Shown one piece after another: positions 1 through 64,000 of a stretch of DNA of 64,000 bases. This DNA comes from Bacillota bacterium (GTDB lineage: Bacteria > Bacillota > Limnochordia > DTU087): assembly GCA_012735435.1 (NCBI GenBank), contig JAAYHH010000011.1, forward strand, positions 14,141-78,140, given 5' to 3'. Position numbers and translations under genes: made by a program. The notes under the pieces were generated by a model. That model was not told the DNA's origin, did no database searches, and was given only the letters and a program-made list of their open reading frames with translations. How positions within the stretch are numbered: position 1 is the first letter of the stretch; every line of letters starts with the position of its first letter.

Positions 1-202
1 CCATGCTTGAAGTGAGGAGTGCTTTTACAGCAACGCCTCCTGTGGGTCCGGTAAGTGGTGGTGTGTCAGGAGAGGAGATCTTTTGCCCAAGCCCTCCGAA
101 GCAGCCGCTAAACAGGGTGCTGACAGCAACAATCACAAGGATAGCAGGGGTGATCTTCCGGTGAGAGAACCTGTCCTTTGGCCTACATTGTGCTAGTGAC
201 AC
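1..202 (-). CDS. putative lipoprotein, N-terminal part only (gene runs off the left edge)
   Basis: Absent from the ORF track because there is no stop in the window. The minus frame from GTG at 202 reads MSLAQCRPKDRFSHRKITPAILVIVAVSTLFSGCFGGLGQKISSPDTPP. It has a basic n-region, a hydrophobic core and the lipobox LFSGC. AGGAGG at 212-217 lies 9 nt upstream of the GTG. Confidence 0.6.
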   Translation of the reverse strand, partial: MSLAQCRPKDRFSHRKITPAILVIVAVSTLFSGCFGGLGQKISSPDTPPLTGPTGGVAVKALLTSSM

Positions 203-243
203 AAAAAATCGCCTCCTTGTCCCATCAGGGCAAGGCGGCGATT
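203..243 (-). terminator. terminator-like GC-rich hairpin plus U6 inside the 5' leader of the lipoprotein gene, containing its Shine-Dalgarno
   Basis: Minus sense reads AAUCGCCGCCUUGCCC-UGAU-GGGACAAGGAGGCGAUU (about 16 bp, one mismatch, one bulge). It is followed by UUUUUU (208-203), which directly abuts GTG 202. Confidence 0.6.
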
Positions 244-277
244 AATACAGCGGCAAACTTCCTGTGCCTTCGCCTTC

Positions 278-306
278 AGTATAGAAGGCGGTGTCAGGGC
301 TGTCAA
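278..306 (-). promoter_or_regulatory. sigma-A type promoter for the lipoprotein gene
   Basis: Minus strand TTGACA (306-301), 17 nt spacer, TATACT (283-278). It begins 11 nt after the recombinase stop codon. Confidence 0.65.
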
Positions 307-316
307 GTACTGCCAA

Positions 317-1351
317 TCACTCCGGACCAATGGCGGCAAAGGGGTTCTTATCCAGGGAGGCTATGAGCTTCTCCTTATCTACATGGGTATAGATAGTCGT
401 TGTTGAAATGTGCTCATGGCCAAGAAGCCGCATCAACGTCCGCAAATCCTCGCCATTGAGATAAAGGGCAGTGGCAAAGGTATGGCGCAGCTTGTGAGGT
501 GTTAGCATCAATTTCTTACTCTCCGGCAGGTCGGTGAGCCGCACGTAATCCTTTAGCTTCTGCTGAATAGCTCTAGGTGTAATCCTGGTGTACTTATTCC
601 CGAGAAAAAGCGCCATCCGGTGCCGGCCTTTAGCTTTGTGGCCGGGACGCACCTTCTTGTATTCTGCCACTGCTTCCCGCACTGCGGGAGGCACTGGGAC
701 AGGACGGTTTCTACCGCCTTTCCCGCCGGTAACCCTGTAAAACTCAGTATCCGGTCCTATGTCATCGACATTCATCTGCACGACTTCTCCAATCCGCAGG
801 CCCATACTCAGCATAATCAGAAAAATGGCATAGTCCCGCTGGCACCCGTGCTGCCGGACGGTATTTAGAAAGGTAAGGGCCTCCTGAGCAGTTAAGTGCA
901 TGGGGGCTTCATTGCGGTGAATGGTCTTGGTCTGCAGATCTCGGATTAAAGAGGGGTCTGACAAAAGCTGATGGTCAAAGAGGTAGCTGAAAAACCGCCT
1001 CACGGCCACAATCTTGCGGTTGAGAGTGGTTTGGGTATACCCCAAGGTTTCTTTGAGGAATAGGAAATATCCGACCAGATCATCGGCTGTGACAGCCTCA
1101 AGATCCACGGTAAAACTGTCCAGCAGCCGACTGGCCTCAGGTCCCAGTCTGTTATCGTTGGCTGCAAGGGCAGTTTCCAGCCTGTGATATGCTGTCTTGT
1201 CCTGGGGCGGAGTTACACAGTCGCATCGGCCCAGAACAAGATGCAGTTTAAGAAGGCGCAGGTCCGATCGGTAAGCTTTGGCCGTGTTGAGGCTCCGGTT
1301 GATGCCCAACGCGGCGATAAATCGTTCAACTTGAAGGTCAAAGTCTAACAC
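317..1351 (-). CDS. tyrosine recombinase / integrase, XerC/XerD family
   Basis: Catalytic-domain motifs are GLRIGEV, HKLRHTFATALY and LLGHEHISTTTIYTHV (R...HxxR...Y). The N-terminal core-binding region has LNTAKAYRSDL, with a roughly 45-aa insertion after it. I moved the start to GTG 1351, preceded by GGAGGT plus 7 nt. The longest ORF starts at 1453. Confidence 0.85.
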   Translation of the reverse strand: MLDFDLQVERFIAALGINRSLNTAKAYRSDLRLLKLHLVLGRCDCVTPPQDKTAYHRLETALAANDNRLGPEASRLLDSFTVDLEAVTADDLVGYFLFLKETLGYTQTTLNRKIVAVRRFFSYLFDHQLLSDPSLIRDLQTKTIHRNEAPMHLTAQEALTFLNTVRQHGCQRDYAIFLIMLSMGLRIGEVVQMNVDDIGPDTEFYRVTGGKGGRNRPVPVPPAVREAVAEYKKVRPGHKAKGRHRMALFLGNKYTRITPRAIQQKLKDYVRLTDLPESKKLMLTPHKLRHTFATALYLNGEDLRTLMRLLGHEHISTTTIYTHVDKEKLIASLDKNPFAAIGPE

Positions 1352-1553
1352 TGAGAATACCTCCGGTATATCCTTATGTAGTGTTGATTCGCTGCAGCCT
1401 AGGGCGCTTCCTTGGTTTTGACTGATCTTGCTGGAGGGACCCGCAAGAGACAATCAGGGAAGAGCCTTATGTGAAAAGCTTGTAAGACCTTATGATGGTG
1501 TTTATCAGCAGAGCGACAGGACAGTTGGATAGTTATCAATGCCACCAGGATGC

Positions 1554-1955
1554 TTAGGTGTCAGCAGGGCACTGGCGCCTGTAAAGATGCTGATCAAGGC
1601 TGAGGCACAAGATTTTTCTTCTAGATAAATGGCAAACTTCCCTGCATTGCGCAGAAGATATATTATGCGAAGTGGCGAATGTGGTTATTCTGGGTAGTCT
1701 ATTGCCTCCGGCTATGCCTCTAGGTCTTGTCTCATGTCTTGCTAAGCGACCTATCAACTCTTTCCCTCGCATTGCTGTCAATAAGTAATCGTTAGTTTCT
1801 TCCTTTTGAAGTTTCGAATGTATTTGGATGCTAAACGTGAAGCCATGGGTTTTAAAGCGGCTGTAATCCTGTGGTCCAACGGCTTCAATGGAAAGTGTAA
1901 TATCAAATGCCCAGCGTGCCACAGAACCATCAGCTTCATTGGATGGATCGCGCAC
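1554..1955 (-). CDS. hypothetical ORF, possibly a degraded gene remnant
   Basis: Longest ORF in a visibly AT-richer stretch. The first ~75 codons look protein-like (DGSVARWAFDITLSIEAVGPQDYSRFKTHGFTFSIQ). The remainder is Arg/Cys-rich and looks non-coding. There is no convincing SD, and it overlaps the other-frame ORF 1778-1993. Confidence 0.25.
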   Translation of the reverse strand: MRDPSNEADGSVARWAFDITLSIEAVGPQDYSRFKTHGFTFSIQIHSKLQKEETNDYLLTAMRGKELIGRLARHETRPRGIAGGNRLPRITTFATSHNISSAQCREVCHLSRRKILCLSLDQHLYRRQCPADT

Positions 1956-1992
1956 GGATTATAGCCCAGACACTCACACATGTGTTTCATCA

Positions 1993-2364
1993 TCAGTTGC
2001 GACAGACTGCCATCGACGGAATCATCAGTATCTGTCCCGGCTGTAGATTCACTGACTCCAACTGGTTCAGCTTCCTAATCTCATAAACGGTCTTACGGGG
2101 ATCAGTCCCGGGTTTTGTTCTGCGGGCAATGTCCCAGAGTGTATCTCCTTGACGGACTACCACCGTTTTGTAGCTGGGTTCAGGCATGCTGTTGGATACT
2201 ATCCCAGCACTGACATGGAGCCCAATGAGCACAGCTGCCAGCACTACCAGAAACATACCAAAGAGTTTTGCCCGTAGAGATATGCCGGTACGCCTCTTAA
2301 GAGCCGTTTGGACGTACTTCCCGTGAGATCTAGTATTCATGCCGCCAAACCTTGGTTTTATCAT
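1993..2364 (-). CDS. yneA: LysM-domain membrane protein, YneA-like SOS cell-division inhibitor
   Basis: TM segment LFGMFLVVLAAVLIGL followed by a C-terminal LysM (YKTVVVRQGDTLWDIARR...IRKLNQLESVNLQPGQILMIP). It is divergent from lexA across the LexA boxes, as for Bacillus yneA. Start is ATG 2364 after GGAGGTG. Confidence 0.65.
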   Translation of the reverse strand: MIKPRFGGMNTRSHGKYVQTALKRRTGISLRAKLFGMFLVVLAAVLIGLHVSAGIVSNSMPEPSYKTVVVRQGDTLWDIARRTKPGTDPRKTVYEIRKLNQLESVNLQPGQILMIPSMAVCRN

Positions 2365-2410
2365 ATCAGCCACCTCCGGAACAGATGTCCTCTAGAACGG
2401 ATGTCCGTGA

Positions 2411-2424
2411 CGAACATATGTGCT
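2411..2424. promoter_or_regulatory. LexA (Cheo) box 1
   Basis: CGAACATATGTGCT matches the Firmicute consensus CGAACRNRYGTTYC at 12 of 14 positions. It lies just downstream of the candidate yneA -10. Confidence 0.55.
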
Positions 2425-2439
2425 ATCTATAGAGTAACA

Positions 2440-2453
2440 CGAACAACTGTTTC
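2440..2453. promoter_or_regulatory. LexA (Cheo) box 2
   Basis: CGAACAACTGTTTC matches the consensus at 13 of 14 positions. It lies in the spacer of a minus-strand TTGACC-17-TACTCT candidate yneA promoter. Confidence 0.7.
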
Positions 2454-2479
2454 GGTCAAGACAAAAAATGGTATAAAGA

Positions 2480-2493
2480 CGAACGGGCGTTTG
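2480..2493. promoter_or_regulatory. LexA (Cheo) box 3
   Basis: CGAACGGGCGTTTG matches the consensus at 13 of 14 positions. It overlaps the -35 of the lexA promoter. Confidence 0.7.
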
Positions 2494-2520
2494 CAAAGCC
2501 GTTAATCCCTGTGTTATAAT
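2491..2520 (+). promoter_or_regulatory. lexA promoter
   Basis: TTGCAA (2491-2496), 18 nt spacer, TATAAT (2515-2520). Confidence 0.65.
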
Positions 2521-2579
2521 GGAAAAGACTAACGCTGGAACGGATTTTTCAGGTAACTGCCTTGGGAGGGGGCCAGCTC

Positions 2580-3200
2580 ATGCGAGAGCTCACGGAGCGA
2601 CAGAGGGAAGTGCTGGAATTTATCAAGGAACGGGTTCGGGAAAAGGGATATCCCCCATCTGTTCGGGAAATAGGCGAGGCTGTGGGGCTGCGGAGCAGTT
2701 CTACGGTGCATGGACATCTTCGGCGCTTGGAAAGTAAAGGATATATTCGACGGGATCCCACTAAACCCCGGGCAATAGAGATTATCCATGATGATGAGCC
2801 CGCAGAGAGTCCCATGATAAAGGACCTAGTGTCTGTTCCACTTGTAGGAAGTGTTACAGCCGGGCAGCCCATCCTGGCCGTGGAGAACATAGAAGATTAC
2901 GTCCCTCTTCCCAGGGACTTTGCGTCAGATGAGGCTACCTTTATGCTGCGGATCAAGGGAGACAGCATGATCGATGCAGGAATCCTCGATGGCGACTATG
3001 TCGTGGTGCGGCAGCAGCCGGATGCCACCAACGGAGACATCGTAGTGGCACTCTTACAAGATGAAGCCACAGTGAAGCGCTTCTATCGAGAAGCCGATCA
3101 CGTACGGCTGCAGCCTGAGAATCCCCTCTATGATCCCATCATCACTACCGATGTGCAGATCTTGGGGAAAGTCATCGGAGTCCTGCGGAGGCTCCACTGA
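2580..3200 (+). CDS. lexA: LexA repressor
   Basis: Winged-helix N-terminus [34 protein letters not shown]. The S24 autopeptidase core has the GDSM Ser and the VKRF Lys. Start is ATG 2580 after GGGAGGGGG; the track ORF starts at TTG 2562. Confidence 0.95.
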
Positions 3201-3304
3201 AAACTTAGAATGCTCTCGGCACGGAAGCAAGGGGACCAAATCGGATAGTTTCCAGGTTCTCGCCGGCCCCCTGCTTCCCCGGTCGAGCGGTTTATGATAT
3301 AAAC

Positions 3305-3646
3305 CTATGAGGCCGAGTTCTCGTATTCTTCCTTAGTAATGAAAGTGCCGGATTCCAGCTGCTTGTTGACCACCCTATATGCTCCGTCGAATTCTAGGCG
3401 CAGCTGCATTCTGTTGAAACACCTATTGCCTACTATCGTCTTATTGATGAACATTTGGTATCCTTGGCTGCCTGCTTCCTCTCGCTGGATTTCCGATGAT
3501 TTGCGCAGGCGCAAAGCTAGCTTTTCCCCGCATTTGCTGCACTGAACGTAGACCCATACCGCATCCCTGGTAACCTCTACTCCCGGCTGCCTCGGGGCCT
3601 GACCCGCAGATGTCAATTTGTTCACCAGTTTCGCCAGTAAGCTCAA
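3305..3646 (-). CDS. hypothetical protein with CxxC motif
   Basis: ORF with start re-chosen to TTG 3646 (GGAGG plus 7 nt), 2 nt after the upstream stop. Contains VQCSKCGEK and NRC. I recognise no family. Confidence 0.5.
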   Translation of the reverse strand: MSLLAKLVNKLTSAGQAPRQPGVEVTRDAVWVYVQCSKCGEKLALRLRKSSEIQREEAGSQGYQMFINKTIVGNRCFNRMQLRLEFDGAYRVVNKQLESGTFITKEEYENSAS

Positions 3647-3648
3647 TC

Positions 3649-4044
3649 TTAAACCTCCATAGCCTTTTCTGCTTGCCATTCCTCAGACTCACTTGCCAAA
3701 GCACCCGATGTCCTCAGGACCTGCATCTGCTCCGAAGTCATTCCCAGCAGTGTGAAGAACATCTCCAGTGCCTGTTCTGTGCCCCGGAGCTGGGGATCAG
3801 CATTGTCCTGGGTACCAAAAAGAGGTAGTTTGGCATACTCCGCTGCCGCGGTCTTAAACGCCAAATCTACCCCTCTTGCTTCTACTAGCTCCATCAACTC
3901 AGTGTATTTCTGCCGTCGGCTTTCAGCTTGCACTTTCCAGAAATCGGGGTTGGATGTCAAGCTGCTGGCCAGAAGATCTTGCTTGGCTAGGCGCTTGAAC
4001 TTCTTCAACCCCCTGAGTACATCATCTTTGGCTACTTGTATCAT
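3649..4044 (-). CDS. hypothetical helical protein
   Basis: ORF with start re-chosen to ATG 4044 after GAGGGGGGA. The composition predicts mostly alpha-helix. I recognise no family. Confidence 0.5.
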   Translation of the reverse strand: MIQVAKDDVLRGLKKFKRLAKQDLLASSLTSNPDFWKVQAESRRQKYTELMELVEARGVDLAFKTAAAEYAKLPLFGTQDNADPQLRGTEQALEMFFTLLGMTSEQMQVLRTSGALASESEEWQAEKAMEV

Positions 4045-4323
4045 TACGCATCCCCCCTCAATTGCCATCGCTTACTTATTACTTCTACCCGATATTAACA
4101 AATCCTTTCAAGGTAAAGAGCGAATCCCAGCTTACTGGAGACTTTAGACAGCTCTGGGCGATGGTAACTTGCATATTCACGTGGTATAACCTATGCTGCA
4201 ACTGCGGGGAAAAGTAACCTAACATTAGCATTGGTTTGGTTTGCGGGTAATATGTACCCAGAAATCTTTCTTGGAAAACCCTATTTTTTTATAGACGGGC
4301 TGCGGTGCGGATCAGCGGCTGGT

Positions 4324-4986
4324 CTAGAAGGCACCGTGACGCTTAAGCTCACGGACTGCTTGAGGAGCTTGAAGATAGTGATAGATGGCCATGAAGTACT
4401 GCTGCTTTTCTTTATATGCAGCACTTAGGAGCAAATGGGTATACTGGTTTTCCCGGTCCAGTTCCAGTGCGTACTCTAGATGATATAGAGCACGATCAAT
4501 ATCTCCTCCCTGGGCATAGGTGAAGGCACAGAAATTCCGGGTCCAGACGTTGTTTGGGTCTAAACTAATGATCCGTTCAAAATAGCCGGTTGCTTGCTCT
4601 AGATCGCCAAAGGCGTAGCTGCCGAAGGCGGCACAATTGAGAAGCAGCACATCATCTGGAGAGTGACGCAGCTGATTTAGTTTATCCAAGACGAAGCTGG
4701 CGATTTCCTGCCGATATTCCTTATCGCCAGCAATGGACAATTCTTCCATTGCTTGTGCAAGCAACCCCATATTGGCGTAGGCGATTCCCCTTAGCAAACG
4801 GCTCTCTACTGTGTCGCTCTCCTTCTGGTCTTCAATAACTCGGGCCCAGTCTACAACCTGATTCTGAGGCTTGTCCTCGGCATAGACATAATCAGGCAGG
4901 ATGATCCCGGCTGCGGCAAAACAGCAAATAAGGACCATCAAAGATATATTTGCAATTAGCTGCTGCCAGAGATTATGATTTTTCAT
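4324..4986 (-). CDS. membrane-anchored TPR-repeat protein
   Basis: N-terminal TM ISLMVLICCFAAAGIIL followed by TPR-like repeats (GIAYANMGLLAQAMEEL; FGDLEQATGYFERIISLDPNN; GGDIDRALYHLEYALELD). Confidence 0.7.
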   Translation of the reverse strand: MKNHNLWQQLIANISLMVLICCFAAAGIILPDYVYAEDKPQNQVVDWARVIEDQKESDTVESRLLRGIAYANMGLLAQAMEELSIAGDKEYRQEIASFVLDKLNQLRHSPDDVLLLNCAAFGSYAFGDLEQATGYFERIISLDPNNVWTRNFCAFTYAQGGDIDRALYHLEYALELDRENQYTHLLLSAAYKEKQQYFMAIYHYLQAPQAVRELKRHGAF

Positions 4987-4999
4987 AACCCCACTCTCC

Positions 5000-5248
5000 C
5001 TATCCGCCAAATAACAAATCCACTCCCAAGAATGCTGTCTGCAGCACTACTGAGGCCTGAAATATCCAAATCGCCAACCTGATTAGCACTGCCAGCAGTC
5101 TCAAGCAGCGGTTCTGGTGAACTTCCTCGGACACACTAGATCCCAAAAGGCTCTCCCATGCCCAGACATATACACCAATGCCCAAGAAAACCAAAACCCC
5201 GCTTGCCAGCGCTGTGGACAGCATAACTGTACTTAGATGCATGATCAT
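5000..5248 (-). CDS. small integral membrane protein
   Basis: An 80-aa ORF with 2-3 hydrophobic spans, immediately upstream of the TPR gene. GGGGG lies before its start region. Confidence 0.45.
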   Translation of the reverse strand: MIMHLSTVMLSTALASGVLVFLGIGVYVWAWESLLGSSVSEEVHQNRCLRLLAVLIRLAIWIFQASVVLQTAFLGVDLLFGG

Positions 5249-5295
5249 CCCCCTGGCAGCATATGCGGCTGCCGCACTAGGGGTACTGCCTCAAC

Positions 5296-6063
5296 CTAAT
5301 CCAGATTCCAACTGGCCAATTCCTTCATAAACTCCTCATGGGTCAGCTGGAAGCGGACCGGTGTGATGGAAATCCAACCATCCTTCACTGCCCTGGTGTC
5401 TGAATCGGGGCCTTCATCCATATCAACGGCTTCCCCCGTCAGCCAGTAATACGGCCGTCCCCAAGGGTCCTCCCGCTTTTCTACAAAGTCGCGGTATCTA
5501 CGGATCCCCACCCGGGTGATCTTAATTCCTTTCATCTCCTCTGCCGGCAGTCGAGGCAGATTTATATTCAATAAAGTGTCTTCCGGCAGGCCGTTTTTCA
5601 TAATAGCCCTGGCAGCTCCAGCGGCTAGCTGCGCTGCTTTATCCAATCCCAGCCACTCTTCAGAGTGATCAGATATGGATACTGCTATGGCGGGAATTCC
5701 CATGATTAACCCTTCCACTGCCGCCGATACTGTGCCGGAATACAGGACATCAGTGCCTAGGTTGGGCCCAGCATTTACTCCCGAAACCACTAACTGGGGC
5801 CGGTGTTCCAGCAGCACCTCTACCCCCAGTTTTACACAATCGGCTGGAGTACCATCCAGCTGGAAAGCCTGGACGGCACCGGGGATGCCGCTGATTTCAA
5901 CGGCCCGCAATGGTCGATGCATTGTTACAGCATGTCCCGTTCCGCTTCGCTCCTGATCCGGCGCCACTACACTTACAGTTCCCACTTCACTTAGGGCCCT
6001 GACCAATTCCCGCAGTCCCCTTGATCTAATTCCATCATCATTGGTCACGAGAATGTTCACCAT
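5296..6063 (-). CDS. surE: 5'/3'-nucleotidase SurE
   Basis: MVNILVTNDDGI N-terminus and GVNAGPNLG motif. Start is ATG 6063 after AGGAGG. Confidence 0.9.
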   Translation of the reverse strand: MVNILVTNDDGIRSRGLRELVRALSEVGTVSVVAPDQERSGTGHAVTMHRPLRAVEISGIPGAVQAFQLDGTPADCVKLGVEVLLEHRPQLVVSGVNAGPNLGTDVLYSGTVSAAVEGLIMGIPAIAVSISDHSEEWLGLDKAAQLAAGAARAIMKNGLPEDTLLNINLPRLPAEEMKGIKITRVGIRRYRDFVEKREDPWGRPYYWLTGEAVDMDEGPDSDTRAVKDGWISITPVRFQLTHEEFMKELASWNLD

Positions 6064-6074
6064 CCGGCCTCCTA

Positions 6075-6728
6075 CTACTGCCAAGTAATTTCTTTTACTT
6101 CTGGTAGAGCAGATAACTCCTGCATCAGCACCTCTAGACGAAGGTTATGGGGAGTTTCCACTTTCATTTCTACGTAGCATTCCCCATCATCGGTTGTATC
6201 TACTTTCATAGTGCGGATGTTAACCCTCTTTTGTCCCAAGAGCGTAGCTATGGCAGCCAGCTGGCCAGGTCGATCGGCAATATGCATCCGTAGAGAACGT
6301 TCCTCATGTGGGAGCAGGTACCTTTCCAGCCTGTTGACCAAGGTCAAGACTGCAAGAATGGTGGTTACAACGGCGCCTAGGTAAAATCCAGCACCAAGAG
6401 CCAGACCGATGCCAGCCACAACCCAAAGGCTGGCTGCCGTGGTAAGCCCCTTGATGCTCGTACCTTCCCTTAGAATGGTACCGGCACCAAGAAAACCGAT
6501 GCCGCTTACCACCTGGGCTGCGAGCCTGGCAGGATCCCGGGTTGTACCTATCCCAGACATCTCGAAGCCGTAGATGGAAATCAGCATAATTAAGGTTGAA
6601 CCTAGGCAAACAAGAATTTGAGTGCGAAATCCAGCGGCCCTGCCGTGGATTTCCCGCTCAAGGCCAATTAAGCCTCCGGCAGCAACGGCTAGAACCAGCC
6701 GTAGAATAATCTCCAATTGAGTCAGCAC
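6075..6728 (-). CDS. MgtC/SapB family membrane protein with C-terminal regulatory domain
   Basis: N-terminal LIGLEREIHGRAAGFRTQILVCLGS is typical of MgtC. It has four or five TM spans and a soluble ACT-like tail. Confidence 0.8.
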   Translation of the reverse strand: MLTQLEIILRLVLAVAAGGLIGLEREIHGRAAGFRTQILVCLGSTLIMLISIYGFEMSGIGTTRDPARLAAQVVSGIGFLGAGTILREGTSIKGLTTAASLWVVAGIGLALGAGFYLGAVVTTILAVLTLVNRLERYLLPHEERSLRMHIADRPGQLAAIATLLGQKRVNIRTMKVDTTDDGECYVEMKVETPHNLRLEVLMQELSALPEVKEITWQ

Positions 6729-6802
6729 CTAACTGTACCTCCCCCCGTTTTCAGCTCCCCAAAGGTACTCAAACCTCAGCCGGGATGAAGGAATTAGGTT
6801 TC

Positions 6803-7165
6803 TCAGCTTAGTTTGGTGTGGCAATTGGGACAAAATTCGTTCTCAGCATCTACCGCAGCGAAGCAGCGGTAGCAATCCCGCTTTAACGCACCTTTACAGT
6901 GGGGGCAAAAGGCAAGCCAGTCGAGGGCTTTCTTTTTGCAGTAGGGGCAAATGCGCATGGCACCTTTGGGGCGAACTAGAAGATATATGATTAAGACGAT
7001 AGCTGCACCAATGGGGCCTAACGGTCCGAGAAAAAAAAGGCCAACAAGCAGTGCGGTGGCGGCCCACAGGATGGGGTTGGCATCTCGTCCTTTAGCATCA
7101 CTGTAAGTCCAATAAGCAACTGGGCCTGCAAAGACCAGATTGATGGCCAGAGCTGTCCAATTCAT
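6803..7165 (-). CDS. membrane protein with double zinc-ribbon tail
   Basis: Two TM spans followed by CPYC...CPHC...CYRC...CPNC. Confidence 0.6.
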   Translation of the reverse strand: MNWTALAINLVFAGPVAYWTYSDAKGRDANPILWAATALLVGLFFLGPLGPIGAAIVLIIYLLVRPKGAMRICPYCKKKALDWLAFCPHCKGALKRDCYRCFAAVDAENEFCPNCHTKLS

Positions 7166-7329
7166 GAATGCGGCGCTGTTTTCCAGAGCAATCCTTTAGA
7201 CGCGCCTTCTCCCCTTTCTTTGTAGACATTGGGCCTCCATCCAAAAACGAAGGAAGTCCATATTGCCAGTATTTCGTCAGACAGCCCAAAACCCCTGCCC
7301 TTGAAAGCACATGGTTTTTGCCAGTCCTG

Positions 7330-7980
7330 CTATAGCTGTCTTCCGATCTTAGCCTTAATCCGGCAAAGGGCATTATCAATAGACTTGGTATGGGTACCCA
7401 GCTCTTCGGCCATCTCTTTGTAAGATAACCCGTTGATGTAAAGCTTGAAAACTCTGTACTCAAAATCACTGAGGACTTCTTTTATGTAGCGCTGAGTATG
7501 CTGAAGCCTTTCCCGATCGATAACCAGCGCTTCTGGATCATCTACCCTGTTGTTGGAGAGCACCTCCATCAGGGTTCGGTCTCCCTCGGCATCATAAATG
7601 GGTTTGTGTAAAGATGTGTACGAGTTAAGGGGGATATGCTTCTGCCTGGTAGTGCCCTTGATGGCACTGATAATATTGCGGGTGATGCACAGCTTGGCGA
7701 AGGACCAGAAAGATGAGGAACCTGGAGTAAAATCACGGATTGCCTTGTACAGCCCGATCATCCCTTCTTGCAAGAGATCATCATCCTCAGCTCCCTGCAA
7801 GAAGTAGGGTCGGGTCCATATGTAGACTAACTTCTGATACTTGTACAACAAGTAATCAACTGCATCTTGACGACCAGCCTGGGCTTGCTTCACGATGTCT
7901 TCATCAGGCAAATCCCGGAAGGCCTTGAACCCATCGAAATGATAGTTGAGCGGCAATGCACTACCCATGGACATGACCAC
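7330..7980 (-). CDS. sigH: RNA polymerase sigma-H (Spo0H)
   Basis: A long colinear match to Bacillus SigH as I recall it: QEGMIGLYKAIRDF...FAKLCITRNIISAIKGTTRQKHIPLNSYTSLHKPIYDAEGDRTLMEVL...KSIDNALCRIKAK. Confidence 0.85.
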   Translation of the reverse strand: MVMSMGSALPLNYHFDGFKAFRDLPDEDIVKQAQAGRQDAVDYLLYKYQKLVYIWTRPYFLQGAEDDDLLQEGMIGLYKAIRDFTPGSSSFWSFAKLCITRNIISAIKGTTRQKHIPLNSYTSLHKPIYDAEGDRTLMEVLSNNRVDDPEALVIDRERLQHTQRYIKEVLSDFEYRVFKLYINGLSYKEMAEELGTHTKSIDNALCRIKAKIGRQL

Positions 7981-8185
7981 TCCTTTGGCTCAAGAAAAAG
8001 AATGCTATGTTATCAATATCTACCAAATTGTACAATTCAACACAAGTACGGCAAATCCTTCAATCCAGCCGGAAAACGAAATATGCCCTTCCCGTCTCGT
8101 TCATCAGAACGCAGAACGGTAAGGGCATGTCACGGACAACTACTCTCTTTGGAGTAACACATATAACTCCAGCTTCGCCTCCTTT

Positions 8186-8569
8186 TTAGGTGGCTTGTGG
8201 ACTCTTCACCATCCCTTGCTTTATCACTCCCCTCTTTACCTCAGAGGAGTCGGTATCCTTGGCCTTAAAGTGCTCGAGCATGTAGTTCAGCGCATTCCAG
8301 GGATCAACTGTATCCCCGCAGGTGAATACGTCAATGGCAGCATACTCGTATTCCGGCCACGTATGAATAGCAAGGTGGGATTCAGAGATCACCACAACAC
8401 CACTTACTCCTTGGGGCGCAAATTTGTGAAATGCAACTTCCCGCACTTCCGCCCCAGCGTGCAGCGCCGCCTGTACCATGATGTTTTCGACCTGATCTCT
8501 GTCGTCCAATACCTTAGGATCACATCCATATGCTTCGCACAGGACGTGACGACCCAAAGCATTTTTCAT
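8186..8569 (-). CDS. speD: S-adenosylmethionine decarboxylase proenzyme (small, pyruvoyl type)
   Basis: Contains VVISESHLAIHTWPEYEYAAIDVFTCG (self-cleavage ES site). About 125 aa. Confidence 0.85.
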   Translation of the reverse strand: MKNALGRHVLCEAYGCDPKVLDDRDQVENIMVQAALHAGAEVREVAFHKFAPQGVSGVVVISESHLAIHTWPEYEYAAIDVFTCGDTVDPWNALNYMLEHFKAKDTDSSEVKRGVIKQGMVKSPQAT

Positions 8570-8638
8570 TCCATTCCCAGCCCCCTTCCGGTCTCTCCAC
8601 CCTTCTGTTGATGTGTGGTTTACGACTTTAACAAGAAC

Positions 8639-8666
8639 ATTTTAGCAGACCTGCCCTGCATGTCAA
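8639..8666 (-). promoter_or_regulatory. candidate sigma-A promoter for speD
   Basis: Minus strand TTGACA (8666-8661), 16 nt spacer, TAAAAT (8644-8639). Confidence 0.5.
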
Positions 8667-8692
8667 GCAGTGCAGGCTTAGCTTACTCCTCC

Positions 8693-9940
8693 TTATGCAG
8701 ACCCTTCGGTTTTTGACACAAGGGATTCCACTACATGCCGAAGAGCCAGCTCTACATGTTCTTTACACAGCCCTCCCTGCAGGTACGCTATATAGGGAGC
8801 CCGCAGCGGCCCATCAGCACTTAATTCTATGGAAGAGCCCTGAATGAAAGTACCCCCAGCCATAATGACGGGGTCTTCATAACCAGGCATATCCCCCGGC
8901 ACCGGCTGAACAAAGCTGTCTACAGGAGAGGCTGCCTGAATGCCCTGACAAAAGGTCAGCAGTGCTTCCTTTGTTGACATCTCCACAGCTTGAACAATAT
9001 CCCCTCTCGGCTCATTCCATCGGGGAGAAACGGGATACCCAAGATCTTCCATGACCTTTGCCGCAAGAACGGCTCCGGCAAGTGCCTCACCCACCACGTG
9101 GGGTGCCATCCACAATCCCTGCAGGATCCAGCGATTTAGCCCAAAGGTTGGTCCCAGCTTGCCCCCTAATCCCGGAGCTGTCATTCGATCAGCGACAGCC
9201 TCGAGGAGATGGGCACTACCAACTACATAGCCGCCCCCCGCCACTAGACCCCCGCCAGGATTTTTGATCAGAGAACCAGCTATTAGGTCCGCTCCCACGT
9301 GGCACGGCTCCTGGGTTTCGACAAATTCTCCGTAGCAATTATCGACGAAGATGATAGTCTTGGGGCTGATTTCTCTCACCAGGGAAACAATAGCTCCGAT
9401 TTCATCAATACTTAGGGCTGGGCGCCAGCTGTAACCCCGGGAGCGCTGAATTAGCGCCATTTTGGTTCCAGGGCTGACAGCAGCCAAAATTCCCTCTTTA
9501 CTCCATCTGCCCTCCTCATCCAGCGGTACCTCTCTATAGGAAATGCCCTGGCACACTAAACTTCGGGGCAAATCACCTTTTATGCCGATGACCTGCTGCA
9601 GGGTATCATAGGGGGCTCCAGTGAGGGAGATTAGCTCATCCCCCGGCTCCAACAAAGCCGCGAGGCAAGTGGCTATGGCGTGGGTTCCAGAAACCAGCTG
9701 AGGTCGAACCAGGGCAGCTTCTCCGCCAAAGATCTGGGCATATATAGACTCAATAGTTTCACGGCCGCTGTCGTTATAGCCGTAGCCGGTGCTGCCGGCA
9801 AAATGATACTCACTCACATGATGGTCTTGAAATGCCGCCAGTACCCGGGCTTGGTTGACCAGCTTAATCCTTTCGATCTCATCCCATTTGGGTCTAACGG
9901 CTGTCTTAGCTTCATGAATCAACTGCTGAACTGATTGCAT
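8693..9940 (-). CDS. ynbB: PLP-dependent lyase of the YnbB / aluminium-resistance family
   Basis: About 415 aa. Its position relative to spoVK matches Bacillus ynbB. It has the Cys/Met-metabolism PLP fold pattern (SGTHAI...SLIKNPGGG). Confidence 0.7.
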   Translation of the reverse strand: MQSVQQLIHEAKTAVRPKWDEIERIKLVNQARVLAAFQDHHVSEYHFAGSTGYGYNDSGRETIESIYAQIFGGEAALVRPQLVSGTHAIATCLAALLEPGDELISLTGAPYDTLQQVIGIKGDLPRSLVCQGISYREVPLDEEGRWSKEGILAAVSPGTKMALIQRSRGYSWRPALSIDEIGAIVSLVREISPKTIIFVDNCYGEFVETQEPCHVGADLIAGSLIKNPGGGLVAGGGYVVGSAHLLEAVADRMTAPGLGGKLGPTFGLNRWILQGLWMAPHVVGEALAGAVLAAKVMEDLGYPVSPRWNEPRGDIVQAVEMSTKEALLTFCQGIQAASPVDSFVQPVPGDMPGYEDPVIMAGGTFIQGSSIELSADGPLRAPYIAYLQGGLCKEHVELALRHVVESLVSKTEGSA

Positions 9941-10072
9941 ATTATTCTCCTTATACAGTATCGATTCGATTATGAACTTGAGCTCCTGCTGCTTGCTGCT
10001 CTTGGACCAAGACTATTAACCTGCTGAACCAAGACTCTTCATGGAATCTATTGAAACTGGGCCCTTTGTTTC

Positions 10073-11242
10073 TTAAGAAAAGCGAATGCCGGCATCTTTA
10101 AGCCGCTTCAATGCTGCTTCAATCCTTTCCTTCTCGACACAAAGGGATATGCGGATATACCCCTCGCCATACTCACCATACCCATTTCCTGGTGTGACTA
10201 CAACTCCCGTCTTTTCCAAAAGCTCGGCGGCAAACTGTGTGGAGGTATATCCCTTGGGAACAGGGGCCCATACGTATATGGTACCCTTAGGTTTTTCGAT
10301 CTTCCAGCCTAGTTCCTGCAGACCCTCCACCATGAGATCCCGCCGCTCCCTGTAGACCTCTCTCATAACGTCTACAGAATCCTGGGGTCCACGTAAGGCC
10401 TCTATACCTGCCAGTTGGACAGCAGAAAAAACTCCAGAGTCGATATTGCCCTTAACCCTGGCTAAAGCTTCAATGACTTCTGCATTTCCGGCGGCCCAGC
10501 CCAGCCGCCAGCCGGTCATATTGTAGGTCTTGGAAAGGGAATGGAATTCGATGCCGACTTCCTTGGCACCATCGATCTCAAGAAAACTTAAGGGACGATA
10601 GCCGTCGAAGGCTACTTCGCTGTAAGCGGCATCATGACAGACGATGATATCATACTCCCGAGCGAAGGCAACGACATCTTCGTAAAACTCCCTGGGGGCC
10701 ACTGCTCCAGTGGGATTGTTGGGGTAATTGAGAAACATCAGCTTCGCCTGTTTGGCTATATCGGCGGGAATGGCATCAAGGTCCGGCAGGAATCCGTTCC
10801 GTTCCAAAAGGGGCATCTTATAGCTCCTGCCCCCGGCAAACAAGGTACCGGTGTTGTAAGCGGGATAACCGGGATCGGGAACTAAGTTAATATCCCCGGG
10901 ATCCACATAGCACAGGGAAATATGGGCTAGTCCCTCTTTGGAACCAATTAAGGCCACAATCTCAGAAACCGGGTCAAGTTCTACTCCCCGCCCTTCCCGA
11001 TACCAATCGGCTACCGCCTCCCGAAAAGCAAGCATCCCCTCATAGGTGGGATAGCGGTGGGTCCATGGTTCTTCTACCGCCGACTGCAGTCTCTTGATAA
11101 TGTGGGAAGGAGTTGGCCGATCGGGATCGCCTATTCCAAAGTTGATAATATCAACCCCGGCGGCCTTAGCCTTGGCAATCTTTTTGTCTATCTCAGCGAA
11201 CAAATACGGTGGCAGTTGTTGAATACGTTTAGCAGTTTGCAT
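10073..11242 (-). CDS. dapL: class I aminotransferase, LL-diaminopimelate aminotransferase-like
   Basis: [16 protein letters not shown]...[13 protein letters not shown]...NYPNNPTG...[15 protein letters not shown] (the PLP Lys motif). The start is ambiguous: ATG 11242 is chosen, and the longest ORF begins at TTG 11329. Confidence 0.7.
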
Positions 11243-11344
11243 CGAACCCGCGGCCAAGCCAAACGCCAGCTGTTCCTTCACCTTTAGTGAGGAAGGCAGG
11301 ATCGGCCGCCTCCACGCCTCCTTTATCAATTCAGTTGTATACTT

Positions 11345-11701
11345 TCAGGGCATAGAAAAAGCTCCCATAAGCAGATTCAATACTTGCCGGAAACATCCTG
11401 CAACTACAGGCCCAAATTCACCGCCTTGAGCTCCAGCTGTCCCATCTTCACTAACTGCTTCCAGGCTGCTATCGTGGTAAACATCGGGAGCACAGTCGGG
11501 CGTCTCTTGATCATGGTCGCTGCCGGCTGCAAGGGATCGGGAATCACAGATGGGACAGCAGCCCTCCTCAAGGCTTCGCCGCCTGGCATCCAAAAGGCCG
11601 TAGGCCATCCCTGCCTGAAACCCCTGGGCAAGTCCCAGCCGGCGGCCCGCCGCAAAACCAGCCAGTATACTCACAAGAATGATCAGTACTATCTTAATCA
11701 C
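11345..11701 (-). CDS. small membrane protein with CCPIC motif
   Basis: GTG 11701 overlaps the upstream stop (GTGATTAA), with GGAGG 8 nt upstream. N-terminal TM IVLIILVSILAGFAA, then EEGCCPICDS. Confidence 0.5.
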   Translation of the reverse strand: MIKIVLIILVSILAGFAAGRRLGLAQGFQAGMAYGLLDARRRSLEEGCCPICDSRSLAAGSDHDQETPDCAPDVYHDSSLEAVSEDGTAGAQGGEFGPVVAGCFRQVLNLLMGAFSMP

Positions 11702-12308
11702 CGGTTTGACCTCCCGTTCCTGCTCCCGATTCCTGGATGATTACAACCACCAGGCTGCCCAATAACACCAGCACCAACTTGAGCAGATCTAAATAGGCCG
11801 AGACAGCGACTGCCAACGCGGCTGCTAGGGCAGTTTCGACTACTCCCCACTTAACAGCCCAATTGCCGGCGCCGGTCAGCCGATCCTCCCGCCGATCCCG
11901 CAGATCATCGATGGCCTGTAAAGCAAAAATTGCTGTCCAAGAGGTCAGCATTTCCTGCCAGTCAAAAAAGAGGAAGGCAAGCAGTCCCAAAATTAAAGCC
12001 TCCTGCCATCCTGTCAGACCCAAGCTCAACGGTCGGGTTAAGTCCCCTCGCATTCCCATGGTATAACTAGCCCAGAAAAGGGTTACAGACCAAACCGGGT
12101 GAGCGGCGGCCCCGAGGCTTAAGGCCGCAAGGGCATAGGGTAAAGCACCTTCTTCAAGTTCAGCGGCCCAAGTCCTCTTGCCTATCATTTGATCGAAGGG
12201 AGCATCTAGATAATCATCCATCAGTTTGACAGCGGTGCCGGTAAAAAAACAGGCCAGGGCCGAGCGGATGAGGGAAAGCATGGGAAGGTCAAAGATGGCG
12301 CCAGACAA
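11694..12308 (-). CDS. integral membrane protein with two Asp-rich motifs (function unknown)
   Basis: TTG 12308 after GAGGTG, overlapping the GTPase gene by 20 nt. About 6-7 hydrophobic spans. Contains KLMDDYLD and AIDDLRDRRED, reminiscent of prenyltransferase Mg-binding motifs. Confidence 0.55.
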   Translation of the reverse strand: MSGAIFDLPMLSLIRSALACFFTGTAVKLMDDYLDAPFDQMIGKRTWAAELEEGALPYALAALSLGAAAHPVWSVTLFWASYTMGMRGDLTRPLSLGLTGWQEALILGLLAFLFFDWQEMLTSWTAIFALQAIDDLRDRREDRLTGAGNWAVKWGVVETALAAALAVAVSAYLDLLKLVLVLLGSLVVVIIQESGAGTGGQTGD

Positions 12309-12897
12309 ATTGTTTCACCTCGGCAAAGCCGGTTTTAAGCAGTGCAGAAATTGGGAGAATTACATGTCCGGGAAACTCCCGGCGAATCTGAACTAAACCG
12401 GCGGCGGCTTCTGGCAGGTCCATTTTGTTGGCGAGAATAGCATATCCTGTCCGCATACCGCCGAATTGAGCAACTTGCCAGTCCACGGGTCCCACAGCCT
12501 CCACTGCGCCCTCCTTACCGACGCTGCTGGCATCAATCAAGTGCAGGATGACGGCAGCTTCCCGAACTTGGGCCAGGGTCTGGGCCATGGCCCGCCTGAC
12601 CATTGATTCTTCGGGAATGCCGTCGGTGAGGCCGCTGGTATCCAGTAGGGCAAAGCGCTTTTTGCCCTTAAGTCCCGGCATCTGAATCTCCAAGCGCTGT
12701 AAACCTAAGGTATGGTGGGGATTTGGACTGGTAAGTTCCTCTACGGCCTCCTTTTGAGTTAAGGTTCGGCGATATGTTTCCCCGTTGGGGGTGGTGAAAT
12801 CTATATCGAGCCGGGAGACCCCGAGGTAGCCGGCAAAGTTGACGGCAAAAAGGGTCTTGCCCACATTAGCTTTGCCGATGATCATGCAAGCTTTCAA
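12289..12897 (-). CDS. small stand-alone GTPase (TRAFAC class)
   Basis: G1 is GKANVGKT, G3 is DTSG, G4 is NKMD and G5 is SAL. TTG 12897 follows GGGGAGGGA, 2 nt after the spoVK stop. Confidence 0.7.
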   Translation of the reverse strand: MKACMIIGKANVGKTLFAVNFAGYLGVSRLDIDFTTPNGETYRRTLTQKEAVEELTSPNPHHTLGLQRLEIQMPGLKGKKRFALLDTSGLTDGIPEESMVRRAMAQTLAQVREAAVILHLIDASSVGKEGAVEAVGPVDWQVAQFGGMRTGYAILANKMDLPEAAAGLVQIRREFPGHVILPISALLKTGFAEVKQFVWRHL

Positions 12898-12899
12898 GC

Positions 12900-13865
12900 T
12901 TACAATCCCTCCCCGAAATCCTCCGCTTCTATATACATCAGGTCTTCCCGGGTCACTTCGCCTGGCTTCTGCACCAACCGGACGGCCTGCCGGCGAATAG
13001 CCAGCTCAATCCAGTTGCGGACGGTGCGGGCATTACCGAAGGTATATGAATCATTACGCAAACCCCTCTGAATCAAAAGGGCCAGCCGCCGGCGCGCTCC
13101 TTCACTCAATCGGTATTGGCGTTTTTCGAGCATCAATTCTGCGATGGCAAGGAGCTCCTGGGCATTGTAATCAGGAAAATCTATATGGATAGGAAACCGA
13201 GACCGCAAACCGGGATTGCTCTGGAGGAAAAAGTTCATTTCCTCGGTGTATCCCGCCAGGATGAGGATGAACTCCTGCTTGTGGTCCTCCATAGCTTTGA
13301 CCAAGGTGTCTATGGCTTCCTTGCCAAAATCCTTTTCGCCGCCCCGGGCAAGGGAGTATGCCTCATCGATAAACAAAATGCCGCCCAGAGCCTTCCTAAT
13401 CTGTTCCCGGGTTTTCTGGGCAGTATGCCCGATATATTCCCCCACTAGGTCTGCCCGTTCCACCTCCACCAGGTGTCCCCTAGGCAGGACTCCCATATGG
13501 CGAAACATGCGGCCTAAAATTCTAGCTACGGTAGTCTTGCCGGTACCGGGATTTCCCCGGAAGATGGTATGGAGAACCAGCGGCTCGGTAACCAGCCGTT
13601 CTTCTGTCCGCCGCTTTTGAATCTGTACAAAGGCTTGAATCTCCCTAACAAGCTGCTTGACCTCTGTTAGGCCGATTAGCCCATCTAATTCAGCCAATAC
13701 ATCCTTTAGCTTCTCCTGGGTTTCCTTAGGCTGGCTGTTTGCAATTTCAACCCGCTCTCCTATAGTTCGAAAAAGGGCAAAGGCTTCGGCCGGCGAAACC
13801 CTGCCCTCCTCCAGCCAGTCCAGGACTTCTTCCACTGTCATCGGGGCTAAATTGCGGTTATGCAT
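12900..13865 (-). CDS. spoVK: AAA+ ATPase, stage V sporulation protein K family
   Basis: Walker A GNPGTGKTTVARILG, Walker B ILFIDEAYSL, and a CbbX/SpoVK-like length and layout. It lies downstream of hfq, similar to Bacillus, where spoVK lies a few genes downstream of hfq. Confidence 0.8.
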   Translation of the reverse strand: MHNRNLAPMTVEEVLDWLEEGRVSPAEAFALFRTIGERVEIANSQPKETQEKLKDVLAELDGLIGLTEVKQLVREIQAFVQIQKRRTEERLVTEPLVLHTIFRGNPGTGKTTVARILGRMFRHMGVLPRGHLVEVERADLVGEYIGHTAQKTREQIRKALGGILFIDEAYSLARGGEKDFGKEAIDTLVKAMEDHKQEFILILAGYTEEMNFFLQSNPGLRSRFPIHIDFPDYNAQELLAIAELMLEKRQYRLSEGARRRLALLIQRGLRNDSYTFGNARTVRNWIELAIRRQAVRLVQKPGEVTREDLMYIEAEDFGEGL

Positions 13866-13946
13866 CCTCCCACCCCACGGATGCTGTGTTTTCGGTGCCT
13901 TATCATATATATGTAAATAGGCTTGTAAATGTGTTGATGATTAGGC

Positions 13947-13984
13947 ATAAAAAAAGAAAAGAGCTCCTTCTGCAGCTCCTTTCT
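13947..13984 (-). terminator. rho-independent terminator after hfq
   Basis: Minus sense AGAAAGGAGCU-GCAGAAGG-AGCUCUUUUCU, followed by a U-run. Confidence 0.55.
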
Positions 13985-14011
13985 TTACAAAACAAAAGAG
14001 TTACGTGGGCT

Positions 14012-14251
14012 TTACTCTCCATTTGAAGGGGTGGCTAGAGTGAAGGGCTTTTGAGGTGTAATCGTTGAAATAGCGTGCTTATAAATCAAGTCATTTCTTC
14101 CGTCGCTTTCCAGCAGTACAGTAAAATTGTCGAAGGCCCGAATAAGTCCCCGCAGCTGCACTCCATTAATCAGATAGATGATGACTGGAATATGTTCCTT
14201 ACGAATCTGATTGAGATAGAAATCCTGCAATCCAATCGCTGTTTTTGCCAT
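14012..14251 (-). CDS. hfq: RNA chaperone Hfq
   Basis: [49 protein letters not shown] (Sm1/Sm2 motifs). ATG 14251 is chosen inside the longer track ORF. Confidence 0.9.
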
Positions 14252-14313
14252 ACATGCTCCTCCTAATGCTGCCCGACTGCCGTTGATACACCCCCATGCA
14301 TTCGTATTTCCTT

Positions 14314-15249
14314 TCATATGTGAAAATTCCTCCAATAAATGGACACAATCTTGTGTACTGCGTCACGAATATTTAATCGGTCGAGGTCCAGCCATACGAT
14401 TTCCTTGTCCCGCCGGAACCAGGTTAGCTGGCGCTTGGCGTAGCGGCGGGTATCCCGCTTAAGGAGGCGAACAGCCTCCTCCAAATCATACTCTCCCCGC
14501 AGGTAGCCCACCAACTCCTTGTAGCCTAGGGCCTGCATGGCTGTGGAATCATCACTTAGGCCCTGCTGTAAAAGGCCCCTTACCTCATCCAACAGTCCAG
14601 CCTCCATCATGAGATCGACCCTGGCGTTGATGCGCTCATAGAGCCTGGCCCGATTGCGAATGAGTCCAAACTTCACCGATCTATGCCTGGGTCCCCGCTC
14701 CCTTTGCATCTTAAGGTGCTGGGAAAGGGCCTGACCTGTGGAATAGAATACTTCCAGGGCCCTGATAATCCGGCGGCGGTCATTGGGATGAAGCCTCCGG
14801 GCTGTTTCTGGATCCACCTGGGCTAGCTGCGCATGGAGCGCTTTGTTGCCCTTAATATCCGCCATCTCCTCCAACCTAGCCCGGAGCTCCGGATCCTTTC
14901 CTTCGGGGCTAAACACAAATCCCTGCAAGACAGCTTGAATGTAAAGCCCAGTACCCCCAGTCAAGATGGGAGTCTTGTCCCTTTTGGCCAGGTCTGCAAG
15001 AACTTCCTCCACCATGGCCTGGTAATCAGCGACGCTGAACTCATCTTGAGGATCAACTACGTCCAACAGGTGGTGGGGGATCCCCTGGCGTTCCTCTTCT
15101 GTGGGCTTGGCCGTGCCGATATCCAAGCCTCGATAAACCTGCATTGAATCGGCGGAGATAATCTCTCCATCTACCTCTTTTGCTACCTCAATGGCCAGCT
15201 CCGTCTTGCCTACTGCTGTAGGTCCTACAATTACCAATATGGGGCGCAT
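14314..15249 (-). CDS. miaA: tRNA dimethylallyltransferase
   Basis: [20 protein letters not shown]-loop and [16 protein letters not shown]. Start is ATG 15249 after GTGAAGGG. Confidence 0.9.
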
Positions 15250-15277
15250 GCCCTTCACTCCCACTGTCGTAATTGAT

Positions 15278-17116
15278 TTAGCGCCTGCCGAACCGCCGAT
15301 GAATATCATCTAGTGCCAGCCGCACTATCACAGGCCTGCCGTGGGGGCAAGTAAAGGGGTTCTTGGTATTTAAGAGGCTGTCGATCAGGTCTTGCATCGA
15401 TGTCGGTGATAGTTTTTCACCGGCCTTGACAGCTCCTTTGCAGGCCATGAGAATTAAGGCATTCTCCCGATAATCATTAGTCTCTCCCTTAGTGATAACT
15501 CCCAACAACAGCTCTTCCAGGTCCTTTGCTCCTATCCCGGAAAGTTGAGCAGGAACCGAACGGACCAGGCAGTCCTTTGAGCCGAACTCCTCAACCTCAA
15601 AGCCCAGCTCCTCTAGCCTAGACGACCATTCCAAGATAGCCGCTGCCGCCGCTGGTCCCAGCTCCAAGTGGATTGGTACAAGGAGGGGCTGGGTCTTAAT
15701 GCGGCTTGTCTCTAGTTCTCCTAGAAAACGTTCATAAAGGATCCGCTCATGGGCTGTGTGCTGATCGATCAGCCATAATTCCTTTTCTGCTTCAACCAAG
15801 ATATATGTTGCCTGAAACTGTCCCAGGATCCGGTGGAATGTGTGCTTAGGAGCAAGGCCAGTGTCGGCATTACCACGATGGGAAGGTGCGGCATCTGGTG
15901 TGGAAACCTTTCGCTTGCTCTCAGTGGTGATGGTGACATCACTAGAGGGCAGCCTGCAGCCAGCTTCGATCCCGGCTGCCTTCTTCGGCCGTACCGGGGG
16001 AATCACCGGGATTGCTCTTCTTTCCAGTGAAGGAGAAGGCGCATCCATGGTCTCCTGCACAAAGCTCGGCTTCCCGGCAGGTTCCGTAGTCTCATCCTGC
16101 CGGGGAAAGGCCCAGGGCTCAAAGGGTGTCGTTGCTTCCAGGGCCTGCTTTACAGCCAGCAGCACCTGCCGGTATACTTCGCTGCTCTCACTTAAGCGGA
16201 TCTCCCGCTTGGTGGGATGTACATTGACATCGACCCTGCTTGGCTCTATGGTCAGTGCCAGCACTCCGATGGGAAAACGGCGCCGGGGAAGCAGGGTTTG
16301 GTAGCCCTTTTCCATGGCACTGGCAAGCAGGGGGCTTTCAACGACCCGCCCGTTGACAAGGAATGTCTGTGCCTGCCTATTGCCCCGGTGAATTTCCGGT
16401 TTGCAAATATATCCGCTGATGGTGAGATAGCCGCTCTCCCGGTAAACAGGAACTAGATGTTTGCCGATGCGGGAGCCGTAAATACTCCACATTACCGCCT
16501 CCATGTTGCCGTCACCCGGCGTAACAAAGATCTCTTCCCCATCAGATACCAATCGAAAGCGGACATTGGGATTAGCTAAGGCCAATCGTCCCACAATATC
16601 AAAGACGTAGCGCCGCTCGCTGGCTGCTTGATTGAGGAATTTATAGCGGGCAGGAGTATTGAAAAAAAGCCTCTGTACAGTAACTGCTGTGCCAATGGGC
16701 GCCCCTACACTCTCCAGACGGATCCTTCTGCCGCCTGAGAAGGCGATCAGTGTTCCCATGGGAGCTTCTTGGGTTCTAGTTACCATCTCCAACTCCGACA
16801 CAGCCGCGATGCTGGGCAGTGCTTCACCCCGAAAGCCCAAGGTGACAATCCTAAAGAGGTCATCGGCTGAGCGGATCTTGCTGGTGGCGTGGCGTTCAAA
16901 GGCCAGGGGTACTTCTTCCGGCGGGATGCCGTGGCCGTTGTCTACGATCCTCAGATACTCCTTACCGCCCTCTCGGATTTCAATATCGATACTGGTGGCT
17001 CCAGCATCCAGGGAGTTTTCCACAATTTCCTTGACAACCGAGGCCGGCCTTTCTACAACTTCGCCGGCGGCGATCTTGTTGGCAGTATTCTCTTCCAAAA
17101 CTATAATTGGAGTCAT
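15278..17116 (-). CDS. mutL: DNA mismatch repair protein MutL
   Basis: GHKL ATPase N-terminus IAAGEVVERPASVVKEIVENSLDAGAT and C-terminal dimerisation region. Confidence 0.95.
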   Translation of the reverse strand: MTPIIVLEENTANKIAAGEVVERPASVVKEIVENSLDAGATSIDIEIREGGKEYLRIVDNGHGIPPEEVPLAFERHATSKIRSADDLFRIVTLGFRGEALPSIAAVSELEMVTRTQEAPMGTLIAFSGGRRIRLESVGAPIGTAVTVQRLFFNTPARYKFLNQAASERRYVFDIVGRLALANPNVRFRLVSDGEEIFVTPGDGNMEAVMWSIYGSRIGKHLVPVYRESGYLTISGYICKPEIHRGNRQAQTFLVNGRVVESPLLASAMEKGYQTLLPRRRFPIGVLALTIEPSRVDVNVHPTKREIRLSESSEVYRQVLLAVKQALEATTPFEPWAFPRQDETTEPAGKPSFVQETMDAPSPSLERRAIPVIPPVRPKKAAGIEAGCRLPSSDVTITTESKRKVSTPDAAPSHRGNADTGLAPKHTFHRILGQFQATYILVEAEKELWLIDQHTAHERILYERFLGELETSRIKTQPLLVPIHLELGPAAAAAILEWSSRLEELGFEVEEFGSKDCLVRSVPAQLSGIGAKDLEELLLGVITKGETNDYRENALILMACKGAVKAGEKLSPTSMQDLIDSLLNTKNPFTCPHGRPVIVRLALDDIHRRFGRR

Positions 17117-17119
17117 TCC

Positions 17120-19831
17120 CTATTTCTCCTTACGCAGGCGAGCTTGCCACTCAACAAGTCGATTGAGAGCTTCAAAGGGCGTCATGTGGGTTAGCTCTGC
17201 TGTTTCGATCTCCCTCAGGATCTCAGCTTCCAAGCTGCTTCCCTCCAGCACGTCCTGTGAAGCTGCCAGCTCTTCCTGAAGCTCCAAGTGGGATGAGCGG
17301 TCTGCAGCCCCCTTTGCTGCCATTTCCTTGCTATTATCAGTTCCACGGTCTTCTTGGTCCGCTCCGGTCAAAAAGAACCCATCCAGTCTCAGCTGCTTGT
17401 ACGGCTGTTCAGGCTCCAGATCCTTTAGAACCGACTTTGCCCTTTCCAAAACGCCCTTGGGAAGTCCAGCCAAGCGGGCAACATGAATACCGTAACTTCG
17501 GTCCGCTGCGCCCTCTGCTACCTTGTAGAGGAAGACGACTTCCTTCCCATCCTCCCAGACTTCCATCCTCAGATTCTTGATCCTGGGTCTAGTCAAAGCC
17601 AGTTTTGCCAGCTCGTGGTAATGGGTTGAAAAAATCGTTCTGGCCTTAGTGACATCGTGGATATATTCAGCAATGGCCTGGGCGAGGGCCATGCCGTCAT
17701 AGGTGGAAGTGCCTCTTCCAAGCTCGTCGATGATAATCAAAGAACGGGGTGTGGCTTGACTGAGAGCGATATTCACTTCACTCATTTCCACCATAAAGGT
17801 ACTTTGTCCGGTACCAAGATCATCGGCTGCCCCTACCCTGGTGAAGATCCGGTCAACAAGGCCGATTTGGGCCTTATCAGCCGGTACAAAGGAGCCCATC
17901 TGAGCCATCAAGGTGATCAAGGCCACCATGCGTAAGTAAGTGCTCTTTCCAGCCATATTGGGACCGGTTAGGATTAGCAGCTGGGCTGTTTCATCATCTA
18001 GATAAACATCATTGGGAACAAACTGACCTTGGGGAAGCATTGCTTCCACCACCGGGTGCCGGCCTGCCTTAATATCGATGGACTTATCCTCCCGGATTTC
18101 CGGCCGGCAGTAGCGGCGCCGTACAGCTACCTCTCCAAGGGCCGCCAGGACATCCAACTGGCTGAGGACCCCTGCCAGACGCAAGAGCCGGGAAGCAGCC
18201 CCGTTTACCTGATCACGGATTTCGAGGAAGAGTTCGTACTCAAGCTGAATAGCCCGTTCCTCAGCTCCCAAGATGAGATTTTCCTTCTCCTTCAGCTCCG
18301 GGGTAATATACCGCTCGGAATTGGCCAGAGTCTGCTTTCGCTGGTAATGGTCAGGGACACTGGCTAGATTAGCCTTGGTCACTTCGATGTAATAGCCGAA
18401 CACTTTATTGAAACCGACCTTTAGGCTCTTAATGCCGGTTCTTTCCCGCTCAGCCGCCTCCAAAGCCGCTATCCAATCCTTGCCTTCCCGGGCGGCGGCC
18501 CGCAGCTGATCCAGCTCCTCGCAGTATCCCGGCCGGATGAGGCCGCCATCCCGCACCACGGCTGGAGGCGAATCCACCAAACTCTTCTGTAAAAGCTCAG
18601 CAAGTTCCGGCAGTGGATCTAGACTTTGGGCTAGTTCCTTCAATCTCGGTGCCTTGGCGGCAGCCACTGTTTGGTTTAGATCGGGGATTTTCAAAAGGGA
18701 CCTGCCCAAAGCCACTAGATCTCGGGGATTGGCGCTGCCGTAGGTTATCCGGCCTACTAGTCTCTCCAGATCGTAGATCCCCGACAGCTGCTCCCTCAGT
18801 CTAGTACGCATGGGGGTATCTTTGACCAATTCTTCAACAGCATCCAGCCGCTCTGTAATCTCCTCTTTATCCAGCCTGGGCTGCAGCACCCACTGGCGAA
18901 GCAGCCTGCCCCCCATAGCGGTGACGGTTTCATCCAGGAGCCAAAGTAAAGACCCTTTGTATTCACCATCCCGCAGTGTCTGGGTCAGCTCTAGATTGCG
19001 GCGGGTGGCCGTTTCCATCAGCATGTAGCTTTCCACCGAGTAAACGTTGACGGTAGTAATATGGCTCAGTACCCGCCTCTGGGTATCATTGAGATAAGAC
19101 AGCAGGGCGCCTCCGGCTCGAACAGCAGCGGCAGCATCGTCTAGACCAAAGGAGCTGAGGGATTTGATCCCGAAATGCCGAAGCAGCACTTCACTGGCGT
19201 AGGCATACCGCCAGCCTCGCTCTTCATATGGAGACAGCGTACAGTCGAGGCGTCTAACCGCCTCAGCTTTCCAGCTGGGCTCAGCATCTAAAGAGGGATC
19301 CAAGAGGCATTCTGCCGGAGCCAAACGTTCCAGCTCGTTCCAGAGCTTGTCCTCTGCCCCTGCACCCTGTATTTCTGTCACGGCAAAGTAGCCGGTAGAA
19401 ACATCCACCACCGCTAACCCGTAATATTTCTGATGGCGGCAGACAGCGGTTAAGTAGTTGTTGGCCTTATCATCCAGGAGTTGAGGTTCAATGACGGTTC
19501 CCGGTGTAACTACTCTCACTACTTCCCGTTTCACTACACCTTTGGCCGTCTTAGGGTCTTCTACCTGTTCGCAGATGGCTACCTTGTAGCCGGCCCGCAC
19601 CAGTGCCGCCAAATATCCTTCCACAGCGTGATAAGGCACACCGCACATGGGCAGCTCTTTTCCTTTTCCCATTTCCCGACTGGTTAAGGCAATATCTAAA
19701 ACCCGGGAACCGATCTCTGCATCGGCACCGAACATTTCATAAAAGTCTCCCAGGCGAAAAAGGAGCAGCGCATCTTGATGCTGCTGCTTGATGGAATAGT
19801 ACTGCCTGAGCATCGGTGTGAGATTCTCCAT
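17120..19831 (-). CDS. mutS: DNA mismatch repair protein MutS
   Basis: TPMLRQYYSIKQQHQDALLLFRLGDFYEMF, Walker A GPNMAGKST, and STFMVEMSE. Start is ATG 19831. Confidence 0.95.
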   Translation of the reverse strand: MENLTPMLRQYYSIKQQHQDALLLFRLGDFYEMFGADAEIGSRVLDIALTSREMGKGKELPMCGVPYHAVEGYLAALVRAGYKVAICEQVEDPKTAKGVVKREVVRVVTPGTVIEPQLLDDKANNYLTAVCRHQKYYGLAVVDVSTGYFAVTEIQGAGAEDKLWNELERLAPAECLLDPSLDAEPSWKAEAVRRLDCTLSPYEERGWRYAYASEVLLRHFGIKSLSSFGLDDAAAAVRAGGALLSYLNDTQRRVLSHITTVNVYSVESYMLMETATRRNLELTQTLRDGEYKGSLLWLLDETVTAMGGRLLRQWVLQPRLDKEEITERLDAVEELVKDTPMRTRLREQLSGIYDLERLVGRITYGSANPRDLVALGRSLLKIPDLNQTVAAAKAPRLKELAQSLDPLPELAELLQKSLVDSPPAVVRDGGLIRPGYCEELDQLRAAAREGKDWIAALEAAERERTGIKSLKVGFNKVFGYYIEVTKANLASVPDHYQRKQTLANSERYITPELKEKENLILGAEERAIQLEYELFLEIRDQVNGAASRLLRLAGVLSQLDVLAALGEVAVRRRYCRPEIREDKSIDIKAGRHPVVEAMLPQGQFVPNDVYLDDETAQLLILTGPNMAGKSTYLRMVALITLMAQMGSFVPADKAQIGLVDRIFTRVGAADDLGTGQSTFMVEMSEVNIALSQATPRSLIIIDELGRGTSTYDGMALAQAIAEYIHDVTKARTIFSTHYHELAKLALTRPRIKNLRMEVWEDGKEVVFLYKVAEGAADRSYGIHVARLAGLPKGVLERAKSVLKDLEPEQPYKQLRLDGFFLTGADQEDRGTDNSKEMAAKGAADRSSHLELQEELAASQDVLEGSSLEAEILREIETAELTHMTPFEALNRLVEWQARLRKEK

Positions 19832-19906
19832 TGTTATCGGTCCCCCTCCCAAGATAGTGCTTCTGCAACGGTTCTGACGGCTCCTGCCCCGCTGAGCCGG
19901 CTTGCA

Positions 19907-19943
19907 GCAAAGAAAAATGCCTTGAGAGTTAATGTCTCAAGGC
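19907..19943 (-). terminator. rho-independent terminator after the PRC-barrel gene
   Basis: Minus sense GCCUUGAGA-CAUUAAC-UCUCAAGGC followed by AUUUUUCUUUGC. Confidence 0.7.
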
Positions 19944-20038
19944 CGGTTTATCACTGTATGGGCCTTTCGTGGCCTTTAAGATACTGTAATCCTTCGGTGC
20001 TCAAGAGAGGCATCGTCAGCAGTCAGGGCTGCGCCCCT

Positions 20039-20458
20039 TTAGTCGGAAATATCGGGCTCCCGGCCACTATGGATATAGGCAGCCTCCTCGATCCAGTAAG
20101 GGGTCTGTTCGATGATCCCATAAATCTCTTCCTCCTGAGCCCGGTCCAAGGGTTGGGTCAGGTTAGGCAGGGACAGGAACTTAACGGCGTCAATGCTGCA
20201 GAAAACTGCTTCACTGGTAATCTCTGTGACTGCATTGGCAGGTACCGGTACGTGGCGGCCGCTCTTGATGTCATAGACGATCAGGTAGCGGATGGTGTAC
20301 ATCTCAGGCTCTACAAGCTGGCGGACTATGCGCCCGCAGGGGATCTGATCCCGGCTTACAAGCTCCAGCTGCCATATTTCTCGATTGCCTACCTCCAACA
20401 GTGTCCCAGCCGGGACGACGCCTCCAGCTATATCCTTTGCCCCCTGCCGCTTCTCCAT
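20039..20458 (-). CDS. PRC-barrel domain protein
   Basis: A 139-aa ORF. The central VVSRDQIPCGRIVRQLVEPEMYTIRYLIVY pattern resembles PRC-barrel proteins. This is a family-level guess only. Confidence 0.5.
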   Translation of the reverse strand: MEKRQGAKDIAGGVVPAGTLLEVGNREIWQLELVSRDQIPCGRIVRQLVEPEMYTIRYLIVYDIKSGRHVPVPANAVTEITSEAVFCSIDAVKFLSLPNLTQPLDRAQEEEIYGIIEQTPYWIEEAAYIHSGREPDISD

Positions 20459-20487
20459 AGACTGTGCCTCCCTGCCTCAATACCTTC

Positions 20488-21813
20488 CTAGACCAGCTCA
20501 CCCACTAGACTCCAGGTTTGGGCTTCAGTGATCTTCACTCTAACCAGCTCCCCGGTTAAATCTTGACTGCCGGTAAACAGCACGGTTTTAGCTGTCCTGG
20601 TCTTGCCTGTCAGCATCTGGGCATCGCCCTTGCTTGTACCTTCCACCAGGACTTCCACTTCACTTCCCACCAGTGCTTGATTCCGCTCCAGGCTGATCTT
20701 GTTCTGGAGGTCTATCAGCTGGTAAATTCTCTCTTTCTTAACTTCCTCCGGCACCTGATCCGGCATATCTGTCGCCGGTGTACCCTTCCGGGGAGAATAG
20801 ATGAAGGTGAAGGCCGAATCAAATCCTACTTTCTCCACCAAGGAGAGGGTGTCGGCGAAATCGGCATCGGATTCACCGGGAAAACCAACCATGATGTCGG
20901 TAGTCAAGCTGATTCCCGGCACCTCTTGCCGTACCTTCTCTACTATTTCCAGATAATATTCCCGGGTATACCTCCTATTCATGCGCCGCAGCACATTGTT
21001 GCTTCCCGCCTGAACAGGAAGGTGAAGATGCTCGCATACCTTCTCCAAGCGGCCGAGCTGCTGGATCAGTTTGCCACTGATATCCTTGGGATGGGATGTG
21101 GTAAAGCGGATCCGTTGGATGCCTGGGACCCCATTAACCAGCTCCAAAAGATCGGCAAAATCGGTGTCGGACTGCAGATCCTTTCCATAGGAGTTCACAT
21201 TCTGACCCAACAGAGTTACCTCTTTAACGCCCCTAGCGGCCAGGCTCCGGATCTCATCCAAGATGGCCTCGGGGGTACGGCTGCGCTCCCTGCCACGGAC
21301 ATAGGGCACAATGCAGTAAGAGCAGAAGTTGTTGCATCCATGCATGATGGTGACAAAGGCCTTGAAATCGTTGTCCCGGAGCGCCGGTAGACCCTCAATT
21401 GGCTCGCCGGCGTCATCGAGAATCTCAACTACCCGTTCACCAGTTGTACATATCCTATGCAAGAGCTCCGGCAGCCGATGAATATTGTGGGTGCCAAAAA
21501 ACAGGTCCACATGGGGAAGACGCTCCAGCATCACCGGCAGTTCCTCTTTCTGCTGGGGCATGCAGCCGCAAATTCCGATGATCAGCCCAGGATTCTTATC
21601 CTTGAGCTCCTGCAGCTGGCCGACCTGTCCGTAGACCTTTCTCTCTGGGTTCTCCCTGACGCAGCAGGTATTGTATAAAATGAGATCGGCATCCTCCGGG
21701 CTGTCTGTAAAGCTGTAACCCTCTTGCTGAAGCAGCCCCCGGATGGTCTCAGTGTCCCGTTCGTTCATCTGGCAGCCAAAGGTACGAATATAGGCTAGGC
21801 GTTTTTCTACCAT
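20488..21813 (-). CDS. miaB: tRNA-2-methylthio-N6-dimethylallyladenosine synthase
   Basis: UPF0004 N-domain IRTFGCQMNERDTE, radical-SAM CNNFCSYCIVP, and a C-terminal TRAM domain. Start is ATG 21813. Confidence 0.9.
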   Translation of the reverse strand: MVEKRLAYIRTFGCQMNERDTETIRGLLQQEGYSFTDSPEDADLILYNTCCVRENPERKVYGQVGQLQELKDKNPGLIIGICGCMPQQKEELPVMLERLPHVDLFFGTHNIHRLPELLHRICTTGERVVEILDDAGEPIEGLPALRDNDFKAFVTIMHGCNNFCSYCIVPYVRGRERSRTPEAILDEIRSLAARGVKEVTLLGQNVNSYGKDLQSDTDFADLLELVNGVPGIQRIRFTTSHPKDISGKLIQQLGRLEKVCEHLHLPVQAGSNNVLRRMNRRYTREYYLEIVEKVRQEVPGISLTTDIMVGFPGESDADFADTLSLVEKVGFDSAFTFIYSPRKGTPATDMPDQVPEEVKKERIYQLIDLQNKISLERNQALVGSEVEVLVEGTSKGDAQMLTGKTRTAKTVLFTGSQDLTGELVRVKITEAQTWSLVGELV

Positions 21814-21968
21814 AGGCAATCGCCGCAGGAAAGCAGCACACTCTCCTTTCCAAACAACATCATAAGACACCAAGGCAGCAGGCTAGACGAGAGGTCTTCA
21901 CCCTCAAGTCTCCAGCTGCCCTTAGCTTGTCCACTTGTCTACACAGGTATCTGAATTGCCGTTACTCC

Positions 21969-22709
21969 CTAATGATATTGATGCTTTACTTCATCTAACG
22001 CATCGTCATGGTAGGAAGTCTCAGGATCGGCATCTAAGTGATCCACCCTTTGACCCGTCACCATGAACATAACCCGTTCAGCGATGTTGGTTGCATGGTC
22101 GGCAATTCGCTCCAAGTATCTAGCCACAAGCAGCAAATTAATGGCCTGACGGGAAACCTGGTCGCTCCTTCCCTCGAGAACAATACCGATTAATTCATCA
22201 AAAAGCTGCGAGTACATTTCATCAATTGGATCGTCTGCCTGTCTTACAGCTTCCGCCAACTCGAGGTCCCGGTCTACAAAACAAGTCAGGCTGTCTCTAA
22301 CCATGGCCTTGGTCTTTTCAGCCATGATGGGAATATCGATGAGAGGCTTGATCAGAGGCTCCTCCCCAATTCGCAAAGTCAGTTCAGCAATGTTGCAGGC
22401 GTTGTCTCCAATTCTTTCCACATCGGTGGTGATCTGAAAGATTGCCACTACAGTTCGCAAGTCTGAGGCCAAAGGCTGCTGCAAAGCGATTAGGCGCATG
22501 CAGCGCTCCTCTATATCGATCTGCATTTCGTCTACAATGTCGTCCTTCTCCAGCACAGACTGAGCCCCGGCCAAATTCTGAGTACTTAGATAGTGAACAG
22601 CCTCGTGGATCTGCTTTTCTACCAAACTGCCCATCTTGAGCATTTCCGCTTGGATACTTTGTAATTCCCTATGGAAACCTTCCCTTGTCACGTCGAAAGC
22701 CCCCTCCAT
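21969..22709 (-). CDS. phoU: phosphate transport regulator PhoU
   Basis: Two PhoU repeats with the DxxxD/ERIGD pattern (TDVERIGDNACNIAE; ARYLERIADHATNIAE). Confidence 0.85.
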   Translation of the reverse strand: MEGAFDVTREGFHRELQSIQAEMLKMGSLVEKQIHEAVHYLSTQNLAGAQSVLEKDDIVDEMQIDIEERCMRLIALQQPLASDLRTVVAIFQITTDVERIGDNACNIAELTLRIGEEPLIKPLIDIPIMAEKTKAMVRDSLTCFVDRDLELAEAVRQADDPIDEMYSQLFDELIGIVLEGRSDQVSRQAINLLLVARYLERIADHATNIAERVMFMVTGQRVDHLDADPETSYHDDALDEVKHQYH

Positions 22710-22723
22710 TTGCTGGAGTCAGT

Positions 22724-23491
22724 CTAACTGAATCTACCAGTGATATAGTCTTCGGTGCGTTTATCCTTGGGCCGTGCAAAAACATCTGAAGTAGGGCCGA
22801 ATTCAACTAAAAACCCTTCCGACAGAAAGGCTATGTAATCGGAAACTCTACCAGCCTGCTGCATGCTGTTGGTAGCCAAAACCAAAGTGTACTCCTGCTT
22901 TAGTTCCAGGATCAGGTCCTCAATTTTCGCTGCCGACACAGGATCGAGGTTATAAGCAGGGTCGTCGATTAGCAGGACCTCAGGCTGTACAGCGAGGGCA
23001 CGGGCAATGCACAGCCTGGCCTTTTGACCCGGGGATAGGTTGAGGGCAAATTCCTGCAGCCTGCCTTTCACCTCATTCCACAGGCCCGCCTGTTTTAGGC
23101 TCCGCTTAACTATTTCATCCAGCTCCCGTCTATCCCTAACCCCGTGGAGCCGGGGGCCATATGCTACGTTTTCGAAGATGCTCTTAGGAAACGGAGAAGG
23201 ATGGCGGGCAATTAACCCTACCCGGCGCCTTACCTCTGTCACATCAGCATCGGGTCCGTAGATGTCATGGCCATCTAGCAGCACTTGTCCTTCTGTTCTA
23301 ACATTATCCCAAAGCTCATTCATGCGGCAAAGGGATCGCAGCAAACTGGACTTGCCTGCCCCGCTGCCGCCAATGACAGCGGTGGCCGCCCCGGAGGGAA
23401 TGTTCAAACTGATGGAGGACAGGGCCTGGAAGTCGCCATAATATACACTCAGATTCCGCACTACCAGCTTAGGGTGTCGCACTAGTACCAT
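22724..23491 (-). CDS. pstB: phosphate ABC transporter ATP-binding protein
   Basis: Walker A GGSGAGKSS, signature LSPGQKARL, Walker B LLIDDP. Positioned between pstA and phoU. Confidence 0.9.
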   Translation of the reverse strand: MVLVRHPKLVVRNLSVYYGDFQALSSISLNIPSGAATAVIGGSGAGKSSLLRSLCRMNELWDNVRTEGQVLLDGHDIYGPDADVTEVRRRVGLIARHPSPFPKSIFENVAYGPRLHGVRDRRELDEIVKRSLKQAGLWNEVKGRLQEFALNLSPGQKARLCIARALAVQPEVLLIDDPAYNLDPVSAAKIEDLILELKQEYTLVLATNSMQQAGRVSDYIAFLSEGFLVEFGPTSDVFARPKDKRTEDYITGRFS

Positions 23492-24351
23492 CTACCTCTT
23501 TCTCGTTCATGAACACTGCCAGCCAAAGAATCTCCAGTCCTTTTCAACCTAAGGGCTGCCCCCTGAAGACAGACGGATGTCAGTACCAGCAGCAGAGCAG
23601 TCCCAAAATGGTGTGGACTGGCCACTTCACCAGATTCAACTACCGACCGATACAAGTGGTACGGCAATGTGGATAGGGATTGGCCGTGAAAGCTCGGCCA
23701 AGCAGCTGCGATCATGATCACAGGCGCTGTTTCGCCGCCTACCCGGGCCATTCCCCCCAAAGCTTCCGCGGCTAAGAAGCGTCCGGCACAGGGCATCAGT
23801 GCCCCCCAGGTGGTCTGCCAACGAGAGCCGCCGAGGGCCAGACTGTCTCTGCGAAAAGAAACCGGTACCTCCTTTAGGGCCGAGTATGTCACAGAGACCA
23901 ACTGCGGCAGCAGCCATACCGCCGATGTCAATAGAAAGATCAGTGTCTGTTTCCCTTCTCCGAAGTATGGTGCAAGGGCACCCCAGCCAAATAAACCGTA
24001 TACTATGGGGGGCATCTCTGCAAGGCCTCCGACAGCGGCGAGCATCCACTGCTTCAGACGATTTTCCCTCGCGTATTCGCTCAAGTACACTCCAGCCCCT
24101 ATTGCGAGGGGCAATGCTAAGAGGGCTCCTCCAAACAACAGGGATAAAGTGCGGAACCAGAGGGGCAGCAGTATATTATCGGTCTCAGCAAAAGCACCGT
24201 CTCTGAAAAACCTGACTAGCGGACCGAACCCCCTGAAGACTAGGTATCCTACATAAAAGATCAAAATCCCTGCTGCTAACCAAGAGATCAGTATAATTGA
24301 TGAGTAAATGATTCCACCAGTATATGTCTGGGGGCTGTGCCTGTCTCTCAT
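23482..24351 (-). CDS. pstA: phosphate ABC transporter permease PstA
   Basis: Six-TM permease with the ABC EAA-type loop (DSLALGGSRWQTTWGALMP). It overlaps both neighbours. Confidence 0.85.
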   Translation of the reverse strand: MRDRHSPQTYTGGIIYSSIILISWLAAGILIFYVGYLVFRGFGPLVRFFRDGAFAETDNILLPLWFRTLSLLFGGALLALPLAIGAGVYLSEYARENRLKQWMLAAVGGLAEMPPIVYGLFGWGALAPYFGEGKQTLIFLLTSAVWLLPQLVSVTYSALKEVPVSFRRDSLALGGSRWQTTWGALMPCAGRFLAAEALGGMARVGGETAPVIMIAAAWPSFHGQSLSTLPYHLYRSVVESGEVASPHHFGTALLLVLTSVCLQGAALRLKRTGDSLAGSVHERERGRWY

Positions 24352-25235
24352 TCTTGTACCCTCCAGTGACTCTGCATGAAGCGGCGGCCTAGGCTGGAAA
24401 TAGCCAGGGATAAGATCATAATCAACATGGCCATGGGAAAGAGTTCGGAATGGTGCCAGCCCAGCTCTGCTCCCATTACAATCGCCGTCGGCACGGTAAA
24501 CAGCCTGTGGTCCTGACTTGCCGTTAAGCTGCTTCTGGCAGCTGCTTGCCAGAGCATCAGGACGATAGCAGTATCCCCCATGGTTCTGCCCAAACCGAAA
24601 AATCCCGCAGCAGCAATACTGGATCTAGCCGCGGGATAGACAGTATAAACTATAGTCTGCCAACGGCTTGCACCTAGTGCGTAGGATGAAGCCCTTAGAG
24701 ATGGCGAAATTCGCCTGAAATGCTCGATCAAGAAGGATGCAAGAGAGGGATAAACCATCAGTGCCAGAAGAAGGGAAGCAGCTGGATATAGCCTTAGTGG
24801 GGATGTTCCTTGAGAAGACTCATAGTAACCGAGCCAAACCAGCCCGATAAATCCAATAACCACCGAAGGAACTGCGGATAACACTTTTATGGTAGTCCAG
24901 AACATCTTCGCCGGTTTGGAAGGTGCCAATTCGGTTATATATAAAGCAGAAAGAAGGCCGACGGGTAAGGCGACTACCACCGCTCCTGCGGCAATTACTA
25001 GAGAATTAACTACTGCCGTCAAAATCAAATCCAAATCCAGGTCCACCAAGAGTACGGAGCGAACGGCTCCTATGACTACAAAAATCACCACAGCAGCCAA
25101 CACCACGAGGGTTGCTGCGGTTGCTAGCTTAAGAATCGTCTCTGGGCCAAAACGAAATGTCTGACCAGTACTTGCCAGTTTCTCCTTGGTGCTTTCAATA
25201 CCCATGCTGACTCTATTCATACTGTCAGGGCACAA
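24348..25235 (-). CDS. pstC: phosphate ABC transporter permease PstC
   Basis: Permease with the loop SSYALGASRWQTIVYTVYPAARS. The start is uncertain because no good SD precedes any candidate start. Confidence 0.8.
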   Translation of the reverse strand: MCPDSMNRVSMGIESTKEKLASTGQTFRFGPETILKLATAATLVVLAAVVIFVVIGAVRSVLLVDLDLDLILTAVVNSLVIAAGAVVVALPVGLLSALYITELAPSKPAKMFWTTIKVLSAVPSVVIGFIGLVWLGYYESSQGTSPLRLYPAASLLLALMVYPSLASFLIEHFRRISPSLRASSYALGASRWQTIVYTVYPAARSSIAAAGFFGLGRTMGDTAIVLMLWQAAARSSLTASQDHRLFTVPTAIVMGAELGWHHSELFPMAMLIMILSLAISSLGRRFMQSHWRVQE

Positions 25236-25588
25236 ACCCAGGGGAGGTTACTGGGTCACGCCATGCCTCCTCTCGGGCCTACAGCAGCCGGGTTGGTAAG
25301 TAATCCAGCTGATATTAGCGGTCTATTGGAACCTGGCATTAGCTGCATAACTCTCAACAGTTAAAGGTGGCCCCCTACCTCACCAAAGGCCACTTACCTA
25401 CACTATTTAATTTTACCATGTTGGTGTTACCTGATTGTTACAAGCGTGCTAACTTCTCGTAACGGGGCAGTCGCCACTTCCATTCCATTTGGTTCAGGTT
25501 CCGTAAAATACATTCGCTTCTACCCCATCAAGGACCTGCCAAGATTTCCCCGAAGCAGGACTGGAAAATGGTTAACGGGCAGGCAATA

Positions 25589-25617
25589 TTGACAATTGTG
25601 GCCAGTCATGGTATATT
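25589..25617 (+). promoter_or_regulatory. strong sigma-A promoter with extended -10
   Basis: TTGACA (25589-25594), 17 nt spacer, TGgTATATT (-10 at 25612-25617). Confidence 0.65.
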
Positions 25618-25716
25618 AAAGATGAAAATAACGTGTATACAGGATACATGATGTGTAAGCGTTTGTAGGCGTTCGGATAGATGTCGGCGGGTAGATACTT
25701 TGAAAGGAGTGATCCC

Positions 25717-25887
25717 TTGATAATCTCTGTCGGCAACCGGGAGATTACTATCAAGGTCCGCGAACAGTCAAGACCGGAAATCGCGGAGAGAGTGTACCGT
25801 CAGCTCCTTAGGGAGAGAGAAGTTCAGAAGGATCGGGATGCTGCCTACGCCCGTCTGTTGTTTGGTCAGGGGATTCACTTAAACTAG
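25717..25887 (+). CDS. small hypothetical protein (56 aa)
   Basis: TTG 25717 is preceded by GAAAGGAG plus 7 nt. It is framed by a strong promoter about 100 nt upstream and a strong terminator downstream. Sequence: LIISVGNREITIKVREQSRPEIAERVYRQLLREREVQKDRDAAYARLLFGQGIHLN. Confidence 0.55.
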   Translation: MIISVGNREITIKVREQSRPEIAERVYRQLLREREVQKDRDAAYARLLFGQGIHLN

Positions 25888-25910
25888 ACCACTGCAAGCG
25901 TAACAGTATG

Positions 25911-25974
25911 AAAAAGCAAACTGCGATGCTATACCACTCAAGGTACAAGGCATCGCAGTTTGTTTATTCTTTAT
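25911..25974. terminator. bidirectional rho-independent terminator
   Basis: A 14-bp stem GCAAACTGCGATGC / GCATCGCAGTTTGT (25916-25929 and 25950-25963). It has TTATTCTTTAT on the plus side and AAAAA (U5 in minus sense) on the other. It closes both the small plus-strand gene and the minus-strand SLH gene. Confidence 0.75.
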
Positions 25975-26017
25975 GCAGCAAAAAGATTTCCAAGCTAGGT
26001 ATATGCACTCAGGCTAT

Positions 26018-27574
26018 TTAGTTTACAAACCCGATAATCAACGCCAGTACCGCTGCAATGGTTGCGATATTGGCGGCACTCTTAAGACTCTGATTCTGCT
26101 TCTCAGCATGGGTTCGGTAGCTGTCAAACTCATCCCGCAGCTCCTGCAGCTGCCGCTCCAGCCGCTGTTCCCGCATTAGGGCTGCATTGATCTGGGCAGA
26201 TGATTGTGTAATCACCCGCTCATCAACGGCTGCCAGGGCAGACTCTGTGGCGCTTACCCGCTCCTGCAGTATAGAAACAGCTGCCTGCAGCTCTTCAACG
26301 TAATCCTGCAGATCTGCAAGATCCTTGCTGTCAGCTGCTGCACCCTGCTGCAAGATATTGGTCCTCTTGTCTAAGGCAGCGATCTTCTGAGAAATATTTA
26401 CAAGGTCTGTCTGGACTGCCTCCAAACTCCTAACCAGGTCTTGACGCAGACCGCTGACATCCTTCATCAATTGCCCATCCGCGGCAGCCATAGCTTCTCC
26501 CTGTTTCAAGACTTGATCCTGGAGCGCCTGCACATCTTCGGCAAGTGCAGCCGTCTCCTCAGAGCGGGCAAGTCTTTCCTCCGCTACAGCCTGCTGCAGC
26601 TGTCCAATTTCAGCGGTTAGCTGATCATCCCTCTGGGCGGATTCTTCTTGCCAGCTGCTCAGCTCTTGCTCCATTTGGACAAGCTGCTGGACAACCTCAG
26701 ACAGGCCCTTTTCCACCCGACTGATCTCTTCTGCCAGTTCAGCATCGGCCTCTTGCATGGCGTTCTGCAGTAAGCTTAAAGCCGCATCCCGTTCCGCAAA
26801 GCTGCTCTGGACCTTTACACCCAAAGCCTCCTCCAGCGCTACTAGTGAGTCAGTGTGGAGTGCCAGCATCCGGGTGTGCTCATCTAACCTTGCTTCATTG
26901 GCTTCAACAGCGGCCTCGGTATCGGCCAGGGCTGCTGCCTGTTTGACAAGCTCATCCTCAAGGGCTTGAAGCTTACGGCCCTGGTCAGCAGCCTGCTGCC
27001 TAAGGTCTGCATCAGCAGCTTCGAGGCGCCGGGTGGTATCGGCAACCTGCTGCTGGAGGGCGGCAATTTCCGCCAATATGGCTGCTGCCTGCTCCTGTAT
27101 AGAGGTGCGGATAGCTGCATCTTCCTGCTCCATTGTGTCGATGACCTTAGTCACAGTCTCATCCATTACCTGAACACGACGCTGGGTTTCGGTAACGGAA
27201 GCTGACAGCTCTTCCCTTTGATTATACCACCGTACAAGTTCATCCCTAAACTCGGTAGAAAGTGTCCGGAGCAGTTCCAAATCCTCCTGAGTTACACCCA
27301 GCTGCCCTTTTTCGATGTCCACTAGGAGCCGGCCAACTACTGAAGCCAGCGTATACCTATCGACAGGTCTCTGACCTTGAAAAGTTCCATCGGTATAGAG
27401 AGCAAGATAACCTTCCTGGACTAACTTTTGAACACCCTCATAGGCCCAATGGTCTGCAGGCACATCGCTGATCTGCTGTGCAGTCTGCTGGGCAAAAACA
27501 AGATTCCCCTGACCTACCAACAGCAGCAAAAACAGTAGTACAACTCCTATTCTTCGAATTGTCCTCGACTCCAT
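26018..27574 (-). CDS. SLH-domain, long coiled-coil, C-terminally membrane-anchored protein (Omp-alpha-like architecture)
   Basis: Signal peptide ending LVFAQQ. One SLH motif (DVPADHWAYEGVQKLVQEGYLALYTDGTFQGQRPVDRYTLA). About 390 aa of Ala/Gln/Glu/Leu-rich heptad-like sequence. Terminal hydrophobic tail IATIAAVLALIIGFVN. Confidence 0.75.
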   Translation of the reverse strand: MESRTIRRIGVVLLFLLLLVGQGNLVFAQQTAQQISDVPADHWAYEGVQKLVQEGYLALYTDGTFQGQRPVDRYTLASVVGRLLVDIEKGQLGVTQEDLELLRTLSTEFRDELVRWYNQREELSASVTETQRRVQVMDETVTKVIDTMEQEDAAIRTSIQEQAAAILAEIAALQQQVADTTRRLEAADADLRQQAADQGRKLQALEDELVKQAAALADTEAAVEANEARLDEHTRMLALHTDSLVALEEALGVKVQSSFAERDAALSLLQNAMQEADAELAEEISRVEKGLSEVVQQLVQMEQELSSWQEESAQRDDQLTAEIGQLQQAVAEERLARSEETAALAEDVQALQDQVLKQGEAMAAADGQLMKDVSGLRQDLVRSLEAVQTDLVNISQKIAALDKRTNILQQGAAADSKDLADLQDYVEELQAAVSILQERVSATESALAAVDERVITQSSAQINAALMREQRLERQLQELRDEFDSYRTHAEKQNQSLKSAANIATIAAVLALIIGFVN

Positions 27575-27630
27575 TTCCTCCCGCCCCCTGTCAATCTTCT
27601 TTGCTCCTCAGTGTTTTCCCAGCACCTTTG

Positions 27631-29664
27631 TTACCTGGCAACAGTAACCGGCAGTTCCATGGGTCCCAATTCGATCACCTGTCCACTGGTGGTGGTCAGC
27701 TTGGTACCCAGCAGCTGGATGACACCGGTGCCTTCAGCGCCTGCCACAAACCGGATTGAACACAGGTTACCTGTCAATCGACTGGGTCCCAGCTGTGAAA
27801 GCCCCCGGAGTTTCACCTGGATAATGCCCTGTGACGGCTGCAGCTCCACCTCCATCGGAGCGGCATCTCCCACGGCAGCCGATAGAGGTGCCAGGACCTC
27901 GCCCCGCTCTACTCCAAGGCGGCCGCCGGCTACCCGCATCAGGTCCACTGGAAACTTAAGCAAGAACTCTGCCTCTTCGATGTTCTTCAGATTATAGCCC
28001 CTTATGGCCGTCTTCATAGGCCCTCCCACAACAGCGGGGCCTGTCCCCTCTGCGATGAGTCTGATCATTTGGGGAAGCTGCGGTATGCTGATAAATTCAT
28101 TTACAATCAGCGGTTCGGTGGCACCGGACTCCACCCTCACCGAATAGGGCAGGCTGTCACTGGCCACATCGGTTGGGGTTAAGAACCACTGAACCACAAT
28201 GGACTCCTGTGGACCGAGATCTCCGCAGAGTTTAGTCCGCCCCTCACCAGGGGCCAGCTGAAGCCCCAAGGGTGCCTGCCATTGGGCATGAACCCACGGT
28301 GCATTCATTTCACCGACATTGGTGATGGTGGCCCTAACGGCAAAGGGTACCGGCTGCAGACTTCCATCTTCAACTAAGAGACGGGGCGGTGCGGAGATTT
28401 TCACCTGCAGTTCGGCAGGTTTGGCGATCCTAACTTGCCGCCGCACCCGGTTGGGCTCACTGTTGGCAGCTTCAACCTTTACTTCGTAGCTGATTTCACC
28501 TCTAATATGGTCAGCCACTTCCACTTGCCAGGCCAGCTGTACTGACTCTCCCACTTCCAAATTACCCAGGCTGCCGCCGGCCTCCTGTCCAGGAACCAGG
28601 GACAAGCCGCTGGGCAGTTCAATGGCTATCCTAACATCCCTAGCCTCACCTTCGCCGCTGTTCTCCAGATAGGCGACAATCGGGAACCTTGTCGGTCCGT
28701 CGGGGGCGTGGGAGACTACAGCAGGTGATGTGACTCCCAAGGAAAGCTTTCCGGGAGCAATGGTTATACCGCCAAGCCCGTAGTAAGTTACCCAAGTAAC
28801 GCTCTCGCCGGGACCGAGGGTGACCGGATCCCAAAACATAGCAATCGCCGAATCCAGCTCAAATTCACCCTTCCGGAGGAAAATGCGGCCAGGGTCAAAA
28901 TCAAAATCCCAGATGCTCTCTGCCAAAGCTCCCCAGTTGCTGAAGTACACCCGATCAGGCGGGGTTACCCCTGAACCCCGCAGGGTTCCCTGGGACATAA
29001 CCTGGGGATCGGCCAGGGAGTCGAATGCCTGCCAAAACTCCGGTATAGCTCCTCCGGTAAACAATGTATCGGTAGTAACAGCCTGCTGCTCTACCCTAAA
29101 GGGGGCACCGTCATTGGCGCCCAACATAGTATCCAGCATAAGCCGCATGGCTACGCTGTGGGAAACAGAATCCTCATTGGTCAAAGTATAGGCAATCCGG
29201 GCTGTATCTTGCAGACCAGTGGTGCTGCTTCGGGTAAAGCTGAGGATCTGCTCCGCTTTCACCGGCCCTAGTTTATATACAGTGCTGATGGCATTTCCCT
29301 GGATAACTTCGGGTCCTGAGATCAGCTCCCCGAATGGTCCTTGTCTTCCAGCGGAGGTCTGTGTCGGACCGCCAAATACATAGTTGCGACCGTCTATTTG
29401 GATCGTGGTGTAAGAAGTCCAAGGATCGGCCATGCCGTAAACTAAGGGTTTGTTTTCATCACCGATCCGGTCAGGATCTCCGCCGGTGGTGTTGATGGAG
29501 AACCGGCCGGTGTTTTCTTCGCCTCCGTTGACAATGATGGAAATGTATTCATTGGCGACAATGATATTGCTGCCGACGTTACCTTCGACCATAGCCCGGG
29601 CCTTCTCTACTTCACAGCTAATCAACATGACCGCAGCCAGGGCAATTGCCAACCAGCGCCGCAT
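27631..29664 (-). CDS. exported (possibly lipidated) 677-aa multidomain protein
   Basis: Signal MRRWLAIALAAVMLISC (lipobox-like LISC), or an AxA site KARA/M. It has an unrecognised ~300-aa N-domain. Two Ig/CARDB-like modules follow (IVAYLENSGEGEARDVRIAIELPSGL; VRATITNVGEMNAPWV). The C-terminal beta-sandwich resembles a cohesin (AEFLLKFPVDLMRV...GNLCSIRFVAGAEGTGVIQL). Confidence 0.7.
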   Translation of the reverse strand: MRRWLAIALAAVMLISCEVEKARAMVEGNVGSNIIVANEYISIIVNGGEENTGRFSINTTGGDPDRIGDENKPLVYGMADPWTSYTTIQIDGRNYVFGGPTQTSAGRQGPFGELISGPEVIQGNAISTVYKLGPVKAEQILSFTRSSTTGLQDTARIAYTLTNEDSVSHSVAMRLMLDTMLGANDGAPFRVEQQAVTTDTLFTGGAIPEFWQAFDSLADPQVMSQGTLRGSGVTPPDRVYFSNWGALAESIWDFDFDPGRIFLRKGEFELDSAIAMFWDPVTLGPGESVTWVTYYGLGGITIAPGKLSLGVTSPAVVSHAPDGPTRFPIVAYLENSGEGEARDVRIAIELPSGLSLVPGQEAGGSLGNLEVGESVQLAWQVEVADHIRGEISYEVKVEAANSEPNRVRRQVRIAKPAELQVKISAPPRLLVEDGSLQPVPFAVRATITNVGEMNAPWVHAQWQAPLGLQLAPGEGRTKLCGDLGPQESIVVQWFLTPTDVASDSLPYSVRVESGATEPLIVNEFISIPQLPQMIRLIAEGTGPAVVGGPMKTAIRGYNLKNIEEAEFLLKFPVDLMRVAGGRLGVERGEVLAPLSAAVGDAAPMEVELQPSQGIIQVKLRGLSQLGPSRLTGNLCSIRFVAGAEGTGVIQLLGTKLTTTSGQVIELGPMELPVTVAR

Positions 29665-29720
29665 TAATCACCAGCCCCCTAACTGTAGTATCGTTTCATT
29701 GGCGATCTATCGAGGAGCCA

Positions 29721-30647
29721 CTACTCGTTCCGGACATACCTGACACCATCGTAAAGAATCGATACCCTAAACTCCGGCGGACCGCTGAAGGAGACAGTTA
29801 CCGTCAGAATATAATCCTCCAGCAGCGGCTCCATTCGCCATCCGTTCTGGATAGTTAAGCTTGCTACCTGGTCTAGGCTTGCTGCCCCGGAAGACTGGAT
29901 GATGTCAATCCGGGTTGCTCTAGTAGACCCCTTGGGGACATAGGCATCCAGCTTCACAGTGCCTGCCAAGCCCTCGTTAATTGCATTCTTGGGGTACTGA
30001 ATCCGGCCACCGCCTGCTACCAGAGTGCTTGCCGCCGGCAGTGGAGGCAGTGGCGGTGGCGAAGGTGGTGTCGGTTCTGCCTCTTCATCGCTTTCTGTCT
30101 CGGATGAAGAACCGCCTGGTTCGCCGGCAGGGGCAGAATCGCCTCCAGCCATGACAGCATCTTGACCTTGCTCGCTGGTCAGGATTTGCTCCCCATTGCT
30201 GTCAGGCTGCGATAGAGCCTCTTCACTGGCTGCCGGATCCGGCTCAGGTTCAGGCTCAGGCACTACCCTGGTGTCAGGAGTCTTAACTTCCTCTTGGGGA
30301 GCCGGGGTCGTCTCCTGCGGCTTTGGTGCTGGCTCCGGTTCAGTCTTGGTTACCTCGGCCTTGGCAGTTTCAACCGGTTCCGGTTCTTCCTTCGGTGGCG
30401 TGGGTTCCTGACGACGGGGAGTTTGCTGCTGCGGCTGCTGCCTGACCGCTTGGGTTCTAGGCGCTGGCTGCTGGACCTCTACGGGTACAACAGAAATAAT
30501 ACCGCCGCCAGGACCTGCAAAAAGGCCGGGTCCAACCGCAAATTCCCAGCGGGGAAAGACAAAGAACAGCATTGCGTGAAGGATAAGCGAAATCAAGACA
30601 AAGGCTCCAAAGGAGCGGTCTGACTCATCTCCTGTATACATTGCCAC
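29721..30647 (-). CDS. TonB/TolA-type energy-transducing protein
   Basis: N-terminal TM with the SxxxH motif (FVLISLILHAMLFF). About 150 aa of Pro/Glu/Lys/Thr-rich spacer (EPEPEPDP, PPSPPPLPPLP). TonB_C-like end YPKNAINEGLAGTVKLDAYV...IIQSSGAASLDQVA. Confidence 0.75.
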   Translation of the reverse strand: MAMYTGDESDRSFGAFVLISLILHAMLFFVFPRWEFAVGPGLFAGPGGGIISVVPVEVQQPAPRTQAVRQQPQQQTPRRQEPTPPKEEPEPVETAKAEVTKTEPEPAPKPQETTPAPQEEVKTPDTRVVPEPEPEPDPAASEEALSQPDSNGEQILTSEQGQDAVMAGGDSAPAGEPGGSSSETESDEEAEPTPPSPPPLPPLPAASTLVAGGGRIQYPKNAINEGLAGTVKLDAYVPKGSTRATRIDIIQSSGAASLDQVASLTIQNGWRMEPLLEDYILTVTVSFSGPPEFRVSILYDGVRYVRNE

Positions 30648-30691
30648 ACCACCTCCCCTCGGATTTGGCTGACGCCAAAGGGTGTACCATG

Positions 30692-31105
30692 CTACCTGCC
30701 CCGGGGTTCAACTGCAAGGCCAAAGCGATATCCTCCCAGCTGCCGAACAACATCCATTACTTGAACTATATAATCATAGCGAGCCTCCCGGTCAGCTTTA
30801 ATGACGACAAAAAGGTCCGGCCTTTTCTCCAATGCTTTGCCGACCTCTGACCTTAGAGTATTACTACTGACCTGACGCTCACCCAAGAACATCCGTCCAT
30901 CTTTAGCTACAGAAATGGTGATCTGGCTGCTGGCTTGTCTGTCCCAACTTGCCGCCTTGGGCAGTTCAAGATTCAATCCTGCTGGATGGGTCTTAAAGGT
31001 CGTAGCCAGCATGAAGAACACCAAAACAGAAAAAATAATATCAACCAGCGGCACTATTTGAATCGTTGGCTTTTTGTTGCGGACAGAGCGGCGGGCTATC
31101 ATCAC
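30692..31105 (-). CDS. exbD: ExbD/TolR family proton-channel subunit
   Basis: A 137-aa protein. Its single TM carries the conserved Asp (IVPLVDIIFSVLVFFM), followed by a periplasmic domain (VVIKADREARYDYIVQVMD). It overlaps exbB by 4 nt. Confidence 0.85.
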   Translation of the reverse strand: MMIARRSVRNKKPTIQIVPLVDIIFSVLVFFMLATTFKTHPAGLNLELPKAASWDRQASSQITISVAKDGRMFLGERQVSSNTLRSEVGKALEKRPDLFVVIKADREARYDYIVQVMDVVRQLGGYRFGLAVEPRGR

Positions 31106-31716
31106 ACATCACCCCTCGCCTCAAAGATGGCCAACAGCTCCGAAGAGCGTTTGTTGATATCAACCACTAGGCGGTCGATTAATCCCGAAAGGTAAGAATA
31201 AATCAGAGTACCCGGAATGGCGATTACTAAGCCGGTTGCAGTTGTAATTAGGGCTTCTGCAATTCCTGTGCTTAAGGCAAGGGTATCATCTAAGCCGCCA
31301 ACCGCTGAAATCACTTGAAAACTATTGATAATACCTGTTACTGTACCTAAGAGACCAAGCAACGGTGCAGCGGTGATGATTGCATCGAGAAGTCCCAGCC
31401 GGCGTTCCATACGGAAGACCTCTTCATAGGCCACTTCTTCCAAGCGCTCTCGGATAAACTGCTTGTCCTTATCATAATGGGCTATCCCCGCCGCCAGTAC
31501 AGCCGCAACCGGGCCTCTGGTTTTCTTTGCTATCTGGATAGCTTCCAGGATTTTGCCTTGCTGAAGAGCCAGTTTAATGTCATCCATCAAATCCTCTGTA
31601 TCTACTCGACAGCGAAGCAAGTAGACCAGCCTTTCGAGAGAGACAGCTACCATCAATACAGAGCAAAGCAGCAACGGGATCATTACCGGGCCGCCCCGAA
31701 TGATCAAATCCAGCAT
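31102..31716 (-). CDS. exbB: MotA/TolQ/ExbB family proton-channel subunit
   Basis: Three TM spans and the conserved C-terminal half AAPLLGLLGTVTGIINSF...GIAEALITTATGLVIAIP. ATG 31716 follows GGAGG plus 8 nt; the track ORF starts at 31743. Confidence 0.85.
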   Translation of the reverse strand: MLDLIIRGGPVMIPLLLCSVLMVAVSLERLVYLLRCRVDTEDLMDDIKLALQQGKILEAIQIAKKTRGPVAAVLAAGIAHYDKDKQFIRERLEEVAYEEVFRMERRLGLLDAIITAAPLLGLLGTVTGIINSFQVISAVGGLDDTLALSTGIAEALITTATGLVIAIPGTLIYSYLSGLIDRLVVDINKRSSELLAIFEARGDV

Positions 31717-31756
31717 TCTATATACCTCCACTCCGTCCCACATTCATTGGGTAAGA

Positions 31757-31783
31757 CTATTCGACAATCAGGTACCATATCCT
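31757..31783 (-). promoter_or_regulatory. candidate sigma-H type promoter for the exbB operon
   Basis: Minus strand GAAGGATAT (-35, RNAGGAWWW), then 14 nt, then GTCGAATAG (-10, RNNGAATWW). The AGGA-to-GAAT distance of 21 nt matches my recollection of the spoVG promoter. The -10 overlaps Spo0A box 1. Confidence 0.35.
31760..31766 (-). promoter_or_regulatory. Spo0A-box heptamer 1
   Basis: Minus strand TGTCGAA, a perfect 0A-box core, in the context TTGTCGAATA. Confidence 0.4.
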
Positions 31784-31865
31784 TCCTGGCTATTCCCTTG
31801 AGAAACTCCCACGAGAATTTCCTCTAAAGGCCTACGTGCTTCCCTGATTTTCCCCTCTTGGCATT

Positions 31866-31872
31866 TTCGACA
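31866..31872 (-). promoter_or_regulatory. Spo0A-box heptamer 2
   Basis: Minus strand TGTCGAA in the context TTGTCGAAAA. It has the same orientation as box 1 and lies 106 bp upstream of it. Confidence 0.4.
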
Positions 31873-31931
31873 AGGCAAGAGACAACTCCTGCCGTCAAAA
31901 GTCCATCTGAAACAAAGAAAGACGTGGATAT

Positions 31932-31960
31932 GAATAGGGAAATGTCCCCAGGATATGCTA
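31932..31960 (+). promoter_or_regulatory. candidate forespore (sigma-G/F type) promoter for the SASP gene
   Basis: GAATA (GHATR), 17 nt spacer, TATGCTA (consensus CATXHTA, first base mismatched). It lies about 30 nt before the start codon. Confidence 0.35.
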
Positions 31961-31985
31961 CCATCAAGATGCTTTTCGACGGGAG

Positions 31986-32213
31986 ATGGGATCTATAATG
32001 GATAGGGAATTAGAAGCAGTTCGGGATCGAGCCATGGACCAGCTCAAGCATGATTTAATAAAAGAGATGGGCTTGTGGGACCTAGTGCAGACCGAAGGCT
32101 GGGGAGCACTGCCGGCCAAGGACTGCGGCCGTATCGGTGGGAAGATGGCAACGAGGCTCAGCCCCAACATCCTCCGGAAAATAGCTGACATGAGCCAAAC
32201 ACAGGGCAAGTAG
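31986..32213 (+). CDS. alpha/beta-type small acid-soluble spore protein
   Basis: LKHDLIKEMGL...ALPAKDCGRIGGKMATRL follows the two conserved SASP blocks (LKxExAxExG and TxxxxGxVGGxxxKRL). The start could be ATG 31986 or ATG 31998. Confidence 0.75.
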   Translation: MGSIMDRELEAVRDRAMDQLKHDLIKEMGLWDLVQTEGWGALPAKDCGRIGGKMATRLSPNILRKIADMSQTQGK

Positions 32214-32234
32214 GAAGCGGGCTGTTGATGGCAA

Positions 32235-32266
32235 CAAAAAAGGCGGTGACCCTGTCGTCTACCGCC
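32235..32266 (-). terminator. terminator after the acetyltransferase gene
   Basis: Minus sense GGCGGU-AGACGACAGGGUC-ACCGCC followed by UUUUUUG. Confidence 0.55.
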
Positions 32267-32278
32267 CTGGGGATCTTC

Positions 32279-32845
32279 TCAGCCTGCCAAGAGCCTGTAC
32301 TGGGGATGAATTTCATAAAATTCGTCTCTTAGGATGCGCATCAAATAGATTTCCCTCAGCTCCTCGGAACTCCGTGTTCGAATGAGCTTACCCTCTTTCT
32401 TAAATCCGGCCTTCTCATAACAGCGAATCGCAGGGCGATTGGTGCTGGCGACACGCAAGTATACGCGGGAAAGCTTCATTTCACCAAAGGCATAACACAG
32501 GAGGGCTGTAACGCTCTCCAATCCATAACCTTTTCCCCGATAATCACCTTCGCCGATGCGGATTCGAAGCTCTGCATCGCCGCTGCGCCAGGCAATGTGG
32601 TCTAACTCAATATCACCGATGGGAACTCCATTTCGGGTGGTAATTACCAGCCGTCGGATATGGCGGTTGCTGCGCTGTTTTTCATACCACTCCTGACAAT
32701 CCGCCAGGGTTTCAGGATAACCATCATCCTCCATATAATGTCCTACTTCTGGGTCCTTGGTCCATTTAACTATCTCGGGAAAATCCGACGGCATAATCGG
32801 CCGGAGGATGATCCTCTCCCCTTCAATTTTCATGTCTGCTGCCAC
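32279..32845 (-). CDS. GNAT family N-acetyltransferase (RimJ/RimL-like)
   Basis: ILRPIMPSDFPEIVKW...RIRIGEGDYRGKGYGLESVTALLCYAF...NRPAIRCYEKAGFKKEG (acetyl-CoA binding R/Q-x-x-G-x-G/A). Confidence 0.8.
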   Translation of the reverse strand: MAADMKIEGERIILRPIMPSDFPEIVKWTKDPEVGHYMEDDGYPETLADCQEWYEKQRSNRHIRRLVITTRNGVPIGDIELDHIAWRSGDAELRIRIGEGDYRGKGYGLESVTALLCYAFGEMKLSRVYLRVASTNRPAIRCYEKAGFKKEGKLIRTRSSEELREIYLMRILRDEFYEIHPQYRLLAG

Positions 32846-33014
32846 CTCTTTGCCTACAGCATCTGCTGCGTTGTTTAAGCCGCGAAATCTGGTTCGTCTA
32901 CAGTTACTAGCGGGCGATTCCTAAGTTAAGGCTTCTACTTAGATTTCTACTTAATCAGAGCCTAACCTTTAGGCAATAGCAGCCAGTCATGCCACGTGAC
33001 AGCAAAGGTGACAA

Positions 33015-33779
33015 CTATTCCATCAGGGACTCCCGCAGTAGGCCGGTAATCCGTTTCTCCAGTCTTGATACCTGCCCTTGGGAAATCCCCAGCATTTCCG
33101 CCACTTCAGTTTGGGTTCGCTCTTGTATAAAACGCAGGACCACAATGGCCCGATCCCTGGGGGACAGCTCCTCACAAGCCTGCTTCAGGGCGTAGTTTTC
33201 TATCCACGTGTCCGATTCCGGCTCTACTCCCAGCTTGTCTTCCAGATGAAGGGCGCTTTCACTGTCTTCGTGAATGACTTCGTGGATGGATAGTATAGGA
33301 GCCACTGCCTCCAAGGCCTCAACTACTTCCTCCCGCTCCATGCCCAGTAAGTCACCGATTTCCCCTGGGGTTGGCGCTCTGCCCAAGCGCTGCTCCAAAC
33401 TATCCCTTGCCCTGATGGCTGCCGCGGCTTTCTCCCGCAAGGTACGGCCAAGCTTAATAGCCCCTTCCTCCCGGAGAAAGCGGCGGATTTCCCCCATGAT
33501 CACCGGCACCGCATAGGTGGAGAATTGAACACCGTAGGAAAGATCAAAGTTATCAATTGCTTTGACAAGTCCGATGCAGGCTACCTGGAACAAATCATCA
33601 AGTTCTCCTCTGCCGCTGAAGCGCTGAGCGATGGACATGGCCAGCCGCAGGTTGGCCTCAATCAGCTGCTCCCTTGCTTCAGCATTGCCAGCCTGTGCTT
33701 CAGCCAGCAGGCTCTGGACTTCCTCTGAGGTTAAGCTCAAAGCTGGAGGCAGTTGGATCTTGCCTGAAGGCTCTTGCAT
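33015..33779 (-). CDS. sigF: sporulation sigma factor F
   Basis: Colinear with Bacillus SigF as I recall it: DDLFQVACIGLVKAIDNFDLSYGVQFSTYAVPVIMGEIRRFLRE...QTEVAEMLGISQGQVSRLEKR. It is the third gene of a spoIIA-type operon. Confidence 0.9.
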   Translation of the reverse strand: MQEPSGKIQLPPALSLTSEEVQSLLAEAQAGNAEAREQLIEANLRLAMSIAQRFSGRGELDDLFQVACIGLVKAIDNFDLSYGVQFSTYAVPVIMGEIRRFLREEGAIKLGRTLREKAAAAIRARDSLEQRLGRAPTPGEIGDLLGMEREEVVEALEAVAPILSIHEVIHEDSESALHLEDKLGVEPESDTWIENYALKQACEELSPRDRAIVVLRFIQERTQTEVAEMLGISQGQVSRLEKRITGLLRESLME

Positions 33780-33791
33780 AGTGCTCTCTCC

Positions 33792-34238
33792 CTAAGAATG
33801 CACTCGGGCCTGAGTCGGTGACTTGATCATGAACAAAGAGGTTCCTCTACCCGGCTCTGAATCGATCTCCAGCTTGTCCATGTATTCCCGTACAAAGACA
33901 AGACCCAGCCCCATTCGTTCTTCCGGTTCTGTGGTAAAAGCTGGTTCCAAGGCCTGTTCTACATCGGCTATACCGCGCCCCTCGTCCTTCACCGTTATTT
34001 CCAATCGATCATTGGTCAGCCGGCAGGTAACGGTGATCTCGCCCTCCGTGCCCTTATAGCCGTGGATCACCGCATTGGATACCGCTTCCGATACTGCAAT
34101 CTTGATCTCATCAAGTTCATCGAGGGTAAACTCCAGCTGTGATGCGAAGAGAGCAACAGCGGTTCGGGCAAAACCTATGTTGGCCGCCTTGCTGGGAAAC
34201 CGCATTACCACCTTGTTTTCGACAGTTTCCATCATCAT
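33792..34238 (-). CDS. spoIIAB: anti-sigma F factor / Ser kinase SpoIIAB
   Basis: GHKL kinase N-box EAVSNAVIHGY, G-boxes DEGRGI and GLGLVF. About 146 aa. Confidence 0.9.
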   Translation of the reverse strand: MMMETVENKVVMRFPSKAANIGFARTAVALFASQLEFTLDELDEIKIAVSEAVSNAVIHGYKGTEGEITVTCRLTNDRLEITVKDEGRGIADVEQALEPAFTTEPEERMGLGLVFVREYMDKLEIDSEPGRGTSLFMIKSPTQARVHS

Positions 34239-34597
34239 CTTCCCCCAATCTGAGCCAGTGCTTGTTCTTCAGTATCGGCAAACTGCATAATCCGTTCCAT
34301 GCCGGCCATTCTCAGCACCCGCCGTACTGGATCCACAGCCTTAAGGGCTACCACTTTCCCTGCCCGGGCTTGAATCTGTTTGTACCGCCCCAAGAGAACT
34401 CCGAGACCTGAACTGTCGATAAAGTCAACATTCTCCAGATCCCAAATCAAGTGATGAACCTTGGAATTCTCCGCCAAGGCCGCGTCCACCCGTTCCTTGA
34501 CCTCAGCAGCCGTAGCTAGGTCCAGCTCGCCTCCTAAAGATACAATCAATGCCCTTCCCTTCCGCCTAATCTCTATATCCACCCTCTGCCCCTCCAA
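34235..34597 (-). CDS. spoIIAA: anti-anti-sigma factor SpoIIAA (STAS)
   Basis: STAS domain with the phosphorylatable Ser context VDFIDSSGLGVLLG. It overlaps spoIIAB by 4 nt. Confidence 0.9.
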   Translation of the reverse strand: MEGQRVDIEIRRKGRALIVSLGGELDLATAAEVKERVDAALAENSKVHHLIWDLENVDFIDSSGLGVLLGRYKQIQARAGKVVALKAVDPVRRVLRMAGMERIMQFADTEEQALAQIGGR

Positions 34598-34649
34598 AAA
34601 TTAATGCAACCAAAGCAACTGCAATAAAAGTTAGGTGTCCGTTAAATGT

Positions 34650-34676
34650 ATTTTCACGCACATCTGATAAATTCCT
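34650..34676 (-). promoter_or_regulatory. weak candidate sigma-H promoter for spoIIAA-AB-sigF
   Basis: Minus strand GCAGGAATTT, then 13 nt, then GAAAAT. This resembles the RNAGGAWWW / GAAT pair, but the -10 is imperfect. Confidence 0.3.
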
Positions 34677-34721
34677 GCTAGACAGCTAAACCGTTGCTGC
34701 AAGTCGCAGCAAGCAGTCCAG

Positions 34722-34756
34722 CCAAAAGCAGAAAGAGGAGCCTCTAAGCTCCTCTT
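34722..34756 (-). terminator. terminator after dacF
   Basis: Minus sense AAGAGGAGC-UUAGAG-GCUCCUCUU followed by UCUGCUUUUGG. Confidence 0.6.
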
Positions 34757-34825
34757 TGCACTTAACTGCCTTATGGGCACTATTAGTTGCAGTAATTATG
34801 CCCTGTCAAGGACCTTGGTCCCAGG

Positions 34826-36091
34826 TTATCGATTAGGCGATTGGCCCGGCACGATGCTTTGCAGCAGCCGTTTGGACATTCTAAGCAGCATTTGAACTAT
34901 ATTGGCCCTTTCCACATCACTGTCAGCCACTATTTCCACTCTGGCAATCTCCATGCCGCTGCGTTTTACCACCAGCTCACCTAAAACTTCGCCTTTCCGT
35001 AAAGGCGCAACCAACTCTTTTTTCCAATCAATTTCCCGGGTCAATTCTCCTTGACTGCCCCTGGGCACGCCCACGGTAAGTTCTTCTACAGTACTGACAG
35101 ACACCTTTTCTTCTTTACCCCATGAAACCACCGCCTCCCCCAGGGGTTCCCCCGGCCGGGCAATAGTTACCGGCTCATAGGTGCGAAAACCGTAGTCCAG
35201 CAAGGTCACAGTGTCCTTTCTGCGAGCCTCCTTGGTAGGAGCACCAAGGACCACTGAAATCAGCCGCATGCCGTCTCGCTCTGCTGTGGCCGCTAAACAG
35301 AAACCCGCTTCTGATGTCATGCCGGTCTTAATGCCGTCTAAGCCCGGATACCCGTAGCGTCTACCGGACTGCAGAACCCGGTCAAGGAGCTCATTGAGGG
35401 TATATAGGTGGGGTTTGCCCGTGGTGTCGGGACGCATGGTATATTCATGGGTCGACACCAGCTCAATCAGGTGGGGAACCCGTACGGCATGGCGGGATAG
35501 CAGTGCCAAATCATAGGCAGAGGAGTGGTGCTCTGCATCCAAGCCCAGGGTCCTGGGGGGCAGTCCGCTGGCATTGCTGAAAACTGTATTCTTCATCCCC
35601 AGCTCCTGTGCCCTGCGGTTCATCTCGGCTGCAAAATTTGCTTCAGAGCCTGACAAATACTCCGCTACAGCGACAGCGGCGTCATTTGCAGAACCCACTG
35701 CAATGGCGTAGAGCATGTCTTTCATCGTCATTTGCTCTCCGACTTCCAGCCAAATCTGGGAGCCTCCCATATTGGCAGCATATTCACTGGTGGTAACTAT
35801 ATCATCGAAAGAGGCCTTGCCAGCTTCTATCGCCTCTAGTGCCAGCACTAAGGTCATTATCTTGGTGATACTTGCCATGGGAAGAGGAAGATGCATGTCT
35901 TTTTCGTATATCACCTCGCCTGATCTGGCCTCCATAAGGACAGCTGCCTTTGCCGAGATGTCGAGTTCTTGGCCCCGGACTGGCACGACACCAAGGGTGC
36001 TAAGGCAGAGTGCAGTCAGCAAGATGATAGCGGCGGTTCTCTTCTGGACAAATGGCAATTGAATCCCTCCTCTGCCATATCTCTTCTGCAT
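34826..36091 (-). CDS. dacF: D-alanyl-D-alanine carboxypeptidase (S11), DacF-like by position
   Basis: SxxK is ASITK, SxN is SNASG, and KTG is IKTGMT. It has a signal peptide and lies directly upstream of spoIIAA, as in Bacillus. Confidence 0.8.
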   Translation of the reverse strand: MQKRYGRGGIQLPFVQKRTAAIILLTALCLSTLGVVPVRGQELDISAKAAVLMEARSGEVIYEKDMHLPLPMASITKIMTLVLALEAIEAGKASFDDIVTTSEYAANMGGSQIWLEVGEQMTMKDMLYAIAVGSANDAAVAVAEYLSGSEANFAAEMNRRAQELGMKNTVFSNASGLPPRTLGLDAEHHSSAYDLALLSRHAVRVPHLIELVSTHEYTMRPDTTGKPHLYTLNELLDRVLQSGRRYGYPGLDGIKTGMTSEAGFCLAATAERDGMRLISVVLGAPTKEARRKDTVTLLDYGFRTYEPVTIARPGEPLGEAVVSWGKEEKVSVSTVEELTVGVPRGSQGELTREIDWKKELVAPLRKGEVLGELVVKRSGMEIARVEIVADSDVERANIVQMLLRMSKRLLQSIVPGQSPNR

Positions 36092-36151
36092 TCTTTCTTC
36101 TGCTGCTACATTTTATAAGCTATGTCTTGGCGGCTGTGGTTATGCCGGGAC

Positions 36152-37468
36152 TTACCTGGAAACACGAGCCAAGATCAGAGAAAGGGGCTTAGTCGGGAGA
36201 TCCCCTATCTCAATGGAAGCCTCTACCTTTCCAACAGCAGTTTCAACTACTTCAGGGGTAGGTCCATAGACCTTTGCTATCACCTGTCCTGCTTCGATTT
36301 TATCGCCTACCTTCACCATTATTTCTAAACCTGCACTTAGGTGAATGTCGTCCTCTATCCGCTGCCTGCCAGCACCCAGCTCCATGGCAATTAAGCCGAT
36401 CTTCTTGGTGTGTATGCGGGTGACATAACCAGATTTCGGCGCAACAGCATCTGAACATACCGGTGCCTGAGGCAGAAGTCCAGGCTCTTCGATAATCGTG
36501 GGATCACCGCCCTGCGCTGCAATCATTGCCCGGAATTTTTCTATCGGCAGACCCTTCTCCATGACCTCCACCAGCAGGTGCCGGCCTTCTTCGGGGGTGT
36601 TTGCTTTCTCTGCCTGAACCAACATCTCGGCTCCCAAGGCCAAGCAGAGTTCAGTCAAATCCTCAGGACCCGCTCCCTGGAGGGTAGCGATGGCTTCCCG
36701 GACCTCCAGGGCATTGCCGACGGCATAACCCAAGGGCTGATCCATATTGGTGACTAAGGCTGTAGTGCGGCGTCCGGTCTTGGCTCCGATATCCACCATG
36801 GTCTCTGCCAAGAGCTTCGCCCTAGATAGCTCCTCCATGAAGGCTCCGCTGCCTGCTTTCACATCTAAGACGATGCGGCTTGCTCCAGCGGCTATCTTCT
36901 TGCTCATAATGGAGCTGGCAATCAAGGGGATGGAATCTACCGTGGCGGTTACATCCCGGAGAGCATACAGCTTCTTATCAGCCGGCACTAGATTGCCGGT
37001 CTGCCCCACAACGGCAAGTCCAGCTTCTTCAACAGCTCGAATAAACTCCGTTCTGGTCAAATCGAAGCGAAATCCCGGGATGGAACTCAGCTTGTCCAGG
37101 GTGCCGCCGGTATGTCCCAACCCGCGCCCCGACATCTTGGCTATTTTGACTCCGGCTGCCGCAACCCACGGAAGCAGTACTAAGGTGGTCTTATCCCCTA
37201 CTCCCCCGGTGGAGTGCTTGTCTACCAGTTCGTCTCCAAACTCCGGCCACGTCAGTAATTCTCCGGAGTCGACCATGGCCATGGTAAGTTCTGCAGTGGC
37301 TTCTGCGCTCAGTCCCTTGAAGTAAACAGCCATACACCAGGCCGCCATCTGGTAATCTGGTATGCGGCCCTCTGTATATCCATCGATCAGGAATCGAATT
37401 TCCTCCCGGGAAAGCCCAAGGCCGTCCCGGGTCTTGGTAATGATATCATACACCCTCACGGCATTCAC
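36152..37468 (-). CDS. pdp: pyrimidine-nucleoside phosphorylase
   Basis: DKHSTGGVGDKTTL and SGRGLGHTGGTLDKL motifs. About 435 aa. Confidence 0.9.
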   Translation of the reverse strand: MNAVRVYDIITKTRDGLGLSREEIRFLIDGYTEGRIPDYQMAAWCMAVYFKGLSAEATAELTMAMVDSGELLTWPEFGDELVDKHSTGGVGDKTTLVLLPWVAAAGVKIAKMSGRGLGHTGGTLDKLSSIPGFRFDLTRTEFIRAVEEAGLAVVGQTGNLVPADKKLYALRDVTATVDSIPLIASSIMSKKIAAGASRIVLDVKAGSGAFMEELSRAKLLAETMVDIGAKTGRRTTALVTNMDQPLGYAVGNALEVREAIATLQGAGPEDLTELCLALGAEMLVQAEKANTPEEGRHLLVEVMEKGLPIEKFRAMIAAQGGDPTIIEEPGLLPQAPVCSDAVAPKSGYVTRIHTKKIGLIAMELGAGRQRIEDDIHLSAGLEIMVKVGDKIEAGQVIAKVYGPTPEVVETAVGKVEASIEIGDLPTKPLSLILARVSR

Positions 37469-37477
37469 CCTTCCCCT

Positions 37478-38674
37478 TTACTCTAGCCTGGCGGCCAAGA
37501 GATTCCAAAAACTGGTGCCTGGTCCCTCCCAAGAAAGGCCGAAGAATTCGGTGATGGATGCACCTACATCGGCAAAGGTCTGCCGGACTCCAACGGGAAT
37601 ACATCCGGTGAGGCGTTTACTGGTCACCAACAAAGGCACATACTCCCGGGAATGATCTGTACTCTCTGTTGTTGGATCGCAGCCGTGATCCGCGGTAATT
37701 ATGAGAAGATCACTGGGAGCCAGCTTTTCCAAAATAGGTTCCAGCTTGGAATCCAGCTCCTCAAGGCCCCTGGCGTAGCCTTCTGCATCGTTCCTATGTC
37801 CCCACAGTGTGTCAAAATCAACAAAGTTGGCAAAGATGAGGCCCTCATCCCGCAGCTCATCCATGGCCTCAAGCACTGCTTCCTGAACCTCATTGTTGTT
37901 GTGGGCCGGAAAAGCCTTGGTAATACCTCTGCCTGCGAAAATATCGGGAATCTTGCCGATGCCGTAAACAGCATAGCCGGCCTCCTTCAGGCGATCCAGT
38001 ACGGTGGGTCTTACCGGAGGCAAGCTGAAATCCCGGCGGCGATCGGTCCTTTGAAAGGCACCGGGTTCCCCGATAAAGGGCCTGGCTATGACCCGACCAA
38101 CTCCATGCTCACCCTGCAGCAGTCCTCTGGCTATTTCACAGAGCTCATACAGCCTGTCCAAGCTGATGACCTCCTCGTGGGCTGCAATTTGGAACACGCT
38201 GTCTGCCGAAGTGTAGACTATGGGGAAGCCTGTTGCCATATGCTGTTTCCCCAGCTCTTTAATAATTTCAGTGCCGGATGCCGGCTTGTTCCCTAGAACC
38301 CTTGTGCCGATCAGCTCTTCAAAGGCGCTGATTATTTCCTCGGGAAACCCATTGGGATAGACCGGGAAGGGCCTGTCTAGAATAACTCCCATTATCTCCC
38401 AATGACCGGTGGTTGTATCCTTGCCGGGAGACTTTTCTGCCATTTTGCCCCACGCTGCCTTGCAGGCTTTGTTGGGATTAACCCCTGTGATGGGCACGAT
38501 GTTGCCCAGTCCCAATTTCTCCAGGTTAGGCAGATGAAGCCCTCCCACTGCCTCAGCCACATTGGGCAAAGTAGCACTTCCTTCATCGCCGTATTCTGCG
38601 GCATCCGGCAGCTCGCCAACTCCTACGCTGTCTAAAATCAAGACTATGATTCTGCGCTTGTCCATACTGTCCAC
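37478..38674 (-). CDS. deoB: phosphopentomutase
   Basis: [13 protein letters not shown] metal site, [10 protein letters not shown] and [10 protein letters not shown]. Confidence 0.9.
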
Positions 38675-38891
38675 CCCTGGTCCCAGAATCCCTAGGGGCT
38701 GGTGTCCTCCTCTCTATCAACGTCTAGACACCGTTCTTCCAGCAGTACCCCTTTTGATTAATTATAGCCCCAAGGTTAGAGTCCCTTGCAGTGAATGAAG
38801 GCATCTGACTGCTTGCCATCATACCATTGACACTTCTGTAAACACTTCTAGGCCGCCGGCTGGTTACCTGCTCCAGGACCGCCCTGGATTT

Positions 38892-39146
38892 TTACCACCA
38901 AGCCGCAAAGAAAGAAGCCGCAAGTGATACCTGCGGCTTATCCAGGAGTCTGCAGCTTGAAGGCAAGAACTCCTCCGGCAAGATGGGCGGTTCGGTCTCT
39001 TCCTTGTCAACTCTGGGCCAACCGCTGATTAGCCAAAGGGCGAGGATGATAATCACCAAAATGATCAGCGGTTTGGCAACTGCCCTTAGGCGCCGGCCTA
39101 ATCCCCGCAAGGAGATCACCCAAATCACCGCTATCCCCCATTTCAC
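38892..39146 (-). CDS. small membrane protein, hypothetical
   Basis: An 84-aa ORF with two hydrophobic spans. I recognise no family. Confidence 0.4.
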   Translation of the reverse strand: MKWGIAVIWVISLRGLGRRLRAVAKPLIILVIIILALWLISGWPRVDKEETEPPILPEEFLPSSCRLLDKPQVSLAASFFAAWW

Positions 39147-39182
39147 CCAAAAATCTTGGAGAACTACTGCCGGAGCGGTTGA

Positions 39183-39818
39183 CTAAAGGTAACGGGATGC
39201 CGTTTCAATAAGTGTCGGTGTGACGAAGGTCTCCACCAGGGTCGCTGCGCCCATTAATCCACATGCTCCAATTGTCAGCAGGGTGGTTCGGAAAAATTGC
39301 TGGTACATGTTGATGTCCCGGCGTCCCATAAGGGTTCGCAAAGCAGACCAGGAAAAACTCAAGGATGCACCGCCGGCCAAGATGATGGCCGGGACCACCA
39401 GGAGATTATGTGGAACCACCGATACAACTGCCAAGGCAATGCCTTTGAAGACCATTTCCTCCACCATGAAACCTACGGTAAATCCCAAAACAAAGCCCCG
39501 CAGGAAGAGTAGGGCCAGAACGAAGGGTGCTCCCAATACCGATAAGCCCAAAAGCCATATCAGCCCTACAGTCTTGGTAACGTTTTGAACAAAGGTCTGG
39601 CGGACAGCGGTGGGTGAGCCGGCGGCTTCAGTTTCGGGAAAGGCTTCAAAGAAGGTCTGAATATAGCCTGCCAGATCATTTCGCTGTTCGGCACTTAGGG
39701 CTTTGACGGCAAAGGCGCCGCTGATGGTACCCATGATAAATACTACAAGAACAAACATATATGCGGCAGTGCGGCGGCGAAAATAGCCTTGGAAAGCTCC
39801 CCGTACTTGTCTGGCCAT
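39183..39818 (-). CDS. spoIIM: stage II sporulation protein M
   Basis: Five-TM protein of ~210 aa with the SpoIIM-like pattern (NDLAGYIQTFF...VPHNLLVVPAIILAG). Start is ATG 39818 after AGAGGAGG plus 7 nt. Confidence 0.7.
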   Translation of the reverse strand: MARQVRGAFQGYFRRRTAAYMFVLVVFIMGTISGAFAVKALSAEQRNDLAGYIQTFFEAFPETEAAGSPTAVRQTFVQNVTKTVGLIWLLGLSVLGAPFVLALLFLRGFVLGFTVGFMVEEMVFKGIALAVVSVVPHNLLVVPAIILAGGASLSFSWSALRTLMGRRDINMYQQFFRTTLLTIGACGLMGAATLVETFVTPTLIETASRYL

Positions 39819-39903
39819 GGCAGTGCCTCCTCTTTGCCCCGACTGCAATTCCCTTCTTGTCACACCATCCTTATGCGTTTTTTGGGCGCTTTATGCTAGG
39901 GAG

Positions 39904-40503
39904 TTACAGCAGGTGGGAAACATCATTGACGCTGACCAATTCAAGATCCTCAAGATTAGTGCCTTGGACAATGCTGATGCCGCCGTTGTCCAAAATGTGC
40001 TGGGGGTGACTCTGACCTTCAATCCACGCCAAGAGCGCCCGCAGAAGCCCGCCGTGGGATACTACGATTCCCGTCTGCCCTGGATATTGGGTCAGTACCC
40101 AATCCAAGGCCTTGATGCTCCTTTCCCTCAATTCTGCCAAGGTTTCACCGCCGCCGGGGGCGGCCGACATGGGGTCTTCCCTGGTCTTCTGCCATTCTTC
40201 AGGATACAGCTCCTGAATCTCAGCTCTGGTCAGGCCCTCCCAGCGCCCGTAATTCCGCTCCCGCCAGAGGAGACAGCTGATTACCGGAAGCGCCAGTTTA
40301 CGCCCTATGGGGGCTGCTGTGTCCAGGGCCCGGGTCAGATCACTGCTGATTATGAAACTGGCCTTTACCTCAGCTAGATGCTCCGCCGTCCGCTCCGCTT
40401 GCTCGCGGCCTTTATCGGTCAGGGGGATGTCTGTCTGCCCTTGGTATCGCTTTGCTTGGTTCCACTCAGTCTCGCCATGCCTGACGAGATAGATCGTAGT
40501 CAT
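39904..40503 (-). CDS. histidine phosphatase family protein (phosphoglycerate mutase / alpha-ribazole phosphatase-like)
   Basis: IYLVRHGETEWN catalytic RHG motif and SHGG near the C-terminus. Confidence 0.8.
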   Translation of the reverse strand: MTTIYLVRHGETEWNQAKRYQGQTDIPLTDKGREQAERTAEHLAEVKASFIISSDLTRALDTAAPIGRKLALPVISCLLWRERNYGRWEGLTRAEIQELYPEEWQKTREDPMSAAPGGGETLAELRERSIKALDWVLTQYPGQTGIVVSHGGLLRALLAWIEGQSHPQHILDNGGISIVQGTNLEDLELVSVNDVSHLL

Positions 40504-40518
40504 TTCATCGACTCTCCT

Positions 40519-41697
40519 TCAGCATTCCTGGTGGTTCTTGACGCGGCCGTAACGCCCACCCCCGCCCTCGGCTAGAGCAAGACGCCCTTCCCTGGCAGCA
40601 GCGATGTTTTCAGCCACCTTGGTTCCAACCACATCCTCCAGCTCCCCAAGGGATGTTCCGTGGAGTATCTCCATCTCGGTGCCGAAGGCCTCCAGAAGCT
40701 TATTTAGGGTTTTCTTGCCGACACCGGGAATGAACTCCAAGGGAACTTGGTGAATATAAGGAGGACGGTTTGGGGGATGTACGGGTTCATTTTCATCGGC
40801 GATGGCGGTGATGCGATCCAGCACCCCTACAACGACCTTATCGCTGTCACACCTGCTGCATTGATAAACCGGGGGAGCACCCTCAACTACCCTTTCACAC
40901 TTAAGGCAAAAGGTCCGGTGATACTTGCCCAAGCGTGGCTCTAGACCGTAATTGGCCAGAATTATGTTTTCCGGGTCACCAGCAAGTGCTTTGCAAAAAT
41001 GGGCAAAGTCAGGTTTTATCAGCTTTAGCTTGTTGTATTCCCGGGCAATTTTGGGAAGGGAATGGGCATCTGAATTGCTCAAAAACCGTACATTGGATAA
41101 TTCATGGATTCTATCAGCCAAGTAGGTATCGGAACTTAACCCCAGCTCCAAGGCAGTAAAGTCTACGCCAATTTCAGCTAAGCGCCTTACGCAGTTGCCG
41201 TAAACGCTCTTGAAGGGGGTGAAGGCATGGGCCGGCAAGAAAATCCCTGAAAGTTCACGTACTACGAACTCATTGACTTCCTGAATCTCGAGACTAGCCC
41301 GCTGAGAGCTCAGGGAAATATTGGTAATAGCCCCAGATAAGAATTGGCTTAGCTCCTCCATGGTCTTCAAGGAAGGGGTAAAGGCGAGGAAATGGGCACT
41401 TCCTCCTTGAGGTCCCCCGAGCTCAATCTCTGCCCCTAGAAGCAGGGTGACCTTCCCCAGATAATCCAAGCCTCCACCTGGAAGAGCTGTCAAGTCGCCT
41501 CTATCAACCAATGCCCGAAGGTCAGCCAATACAGCTGGAGAAGCGCAGTCGACGATGCCGGCGATTTGTATTCCTTTGCGTTCTGAGCATTCCTTTAGTA
41601 TTCCTTCTACAGTTAAGGCGGGTGAGGCAGTAATTTTCACCGGAGCTCCGCACCCGGCCCGGCCGATATGGATGTGCAAGTCAGCAAAAAAGATCAA
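40519..41697 (-). CDS. PHP-domain nuclease of the endonuclease Q-like (TIGR00375-type) family
   Basis: N-terminal ADLHIHIGR metal site, Zn-ribbon CLKC...CSRC, and C-terminal helix-hairpin-helix IPGVGKKTLNKLLEAFG. TTG 41697 is chosen after AGGAGG plus 8 nt; the track ORF starts at 41805. Confidence 0.65.
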   Translation of the reverse strand: MIFFADLHIHIGRAGCGAPVKITASPALTVEGILKECSERKGIQIAGIVDCASPAVLADLRALVDRGDLTALPGGGLDYLGKVTLLLGAEIELGGPQGGSAHFLAFTPSLKTMEELSQFLSGAITNISLSSQRASLEIQEVNEFVVRELSGIFLPAHAFTPFKSVYGNCVRRLAEIGVDFTALELGLSSDTYLADRIHELSNVRFLSNSDAHSLPKIAREYNKLKLIKPDFAHFCKALAGDPENIILANYGLEPRLGKYHRTFCLKCERVVEGAPPVYQCSRCDSDKVVVGVLDRITAIADENEPVHPPNRPPYIHQVPLEFIPGVGKKTLNKLLEAFGTEMEILHGTSLGELEDVVGTKVAENIAAAREGRLALAEGGGGRYGRVKNHQEC

Positions 41698-41775
41698 TAA
41701 AAATACCTCCTGGTTCCAAGACAAGGCTGCAGTTGGACGAAGCCTTTGTGCTCCTTCAATTGCTACATCCACTGC

Positions 41776-41805
41776 AAAATACCAAAAAGGCGCCATACCT
41801 GTCAA
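41776..41805 (-). promoter_or_regulatory. candidate sigma-A promoter for the EndoQ-like gene
   Basis: Minus strand TTGACA (41805-41800), 18 nt spacer, TGgTATTTT (-10 at 41781-41776). Confidence 0.4.
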
Positions 41806-41869
41806 GGCAGTGTTTAGCAGAAACCTGCCGCAACAGGATGACGCTGGTTCTCCTGTGCTGATTCGATCA

Positions 41870-42982
41870 TCACTTATTTTTGTCTAATAGCCACCGGGCT
41901 GCCAGCCACCCCGCGGCCCCGCCGGCCCGGAAAAAGGCTGGGTCATCTGACGGCCTCCTTCCCATGGAGGTGACCTCCACCTGGTATTCTTCAAGGAGCT
42001 CTAGGGTTCGGTCTTCTTGTATCCAGTAGATATGGTGGCGGCGGTCAAGACCTAGCTCCTCTATCTGCTGCTGCAGGTGCATGCCTTCATCGCCTCCTAA
42101 TTGGGGCAAAGGAAGGTGACAGGCAGTATGGCAGAGCCGCATAAGGACAGTGCAGGTGTGGTGGCTTAAACCGTAGTGGCGCGGCCGCTTGTCTGCCAAA
42201 CTAATCCTAGGCACTGCGATTGCCCTTCCCCCTAAAGAATTGACGGCATCTAGAATAGGAGCTGTTTCCAGGGCTGTTGTGCCAAAGAGTGTTCCAGTAC
42301 CCACAACCCCAGGCCCCATGGCGACGACGCAGGCGTCTGCCTTGGCAGCGTGCTTTGCTGCTAGAAGTCCTGAATAGATGTTCACGGCTTCGAGATCACC
42401 GCCAAAGGCATGCCCAACAGTAATGGCCATAGTGATCAGACCTTTTTCTTTAAGGGACGCCGTCAGTTTGCTGAAAGCCAGCGGCAAAGCAGCGCCGTCG
42501 GTCATCAGGTATGCCAAGCGGGTTGGCCCCGGGGCGAAATGGTTAAATACCACAGCTATCGGTGCGATCAGACTGTGGAGGCTTGCTACCATGACCGGCA
42601 TACCGGCCAGGGAGTCAGCTTCTTGGAGTGTTGAGTGATATGGGCTCTTTTCTTCTTCCACTGACAAAGTGGCTAGCTGCAGGGGTGTATACCGAAGTTT
42701 CATGATATGACCGTTTAATTTGGGAGAATGCTTTGCCTTAAGGGGCTCTTTAACGCGCTGTTGGGGAATAGAGCTGATGACAAAGTGTACCCCGCCGGTT
42801 CCCAAATCTAAATCAACCGCGGTGGTGTTAAGCTCCACCAAATCTCCCGGGGAAACATCTCGGCTAAGCTGCCGGTAATTAACGGCGGAGATTAACTCAC
42901 CTTCGATTTCTACTTCCAGTTCTTGAATATGTACAGTGGTTTTATTGACTTTATTCACCTTGCCCCAGGTTCGGTTGAGCAT
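41870..42982 (-). CDS. conserved hypothetical protein (DUF3866-like as I recall the family)
   Basis: A 370-aa ORF with an OB/S1-like N-terminus (VHIQELEVEIEGELISAVNY) and a Gly-rich core (GHAFGG, MGPGVVGTGT). The family assignment is from memory only. Confidence 0.55.
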   Translation of the reverse strand: MLNRTWGKVNKVNKTTVHIQELEVEIEGELISAVNYRQLSRDVSPGDLVELNTTAVDLDLGTGGVHFVISSIPQQRVKEPLKAKHSPKLNGHIMKLRYTPLQLATLSVEEEKSPYHSTLQEADSLAGMPVMVASLHSLIAPIAVVFNHFAPGPTRLAYLMTDGAALPLAFSKLTASLKEKGLITMAITVGHAFGGDLEAVNIYSGLLAAKHAAKADACVVAMGPGVVGTGTLFGTTALETAPILDAVNSLGGRAIAVPRISLADKRPRHYGLSHHTCTVLMRLCHTACHLPLPQLGGDEGMHLQQQIEELGLDRRHHIYWIQEDRTLELLEEYQVEVTSMGRRPSDDPAFFRAGGAAGWLAARWLLDKNK

Positions 42983-43154
42983 AGTTATCCCTCCGAACCG
43001 CCCTAGCGGTAGTGAAAAACATTGCCTTAACTAGAATTGCCGTGAACGGCGGGAAAGATGCGGATAGCACAGCTAGAGCGTGGATATTCTCGAACATCCT
43101 ATGCCAATCTGCGGCAATGGAGAAGGGCATACCCTAGGGCCTGGAAAACTAGCC

Positions 43155-43193
43155 AAAAAAATAAAATTCCGCTGGGTGGGGATCCCCGCGGAA
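43155..43193 (-). terminator. rho-independent terminator of pnp
   Basis: Minus sense UUCCGC-GGGGAUCCCCACCCA-GCGGAA followed by UUUUAUUUUUUU. Confidence 0.7.
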
Positions 43194-43317
43194 ACTTGCA
43201 GTACTATTTTCCAACAGCCTCCTGCCTTATCTAACCGTTACTTACTCGTGTAGGTTCTGCATATCCAGATAACCGGATATGCAGACCTTTCCGCCGATTT
43301 TGCCGGTAATCAGCCGC

Positions 43318-45459
43318 TTAGGATCGCGGCCGCTTTCCCCGGCCGTTGCGGCCCCTCTTGTTCTCAGTTACCTCCAATGCTTCGGGACGGGCCAGATTGA
43401 TTCTACCCATACGGTCAATTTCGATTACCTTTACGGTAACAGTCTCTCCAACCTGGACCACATCTTCCACTTTGTCTACCCGGCCTTTGGCCAGCTTCGA
43501 GATATGGAGCAGCCCTTCCTTGCCTGGAAGCAGTTCCACAAAGGCACCGAAGTCCACGATTCGCTTCACCGTTCCCAAGTAAGTTTCGCCTACCTCCACA
43601 TCCTTCACCAAGAGCTCAATCATCTTTTGAGCCCGGTCCCCTGCTTCTTGGTCGGTGGCAGCTACATAAACCCTGCCGTCATCTTCTATATCAATGGTGA
43701 CACCAGTTTCGTCGATGATCTTCCTGATGGTCTTGCCCCCTGGGCCGATGACATCCCTGATCTTGTCCACAGGAATCTCCATAGTGAAAATCCGGGGAGC
43801 GTAGGGTGACAACTCCTCCCTGGGACGCTCGATGATCTCCAGCATTTTCCGGAGAATGTACATTCTCCCTTCCCTGGCTTGAGCCAAGGCCTGCTGCAGG
43901 ACGTCCCAGATAACGCCTTGGATTTTGATATCCATCTGTAAAGCGGTAATGCCCCGTTCCGTTCCAGCGACTTTGAAATCCATATCTCCCAAGGCATCCT
44001 CCATACCCTGGATGTCGGAGAGAATGGAAAACTCATCGCCGTCTTTGACCAATCCCATGGCGATGCCTGCCACTGGGCGCTCAATGGGAACACCGGCATC
44101 CATGAGGGCCAGGGTACTGCCGCAGACGCTGGCCATGGAGGAAGAGCCGTTGGATTCCAAGACCTCTGACACCAAGCGGATGGTATACGGGAATTCTTCT
44201 TCTCCAGGAATCATCGGCAGAAGCGCCCGTTCCGCCAAAGCACCATGACCGATCTCCCGGCGGCCGGGACCCCGTATGGGACGGACTTCACCGACGCTAA
44301 AGGACGGGAAATTGTAATGGTGGATATAGCGCTTGCTGTCTTCGTAACCTAGATCATCCAGGAGCTGTTCATCGGACTTGACGCCCAGTGTACAGGTTGT
44401 GAGAACCTGGGTCTGCCCCCGGGTAAAGACAGCCGATCCATGGGCCCTAGGCAAGATGCCCACTTCACAGGTTATCTGCCGAATCTCATCCAATCCTCGG
44501 CCATCGGGTCTTCGCTTTTCATGGATAATCATGTTTCGGACGATTTCCTTAATCAAGGCTGCAATCACCCGATCAAGGGCCTGTTCCTTTTCAGCAAAGA
44601 CCTCTTCTCCAAATTCCTCCAAGTACTCTGCGTGGAGGGTCAGACGGACATTGTCCACATCTTCTTCCCGACTCAGCTTATCAGCGTTGCGCAGGGCTTC
44701 CTGAAGTCGGGCTGTTCCCCTTTCCCGCACCCACTGGTCCACGTCAGCATCAATGTCCGGTAGCTCAAATTCCTTCTTGGGCTGTCCAATCTGTCTAACT
44801 ATTTCCTCTTGAAATTCCACCAGAGTTATTACATATTGGTGCCCAAACTTGATGGCCTCAAGGACAATCTCCTCAGGGACTTCATTGGCCCCTGCTTCCA
44901 CCATGGTCACCGCATCTTTGGTGCCGGCGACAACTAAGTGGAGATCGCTTTTCATCTGCTGCTCATAGGTGGGGTTGATGACAAACTCGCCGTCGACTCG
45001 GCCGACGATGACGCCGCCTACAGGTCCGTTGAAGGGAATATCGGAGATGGATAAGGCAGCGGAAGCTCCTACGAGGGCCGTAATGTCAGGAGCATTGTCT
45101 TGGTCTACGGAGAGAATTGTAGCCACAATCTGGACATCGTTGCGCATACCCTCGGGAAACAGTGGTCTCAAAGGGCGATCAATCATCCTTGCTGCGAGAA
45201 TAGCTGCTTCACCGGGACGACCTTCCCGGCGTCCCCAGCCGCCCGGCACCTTCCCAACTGCATACATTCGCTCTTCGTAGTCAACCAACAAAGGGAAAAA
45301 ATCTATACCCTCTCGAGGTTCTTTGGACATGGTAGCTGTCACTAGTACTACGGTATCCCCATAGCGCATAAGTACGCTGCCGTTGGCCTGTTTTGCCAGG
45401 GCGCCGGTCTCGACGGTTAGTGTTCTCCCTCCCAGTTCCAGCTGAAATTCCTGTTTCAT
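43318..45459 (-). CDS. pnp: polyribonucleotide nucleotidyltransferase (PNPase)
   Basis: Two RNase PH domains, KH ([11 protein letters not shown]) and S1 ([20 protein letters not shown]). Start is ATG 45459 after AAGGAGG plus 8 nt. Confidence 0.95.
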
Positions 45460-45597
45460 TCTTCGTACCTCCTTAGGGTTCAATGGCCACTCTCGCCCGG
45501 CATTGACTCGTTCCTCCTGATCAAGTGTACCGGCCGTTATGATAAGTATCTTCTTGTTTTCCCACGGGCATTCCAGCCCGGGAAAGTCAGAGTGGTC

Positions 45598-45629
45598 ATG
45601 TGAAGAAGGAGCGGGGTTACCGCTCCTTC
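45598..45629 (-). terminator. rpsO 3' hairpin (leaky terminator / start of pnp leader)
   Basis: Minus sense GAAGGAGCGG-UAACC-CCGCUCCUUC, followed only by UUCACAU, so read-through into pnp is likely. Confidence 0.5.
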
Positions 45630-45637
45630 ACTTACGA

Positions 45638-45907
45638 TTACCCTCGTATGCCGAGTTTGGCGATAAGGGTTCGATACCGTTCAATGTCTCGTTCCCGAAG
45701 ATAGTCAAGCAGCCCTTTTCTCTGACCAATCATTTTCAGCATGCCCCGTCGGGAATGGTAGTCCTTCTTGTGTACCTTGAGGTGCTCAGTTAGATCACTG
45801 ATCCTCTTGGTGAGAATCGCTATCTGCACCTCAGGTGATCCAGTATCAGAGTCGTGGAGCTTATACTCATCGATGATTTGACGCTTGATATCTTTGTCCA
45901 GAGCCAC
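45638..45907 (-). CDS. rpsO: 30S ribosomal protein S15
   Basis: [53 protein letters not shown] 45907 follows AGGAGGTG. Confidence 0.95.
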
Positions 45908-46014
45908 TAACTTCACCTCCTATACTTGAAATCCCCCCAGCCCAGAACGGCGTTGGAGGAGTTCGCCGAACCGAGTCAAGGGTTCCAAACACCGTATTCA
46001 CTATATCATAAAGC

Positions 46015-47034
46015 TTAGAGGCTGTAAATCTTTTCTGCAGGGGCAGAGCCGCTCTTGCTTTCTACGCCGGTTTGGAAGAGTCTGCGGGCATTCTGGATAT
46101 CCCAGGCAACTTGCCTTTGCAGTTCCTCGCTGCTGGCGAATTTTTGGATAGGGCGAAGATACCGGTGGAATGAAACCTCTAGCTCTTTGCCGTAATAAGC
46201 TGCCTTATGGTCCAGCACATGCACTTCTACTGCCCGGACCTTTCCATCAAAGGTTGGTTTCATGCTGATACTCAAAACACCTATCAGCTCCTGCCGGCGG
46301 GCGGCGAGCTTGCCTCCATCCTCAGCTCCTATCTCCCTCACCGTAACTGCGTAAACTCCATCTTTAGGTATCAGCCGATCTTCATTCACTTCCAGATTGG
46401 CGGTGGGAAACCCCAATTTTCTGCCCCGGCCGTCGCCTTGGATAACCGGACCGGCTAGACGGTAAGGACGGCCCAGGAGCTTGCCAGCTGTTTCTACATC
46501 TCCTTCTTGGAGCAGCCCCCTAATCCGGGTGCTGGATACTTTTTCACCATCGACAATCACAGAAGGCACTGTGGTCACCGATTGTATCCCCCAGCGGGAG
46601 CCTTCTTTCCGCAGGAACTCGGTGGTGCCTCGGCCCTTGTATCCAAAGGTAAAATCCCCTCCGGCCGCTACCGCCGCAACTCCCAGCCGGTCCACTAAAA
46701 TCTTCTTGATGAACTCTTCAGGTTCCAATCCAGCCAGCCCTTCATCGAAGATCAACTCTACAACAGCTTCGATACCAAGTTCCCACATGTATTGTCTCCG
46801 CTCATCCGCTCCTGTCAACAGCGGCGGCACTTCATCTGGCTTGACAATGGAAAGAGGATGGCGGTCAAAGGTGACTAGTGCCGGTGTCAGTCCTAGGGAA
46901 GCTCCAAGTTCCACTACTTGGGCTGCAATGGCCTGATGCCCCAGGTGCATTCCATCGAAAAAGCCCAATCCGGCTGCCATCCCTGTATTGAGCGCACTGC
47001 TGGTAATTCTGCCATCCCGCCAATAAATCTGCAA
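46015..47034 (-). CDS. ribF: bifunctional riboflavin kinase / FMN adenylyltransferase
   Basis: GFFDGMHLGHQ (adenylyltransferase) and GFPTANL...PKDGVYAV (kinase). Confidence 0.9.
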   Translation of the reverse strand: MQIYWRDGRITSSALNTGMAAGLGFFDGMHLGHQAIAAQVVELGASLGLTPALVTFDRHPLSIVKPDEVPPLLTGADERRQYMWELGIEAVVELIFDEGLAGLEPEEFIKKILVDRLGVAAVAAGGDFTFGYKGRGTTEFLRKEGSRWGIQSVTTVPSVIVDGEKVSSTRIRGLLQEGDVETAGKLLGRPYRLAGPVIQGDGRGRKLGFPTANLEVNEDRLIPKDGVYAVTVREIGAEDGGKLAARRQELIGVLSISMKPTFDGKVRAVEVHVLDHKAAYYGKELEVSFHRYLRPIQKFASSEELQRQVAWDIQNARRLFQTGVESKSGSAPAEKIYSL

Positions 47035-47069
47035 ACCACACTCACCCCTGGTTCAGGTTCCAACTCTTG

Positions 47070-48071
47070 TTATTCCGAGGCCGAAGGAAGCAGCCTTACC
47101 GGCTGCAGCACTCCACCCGCTTTTCCCCGGGGAGTACGGCCAACCCCTAGAAATCTGCCTTGGCCGTCATATACCCGCAGCAGGCTGGTGGCCATTGGAT
47201 CTTCTTCGACACTTGCAGTCACTTCAACGTTAACGGGCTCAAGCCACTTCTTTACTTCCTTCACCGGTACAAAGCCGCCGTGACGCAGACGCCTGGCTGC
47301 TTTGCCGCTTAGCACAGCTCCAGGGAGATGACCTACTCCCCGATCCATAGGAATCAAGGCTGAGGGATTCGGAAGTGTACTTGCTTCTGTTTTTGCTTTC
47401 GTTTTCGGACCCGACTCCATTAGTTCCTCCAATGTGAGGGCATCCTGCAGCGACCAGGGGCCAACTCCTGTTCGAATCAAGAACGACATATGACTCGGCA
47501 CCTGGAGATATTCCCCCAGGTCTTGGCAGAGAGTGCGGATGTATGTGCCCTTTGAGCACGTAACATCGAAAAGGAATGTGTCTCCATACCCCCACTCTCC
47601 CCGGCGCCATTGGCCTACGGGATCAAGTCTAAGAATCTTCACCCGTCTAGCCTTTCTCTCAACTGTCTTTCCCTGCCGAGCCAATTGATAAAGGCGCTGT
47701 CCCTGATGCTTCACCGCTGAAACCATAGGCGGAATCTGCTCTATTTCTCCCCGAAAAGCATTAAGGGCCTTAAGCAGCTGTTCATCGGTAAAGGAAAACT
47801 CCCAGTCTTCTTTTACTACTTTACCGCCGGCGTCTTGGGTATCTGTGGATTTTCCAAACCAAAGCTCCGCTCGATAAGCCTTGATATGATCCTCCATGTA
47901 TGGAATCAATCTGGTTGCATTCCCTACACACACTACCAGGATGCCGGCTGCACCCGGGTCAAGGGTGCCTGTATGCCCCACTCGCCTTTCGCCGAGCTGC
48001 CGTCTAACGACATTTACCACATCATGGGATGTCATTCCCGGGGGTTTGAGAAGCACCAAAATGCCGTCCAT
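47070..48071 (-). CDS. truB: tRNA pseudouridine-55 synthase
   Basis: MDGILVLLKPPGMTSHDVV and HTGTLDPGAAG (catalytic Asp). ATG 48071 is chosen, giving a 50-nt overlap with the upstream gene. Confidence 0.9.
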   Translation of the reverse strand: MDGILVLLKPPGMTSHDVVNVVRRQLGERRVGHTGTLDPGAAGILVVCVGNATRLIPYMEDHIKAYRAELWFGKSTDTQDAGGKVVKEDWEFSFTDEQLLKALNAFRGEIEQIPPMVSAVKHQGQRLYQLARQGKTVERKARRVKILRLDPVGQWRRGEWGYGDTFLFDVTCSKGTYIRTLCQDLGEYLQVPSHMSFLIRTGVGPWSLQDALTLEELMESGPKTKAKTEASTLPNPSALIPMDRGVGHLPGAVLSGKAARRLRHGGFVPVKEVKKWLEPVNVEVTASVEEDPMATSLLRVYDGQGRFLGVGRTPRGKAGGVLQPVRLLPSASE

Positions 48072-49083
48072 CCTGGTCTTCGCCCCCCTTTCCCCCTGAC
48101 TGGTTGGAGAAGTCAGATGCCAGCAGGTTGGCGGCTGTCTCCAACACAAGGGCTTTGGCCTCCGGTAACGGCTTGTTAATTGTACACCCTGCCGCGTACA
48201 TATGGCCGCCGCCCCCAAATAAACCAGCTAGTTTGCTCGCGTCTATATTATCCCGGGAGCGAAAACTAACCTTGGTTCTTTCTGCTTCCAGCTCTCTAAA
48301 CATAATTGCCAGCTTTACCGTCTTGATCATTCGGGGATACTTAATCAGATCTTCCGACTTCTGACCGCTCCACTGTCTTTCACCGAGCATGGTTCTGGTT
48401 ACGGTAATCCAGCTCATCTCGCCCCGGGGACTGATCTCCAAGGTGTCCAGAGCTGCCCGCATGAGGTCAACTTCTTCGTAAGCCCTGTTTTCATATAGGT
48501 GTACAGCTATCTCGGCAGGGTTTGCTCCACATTTAACCAGTTCACTTGCGATGGACAGTACCCTGCTGTTGGTATTGCTGTAGCGAAAGGTTCCTGTATC
48601 CCCGGATAACGCGGCATACAGGTTGACAGCCATGGCCTCGGTCAGGGGGACATGCAGGTACTCAGTGATCAGCTCGTAGATGATTTCTCCAGTGGCTGCA
48701 GCCTTTGGGTTAATGTAAAAGGCCTGGCCAAAGCCTGGATTTGTCCCGTGGTGATCAATATTGATTACCGGCACGCCTGACCGCAGGTATGGAACTAGTC
48801 CGCCGCACCTATCCGGTTCACAGTCTGCAACAATAACTGCATCCACGGAGGGACTAAGATTCTCGCTGAAAACCTTGCATGATTCTATACCAGGCAGGAA
48901 ATCAAACCAATCTCCTAATGGGTCAGGAGAAACGCAGACGGCCCCCTTGCCTATCGCCTGCAAAGCCTGCTGGAGGGCCAACCCAGACCCGACGCTGTCG
49001 GGGTCCGGGTCGACATGCCAAGTAATTAAGAATTTCTTGTATGCTCTTATTGCTTGAGCTACTTGTTCAAGGGAACCCACCAC
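48022..49083 (-). CDS. DHH/DHHA1 phosphoesterase (NrnA-like)
   Basis: HVDPDPDSVGS, INIDHHGTN (DHH) and GGGGHMYAAG (DHHA1). GTG 49083 overlaps the rbfA TAG. Confidence 0.8.
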   Translation of the reverse strand: MVGSLEQVAQAIRAYKKFLITWHVDPDPDSVGSGLALQQALQAIGKGAVCVSPDPLGDWFDFLPGIESCKVFSENLSPSVDAVIVADCEPDRCGGLVPYLRSGVPVINIDHHGTNPGFGQAFYINPKAAATGEIIYELITEYLHVPLTEAMAVNLYAALSGDTGTFRYSNTNSRVLSIASELVKCGANPAEIAVHLYENRAYEEVDLMRAALDTLEISPRGEMSWITVTRTMLGERQWSGQKSEDLIKYPRMIKTVKLAIMFRELEAERTKVSFRSRDNIDASKLAGLFGGGGHMYAAGCTINKPLPEAKALVLETAANLLASDFSNQSGGKGGEDQDGRHFGASQTPGNDIP

Positions 49084-49487
49084 TATAAATCTTCTCCTAG
49101 AGTTGAAGCTGTATCTTGGTCCTCAGAATCAGAGCTCTCCTCCCTGAGCTCTCTGAGAAGCTGGGAGATGCGGGCGCCTCTCTCTATGGATTCATCCCAT
49201 CGGAAGACAATCTCCGGAGTATGCCGTAAGCGTATCCGTTGGCCGATTTCTGAGCGAATATAGCCAGTAGCCCGCTCAAGTCCCTCCATAGCTGCTCTCT
49301 TTGTATCATCGTCCCCTAACACACTTACAAATATCTTAACATGACGGAGATCCCGGGAAACTTCCGCATCTGTCACTGTAACAAAGGCGACCCGCGGATC
49401 CTTCATTTTCCGAATGATATCGCTTGCCTCCTGCTTAATCGCTTCCCGGACTCTTTGTACCCGCTGGTGGGTGGCCATATTCCTCAT
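49083..49487 (-). CDS. rbfA: ribosome-binding factor A
   Basis: RVQRVREAIKQEASDIIRKMKDPRVAFVTVTDAEVSRDLRHVKIFVS. Confidence 0.9.
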   Translation of the reverse strand: MRNMATHQRVQRVREAIKQEASDIIRKMKDPRVAFVTVTDAEVSRDLRHVKIFVSVLGDDDTKRAAMEGLERATGYIRSEIGQRIRLRHTPEIVFRWDESIERGARISQLLRELREESSDSEDQDTASTLGEDL

Positions 49488-49519
49488 CCCCTTCTTCAGC
49501 CCTTAGTGGTGATTATCGG

Positions 49520-51709
49520 CTAGAGTGTCCGCTTTACCTCCTTGAGGACAAAGACTTCAATTTCATCGCCTTCCTTGATGTCGTTGAAGCGTTCTATGCC
49601 GATTCCACACTCATAGCCTTGGGAAACTTCCCTAACGTCATCCTTAAATCGCTTGAGGGAGGAAATCTTGCCTTCATGGATCACTACATTATTGCGCAGC
49701 AGCCGCACTTGGGCATTGCGGAGGACCTTACCATCGTCAACATAGCATCCTGCTACAACTCCTACGTTGGGAACCCTAAATGTTGCCCGCACCGATGCTC
49801 TTCCCAGAACCTCTTCCACATAATCAGGTTCAAGGAGTCCCTCCATAGCTGCCTTCACATCATCAATCGCGTCATAGATGACCCGATAAGTCCGAATGTC
49901 CACCTTCTCCCGTTCTGCCACCCGGCTGGCAATAACATCGGGGCGAACGTTAAAGCCGATGATCACAGCATCGGAGGTAGCTGCCAAGAGGACATCACTT
50001 TCGGTTATGCCTCCAACGGCGTCATGGATCACCTTTACCTGCACTTCATCGGTGGACAGGCGTTCCAAAGCCTGACGAACAGCTTCTACTGAGCCCTGCA
50101 CATCAGCCTTAATGATCAAGTTGAAATCCTTAACTTCACCTTGTTTGATACGCTCAAACAGACCATCGAGGGTGATGGGTGCAGTTCTGCTTAGCTCTGC
50201 TGCCCGTTTCTCCTCTTGCTTCTGGGCTGCAATCTGTCTTGCTAGCTTCTCATCCTCAAGAGCCACAAGTTCATCTCCGGCCTCCGGCACATCGGAAAGG
50301 CCAACTACCTCCACCGGAGTTGACGGACCGGCTTCTTCCAGACGCCTGCCGGAAGCATCGTTCATGGCCCGCACTCTTCCGGAAACACTACCGGCAATTA
50401 CGGCATCGCCCACCCGCAAGGTTCCGTTGCGGATCAAGACGGTGGCCACAGGTCCCCGGCCTTTATCCAACTTGGCCTCCACAATGGTGCCCCTAGCTAA
50501 CCTGTCGGGATTTGCCTTGAGCTCCTGGAGATCTGCCACCAATAGGATCATTTCCAGCAGATCATCTATGCCTTCTTTTCGTAGTGCTGAAATATTTACG
50601 CAAACTGTATCGCCGCCCCACTCCTCTGGAACCAGACCCAGTTCAGCCAAGCTCTGTTTTACCCGGTCCGGATTTGCCTCGGGGCGATCCATTTTATTGA
50701 TGGCAACAATAATAGGCACATCGGCTGCTTGGGCATGGCTGATAGCCTCCCGGGTTTGCGGCATCACGCCATCATCAGCAGCTACGACTAAGACAGCAAT
50801 ATCGGTAACCTGTGCACCCCGGGAACGCATGGCGGTAAAGGCCTCATGGCCGGGAGTGTCTAGGAATGTGATTTTCCGCCCCTCAAGCTCCACCTGATAC
50901 GCGCCGATATGCTGGGTAATTCCACCAGCTTCCTGCTGGGTTACCCGACTCTCCCGGATGGCATCCAACAGTGTTGTCTTGCCGTGATCTACATGTCCCA
51001 TAATAGTGACGATAGGCGGGCGAGGCTGAAGCTTTTCAGGCGGGTCCTCAACATCGGCCAAAGGATCCACTGTCTCGATCTCTGGAAGTATTACCTTGAA
51101 ACCGAGGTCCTCCGCTACTGTAGCAGCAGCCTCCCAGCTGATGCTCTGGGGAACTGTTGCCATTATACCTATGCCCATCAGCTTCTTGATGATGGTGGCA
51201 GCGGGGATGCTCATGCGGCTCGCCAGTTCCTTCACAGTAATGCTTTCCGGAATCTCGATCTCCTTAGGCCTTTGCGGAGCAGACTTTGGACTGCGAGAAG
51301 AAGGCTGGCGCCTCAAATCTTTCCGGCCCTTCCGCCGATGCCGCCTGCCGGTTGAAGCATCTTCATCATCGGCCGCGATTTGAGCCTGTGCCGCAGCCTT
51401 TGAAGGACGTTTAGAGGAGGTCTTAGGCTTTTTCCCATCTGCTTCTGCCTGCATCGTCTTGCTCTGCACCGGCTCCTCTCTCTTTGCCTTTTTCTGTGCC
51501 GGTTTTTCTTTCGGTTCTGCTGCCTTGGGCTTCTTTTGCTTCTTATCTTTTTCCTGGGCGAAGTGTTCTCTGACTAGATCGGCCACGTCTTCCTCCAGAG
51601 TGCTCATGTGATTCTTGACATCTGCTCCCAGATCTTGCAGAACCTCAACAAGCTGCTTACTTTTCATTTCAAGTTCTTTAGCTAGTTCGTAAACTCGAAC
51701 CTTTCCCAT
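49520..51709 (-). CDS. infB: translation initiation factor IF-2
   Basis: G-domain [24 protein letters not shown] and NKMD, with a Lys/Ala/Pro-rich N-terminal region. Confidence 0.95.
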
Positions 51710-51738
51710 TAACCATCACCCCTACCTTGGTCCGCGAA

Positions 51739-52068
51739 TTACTCTACTCTTCCATCGTTGCCCTCTGCCTCCGTTTTCCTGGTATTCACAGCCTTCATAA
51801 TCGCCTGGGCCATTCCGGCATCCTTGACGCAGAGAACTGCCCGGGCAGGTTTGCCAATAGCCGCTCCCAACTGTTCCTTGGTCCCCATGTATATGACGGG
51901 AACTCCCTTGGCTGCCTTCTCAAAGGTCGCCTTTGTTCCGGCACTGGCATCGCAAGCCAGCACCACCAACTCTATACGCCTTCGCCGCAAAGCTGCCAGA
52001 CAGCTGTTGTACCCAGAAATCAAGTTTCCGCTTGCCTGGGCGAATCCCAGCAAACTCAGTGCCTTCAC
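51739..52068 (-). CDS. ylxQ: L7Ae-family RNA-binding protein YlxQ
   Basis: LLGFAQASGNLISGYNSCLAALRRRRIELVVLACDAS. GTG 52068 overlaps the ylxR stop (ATGTGA). The track ORF is longer. Confidence 0.8.
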   Translation of the reverse strand: MKALSLLGFAQASGNLISGYNSCLAALRRRRIELVVLACDASAGTKATFEKAAKGVPVIYMGTKEQLGAAIGKPARAVLCVKDAGMAQAIMKAVNTRKTEAEGNDGRVE

Positions 52069-52337
52069 ATGACTCTCTCCAGTTCCTCTCTGAGTCTCTC
52101 GATAGTTTCCGGGGCGATGGCCACCTCCAGGGCTCTTTCCAGCTGCTTTTTTTTCAATGCCCGTTCCATACAGGCCGTATCGGGGCACATGTAAGCACCC
52201 CTGCCGGATTGCTTCCCGGTGGGATCAAGCAAGATCTCCCCTTCGGGGGTTCTTACGACACGAATTAGATCCCGCTTAGGGCGCACGGTACGACAGCCGA
52301 TACATGTTCTCTGTGGAATCTTCCGCTGTTTCGCCAC
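52065..52337 (-). CDS. ylxR: YlxR (DUF448) RNA-binding protein
   Basis: KIPQRTCIGCRTVRPKRDLIRVV...GRGAYMC. Positioned between nusA and ylxQ. Confidence 0.85.
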   Translation of the reverse strand: MAKQRKIPQRTCIGCRTVRPKRDLIRVVRTPEGEILLDPTGKQSGRGAYMCPDTACMERALKKKQLERALEVAIAPETIERLREELERVM

Positions 52338-52375
52338 CCTGCCATCACTCCTTCACAACCCGCTGTCTGCAGTTC

Positions 52376-54139
52376 TCATTCATCGAATTCCCAACGCAAA
52401 TCGGCCAAGTCCTTGAGAGTCTTCTTGTCTTTACCCTGCTGCTTGTTGTCTTCTTCACTCTCATCCTGGAACTTAACTTTGAGGTCATCCAACCGTCCCG
52501 CAAGGGTAAAACCGCTCTCATCATCCTCAGGTCCTGCAACATACTCAGAAATTTCCACTTCGTCCTGCTGCTGATCTCCGGAAAACAAAGTGGGCAGCGG
52601 TTCTTCTTCAATTAGTTCTTCCTCAAGCAGAGATTCTAGATCCTGTTTGCGGGTCTTGCGGCTCCTTGCCTTACCCAGCCCGGCGGCCGGTTTGGGCGTC
52701 CGCCTCCGCCAGAGGGTATCTTCATCCAATTCGGTTTCTATCTCCTCGGGCTCTTCATCCAGCTCATCGACGTCATCATCTAGAGCTGCCTGCTCCAAGG
52801 GTTCTGATTCGTCATCGGCATAAACCGAGAGCTCTTCTTCGTGCTCTTCCTCCAGCGGCAGTTCCTCGAGATAGTCGGATTCATCAGCTTCCTCTGGAGC
52901 AGTTTCCTCATCCAATTCCTGCTCATCGTCAGCTGCCGTCAGCTCACCATCCTCACTGACTGTATCGCCTTCTTCAAGTTCACTATCCGCTGCAACTACT
53001 GCCGCAAGGTCTTCATCTTGAGCCGTTAGGTCTTCCTCGCCGGAGACCTCGTCAATCTCCTCGTCCTTAGGTGTTGCCCGTTCAAAGGCTTCCTTGGCCA
53101 GGATCTGGGCCATTTGCTCCTGGCTCTTGATATCTATTCTCCATCCGGTAAGCCGTGCCGCCAGCCTGGCGTTTTGTCCTTCTTTCCCGATGGCCAGGGA
53201 CAGATGATTGTCCGGCACCACGGCTCTAGCCGTTTTGGTCGATTCATCCAGGTAGGTCTTAACTACATGGGCTGGGCTCAGGGCATTGGCTACAAACTCT
53301 TCTTCTATTGGCGCCCAGGGGATAATGTCAATCTTTTCACCCCGCAGCTCCGATACAACAGCCTGGACCCGCATGCCCCTTGGACCTACACATGCGCCCA
53401 CAGGATCGACATTTGGGTCCCGAGAATAAACTGCTATCTTGGTGCGGGCGCCGGCTTCCCTGGCCACTGCCTTGATCTCCACTGTTCCATCGTAGATTTC
53501 TGGAACTTCCATTTCAAACAAGCGCAGCACCAGGCCCGGATGTGTTCGGGAGACTGCTATATGGGGTCCCTTGCCGGTTTGTCGAACTTCGCTGATGTAG
53601 ACCTTGATTCTGGTCCCCTGGGTGAGCGGTTCGCCCGGCATTTGATCAGACGGGGCCAAAACCGCCTCTGCCTTGCCCAGGTCAATAATCACATTGCGGT
53701 TTTCCCTGCGCTGAACAATGCCGGTGACGACGTCTCCTTCCCTATTCTTAAATTCATCATAGATGAGCGCCCTCTCGGCTTCCCGAATCCTCTGGATAAC
53801 CACCTGTTTGGCAGTTTGAGCAGCTATGCGGCCGAAATCCTCGGGGGTTACCTCTACATCGACGACATCATCCAGCTTGTAGTTGGGGTCCATAGCCTGG
53901 GCTTCCTGCAAACTGATCTGCAGGGAATCATCGGTTACTTCGTCAACTACAACCTTGCGGGCGTAGACATTGATTTCCCCCGTGTTTTCATCAACTTCTA
54001 CCCTCACGTTTTGGGCTGTCCCATAGTTGCGCTTATAAGCCGTAGTGATGGCAGCCTCTATGGCTTCTAATATGATTTCTTTAGTAATTCCCCGCTCTTT
54101 TTCCAACTCGTTAAGAGCGCTCATCACTTCGAAGTTCAT
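52376..54139 (-). CDS. nusA: transcription termination/antitermination factor NusA with long acidic C-terminal extension
   Basis: N-domain, S1, KH1 (VGACVGPRGMRVQAV) and KH2 (LAIGKEGQNARLAARLTGWRIDI) occupy residues 1-350. Residues ~356-587 are Asp/Glu-rich low complexity. Confidence 0.95.
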   Translation of the reverse strand: MNFEVMSALNELEKERGITKEIILEAIEAAITTAYKRNYGTAQNVRVEVDENTGEINVYARKVVVDEVTDDSLQISLQEAQAMDPNYKLDDVVDVEVTPEDFGRIAAQTAKQVVIQRIREAERALIYDEFKNREGDVVTGIVQRRENRNVIIDLGKAEAVLAPSDQMPGEPLTQGTRIKVYISEVRQTGKGPHIAVSRTHPGLVLRLFEMEVPEIYDGTVEIKAVAREAGARTKIAVYSRDPNVDPVGACVGPRGMRVQAVVSELRGEKIDIIPWAPIEEEFVANALSPAHVVKTYLDESTKTARAVVPDNHLSLAIGKEGQNARLAARLTGWRIDIKSQEQMAQILAKEAFERATPKDEEIDEVSGEEDLTAQDEDLAAVVAADSELEEGDTVSEDGELTAADDEQELDEETAPEEADESDYLEELPLEEEHEEELSVYADDESEPLEQAALDDDVDELDEEPEEIETELDEDTLWRRRTPKPAAGLGKARSRKTRKQDLESLLEEELIEEEPLPTLFSGDQQQDEVEISEYVAGPEDDESGFTLAGRLDDLKVKFQDESEEDNKQQGKDKKTLKDLADLRWEFDE

Positions 54140-54161
54140 TTAAGTGCCCTCCTGTTTCCAG

Positions 54162-54626
54162 CTAAAACTCGATAGCCAGGTTGGCCTTTGCTACCTGGTC
54201 CCGAGGAATCCTAGTAATTTCGCCTCCGGATTCAACTACCACAGCGCCATCTTCCAATCCCACAAGCTTTCCTTCCCATACCTTCTTACCCTGATAGGGA
54301 GCATAGGTCTTGATATGTACCAATCGTCCCGCAAACCTGGTAAAGTGTTCATCACGGGTGAGAGGCCTTTCCAGACCGGGTGAAGATACCTCCAGGGAAT
54401 AGCTGCCGGGAATGGGATCGACTTCATCCAGCCGCGAGCTGAGGCGGCGGCTTACCTTCTCACAATCATCCAGCCCAACTCCGCCTTCTTTGTCGATGAA
54501 CACCCTCAAGATCCAGTCAGGGCCTTCCTTGGTATATTCAACGTCAACTAATTCCAGCTCTGGGTAGTCGGTTAAAATCTCCTCTGTCAGCTGAGTAGTT
54601 ATCCGCTCTATCTCTTGTCGAGCCAT
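54162..54626 (-). CDS. rimP: ribosome maturation factor RimP
   Basis: LVDVEYTKEGPDWILRVFIDKEGGVGLDDCEKVSRRLS...YSLEVSSPGLERPL. Confidence 0.9.
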   Translation of the reverse strand: MARQEIERITTQLTEEILTDYPELELVDVEYTKEGPDWILRVFIDKEGGVGLDDCEKVSRRLSSRLDEVDPIPGSYSLEVSSPGLERPLTRDEHFTRFAGRLVHIKTYAPYQGKKVWEGKLVGLEDGAVVVESGGEITRIPRDQVAKANLAIEF

Positions 54627-54774
54627 CTTTCAGCCTCCGTTTCTTTTCTTAACACCCCAATATATGTAAAACACGCTCACCATGAGTCTAAGCAAACTGG
54701 CGGTAGAGGCCCTCAACTATAGCCTGCCGCGTTACCCCTTTTACTACGAAAGAGTGGGACTCACCCACTCTTCC

Positions 54775-54810
54775 AAAAAAAACTACCGGCGCTGTGAAAA
54801 ATTCAGAGCC
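54775..54810 (-). promoter_or_regulatory. candidate attenuator in the rimP-nusA leader (weak hairpin plus U8)
   Basis: Minus sense GGCUCUG-AAUUUUUCA-CAGCGCC (7 bp with one mismatch), then GGUAG, then UUUUUUUU (54782-54775). Confidence 0.3.
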
Positions 54811-54867
54811 GCGCTTTGCTCCCCATCTTAACGGTAGTGGGGATACTCCGCGGCACTTTCCGTTGCT

Positions 54868-54896
54868 AGTATACCACTTTTCCGCATCATTGACAA
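54868..54896 (-). promoter_or_regulatory. sigma-A promoter of the rimP-nusA-infB operon
   Basis: Minus strand TTGTCA (54896-54891), 17 nt spacer, TGgTATACT (-10 at 54873-54868). Confidence 0.6.
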
Positions 54897-54944
54897 GGCT
54901 TTCGGCAGCCGAAAGCGGCTAAAAAGTGCAAACAGCGGATATGT

Positions 54945-57900
54945 TTAGAAAAGTGACAGCTGGGAGGTTTTGGGAAGCCCGGCTAGTGCTCCGTGGGCAC
55001 CTAGGGTTTCAATGACCGTTCGACTGACGCCGCACCTCATCCTGATATCCTCCCATGATGCAAAGGGTCCCTCTTCCCTGCCCTGGGCCAGCATCAGGGC
55101 TGCCCCTTCCCCTACTCCCGGTACAATTGCCAGGGGCGGCCTCAGCTCTTCCCCTTCGATCACAAAGCGGTTGGGATGGGACTTGTATATGTCAACGGTA
55201 TGAAAATCTATTCCCCGGAGCATGGCCTCCATAACGACTTCAGCCACTGTCAGCAGACTTTTCTCTTTAGCAGTGGCGCTGCCGCCTTTGGCGGAAATGG
55301 AATGGATGATCTCCTTTACACCTGCAAGGCCGCCCGTGATCAGCTGAACCTCGAAGGTATTAACCCGGGTAGAAAAATAGGCAGCGTAATAGGCCAGGGG
55401 ATAATGTACCTTAAAGTACGCTATCCGGAAGGCCATGGTCACATATGCCACTGCATGGGCCTTGGGGAATAGGTAGCTGATCTTTTTGCAGGAGTCGATG
55501 TACCACTGGGGGACTCCTACTTTTTCCATGGCCTCAACGTCTTCAGGTCTTAATCCCCTTCCCTTCCGGACCCTTTCCATGATTACGAAGGCGGTCTCTG
55601 GTTCCATCCCCTTTTGAATAAGGTAATTCATGATGTCATCCCGGGTGGCGATGGCCTGGCTAAGGTCAGCAGTTCCGTTCTTGATCAACTCTTGAGCATT
55701 ATTGGTCCAGACATTGGTTCCATGGGAAAACCCGCTGATACGCACCAGTTCTCCAAAGGACTTGGGCCGGGTTTCCTCAAGCATCTGCCGGACAAAACGG
55801 GTGCCGAACTCAGGAACGCCCAAAGTCCCAACGGTAGTGCCAAGATCATCGGGGCTTATCCCTAAGGCCTCCACACTGGAGAAGATGCTCATGGTAGCAG
55901 GGTCATCAAGCGGTATATCCAGGACCGGCACTCCAGTCATATCCTCCAGCATCCGGAGCATTGTGGGATCGTCATGGCCGAGAATATCCAATTTCACCAG
56001 GTTGTCGCTGATGGCATTGTAATCAAAATGGGTAGTGATGGTGCCGCTGGCAGCATCATTGGCCGGGTACTGTACCGGTGAAAACTCGTTGATATCCCGG
56101 CCTTCGGGAACCACAATCATGCCGCCGGGGTGCTGGCCGGTGGTACGCCGCACTCCAGTACAGCCCTTGACCAGCCGGTTGATTTCAGCGGTTCTGGCAG
56201 TTTGCCCTTTGCTTTCTAAGTATTTGCACACAAAGCCGTAGCTGGTCTTCTCCGCCAGTGTGCCGATGGTGCCCGCCCGGAACACGTATTCTTTGCCGAA
56301 AAGCTCCTCTGTGTACTTATGAACACAGGCCTGATATTCCCCGGAAAAATTGAGATCTATATCAGGCACCTTTTCCCCGTGAAAGCCCATGAAAACCTCA
56401 AAGGGGATATCAAAGCCCAATTTTCGGTATTGTGTACCGCATTGACAGTGCTTGTCTGGCAGGTCGATACCAGTTTGTACTGAACCATCGGTAATAAATT
56501 CCGCATGGTGGCACTGGGGACAAACATAATGGGGCGGCAGGGGATTTACCTCGGTCACCCCGCAGAGGGTAGCCACCAGTGATGAGCCCACAGAACCCCG
56601 GGAACCTACCAGATAACCATCGCTGAGGGATTTTTTTACCAGCTTGTGGGCAATCAGATAGAGAACAGCAAATCCGTTGCCGACAATGGCATTTAGTTCC
56701 TTCTCAATCCGCTCCTTGACCAGCGGGGGCAGCGGATCACCATACAGCTTCCGGGCGTTGGCATAGGTCATCTCGGTGATCTGCTCTTCAGCTCCTTCGA
56801 TCTTGGGGGCATGCAGGCCGTCGGGGATGGGCCGCAGCTCTTCGATCATTTCCGCGATGCGATTGGGCCCGTGGATCACCACTTCCCTGGCAGTCTCTTC
56901 ATCGAGATACGCGAACTCCGCCAGCATTTCCTCAGTTGTCCGGAAAAACAAAGGTGCCTGCCTTTCAGCATCTTCATATCCTTGACCGGCCATCAGGATG
57001 CGGCGGTAGATTTCATCCCATGGATGCAGGTAGTGGACATCGCAGGTAGCCACCACCGGTTTTCCCAGACGCTCTCCTAGAGCAACAATACCCCGGTTGA
57101 TCTCCTCTAGGTCTTCTTGTGACTGGACTTTATCACCGATCATGAAGGCATTGTTGCCCAACGGCTGGATTTCCAGGTAATCATAGAAATCGGCTATTTT
57201 CATCAGCCGTTCTTCATCGCTGCCTTGCAGGAAAGCTTGGTACACTTCACCAGCTTCACATGCGGAACCGATGATGAGACCCTCTCGATACTTCTCAATC
57301 AATCGGCGGGGCAGACGGGGCCGGCGGTAGAAATACTTTAGATGGGATAGGGATACCAGTCTATACAGGTTGTGCAGGCCCTGCTGATTTCTAGCCAAAA
57401 GTACTATGTGATAGGAGGGAGCCCTGGGGTCATCCCCATCGATGAGATACCCTTCCATCCCGTAAATTATCTTGATGCCGGCCTTCTTGCCGGCGAAGTA
57501 AGCCTCGGGAAAAGCTTGGACGACGCCGTGATCCGTGATGGCAACTGCCTTGTGGCCCCAGCTTGCTGCCAATTGGATAATCTCTCCGACATCGACAGTT
57601 CCGTCCATAGCAGACATCTTGGTATGAAGATGCAGCTCAACCCGCTTTTCAGGGGCCTCATCCCGCCGAACAAATTCAGCGAGGGGCTCCTGGATCTCTA
57701 TGTCGTTGGGCAGCATAGTGAGCTCCTGGGTATAGCGATCCCACTGGACGGAGCCCCTCACCCGCAGCCAGACGCCCGGGCTGAGTTCCGGTGCCAGCCG
57801 GGGAGCATCTTCATCTTCGAAAAGCTTAAGGGTAATAGAATCGCGATAGTCGGTGAGGTCGATCATTACCAAGCGCCGACCGCTCCGGAGTTCCTTTTCC

Positions 57901-58433
57901 TCGACCTTGATGATTTCACCGGCAGTGACGTAGGAACGCTCTTCGTCGGTGATCTCAGCTATAGAACGGGGTTCCTCCCGGATAGACCGTCCCTTCAATA
58001 CGCCCCTTGAGCCTTTCTTGGCAGAGACTTCAGTTTGCTTGGGCGGGGGATCTTCGATGGCTTGGCGACTAGCCCGTTCCATTACATATGACATATAGGT
58101 AGCTTCGTCGGCAAGGAGGAGATCACTGATCGGAGGTTCAAGAGACTTGTGGTTTTCGCCAACAGCTACGTCAAAGGAAACTGACCGCACCCCTGGCAGA
58201 AATTTCACCAGGGCTTGACTTAAGGTGTCCAATTCTCGGCGACACAGTTCCCCTCCAGCTGCTAAACAGATTTTCCACTCCTGGCGTTGGCAGTGAACCA
58301 AGATTCTTTCTACAACAGCTCGGGCGGCTGTTCCTTCACAGCTTACTGGAAGTTGAGCCGCCCGCAGGAAATCTGATAGGGATTGCCCTTTGGTTCGGGG
58401 AGTTACTACATATACAGTTGCATTACCAGCCAC
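54945..58433 (-). CDS. polC: PolC-type DNA polymerase III alpha subunit lacking the inserted 3'-5' exonuclease domain
   Basis: PolC order of domains: N-domain; OB; PHP (VELHLHTKMSAMDG...AITDHGVVQAFPEAY); palm/fingers with the PolC Zn module (HYVCPQCHHAEF...CQCGTQY); GQHPGGMIVVP; and a C-terminus ending QLSLF. At 1162 aa it is shorter than the ~1430 aa typical for PolC. GTG 58433 follows GAAAGGA. Confidence 0.9.
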   Translation of the reverse strand: MAGNATVYVVTPRTKGQSLSDFLRAAQLPVSCEGTAARAVVERILVHCQRQEWKICLAAGGELCRRELDTLSQALVKFLPGVRSVSFDVAVGENHKSLEPPISDLLLADEATYMSYVMERASRQAIEDPPPKQTEVSAKKGSRGVLKGRSIREEPRSIAEITDEERSYVTAGEIIKVEEKELRSGRRLVMIDLTDYRDSITLKLFEDEDAPRLAPELSPGVWLRVRGSVQWDRYTQELTMLPNDIEIQEPLAEFVRRDEAPEKRVELHLHTKMSAMDGTVDVGEIIQLAASWGHKAVAITDHGVVQAFPEAYFAGKKAGIKIIYGMEGYLIDGDDPRAPSYHIVLLARNQQGLHNLYRLVSLSHLKYFYRRPRLPRRLIEKYREGLIIGSACEAGEVYQAFLQGSDEERLMKIADFYDYLEIQPLGNNAFMIGDKVQSQEDLEEINRGIVALGERLGKPVVATCDVHYLHPWDEIYRRILMAGQGYEDAERQAPLFFRTTEEMLAEFAYLDEETAREVVIHGPNRIAEMIEELRPIPDGLHAPKIEGAEEQITEMTYANARKLYGDPLPPLVKERIEKELNAIVGNGFAVLYLIAHKLVKKSLSDGYLVGSRGSVGSSLVATLCGVTEVNPLPPHYVCPQCHHAEFITDGSVQTGIDLPDKHCQCGTQYRKLGFDIPFEVFMGFHGEKVPDIDLNFSGEYQACVHKYTEELFGKEYVFRAGTIGTLAEKTSYGFVCKYLESKGQTARTAEINRLVKGCTGVRRTTGQHPGGMIVVPEGRDINEFSPVQYPANDAASGTITTHFDYNAISDNLVKLDILGHDDPTMLRMLEDMTGVPVLDIPLDDPATMSIFSSVEALGISPDDLGTTVGTLGVPEFGTRFVRQMLEETRPKSFGELVRISGFSHGTNVWTNNAQELIKNGTADLSQAIATRDDIMNYLIQKGMEPETAFVIMERVRKGRGLRPEDVEAMEKVGVPQWYIDSCKKISYLFPKAHAVAYVTMAFRIAYFKVHYPLAYYAAYFSTRVNTFEVQLITGGLAGVKEIIHSISAKGGSATAKEKSLLTVAEVVMEAMLRGIDFHTVDIYKSHPNRFVIEGEELRPPLAIVPGVGEGAALMLAQGREEGPFASWEDIRMRCGVSRTVIETLGAHGALAGLPKTSQLSLF

Positions 58434-58464
58434 TTTCAGGATCCTTTCCAGTTGCAGTAAGTTC

Positions 58465-59175
58465 TTACTTAGGTCCCAAAACTTTTATAATCTCCCAGTA
58501 CATCTTGAGACGGTTTCGTGCCCCTGGAATAAATCCTTGCTTTTCCTCTTTCATGACGTGGGACACATCTTTAAGCAGTACCTTTTCCACTCGAATGCCA
58601 TTGGCAGCCACATACTTGGAGATGGCTACTTCTACGCCGTACCGGCTATCTTCCAGCTGGGGGATGTCCTCGAGGATCTCCCGGCGGATAGCTCTCTGGC
58701 CCGAGAGAAAAGGCGTTATCTTCTGGGCTATAGTAGTCGGCGCCCGTCCGCCTGCAAATATCCCCACAGTCATATCTGTCCTGCCGGAAACCACCGGCTC
58801 CAGCAGGTCGTAACAGTGGGCTTCAGTGAGCCCAACTAAGTCTGCATCTACAAACAGCAATATGTCGGCTGAGGTTGCCTTGGCCCCAGCCTTCATCGCG
58901 CCGCCCTTGCCCCGGTTGGGATAGAGACTGATCACCCTTGCTCCGAGGCTGCTGGCCACTTGAGCAGTACGATCCGATGACCCATCATTGACCACGATCA
59001 CTTCATCGATGGCCTTGCACCTTTGCAGCACCTGGAGTATACTGCCGATGGTATATTCCTCGTTGTAAGCAGGAACCACGGCAGCAACCTTAGGCTTACT
59101 TGCTGCTATTTCTCCGCTACTGCGTGCGCACACACTCGGACTCCGCGATGGCTCTTGTGATTCGGTCTTGAACAT
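58465..59175 (-). CDS. family 2 glycosyltransferase (GT-A fold)
   Basis: AAVVPAYNEE, VVNDGSSDRT, NRGKGGA and the DAD (DxD) motif. About 236 aa with no TM. ATG 59175 lies 59 nt inside the proS 3' end. Confidence 0.75.
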   Translation of the reverse strand: MFKTESQEPSRSPSVCARSSGEIAASKPKVAAVVPAYNEEYTIGSILQVLQRCKAIDEVIVVNDGSSDRTAQVASSLGARVISLYPNRGKGGAMKAGAKATSADILLFVDADLVGLTEAHCYDLLEPVVSGRTDMTVGIFAGGRAPTTIAQKITPFLSGQRAIRREILEDIPQLEDSRYGVEVAISKYVAANGIRVEKVLLKDVSHVMKEEKQGFIPGARNRLKMYWEIIKVLGPK

Positions 59176-60847
59176 GACTCACCACTTCATTCAATGAGAT
59201 CAAATACTCTTCACCGGTGGCCCGCCAGCGGATTTCAACTTGTCCATCCGCCAAGCCCCGGGGCCCGACGGTAATCCTAAGGGGAAATCCAATTAAGTCA
59301 GCATCCTTGAACTTCACACCTGGACGTTCATCTCTATCGTCGATAACCGCTTCTACTCCTGCTTTGGTAAGCTCCCGGTAAATCCTCTCCGCTGTGGTTC
59401 TCTGCTGTTCATCCCGATAACTAACCGGAACAATATCTACATGATAAGGTGCAACACTGATGGGCCAGCATATACCGTCATCATCATGGCACTGCTCGAT
59501 GATGGCTGCCATTGTCCGGCTGATTCCGATGCCGTAGCAGCCCATGATCAGCGGCCGCTCGACACCATCTTCGTCGGTAAATGTGGCACCCAACGGCTCG
59601 CTGTATTTGGTTCCCAATTTGAAAACCTGTCCAACCTCAATACCTCTAGCACCCTGCAGAACGCCCTTGCCGCATGGGCATGGGTCACCGGGCTGGGCCT
59701 TGCGGATATCGACAACTTTATCTGGTACAAAATCCCGTCCCGGCTTAACACCCTGGAGGTGAACATCTACTGCATTGCCGCCCGCGATGCCGCCTTCTAT
59801 GGCCATCACCGCCGGATCAGTGATAATCTTGCAGTGCTTTAAGCCTATGGGTCCGGCAAATCCCCGGGGAGCTCCAGTCACCTCTTCGATGGTCTTATCG
59901 TCGGCAAGCTCAACCTCGAGGCAGCCAATTGCCCTGGCCAGCTTGATTTCATTCACCTCATGGTCTCCCCGCAGTACTGCGGCTACCACTTGATCGCCGC
60001 CTCGATAGATCAAAGTTTTTATCATTTCGCTGGCAGGCCGGTTAAAGAACTTCTCCAAATCCTCAATGGTCCTGACATCTGGAGTTGCGACTTCAACCAA
60101 GGGTTCCTCTCGGCCTGTGGGTTCAGCAGGCGGCGTAAGGCATTCGGCCTTCTCAACATTCGCGGCATAATCGCAGCTTGAGCAGTAGACGATTTCCGCT
60201 TCGCCTGCATCGGCTAAAGCCATGAATTCGTGGGTCTGATCTCCGCCAATAGCGCCAGAATCGGCCTCAACCGGCCTGGTAGTAAGGCCGCAGCGGGCGA
60301 AAATTCGCTCATAGGCATGGAACATTGTCCAATAGCTCTTATCCAGACCCTCCTCATCCCGGTCAAAGGAGTAGAGGTCCTTCATAATGAACTCTCTTCC
60401 TCGCATGACTCCAAATCGGGGGCGAATTTCATCTCGGTATTTATTCTGGATCTGATATAACATTAGAGGCAGCTGCCTGTAGGAGCGTACCTCATTCCTG
60501 ACCAACGCAGTTGTGATTTCCTCATGGGTAGGACCTAAACAAAACTGCCGCTCATGGCGATCGATCAGTTTAAACATCTCTTCGCCGTAATCATCCCAGC
60601 GGCCTGTCTCATGCCACAATTCTGCAGGCTGGACAATAGGCAAGAGAACCTCCTGGCCTCCGGCAGCATCCATTTCTTCCCGCACGATCTGCATAATTTT
60701 CTGCAATACCCGGAATCCCAAAGGCAGATAGGAATAAATCCCAGCCGCGACCTTTCGCATCATCGCAGCCCTCAGCATTAATCGGTGGCTTGCGATTTCA
60801 GCTTCTGCAGGAACTTCCCGTAAAGTCGGCATCAACAGCTTCGACAT
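59117..60847 (-). CDS. proS: prolyl-tRNA synthetase (bacterial type with editing insertion)
   Basis: Class II motifs (YQIQNKYRDEIRPRFGVMRGREF; GCYGIGISR), a central INS domain and a C-terminal anticodon-binding domain. Start is ATG 60847. Confidence 0.95.
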   Translation of the reverse strand: MSKLLMPTLREVPAEAEIASHRLMLRAAMMRKVAAGIYSYLPLGFRVLQKIMQIVREEMDAAGGQEVLLPIVQPAELWHETGRWDDYGEEMFKLIDRHERQFCLGPTHEEITTALVRNEVRSYRQLPLMLYQIQNKYRDEIRPRFGVMRGREFIMKDLYSFDRDEEGLDKSYWTMFHAYERIFARCGLTTRPVEADSGAIGGDQTHEFMALADAGEAEIVYCSSCDYAANVEKAECLTPPAEPTGREEPLVEVATPDVRTIEDLEKFFNRPASEMIKTLIYRGGDQVVAAVLRGDHEVNEIKLARAIGCLEVELADDKTIEEVTGAPRGFAGPIGLKHCKIITDPAVMAIEGGIAGGNAVDVHLQGVKPGRDFVPDKVVDIRKAQPGDPCPCGKGVLQGARGIEVGQVFKLGTKYSEPLGATFTDEDGVERPLIMGCYGIGISRTMAAIIEQCHDDDGICWPISVAPYHVDIVPVSYRDEQQRTTAERIYRELTKAGVEAVIDDRDERPGVKFKDADLIGFPLRITVGPRGLADGQVEIRWRATGEEYLISLNEVVSHVQDRITRAIAESECVRTQ

Positions 60848-60927
60848 TCTCAATTTCAACACCCCCGAAATCAAAACAATTGTAACAGACCGTCAGAATC
60901 CCTGTCAATATCGGGGAAACGGCCCAA

Positions 60928-62070
60928 TTACCGGTTGGAGCCCTTCATATCCTTGGCCAAGTCTTCTACGGCCTTAACCAGCACATCCACTGCATCTTCT
61001 GCCGGAAACTGTCCCATTAACTTCCCTTTTCGAAAAAGCACAACCTTATCCCTACCGCCGGCAATGCCGATATCCGCATCTTTGGCCTCACCGGGTCCAT
61101 TGACTACACAGCCCATCACCGCTACCTTGAGGGGCACCGTTAGGTTCTGGAGGCGGGATTCCACTTGCTTGGCAATCTTGATAAGGTTAATCTGACAGCG
61201 TCCGCAGGTGGGACAGGATACAATCTCAATCCCACGTTGCCGAAGGCCCAGGGACTGCAGAATACCGTATGCAACCTTCACTTCCTCCACCGGATCGCCG
61301 GTCAAGGAAACCCGGATGGTATCCCCAAGGCCCATGGCGAGAATAATACCGATTCCCACGGAAGACTTGATGGTCCCGTGGAAAGTTGTCCCTGCTTCAG
61401 TAATTCCCACATGGAGAGGGTACTCCACTCGACTGGCAATCAGTTGATACGCCTGGACAGTGGTGGCAACATCGGAGGCCTTCAAGGAAACGACGATATC
61501 GTAAAAAGATTCATTCTCCAGGATCTTGATGTGCTGCAGTGCGCTTTCCACCAAGGCCTCCGGCACCCGGCCCCCGTATTTATCCAAGAGGGGTTTAGCC
61601 AGAGAGCCGGCATTTACCCCGATGCGGATTGGTATATTTCGCTCTTTAGCGGCAGACACCACTGCTTCCACTCGCTCCCGGCTTCCTATATTGCCGGGGT
61701 TGATTCGCAGTTTGCTGACACCGGCCTCCACCGCCTGTAGTGCCAGCCTGTAGTCAAAATGAATATCAGCAACAAGGGGCAGGTCAGCCTCCCTGCAGAT
61801 CTTTGACAGCGCAGCCGCAGCCTCTTGATCGGGAACCGCAAGCCGCACCAGCTCGCAGCCTGCCTCTTTGAGGGAAGCGATCTGGGCTAGAGTGGCCTTA
61901 ACATCCCGAGTATCGGTGTTGGTCATGGATTGCACAGCTATAGGTGCACCGCCTCCAATTGGCACGTCTCTAACACGGACACATCGAGTGCTGCTGCGAA
62001 GGACAATATCCCCCTGGGAAGCGTTGAACTTAATTAAAGGCATCATTGCTTGATTCAGCTCGTCTTTCAA
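60928..62070 (-). CDS. ispG: 4-hydroxy-3-methylbut-2-en-1-yl diphosphate synthase
   Basis: APIAVQSMTNTDTRD, RINPGNIG and the C-terminal cluster ligands CPTCGRC. Confidence 0.95.
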   Translation of the reverse strand: MKDELNQAMMPLIKFNASQGDIVLRSSTRCVRVRDVPIGGGAPIAVQSMTNTDTRDVKATLAQIASLKEAGCELVRLAVPDQEAAAALSKICREADLPLVADIHFDYRLALQAVEAGVSKLRINPGNIGSRERVEAVVSAAKERNIPIRIGVNAGSLAKPLLDKYGGRVPEALVESALQHIKILENESFYDIVVSLKASDVATTVQAYQLIASRVEYPLHVGITEAGTTFHGTIKSSVGIGIILAMGLGDTIRVSLTGDPVEEVKVAYGILQSLGLRQRGIEIVSCPTCGRCQINLIKIAKQVESRLQNLTVPLKVAVMGCVVNGPGEAKDADIGIAGGRDKVVLFRKGKLMGQFPAEDAVDVLVKAVEDLAKDMKGSNR

Positions 62071-62187
62071 CTGGTGCTACCCTCCCTTCCAGGAAGACTG
62101 GGGAAAGCCCCTGAAGTTAATGCAAAGCCTATTCAGAACATAGCTGTTCTACCGCTGTACTTTTTGCCGCTCTCCGCCGAGCCTGGA

Positions 62188-63240
62188 TCAAAGAATACTC
62201 AACCGGGCCAGGTCCTTATAGGTGGCAAAAAGCATTAACAAGAGCAGGAAAGCCAAGCCGATAAACTGTACCAGGCCCTTCTGCTCAGGCTCCAAGGGAC
62301 GGCCCCTCACTGCCTCCCAAAGGAGCATCACCAGCCAGCCGCCGTCTAAGACCGGAATGGGCAGGAAGTTGAATAATCCCAAGTTGATGCTGAGCACCGC
62401 TGCTATGAACAAAACAAACATTATGCCCCGGTTGGCAGATTCGCCCACTATCTGGAAAATTCCTATGGGACCGGCAATATCCGGTTCGATCCTTCCGGTG
62501 ATCATCCGCACAATGGAGATCACAATATCCCTGGATACGAAATAGGTTTGCCTAAGGCCGGTATAGAGTGACTCTCCCAGGGACTGCCTCGGTTTTTCCA
62601 CCATCCCCACGCCCAGCCGAGCCCGGTTAAGTTCCGGGTCTAGTTGCGGCGTAATTGTCAGATGCAGCGTTCTATCTTCCCTGACAATTGTAATGGGAAT
62701 CTCTTCATCGGGGTAGCGGGCAACTATTCTGTTGATTTCCCCGATGGAGGTGATTTTCTCTCCAGCTACCTCGGTAACCACATCACCGGGGAGCAGCCCA
62801 ATCTGGGCAGCCGGCGAACCAGGCTCAACTATTTGTACTGTTGGGGGGATGAAGACCAACCCCATGTACAGTGCAAAAAGGAGGACAGCCAGGATAAAGT
62901 TCATGATGGGTCCTGCAGCTATCACCGCCAGCCGCTGCCAAAGGCTCTTTTGATTGAAGCTTCCCTCATCTTCATCGGGGATTATCTCATCTTCATCCTC
63001 GGGGATATCCATACCCGCCAGCTTAACAAATCCGCCGAAGGGCAGGATCCGCAGACTGTAAACGGTATCTTGTCTTCGCCGCTTCCACACAGCAGGGCCA
63101 AAGCCCAGGGCAAATTCATAGACCTTTACTCCCACAGCCTTAGCAGCAAGAAAGTGTCCCAACTCATGGACAAATATCGTCGGACCCAAAACAAGCACAA
63201 AGGCTAAGAGCAGATTCAAGGCAACCATCCTTTCTGCCAA
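62188..63240 (-). CDS. rseP: RIP site-2 metalloprotease RseP/RasP
   Basis: HELGHF zinc motif, a central PDZ (GLLPGDVVTEVAGEKI) and NFLPIPVLDGG. Confidence 0.9.
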   Translation of the reverse strand: MAERMVALNLLLAFVLVLGPTIFVHELGHFLAAKAVGVKVYEFALGFGPAVWKRRRQDTVYSLRILPFGGFVKLAGMDIPEDEDEIIPDEDEGSFNQKSLWQRLAVIAAGPIMNFILAVLLFALYMGLVFIPPTVQIVEPGSPAAQIGLLPGDVVTEVAGEKITSIGEINRIVARYPDEEIPITIVREDRTLHLTITPQLDPELNRARLGVGMVEKPRQSLGESLYTGLRQTYFVSRDIVISIVRMITGRIEPDIAGPIGIFQIVGESANRGIMFVLFIAAVLSINLGLFNFLPIPVLDGGWLVMLLWEAVRGRPLEPEQKGLVQFIGLAFLLLLMLFATYKDLARLSIL

Positions 63241-63252
63241 GTGCCGACCAGG

Positions 63253-64000
63253 CTAAACGCCCAGCATCCTAAACAGGTACTCGCGACCTTCAGCGTCTGC
63301 CTCCAGTATATCTTCAAGGTCGGGTTTCATTACCCCTTGGTGCTGTTCCAAAGCTGCTTCGATCAGACGGGGAATATCGGTAAAACCGATCCGCCCCTGC
63401 ATAAAGGCCTGCACCGCCACCTCGTTGGCAGCGTTTAACACTGTGGGAAAGGTACCTCCTGCAGCCAACGCTTCATAGGCCAAGGGGAGACAGGGAAATC
63501 GCTCAGCATCGGGAGCCTCAAAGTCTAGCCGGCCCACTTCGGTCAAGGAAAGTCTTTCCACCGGACTGCTCAGCCTCTCCGGGAATGTCAGAGCGTACTG
63601 GATAGGCAGCCGCATATCGGCAACTCCCAGCTGAGCTATGACGCTTCCGTCACTGAGCTCAACTAATGAATGGACGATGCTTTGGGGATGGATCACCACC
63701 TCAATGCGGTCCGGCGGCACTTGGAACAGCCAGTGGGCTTCAATGACCTCCAAACCCTTGTTCATGAGGGTGGCAGAATCGATGGTGATTTTCCCGCCCA
63801 TGTTCCAGGTGGGATGGGCCAGGGCTTCTTCAACGGTAACTCGCTCCAGCTCATCCTTGGTACTCTCTCGGAAAGGACCTCCGGAGGCAGTTAGAATTAC
63901 TTTATGCAAATCCCGGTCCCCTACACCCTGCAGGCACTGGAAGATGGCGCTGTGTTCGCTGTCGACTGGAAGGAGCCGAACATTGTGCTCTCTGACTGCA
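63253..64000 (-). CDS. dxr: 1-deoxy-D-xylulose 5-phosphate reductoisomerase, C-terminal ~250 codons (5' end beyond the right edge)
   Basis: The frame stays open to position 64000 and reads ...[19 protein letters not shown]...[10 protein letters not shown]...[13 protein letters not shown]. Confidence 0.95.

What the first reader, a model, noticed from the sequence alone, without database searches (positions are those of the whole stretch)
31757..31872. Two perfect Spo0A-box heptamers and a sigma-H-like promoter upstream of the exbB operon
Seen: the minus strand carries TGTCGAA twice in the same orientation (31766-31760 and 31872-31866, 106 bp apart). Both are in T/A-flanked contexts (TTGTCGAATA, TTGTCGAAAA) within a ~270-bp intergenic region. 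A given 7-mer is expected about 0.03 times in that space on two strands, so two copies are unlikely by chance. Overlapping the proximal box is GAAGGATAT-N14-GTCGAATAG, which fits the sigma-H -35/-10 pattern with the canonical spacing. It lies about 35-45 nt before the exbB start. The window itself encodes sigH, and sporulation genes (SASP, spoIIA operon) are the immediate neighbours. Inference: the Ton/Tol-like operon may be switched at the onset of sporulation.
Basis: partly seen in the sequence, partly recalled or inferred. Interest (0 to 1): 0.5.

Follow-up and report, generated by a model that had tools for sequence, protein, structure and literature searches.

The report
Tandem sigma-H promoters before a Ton/Tol operon
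The two "Spo0A boxes" are most likely the -10 elements of two back-to-back sigma-H-type promoters that drive a Ton/Tol-like envelope operon in a spore-forming, two-membraned Firmicute; this is a well-conserved but fairly ordinary kind of promoter.

Summary
TGTCGAA lies on the minus strand at 31766-31760 and 31872-31866, in the region between exbB and a divergent SASP gene.

- P1 is GAAGGATAT-N10-TGTCGAAT.
- P2 is GCAGGAGTT-N11-TGTCGAAA.

P1 is present upstream of exbB in all 28 sequences examined (the window plus 27 related Limnochordia loci, ExbB identity down to 57-58%), while its spacer varies freely. P2 is present in all 11 close relatives. In two of them it drives an intact glnQ-like gene, so the window's 106-bp spacing is a deletion remnant.

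The window encodes a true SigH. The sigH and spoIIAA genes carry the same promoter type. No sigma-70-type promoter is found upstream of exbB.

In C. difficile, the SigH-assigned promoters of spo0A, lplA and ssuA have the same AGGA-N13/14-TGTCGAA architecture. Spo0A binds fragments carrying those boxes in vitro.

Verdict: these are two tandem sigma-H-type promoters (confidence about 0.8). Spo0A may also bind the heptamers (about 0.3-0.4), but at -10 it would repress rather than activate. This is a new member of a known kind, of modest interest.

The parts
31777..31785 (-). P1 -35 block GAAGGATAT (core AGGA at 31783-31780)
   Evidence: The sequence is read directly. A match to AGGA-N13-[T/C]GTCGAA was found at the same position in all 26 sequences, where 23 are unique. 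It was also found in L032 and L033. Because the sites were selected with that pattern, the evidence is that a match exists everywhere at the same place.
31759..31766 (-). P1 -10 block TGTCGAAT, the proximal '0A box' (31766-31760) plus T
   Evidence: Searches give the sequence. The heptamer is TGTCGAA in 26 of 28 sequences and CGTCGAA in 2. AGGA-N17-GAA is the sigma-H spacing reported in PMC12456013 and found in the PMC7438776 table.
31750..31753 (-). Predicted P1 transcription start, about 7-9 nt after GAAT, giving a 5' UTR of about 35 nt
   Evidence: This is inferred from where the promoter sequences end in the C. difficile SigH table, which I take to mark the mapped starts. It is not measured here.
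31884..31892 (-). P2 -35 block GCAGGAGTT
   Evidence: GCAGGA is invariant in the alignment of the window with L001-L004 and L006. The block is also present in L005, L008, L009 and L024.
31865..31872 (-). P2 -10 block TGTCGAAA, the distal '0A box' (31872-31866) plus A
   Evidence: AGGA-N14-TGTCGAA has the same spacing as the C. difficile spo0A SigH promoter.
31790..31864 (-). P2-P1 interval, a remnant of a glnQ-like ABC ATPase gene (5' UTR and 3' end)
   Evidence: The interval aligns to the 5' UTR and to the last codons of the intact gene in L005 (5178-5921) and L009. The leader fold is not unusual, z = -0.98.
31102..31716 (-). exbB/tolQ-like gene (MotA/TolQ/ExbB proton channel), RBS GGAGG at 31729-31725
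   Evidence: Pfam PF01618, E = 1.7e-32. NCBIfam TolQ and ExbB models hit below their equivalog cut-offs. Homologues are 204 aa.
30692..31105 (-). exbD/tolR-like gene
   Evidence: Pfam PF02472, E = 3e-28.
29721..30647 (-). TonB-like gene: N-terminal anchor, Pro/Glu-rich linker, TonB_C domain
   Evidence: Pfam PF03544, E = 5e-9. Weak TolA and tonB_Cterm hits appear.
27631..29664 (-). 677-aa secreted protein of unknown function with a NEW3/DUF11-like domain
   Evidence: It is conserved downstream of tonB in every locus long enough to show it.
26018..27574 (-). SLH-domain protein with a long coiled coil and a hydrophobic C-terminal tail; last gene of the operon
   Evidence: Pfam SLH and NF033921 N-terminal similarity. 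It is conserved in the loci. A hairpin at 25918-25962 follows the gene.
31932..31960 (+). Divergent sigma-G-like promoter of the SASP gene (GAATA-N17-TATGCTA), back to back with P2
   Evidence: The sequence is and is conserved. The consensus is from memory (GHATR-N17-18-CATXHTA). SASP Pfam PF00269.
8035..8061 (-). Internal control: sigma-H-type promoter upstream of sigH itself (GAAGGATTT-N11-GTTGAAT)
   Evidence: The same promoter type is conserved upstream of sigH in L026/L027, L030 and Limnochorda pilosa L031.
34652..34678 (-). Internal control: sigma-H-type promoter upstream of spoIIAA (GCAGGAATT...CGTGAAA)
   Evidence: The same promoter type is seen upstream of spoIIAA in the window and 17 related loci, never with TGTCGAA.
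7330..7980 (-). sigH gene
   Evidence: NCBIfam NF006148 scores 260 bits against a cut-off of 208. Homologues are named SigH in Limnochordia.

Best explanation
The 280-bp region upstream of exbB carries two tandem promoters of the sigma-H (Spo0H) type. Both read into the five-gene operon exbB-exbD-tonB-p677-SLH.

- P1: -35 GAAGGATAT at 31785-31777, and -10 TGTCGAAT at 31766-31759.
- P2: -35 GCAGGAGTT at 31892-31884, and -10 TGTCGAAA at 31872-31865.

The two 'Spo0A boxes' are the -10 elements of these promoters. TGTCGAA is a consensus-grade sigma-H -10 (T-R-T-A/C-GAA).

P2 was ancestrally the promoter of a glnQ-like gene that was deleted in this lineage. That deletion left the two promoters 106 bp apart.

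The expected behaviour is that RNA polymerase with SigH starts about 8 nt after each GAA(T/A). The operon is then induced when SigH becomes active, at the transition to stationary phase or early sporulation.

Shown here: the motifs, their spacing, their conservation, the presence of sigH, and the matching control promoters. Inferred: the identity of the sigma factor, the transcription start sites and the timing.

Spo0A~P may additionally bind the same heptamers (my estimate 0.3-0.4). If it does, it would occlude the -10 and shut the promoters off.
For: 1. Two-block architecture. AGGA-N13/14-TGTCGAA occurs twice in the window against 0.11 expected.

2. Conservation of P1. It is found about 45-90 nt before the exbB start in all 25 related loci. 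It is also found in loci of the Ca. Darwinibacter and Ca. Wallacebacter ExbB clusters. ExbB identity runs down to 57-58%. The -35 and -10 blocks are fixed while most spacer positions carry little information.

3. Specificity. In 201 kb of related loci the strict motif occurs only upstream of exbB or of glnQ-exbB.

4. P2 keeps its own invariant GCAGGA and TGTCGAA blocks. In L005 and L009 it sits about 45 nt before an intact glnQ-like gene.

5. SigH is encoded in the window and passes equivalog cut-offs.

6. Control promoters. The same promoter type lies upstream of sigH and of spoIIAA in the window and 17 related loci.

7. No sigma-70-type promoter is found on the exbB strand of the intergenic region.

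8. External calibration.
- The SigH motif AGGA-N17-18-GAAT was found at mapped transcription starts in the diderm Firmicute Sporomusa (PMC12456013).
- The C. difficile SigH promoter table (PMC7438776) includes spo0A, ssuA and lplA with AGGA-N13/14-TGTCGAA.
- Across 31 aligned promoters from that table, the bases before GAA are T 71%, R 100%, T 71%, then A or C.
Against: There are no expression data or 5'-end data for this organism. The sigma factor is assigned from motif and context only.

The heptamer is more strictly conserved than other sigma-H-type -10 regions in the same genomes. G2 and C4 never vary. The spoIIAA and sigH promoters show TTGCGAA, CCTCGAA, GCGTGAA, GGGCGAA and TGTTGAA at the equivalent place. 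That pattern hints at an extra constraint, such as Spo0A binding. G2, C4 and G5 are the Spo0A contact bases (PMC3485338).

The invariance figures partly reflect how the sites were selected, by a pattern search.

The sampled loci fall into roughly nine lineages by my grouping of the upstream sequences, so they are not 28 independent observations.
Confidence: 0.8

Rival explanations
1. Composite control. The sites are sigma-H promoters, and the heptamers are also real Spo0A~P operators. High Spo0A~P would occupy the -10 of P1 and P2 and switch the operon off in cells that commit to sporulation. The result would be a pulse of expression at the transition state. This reading extends the best explanation rather than excluding it.
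For: - Both sites are perfect 7/7 0A boxes.
- G2, C4 and G5, the bases Spo0A contacts (PMC3485338), are invariant in 23 unique P1 sequences.
- The equivalent positions vary in the spoIIAA and sigH promoters of related genomes.
- C. difficile Spo0A-DBD binds fragments carrying perfect boxes upstream of spo0A, lplA and ssuA. Those genes' SigH promoters carry TGTCGAA at the -10, very likely the same boxes.
Against: - TGTCGAA already fits the extended sigma-H -10 consensus, so no second factor is needed.
- spo0A is not in the window, and binding has not been tested.
- The flanking A/T bases of the extended 0A consensus are not conserved.
- No 0A box within one mismatch recurs upstream of spoIIAA in the window and related loci.
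Confidence: 0.33
2. The two heptamers are Spo0A activator sites that switch on a single sigma-H (or sigma-A) promoter at the onset of sporulation, in the way 0A boxes work at spoIIA or spoIIG in Bacillus subtilis.
For: Two perfect boxes lie in one intergenic region. Sporulation genes are next door. sigH is present.
Against: - The proximal box is the -10 itself. By general knowledge, activator sites lie upstream of or over the -35.
- The distal box has its own conserved -35 at sigma-H spacing.
- The distal box's distance to P1 is not kept. It is 106, 95 or 82 bp in close relatives and about 825 bp in L005 and L009.
- The distal box is absent from all the more distant loci that keep P1.
Confidence: 0.07
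3. The two-block motif is read by another factor. This could be a different alternative sigma factor (a SigH paralogue or an ECF-like sigma that uses GTC in its -10), or a transcription factor whose site happens to resemble a sigma-H promoter.
For: The -10 is conserved as GTCGAA rather than as GAAT; the base after GAA is T, A or C. GTC is typical of ECF -10 elements (from memory).
Against: - The -35 AGGA(A/T)(A/T) and the AGGA-N17/18-GAA spacing match sigma-H, not the ECF AAC-N16-17-CGT pattern.
- The same architecture precedes sigH and spoIIAA.
- The same architecture marks SigH-assigned C. difficile promoters.
Confidence: 0.08
4. Chance co-occurrence of two 7-mers with no function.
For: TGTCGAA is not rare; there are 8 copies in 64 kb against 4.4 expected.
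Against: P1 is conserved in 28 of 28 sequences and P2 in 11 of 11, with freely varying spacers.
Confidence: 0.01

Closest known systems
Clostridioides difficile SigH-dependent promoters of spo0A (CD1214), ssuA (CD1484) and lplA (CD1654)
   Same: They have the identical two-block architecture: AGGA-N14-TGTCGAAT for spo0A, and AGGA-N13-TGTCGAA for ssuA and lplA (PMC7438776 Table 3). The -10 is a perfect 0A box. Fragments carrying these boxes bind Spo0A-DBD in vitro (PMC3485338).
   Different: Those promoters have mapped starts and expression reduced in a sigH mutant; the ones here are predicted only. The organism (an AT-rich monoderm) and the genes differ. Here the architecture occurs twice in tandem and is conserved across a class-level sample.
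Bacillus subtilis spoIIA and spo0A Ps promoters (sigma-H promoters activated by Spo0A~P)
   Same: They are sigma-H-type promoters in the sporulation-initiation network. The 0A-box core is TGTCGAA.
   Different: In B. subtilis the 0A boxes lie upstream of or over the -35 and activate (general knowledge). Here the boxes are the -10 elements. The spoIIAA promoters of this lineage carry no TGTCGAA and show no recurrent one-mismatch box in the 230 bp upstream.
Broad SigH regulon of the diderm Firmicute Sporomusa sphaeroides
   Same: The motif AGGA-N17-18-GAAT was found at mapped transcription starts. The regulon is enriched for envelope genes and is not restricted to sporulation (PMC12456013).
   Different: No ExbB or TolQ entry was found in the supplementary files held for that paper. 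It is a different class (Negativicutes).
Fur-regulated exbB-exbD-tonB operons of Proteobacteria
   Same: The gene triad is the same: a MotA/ExbB channel, ExbD and a TonB_C protein.
   Different: I saw no Fur-box-like sequence by eye in the exbB upstream region. The promoter type is sigma-H-like, not sigma-70. The operon continues into a 677-aa secreted protein and an SLH coiled-coil protein. ExbB and ExbD score slightly better against TolQ and TolR models and stay below all equivalog cut-offs.

Membership tests
Sigma-H (Spo0H)-dependent promoter | A -35 element of the AGGA type (RNAGGAWWW) | tested here: met
   P1 is GAAGGATAT. P2 is GCAGGAGTT, which departs from W at one position. A match with AGGA is found in all 23 unique P1 sequences.
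Sigma-H (Spo0H)-dependent promoter | A -10 element RNNGAA(T) placed 17-18 nt after AGGA | tested here: met
   P1 is AGGA-N17-GAAT and P2 is AGGA-N18-GAAA. The spacing matches PMC12456013 and 31 aligned C. difficile promoters.
Sigma-H (Spo0H)-dependent promoter | The genome encodes SigH | tested here: met
   Window 7330-7980 (-) scores 260 bits on NF006148 against a cut-off of 208. Homologues are named SigH in Limnochordia.
Sigma-H (Spo0H)-dependent promoter | The same promoter type at genes expected to be SigH-dependent in the same genome | tested here: met
   spoIIAA upstream at 34678-34652, and in 17 related loci. sigH upstream at 8061-8035, and in relatives.
Sigma-H (Spo0H)-dependent promoter | Transcription starts about 7-9 nt after the -10 and depends on sigH | not testable with these tools
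   This needs 5'-end mapping, a sigH mutant or in vitro transcription.
Spo0A binding site (0A box) | The 7-bp core TGTCGAA with G2, C4 and G5 | tested here: met
   Two perfect copies. The core is invariant in P1 apart from T1-to-C in L010 and L011. Contact bases are from PMC3485338.
Spo0A binding site (0A box) | A position from which Spo0A~P can activate (upstream of or overlapping the -35) | tested here: not met
   Both heptamers sit at the -10 of their own promoter. The positional rule itself is general knowledge of B. subtilis promoters.
Spo0A binding site (0A box) | 0A boxes at the classical Spo0A target spoIIA in the same genomes (calibration of the motif) | tested here: not met
   No box within one mismatch recurs in the 230 bp upstream of spoIIAA across the window and 17 loci; only scattered single hits appear in a few loci. 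Weak, degenerate sites would have been missed.
Spo0A binding site (0A box) | The organism encodes Spo0A, and Spo0A~P binds the site | not tested
   spo0A is not in the window. Binding needs EMSA, footprinting or ChIP.
TonB-ExbB-ExbD / TolQRA-type envelope energiser (identity of the operon) | A MotA/TolQ/ExbB channel, an ExbD/TolR protein and a TonB_C/TolA-like protein in one operon | tested here: met
   Pfam PF01618, PF02472 and PF03544. The order is conserved in the related loci.
TonB-ExbB-ExbD / TolQRA-type envelope energiser (identity of the operon) | Assignment to Ton rather than Tol (equivalog scores, partner receptor or Pal) | tested here: inconclusive
   The TolQ, TolR, ExbB and ExbD models all hit below their cut-offs. 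No TonB-dependent receptor or Pal was looked for.

The most novel reading that the evidence does not exclude
The Ton/Tol-like machine (ExbB-ExbD-TonB plus a 677-aa secreted protein and an SLH coiled-coil tether) is a dedicated, SigH- and Spo0A-timed part of the sporulation programme of two-membraned Firmicutes. It might energise outer-membrane or peptidoglycan remodelling at asymmetric division or engulfment.

The promoters' -10 elements would double as Spo0A operators, so the operon fires in a short pulse.

The invariant promoter and the invariant position next to dacF-spoIIAA-spoIIAB-sigF across Limnochordia are compatible with this reading. They do not demonstrate it.
Probability: 0.12. Interest if true: 0.7.

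Novelty: new member of a known kind. Interest (0 to 1): 0.35.

Why it matters
If the promoters work as predicted, an envelope-energising Ton/Tol-like operon belongs to the SigH (transition-state) regulon across a class of two-membraned, spore-forming Firmicutes. These organisms are common in biogas reactors and mostly uncultured. That gives a concrete handle on when the machine is made, and a reason to test it in envelope remodelling.

There is also a methodological point. A perfect "0A box" found by pattern search can simply be a consensus sigma-H -10. This probably also explains the puzzling C. difficile Spo0A "targets" lplA and ssuA. Spo0A-box scans should therefore check for an AGGA block 13-14 nt upstream before calling a site.

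Tried and rejected
- Rfam scan of the whole window: no match.
- Sigma-70-type promoter scan: nothing on the exbB strand of the intergenic region.
- RNA fold of the P2 leader (31858-31700): z = -0.98, not unusual.
- A third near-box, CGTCGAA at 31981-31975 in the SASP leader: not conserved in relatives, so treated as chance.
- 0A boxes within one mismatch upstream of spoIIAA in the window and 17 loci: none recurs across loci. The Spo0A motif of this lineage therefore could not be calibrated.
- Fur-box-like sequence upstream of exbB: none seen by eye.
- Sigma-E, -F, -G and -K consensus sequences (from memory): they do not fit the two conserved blocks.
- ExbB, TolQ or TonB entries in the Sporomusa SigH data: one unrelated TonB-dependent receptor only.
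- The spo0A locus of this lineage could not be reached.
- Literature search for ExbB plus sporulation in diderm Firmicutes: nothing relevant.

Full report
**Observation**

On the minus strand, TGTCGAA lies at 31766-31760 and 31872-31866. Both copies are in the intergenic region between two divergent genes.

- exbB is on the minus strand. Its real start is most likely ATG 31716, preceded by GGAGG at 31729-31725. Homologues are uniformly 204 aa.
- An alpha/beta-type SASP gene is on the plus strand, with a likely start at 31998 (Pfam PF00269).

The heptamer occurs 8 times in the window, against 4.4 expected from shuffles. About 0.03 copies are therefore expected in this region. Two copies are nominally unlikely: about 6e-4 for this region, or about 0.03 after allowing for roughly 60 intergenic regions.

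The sigma-H match is also real. GAAGGATAT (31785-31777) and GTCGAATAG (31765-31757) fit RNAGGAWWW-N11-12-RNNGAAT. That pattern has 3 hits in the window against 0.18 expected. The gap between the two 9-mers as written is 11 nt, not 14.

The distal heptamer is also preceded by an AGGA block at sigma-H spacing. GCAGGAGTT lies at 31892-31884, followed by 11 nt and then TGTCGAAA. The strict pattern AGGA-N13/14-TGTCGAA occurs twice in the window, against 0.11 expected. Both hits are here and both point toward exbB.

**Organism and context**

Pfam identifies the following genes:

- a five-gene set: exbB/tolQ-like, exbD/tolR-like, a TonB_C protein, a 677-aa secreted protein and an SLH coiled-coil protein;
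- a GNAT gene, sigF, spoIIAB, spoIIAA and dacF on the same strand upstream.

The window also encodes SigH at 7330-7980 (-). It scores above the NCBIfam equivalog cut-offs. Its homologues are named SigH in Limnochordia, including Limnochorda pilosa at 82% identity.

ExbB homologues come from biogas MAGs labelled Firmicutes, Bacillota or Limnochordia. They include Ca. Darwinibacter acetoxidans and Ca. Wallacebacter cryptica. Limnochordia are Firmicutes with an outer membrane (PMC11456536), so a Ton/Tol-like system is expected there.

ExbB and ExbD hit the TolQ/TolR models and the ExbB/ExbD models below all equivalog cut-offs. Ton versus Tol therefore stays open.

**Comparative evidence for P1**

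I fetched 25 orthologous loci, with ExbB identity from 57-58% to 98%. I added two more from the named Candidatus clusters.

- In every one, AGGA(A/T)(A/T)n-N10-(T/C)GTCGAA lies about 45-90 nt before the exbB start codon.
- Across 23 unique sequences, most of the spacer between the two blocks carries almost no information. The flanks also diverge.
- Because I located the sites by pattern, the real evidence is that a match exists at the same place in 28 of 28 sequences.
- In 201 kb of these loci, the strict pattern occurs nowhere except upstream of exbB or of glnQ-exbB.

**Comparative evidence for P2**

The distal block pair is present in all 11 close relatives: the window, L001-L006, L008, L009 and L024. 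GCAGGA and TGTCGAA are invariant while the spacer varies.

In L005 and L009, P2 lies about 890 nt upstream of exbB. There it sits about 45 nt before an intact glnQ-like ABC ATPase gene. The window's P2-P1 interval still aligns to that gene's 5' UTR and to its last codons.

So the 106-bp spacing is what a gene deletion left behind. P2 behaves as a promoter in its own right, not as an upstream operator of P1.

**Which factor reads the blocks**

- No sigma-70-type promoter is found on the exbB strand of the intergenic region.
- The same architecture precedes sigH itself: GAAGGATTT-N11-GTTGAAT at 8061-8035. It is also present upstream of sigH in three of the four relative groups sampled, including L. 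pilosa; L028 and L029 gave no match.
- The same architecture precedes spoIIAA in the window and in 17 related loci. spoIIA is the textbook SigH-dependent operon.
- In the diderm Firmicute Sporomusa, mapped transcription starts gave a SigH motif AGGA-N17-18-GAAT (PMC12456013). P1 is N17 and P2 is N18.
- In C. difficile, the table of SigH-assigned promoters includes spo0A (AGGA-N14-TGTCGAAT), and ssuA and lplA (AGGA-N13-TGTCGAA) (PMC7438776).

I aligned 31 promoters from the C. difficile table. The four bases before GAA are T (71%), R (100%), T (71%), and A or C. TGTCGAA is therefore a consensus-grade sigma-H -10. In a genome with more G+C it may simply be the optimum.

**Is Spo0A involved as well?**

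Arguments for:

- The heptamer is more rigidly conserved than the equivalent positions of the spoIIAA and sigH promoters in related genomes. Those show TTGCGAA, CCTCGAA, GCGTGAA, GGGCGAA and TGTTGAA.
- The invariant bases include G2, C4 and G5, which Spo0A contacts (PMC3485338).
- C. difficile Spo0A-DBD shifts fragments with perfect boxes upstream of spo0A, lplA and ssuA. Those are the three genes whose SigH promoters use TGTCGAA as the -10, so they are very likely the same boxes. This last step is my inference.

Arguments against:

- Sigma-H alone can explain the sequence.
- Activator-dependent promoters such as spoIIA are expected to deviate from consensus.
- The spoIIAA upstream regions of the window and related loci show no recurrent 0A box within one mismatch.
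- spo0A is not in the window.

I put Spo0A binding with a regulatory effect at 0.3-0.4. At the -10 it would occlude RNA polymerase.

**Mechanism I commit to**

SigH holoenzyme initiates at about 31752 (P1) and about 31857 (P2). It transcribes exbB, exbD, tonB, the 677-aa gene and the SLH gene, ending at a hairpin at 25918-25962. The operon is therefore induced when SigH becomes active. Confidence that these are sigma-H-type promoters is about 0.8. The start sites and the timing are inferred.

**Wider context**

The order dacF-spoIIAA-spoIIAB-sigF-(x)-GNAT-(SASP)-exbB-exbD-tonB-p677-SLH is kept in every locus long enough to show it. The Ton/Tol-like operon is thus a fixed neighbour of the spoIIA operon in this class.

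That arrangement is compatible with a role linked to sporulation, such as envelope remodelling in a two-membraned spore former. It may also be inherited synteny. I give the strong version a probability of 0.12.

**Novelty and interest**

The element is a new member of a known kind, the sigma-H promoter. Its unusual trait, a -10 identical to the 0A box, already exists in published C. difficile data.

The conserved link to a Ton/Tol-like operon across Limnochordia is new but modest. The practical lesson is that perfect 0A boxes should be checked for an AGGA block 13-14 nt upstream before they are called Spo0A sites. Interest is 0.35.

Noticed in passing
window 31932-31960 (+), with 31937-31949: The SASP gene has a sigma-G-like promoter (GAATA-N17-TATGCTA; consensus from memory). 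Its spacer holds a near-palindrome, GGGAAATGTCCCC, that is conserved in L001-L004. This could be a regulator site.
   Followed up: partly
L012, L013, L017-L023, L025, L032: about 25 nt upstream of the exbB AGGA block: A second conserved two-block motif, ATCCCCCATAAGC-N13-CGAAT(C/G)TTATA, follows the GNAT terminator hairpin. It resembles sigma-I promoters as I remember them, but this is untested. The more distant lineages therefore also have tandem promoters before exbB, with a different upstream one.
   Followed up: no
window 31790-31864 (-); L005 5178-5921; L009: The interval between the two promoters is the remnant of a glnQ-like ABC ATPase gene that is intact in L005 and L009. Both its 5' UTR and its last codons are still recognisable in the window.
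   Followed up: yes
window 8035-8061 (-): sigH has a sigma-H-type promoter of its own (GAAGGATTT-N11-GTTGAAT). It is present upstream of sigH in relatives, including Limnochorda pilosa. This suggests positive autoregulation of sigH in this class.
   Followed up: partly
window 62439-62466 (-): A third full match to the sigma-H consensus (ATAGGAATT...GGGCGAAT) lies inside the rseP coding region, about 370 nt before ispG. It could be an internal promoter or chance.
   Followed up: no
window 25236-26017: This 780-bp gap holds a near-consensus sigma-70 promoter with an extended TG (TTGACA-17-TATATT, 25589-25617, +). It also holds a 68-aa ORF with no Pfam hit (25681-25887, +) and a hairpin at 25918-25962 that could terminate both this ORF and the SLH gene.
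   Followed up: partly
window 26018-27574 (-): The last operon gene encodes a signal peptide, an SLH domain, about 400 aa of coiled coil and a hydrophobic C-terminal tail. Its N-terminus resembles the SLH plus coiled-coil part of SomB/OmpM-type outer-membrane tethers, but no beta-barrel follows.
   Followed up: partly
L001-L025: The gene order dacF-spoIIAA-spoIIAB-sigF-(x)-GNAT-(SASP)-exbB-exbD-tonB-p677-SLH is kept in every locus long enough to show it, down to 57% ExbB identity.
   Followed up: yes
C. difficile literature (PMC3485338 and PMC7438776): The 'non-sporulation' Spo0A targets lplA and ssuA, reported from perfect 0A boxes, carry TGTCGAA at the -10 of SigH-assigned promoters. I found no statement of this overlap in the passages I read.
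   Followed up: partly

Follow-up and report, generated by a model that had tools for sequence, protein, structure and literature searches.

Canonical PolCs, such as those of B. subtilis and G. kaustophilus (Gka; structure 3f2b) and the full-length 9qpc, carry a DEDDh exonuclease (Exo) of about 200 residues in the loop of their PHP domain and an N-terminal domain (NTD) made up of two subdomains. The OB fold lies N-terminal to PHP in PolC and is C-terminal in DnaE. Approximately 6% of PolCs are without the Exo insertion, and these are restricted to Clostridia and Negativicutes, where they are paired with DnaE1 (Timinskas et al. 2014, NAR 42:1393; PMC3919608). Known Exo-less PolCs are about 1200-1240 residues long and consist of OB, PHP, Pol3 and HhH domains with a conserved PHP metal site. 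The clostridial PolC and DnaE1 replication system is still experimentally uncharacterised (PMC3919608), and in the literature searched no Exo-less PolC turned up that had been assayed biochemically.

The other relevant enzymes are the PHP-proofreading DnaE1 proteins (Thermus Pol III alpha and M. tuberculosis, Mtb), in which the PHP domain binds metal through nine ligands, a motif defined as HHDHEH[C/H]DH (PMC12926913). The Mtb D226N change abolishes PHP exonuclease activity, and Gka PolC, in which one PHP ligand is changed, has no such activity (PMC5636811). In the literature searched, the enzymes with a demonstrated PHP exonuclease activity are all of the DnaE type or PolX, and no PolC is among them.

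Here, we describe the PolC encoded in a stretch of 64,000 nucleotides (the window). The source is an uncultured, Limnochordia-like member of the Bacillota from an anaerobic digester; the protein is its orthologous chromosomal PolC and falls in the Exo-less class, an architecture known since 2014. NCBI already annotates the protein as PolC. Its features are as follows.

54945..58433, minus strand: polC coding sequence, with a GTG start and 1162 codons plus the stop codon
58442..58449, minus strand: Shine-Dalgarno-like GGAAAGGA, read from the sequence, with the GTG start 8 nt downstream
58161..58433, minus strand: N-terminal subdomain I, residues 1-91, matched by hhalign to full-length PolC NTDs
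57927..58160, minus strand: poorly conserved linker, residues 92-169, at the position of NTD subdomain II of other PolCs
57693..57926, minus strand: OB fold, residues 170-247, N-terminal to PHP (Pfam PF01336, E 3e-10)
56844..57638, minus strand: PHP domain, residues ~266-530 (Pfam PF02811 over residues 266-417, E 2e-37)
57411..57440, minus strand: junction at the DEDDh insertion site, residues 332-341, DGDDPRAPSY, where relatives have a block of 199-200 residues
55254..56783, minus strand: polymerase core (palm, thumb, fingers), residues ~551-1060 (Pfam PF07733, E 9e-58; PF17657, E 3e-24)
56439..56522, minus strand: Zn module CPQC...CQC (C638, C641, C663, C665), its four Cys invariant in alignment A1
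54972..55214, minus strand: tandem helix-hairpin-helix domain, residues 1074-1154 (Pfam PF14579, HHH_6, E 2e-11)
54948..54962, minus strand: beta-clamp-binding motif QLSLF, residues 1158-1162, C-terminal

The assignment to PolC is clear, with the equivalog models scoring 1523 bits (NF001688, cutoff 873) and 1405 bits (TIGR01405, cutoff 1043), while all DnaE models score far below cutoff. We favour the long GTG start, giving 1162 residues, over NCBI's 1049-residue call because of the Shine-Dalgarno-like GGAAAGGA upstream. The resulting frame is free of internal stops and evolves under strong purifying selection, with a dN/dS of 0.07-0.08 against four orthologues (0.05-0.08 in PHP, 0.045-0.06 in the polymerase core, and 0.17-0.24 for codons 2-113). 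Pfam annotation of the neighbours gives the gene order dxr-rseP-ispG-proS-GT2-polC-rimP-nusA-infB-nrnA-truB-ribF-pnp. As the gene sits in the canonical proS-polC-rimP-nusA-infB locus, it is an orthologue and no stray paralogue.

With canonical PolC the protein shares family and domain order, the Zn module, the catalytic Asp residues and the clamp motif. D691, D693 and D816 are invariant columns in alignment A1 and are presumably the catalytic triad, by homology with E. coli D401, D403 and D555; a QLxLF-type C-terminus is kept in nearly all homologues. What is missing, with the polymerase core, Zn module, OB fold, HhH domain and clamp motif intact, is the DnaQ-like DEDDh domain of the PHP loop. 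In alignment A1 four Exo-containing relatives have 199-200 extra residues bearing FVVFDLETTG, LVAHNAxFD and HHRAVDDA, at a point where the window protein reads GYLIDGDDP|RAPSYHIVLL. Correspondingly, residues ~437-627 of full-length 9qpc are unmatched, and the equivalog match is split, with query residues 338-1162 pairing with profile positions 612-1444. By comparison, the Gka PolC chain is matched in a single stretch (1245 bits, E = 0); the 3f2b crystal form is an engineered construct deleted for NTD and Exo and closed with a GSGSG linker, which the natural window protein resembles. We considered whether divergent Exo motifs might be hidden in the protein and rejected this, as regular expressions for the three motifs, Pfam RNase_T (PF00929), and both a narrow (4-sequence) and a broad PolC-Exo HMM found no match in its 1162 residues. 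Nor has Exo been split off into a neighbouring gene: a DEDDh domain turned up in none of the frames of the 64-kb window, in none of approximately 47 window ORFs scanned with Pfam, and nowhere within 10 kb either side of polC at 61 Exo-less loci, and neither the window nor any of 80 loci gave a match outside polC. Thus, the earlier note's central claim, of an intact PolC frame from which the exonuclease and its motifs are precisely absent and in which the Zn module and the terminal QLSLF remain, is borne out.

Its description of the N-terminal region calls for one refinement. An OB fold does precede PHP, and subdomain I of the NTD is recognisable (hhalign probability 98.6%, E 8.8e-16, template columns 1-89 of 227), but subdomain II appears to be absent. 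No hhalign match to template columns ~90-200 was found, the Pfam NI and NII models do not match the window protein, and columns 104-195 of alignment A1 are gaps in it as well as in P0002, P0005, P0016 and P0076. The Limnochordia-like clade of the window PolC likewise appears to be without NTD subdomain II. At 1162 residues, the protein is therefore smaller than the Exo-less PolCs already known, and its Limnochordia-like origin sets it apart from those of the 2014 survey, which does not name this class.

How widespread is this architecture? It is widely distributed among clostridial-type bacteria. MAGs of anaerobic-digester Bacillota are the nearest genomes; an 86%-identical cluster has a member labelled Limnochordia, and in the tree the window clade adjoins a Limnochordia-labelled clade. 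Among related species-level genomes, 61 of 79 are Exo-less, and a 9-residue junction linker is common to the window clade across many independent assemblies at 66-91% identity. The cultured Moorella thermoacetica (P0084), Thermanaeromonas toyohensis (P0103) and Thermosinus carboxydivorans (P0083) also have Exo-less PolCs (56-58% identity in alignment A1, 60-62% by local BLASTP), with those of Moorella and Thermanaeromonas lying in closed genomes on contigs of 2.5-3.3 Mb. Counted on an NJ tree, Exo has been lost 5-9 times independently, each clade having its own linker. In the first homologue set these linkers are 7-79 residues long; the idea that the long ones are Exo remnants was dropped, as they have no similarity to Exo. 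Exo-sized inserts in other representatives do retain residual similarity, and such eroded relics, without catalytic motifs, persist in some Clostridia. Exo was therefore called with the broad HMM in place of the narrow 4-sequence HMM, which had missed them. No DnaE-type gene was found in the window or in the 80 polC loci.

The earlier note had suggested scoring the nine PHP metal-ligand positions, and all nine are present: H268, H270, D277, H302, E327, H342, C392, D465 and H467 (HHDHEHCDH) fall in the same alignment columns as those of Taq (2hpi) and Mtb (5lew) DnaE1. They are invariant in 121 of 121 homologues and kept in every one of the 115 that are Exo-less. Ligand 8 is Asp here (D465) and Asn in the solved Bacilli PolCs 3f2b and 9qpc. 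With representatives taken at 50% identity, an intact PHP is seen in 40 of 44 proteins whose Exo is absent or eroded versus 57 of 98 that contain it (Fisher p = 7e-5, a statistic that ignores phylogeny). Experimental information on the site comes from C. thermocellum, where mutation of the PolC PHP Cys ligand equivalent to C392 raises the mutation rate approximately 30-fold. We rejected this enzyme as an Exo-less experimental example, since its residue numbering and the published domain figure show that Exo is present; though Exo-containing, it is still informative on the PHP site. The PHP-proofreading DnaE1 enzymes likewise have the nine aligned ligands and no integral DEDDh domain, but they are members of another C-family group and have a C-terminal OB fold and a longer PHP loop. 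The loop from E327 to H342, beside the PHP site and near the active site, has 14 residues in the window protein versus 22 in Taq and 33 in Mtb, a shortness that speaks against PHP proofreading. In Mtb, the primer enters along this loop, in which mutations reduce proofreading (PMC5636811).

In light of Exo being absent, what might proofread for this polymerase? The two alternatives put forward in the earlier note, a competent PHP domain or a DnaQ-like protein acting in trans, are also those posed by Timinskas et al. (PMC3919608). We think it probable that proofreading is PHP-based, with residual errors passing to MutS/MutL and Exo having become redundant in the lineage. On this sequence-based model, 3'-5' proofreading would fall to the PHP domain, whose nine conserved ligands would hold a three-metal (Zn/Mn) centre like that of Thermus Pol III alpha and of M. 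tuberculosis DnaE1. Leftover errors would be corrected by the MutS (17120-19852) and MutL (15278-17116) encoded in the window, and Exo, being redundant in this lineage, would for that reason have been lost. One caution is that PHP conservation may reflect a structural role and not catalysis, because clostridial PolCs have an intact PHP with or without Exo.

Proofreading in trans would instead have a separate DnaQ-like epsilon dock on the PolC PHP, as in E. coli Pol III, with the PHP metal site being structural. Stand-alone DnaQ homologues are indeed common in bacteria, at a mean of more than 3 per proteome (PMC12926913), mycobacterial DnaQ serves as a second proofreader beside PHP (PMC11348249), and the short PHP loop of the window PolC is similar in length to that of E. 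coli. Nonetheless, we regard this as unlikely, given that the DEDDh searches of the 64-kb window and of the 10 kb either side of polC in 61 Exo-less genomes were negative, that canonical stand-alone DnaQ is placed mainly in proteobacteria, mycobacteria and Treponema, and not in Clostridia, by a 2026 survey, and that C. thermocellum is reportedly without an epsilon subunit. It would also leave unexplained the concentration of Exo loss in PHP-intact lineages. As for an artefact, the sequence does come from a metagenome-assembled genome, but we consider it extremely improbable that the domain is missing through misassembly, collapse of the region or pseudogene decay, in view of the intact reading frame with its dN/dS of 0.08, the same 9-residue junction in many independent assemblies (66-91% identity), and the occurrence of the architecture both in print and in the closed Moorella and Thermanaeromonas genomes. 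The earlier note's concern over misassembly can thus be set aside, and the canonical locus answers that over a stray paralogue.

A further option, raised by Timinskas et al. (PMC3919608), is that PolC is here a subordinate or specialised polymerase that does not proofread, with a co-resident DnaE1 bearing an active PHP as the main replicase and mismatch repair fixing PolC errors. DnaE1 enzymes that co-occur with PolC have every property of a stand-alone replicase, some Clostridia have DnaE1 only, and Exo-less PolCs are all clostridial (PMC3919608); MutS and MutL are at hand in the window. Yet the very strong constraint on the polymerase core (dN/dS 0.045-0.06), the near-consensus clamp motif and the canonical locus make such a demotion quite doubtful. 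In addition, window genes lie almost all on one strand, with a monotonic GC skew, and one-strand gene bias is typical of PolC-using genomes. An unused site would hardly explain why 115 of 115 Exo-less proteins keep the nine PHP ligands, and the approximately 30-fold mutator effect of a PHP-ligand mutation in a clostridial PolC indicates that PolC matters for genome-wide fidelity there.

Returning to PHP-based proofreading, a broader and more tentative proposal is that in clostridial-type PolC generally PHP may be the principal proofreader, the inserted DEDDh domain being dispensable. Were this so, it would account for the at least five independent Exo excisions with clade-specific linkers, for the persistence of Exo relics without catalytic motifs, and for Exo loss and erosion hardly occurring outside PolCs whose nine-ligand PHP site is perfect. 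If true, the Limnochordia-like minimal PolC, without Exo and NTD subdomain II, would be the end point of this reduction.

Taken alone, the window protein adds a further case to a published architecture and changes nothing. What we add are the nine intact PHP ligands, with Asp as ligand 8, at least five independent Exo losses, the association of Exo absence or erosion with an intact PHP, and the apparent absence of NTD subdomain II. For asking whether the PHP domain of PolC can proofread, PolCs that are Exo-less by nature offer the cleanest material; the question bears on replication fidelity in clostridial pathogens and industrial acetogens and on PolC-targeted antibiotics. Recurrent Exo loss, along with its association with an intact PHP, gives a clear prediction for an experiment on proofreading by the PolC PHP domain.

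Here, we show by sequence analysis that the window protein is an orthologous and predicted functional PolC that has an intact PHP metal site and is without Exo, the ~200-aa DEDDh (DnaQ-like) proofreading exonuclease inserted in the PHP domain of canonical PolC. Its ORF (54945-58433, minus strand) has 1162 codons, starts with GTG and is free of internal stops, the intact frame reported in the earlier note. The protein passes both PolC equivalog models, NF001688 (1523 bits; cutoff 873) and TIGR01405 (1405 bits; cutoff 1043), while every DnaE model scores far under its cutoff. The PolC profile match is split, with query residues 338-1162 aligning to profile positions 612-1444. These scores, and the OB fold lying before PHP in Pfam, bear out the PolC-specific architecture described in that note, as does the presence of both the Zn module (CPQC...CQC) and the C-terminal QLSLF that it listed. 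The layout of the protein is:

Residues 92-169 (window 57927-58160, minus strand): region without N-terminal subdomain II (NTD-II)
Residues 170-247: OB fold (Pfam)
Residues 266-417: PHP (Pfam)
Residues 332-341 (nt 57411-57440, minus strand): junction in PHP, site of the missing Exo (12-sequence alignment)
Also matched by Pfam: Pol III alpha core, finger domain and HHH_6

The absence of Exo, and the junction coordinates first proposed for it, held up on proper alignment. Across 12 sequences, 199-200 additional residues are confined to the four Exo-containing relatives, in a block holding FVVFDLETTG, LVAHNAxFD and HHRAVDDA, and the window protein reads GYLIDGDDP followed directly by RAPSYHIVLL. 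Neither an RNase_T match (Pfam) nor any of the three Exo motifs (regular expression) was found in the window protein. Among solved structures, full-length PolC 9qpc has a stretch (residues ~437-627) with no match in the window protein, and the G. kaustophilus (Gka) crystal construct 3f2b, an engineered form with the N-terminus and Exo deleted and a GSGSG linker (Timinskas et al. 2014 Fig. 1 legend, PMC3919608), aligns in a single piece.

Exo-less PolC is an already published and annotated architecture. It was described for ~6% of PolCs, all of them in Clostridia and Negativicutes, groups that pair PolC with DnaE1 in a system lacking experimental characterisation (Timinskas et al. 2014, PMC3919608). 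No biochemical study of any Exo-less PolC was found in the literature searched. The architecture occurs in 115 of the best 120 database homologues, among them Moorella and Thermanaeromonas, both cultured and with closed genomes, and Thermosinus, and in 61/79 PolC genes from species-level reference genomes. Against four orthologues (84-91% identity; Nei-Gojobori), the whole polC gene has a dN/dS of 0.07-0.08; PHP on its own gives 0.05-0.08 and the polymerase core 0.045-0.06. The gene occupies the canonical Bacillota polC locus (dxr, rseP, ispG, proS, a GT2 gene, polC, rimP, nusA, infB, nrnA, truB, ribF, pnp), which identifies it as an orthologue and answers the concern that this copy might be a paralogue. 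Low dN/dS, locus, homologues and reference genomes together show that the gene is neither an artefact nor a pseudogene, and that it is no stray paralogue; we regard an artefactual absence of Exo as extremely improbable.

The GT2 (family-2 glycosyltransferase) gene (58465-59175, minus strand) breaks an otherwise classical proS-polC adjacency and stops 31 nt 5' of the polC start. One MAG, DAIQRD01, has two distinct Exo-less polC genes on separate contigs (loci L004 and L006; 74% and 71% identity to the query), probably because two related populations were binned together and not through a genuine duplication. Past its KH domains, NusA (52376-54139, minus strand) continues into a low-complexity C-terminal extension of ~240 residues that is extremely acidic (D/E-rich). 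The closest genomes are MAGs from anaerobic digesters; one member of an 86%-identical cluster carries the label Limnochordia, and in an NJ tree the window clade adjoins a Limnochordia-labelled clade. Genes for an SLH protein (26018-27574), a TonB C-terminal domain (29721-30647) and ExbB/MotA (31102-31743), grouped at 26018-31743 on the minus strand, hint at an outer-membrane (diderm) envelope, which fits a Limnochordia-like Bacillota. Nearly all Pfam-matched genes lie on the minus strand, the sole clear exception being the SOS regulator LexA (2562-3200, plus strand), near a tyrosine recombinase/integrase gene (317-1453, minus strand) by the window start; cumulative GC skew declines monotonically across the whole window. 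This is the strong gene/replication co-orientation typical of PolC-using genomes. A 428-aa ORF (40519-41805, minus strand) adjoining a DUF3866 gene matches no Pfam family at E <= 1e-5 and shows only weak helix-hairpin-helix similarity (HHH_5, IMS_HHH) near its C-terminus.

N-terminal subdomain I (NTD-I) is retained (residues 1-91; hhalign 98.6%, E 9e-16), and no NTD-II counterpart was found in the window protein by the 12-sequence alignment or hhalign. This ~90-aa subdomain is missing from the window clade and the Limnochordia-like clade and is kept by Moorella, Thermosinus and Exo-containing PolCs. Lacking NTD-II as well as Exo, these PolCs are 'minimal' enzymes of ~1125-1180 aa, reduced in two places. 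The NCBI entry, NLY51446.1 ("PolC-type DNA polymerase III", Bacillota MAG), is a 1049-aa call beginning at Met114. The first 113 codons (window 58095-58433) are conserved among homologues and match NTD-I. Codons 2-113 show purifying selection (dN/dS 0.17-0.24), and the GTG is preceded, at a distance of 8 nt, by a Shine-Dalgarno-like GGAAAGGA, so the NCBI call is probably too short and the long start right.

All nine PHP ligands, whose scoring the earlier note had proposed, are present (H268, H270, D277, H302, E327, H342, C392, D465, H467) and each aligns with its counterpart in Taq and M. tuberculosis (Mtb) DnaE1. An "active" PHP is defined by the motif HHDHEH[C/H]DH (2026 survey, PMC12926913). 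Ligand 8 is Asn in two solved Bacilli PolCs (GNVHY) whereas it is Asp in the window protein (CDVHY). Gka PolC has one altered ligand and no PHP exonuclease activity; Mtb D226N, the same Asp-to-Asn change, kills that activity, and the Exo insertion of PolC sits in a loop beside the PHP active site (PMC5636811). In C. thermocellum, whose PolC carries Exo, a mutated PHP Cys ligand in that enzyme makes the cells ~30-fold mutators (preprint). The Glu-to-His ligand loop, which in Mtb helps steer the primer into the PHP site (PMC5636811), is 14 residues long in the window protein, shorter than in Taq (22) or Mtb (33), a point against PHP proofreading.

Mismatch repair is kept in this organism, whose PolC is without a DEDDh proofreader, with MutS and MutL encoded at 15278-19852:

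14314-15309: miaA, after mutS-mutL
15278-17116, minus strand: mutL, adjacent to mutS, apparently intact
17120-19852, minus strand: mutS, adjacent to mutL, apparently intact

What, then, might proofread? We think it rather probable that the PHP domain would do so, with mismatch repair as a backup. Three candidate proofreaders are usual in Clostridia, whereas PolC + DnaE3 systems often have an inactive PHP (PMC12926913). That a DnaQ acts in trans seems unlikely: no DEDDh domain was found in any frame of the 64-kb window (two Exo HMMs), among its ~47 ORFs (Pfam) or, polC itself apart, in 80 related loci. Slightly less likely still, in our judgement, is that this PolC does not proofread and has a role subordinate to DnaE1. 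No DnaE-type gene was found in the window or the 80 loci. Overall, the results support the earlier reading that a competent PHP or a trans-acting DnaQ-like protein proofreads.

PHP proofreading can also be viewed across the family. The full PHP motif is present in 121/121 close homologues, Exo-plus and Exo-minus alike. The two kinds of clade are interleaved (NJ tree, shared core), and the linkers of the Exo-minus clades differ from clade to clade in length (7/9, 11, 12-14, 16, 18, 25, 32-33 or 79) and are unrelated in sequence. By Fitch parsimony, a median of 7 state changes (range 5-9) is needed over 40 bootstrap trees; we infer these to be independent losses, since it is implausible that a homologous domain was inserted again at an identical position. 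Among 142 complete PolCs classified after 1.84 billion cluster representatives were searched without a filter, PHP is intact in 57 and broken in 41 with Exo, and intact in 30 and broken in 4 with a short linker in its place; ten more carry Exo-sized inserts unrecognised by Pfam, all with intact PHP (Exo absent/eroded vs present, Fisher p = 7e-5, phylogeny ignored). Five of these ten keep weak PolC-Exo HMM similarity (E 1e-10 to 4e-4) and are read as putative eroded Exo relics. Such inserts (137-286 aa, same PHP position) occur in the Clostridia PolCs P0222, P0209, P0255, P0152 and P0221, also P0146, P0148, P0175 and P0198, with a degenerate ExoI motif (e.g. FVSIHIGTTGD). A rare PolC-like group, P0228 (1178 aa; PHP motif HRSLENSDQ; its cluster seen on contigs reaching 134 kb) and fragments P0236, P0247 and P0275, has Exo absent and PHP broken and is, by Exo and PHP criteria, without a recognisable intrinsic proofreader. 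Recurrent Exo loss and its association with PHP state are modest additions, which sharpen a testable hypothesis.
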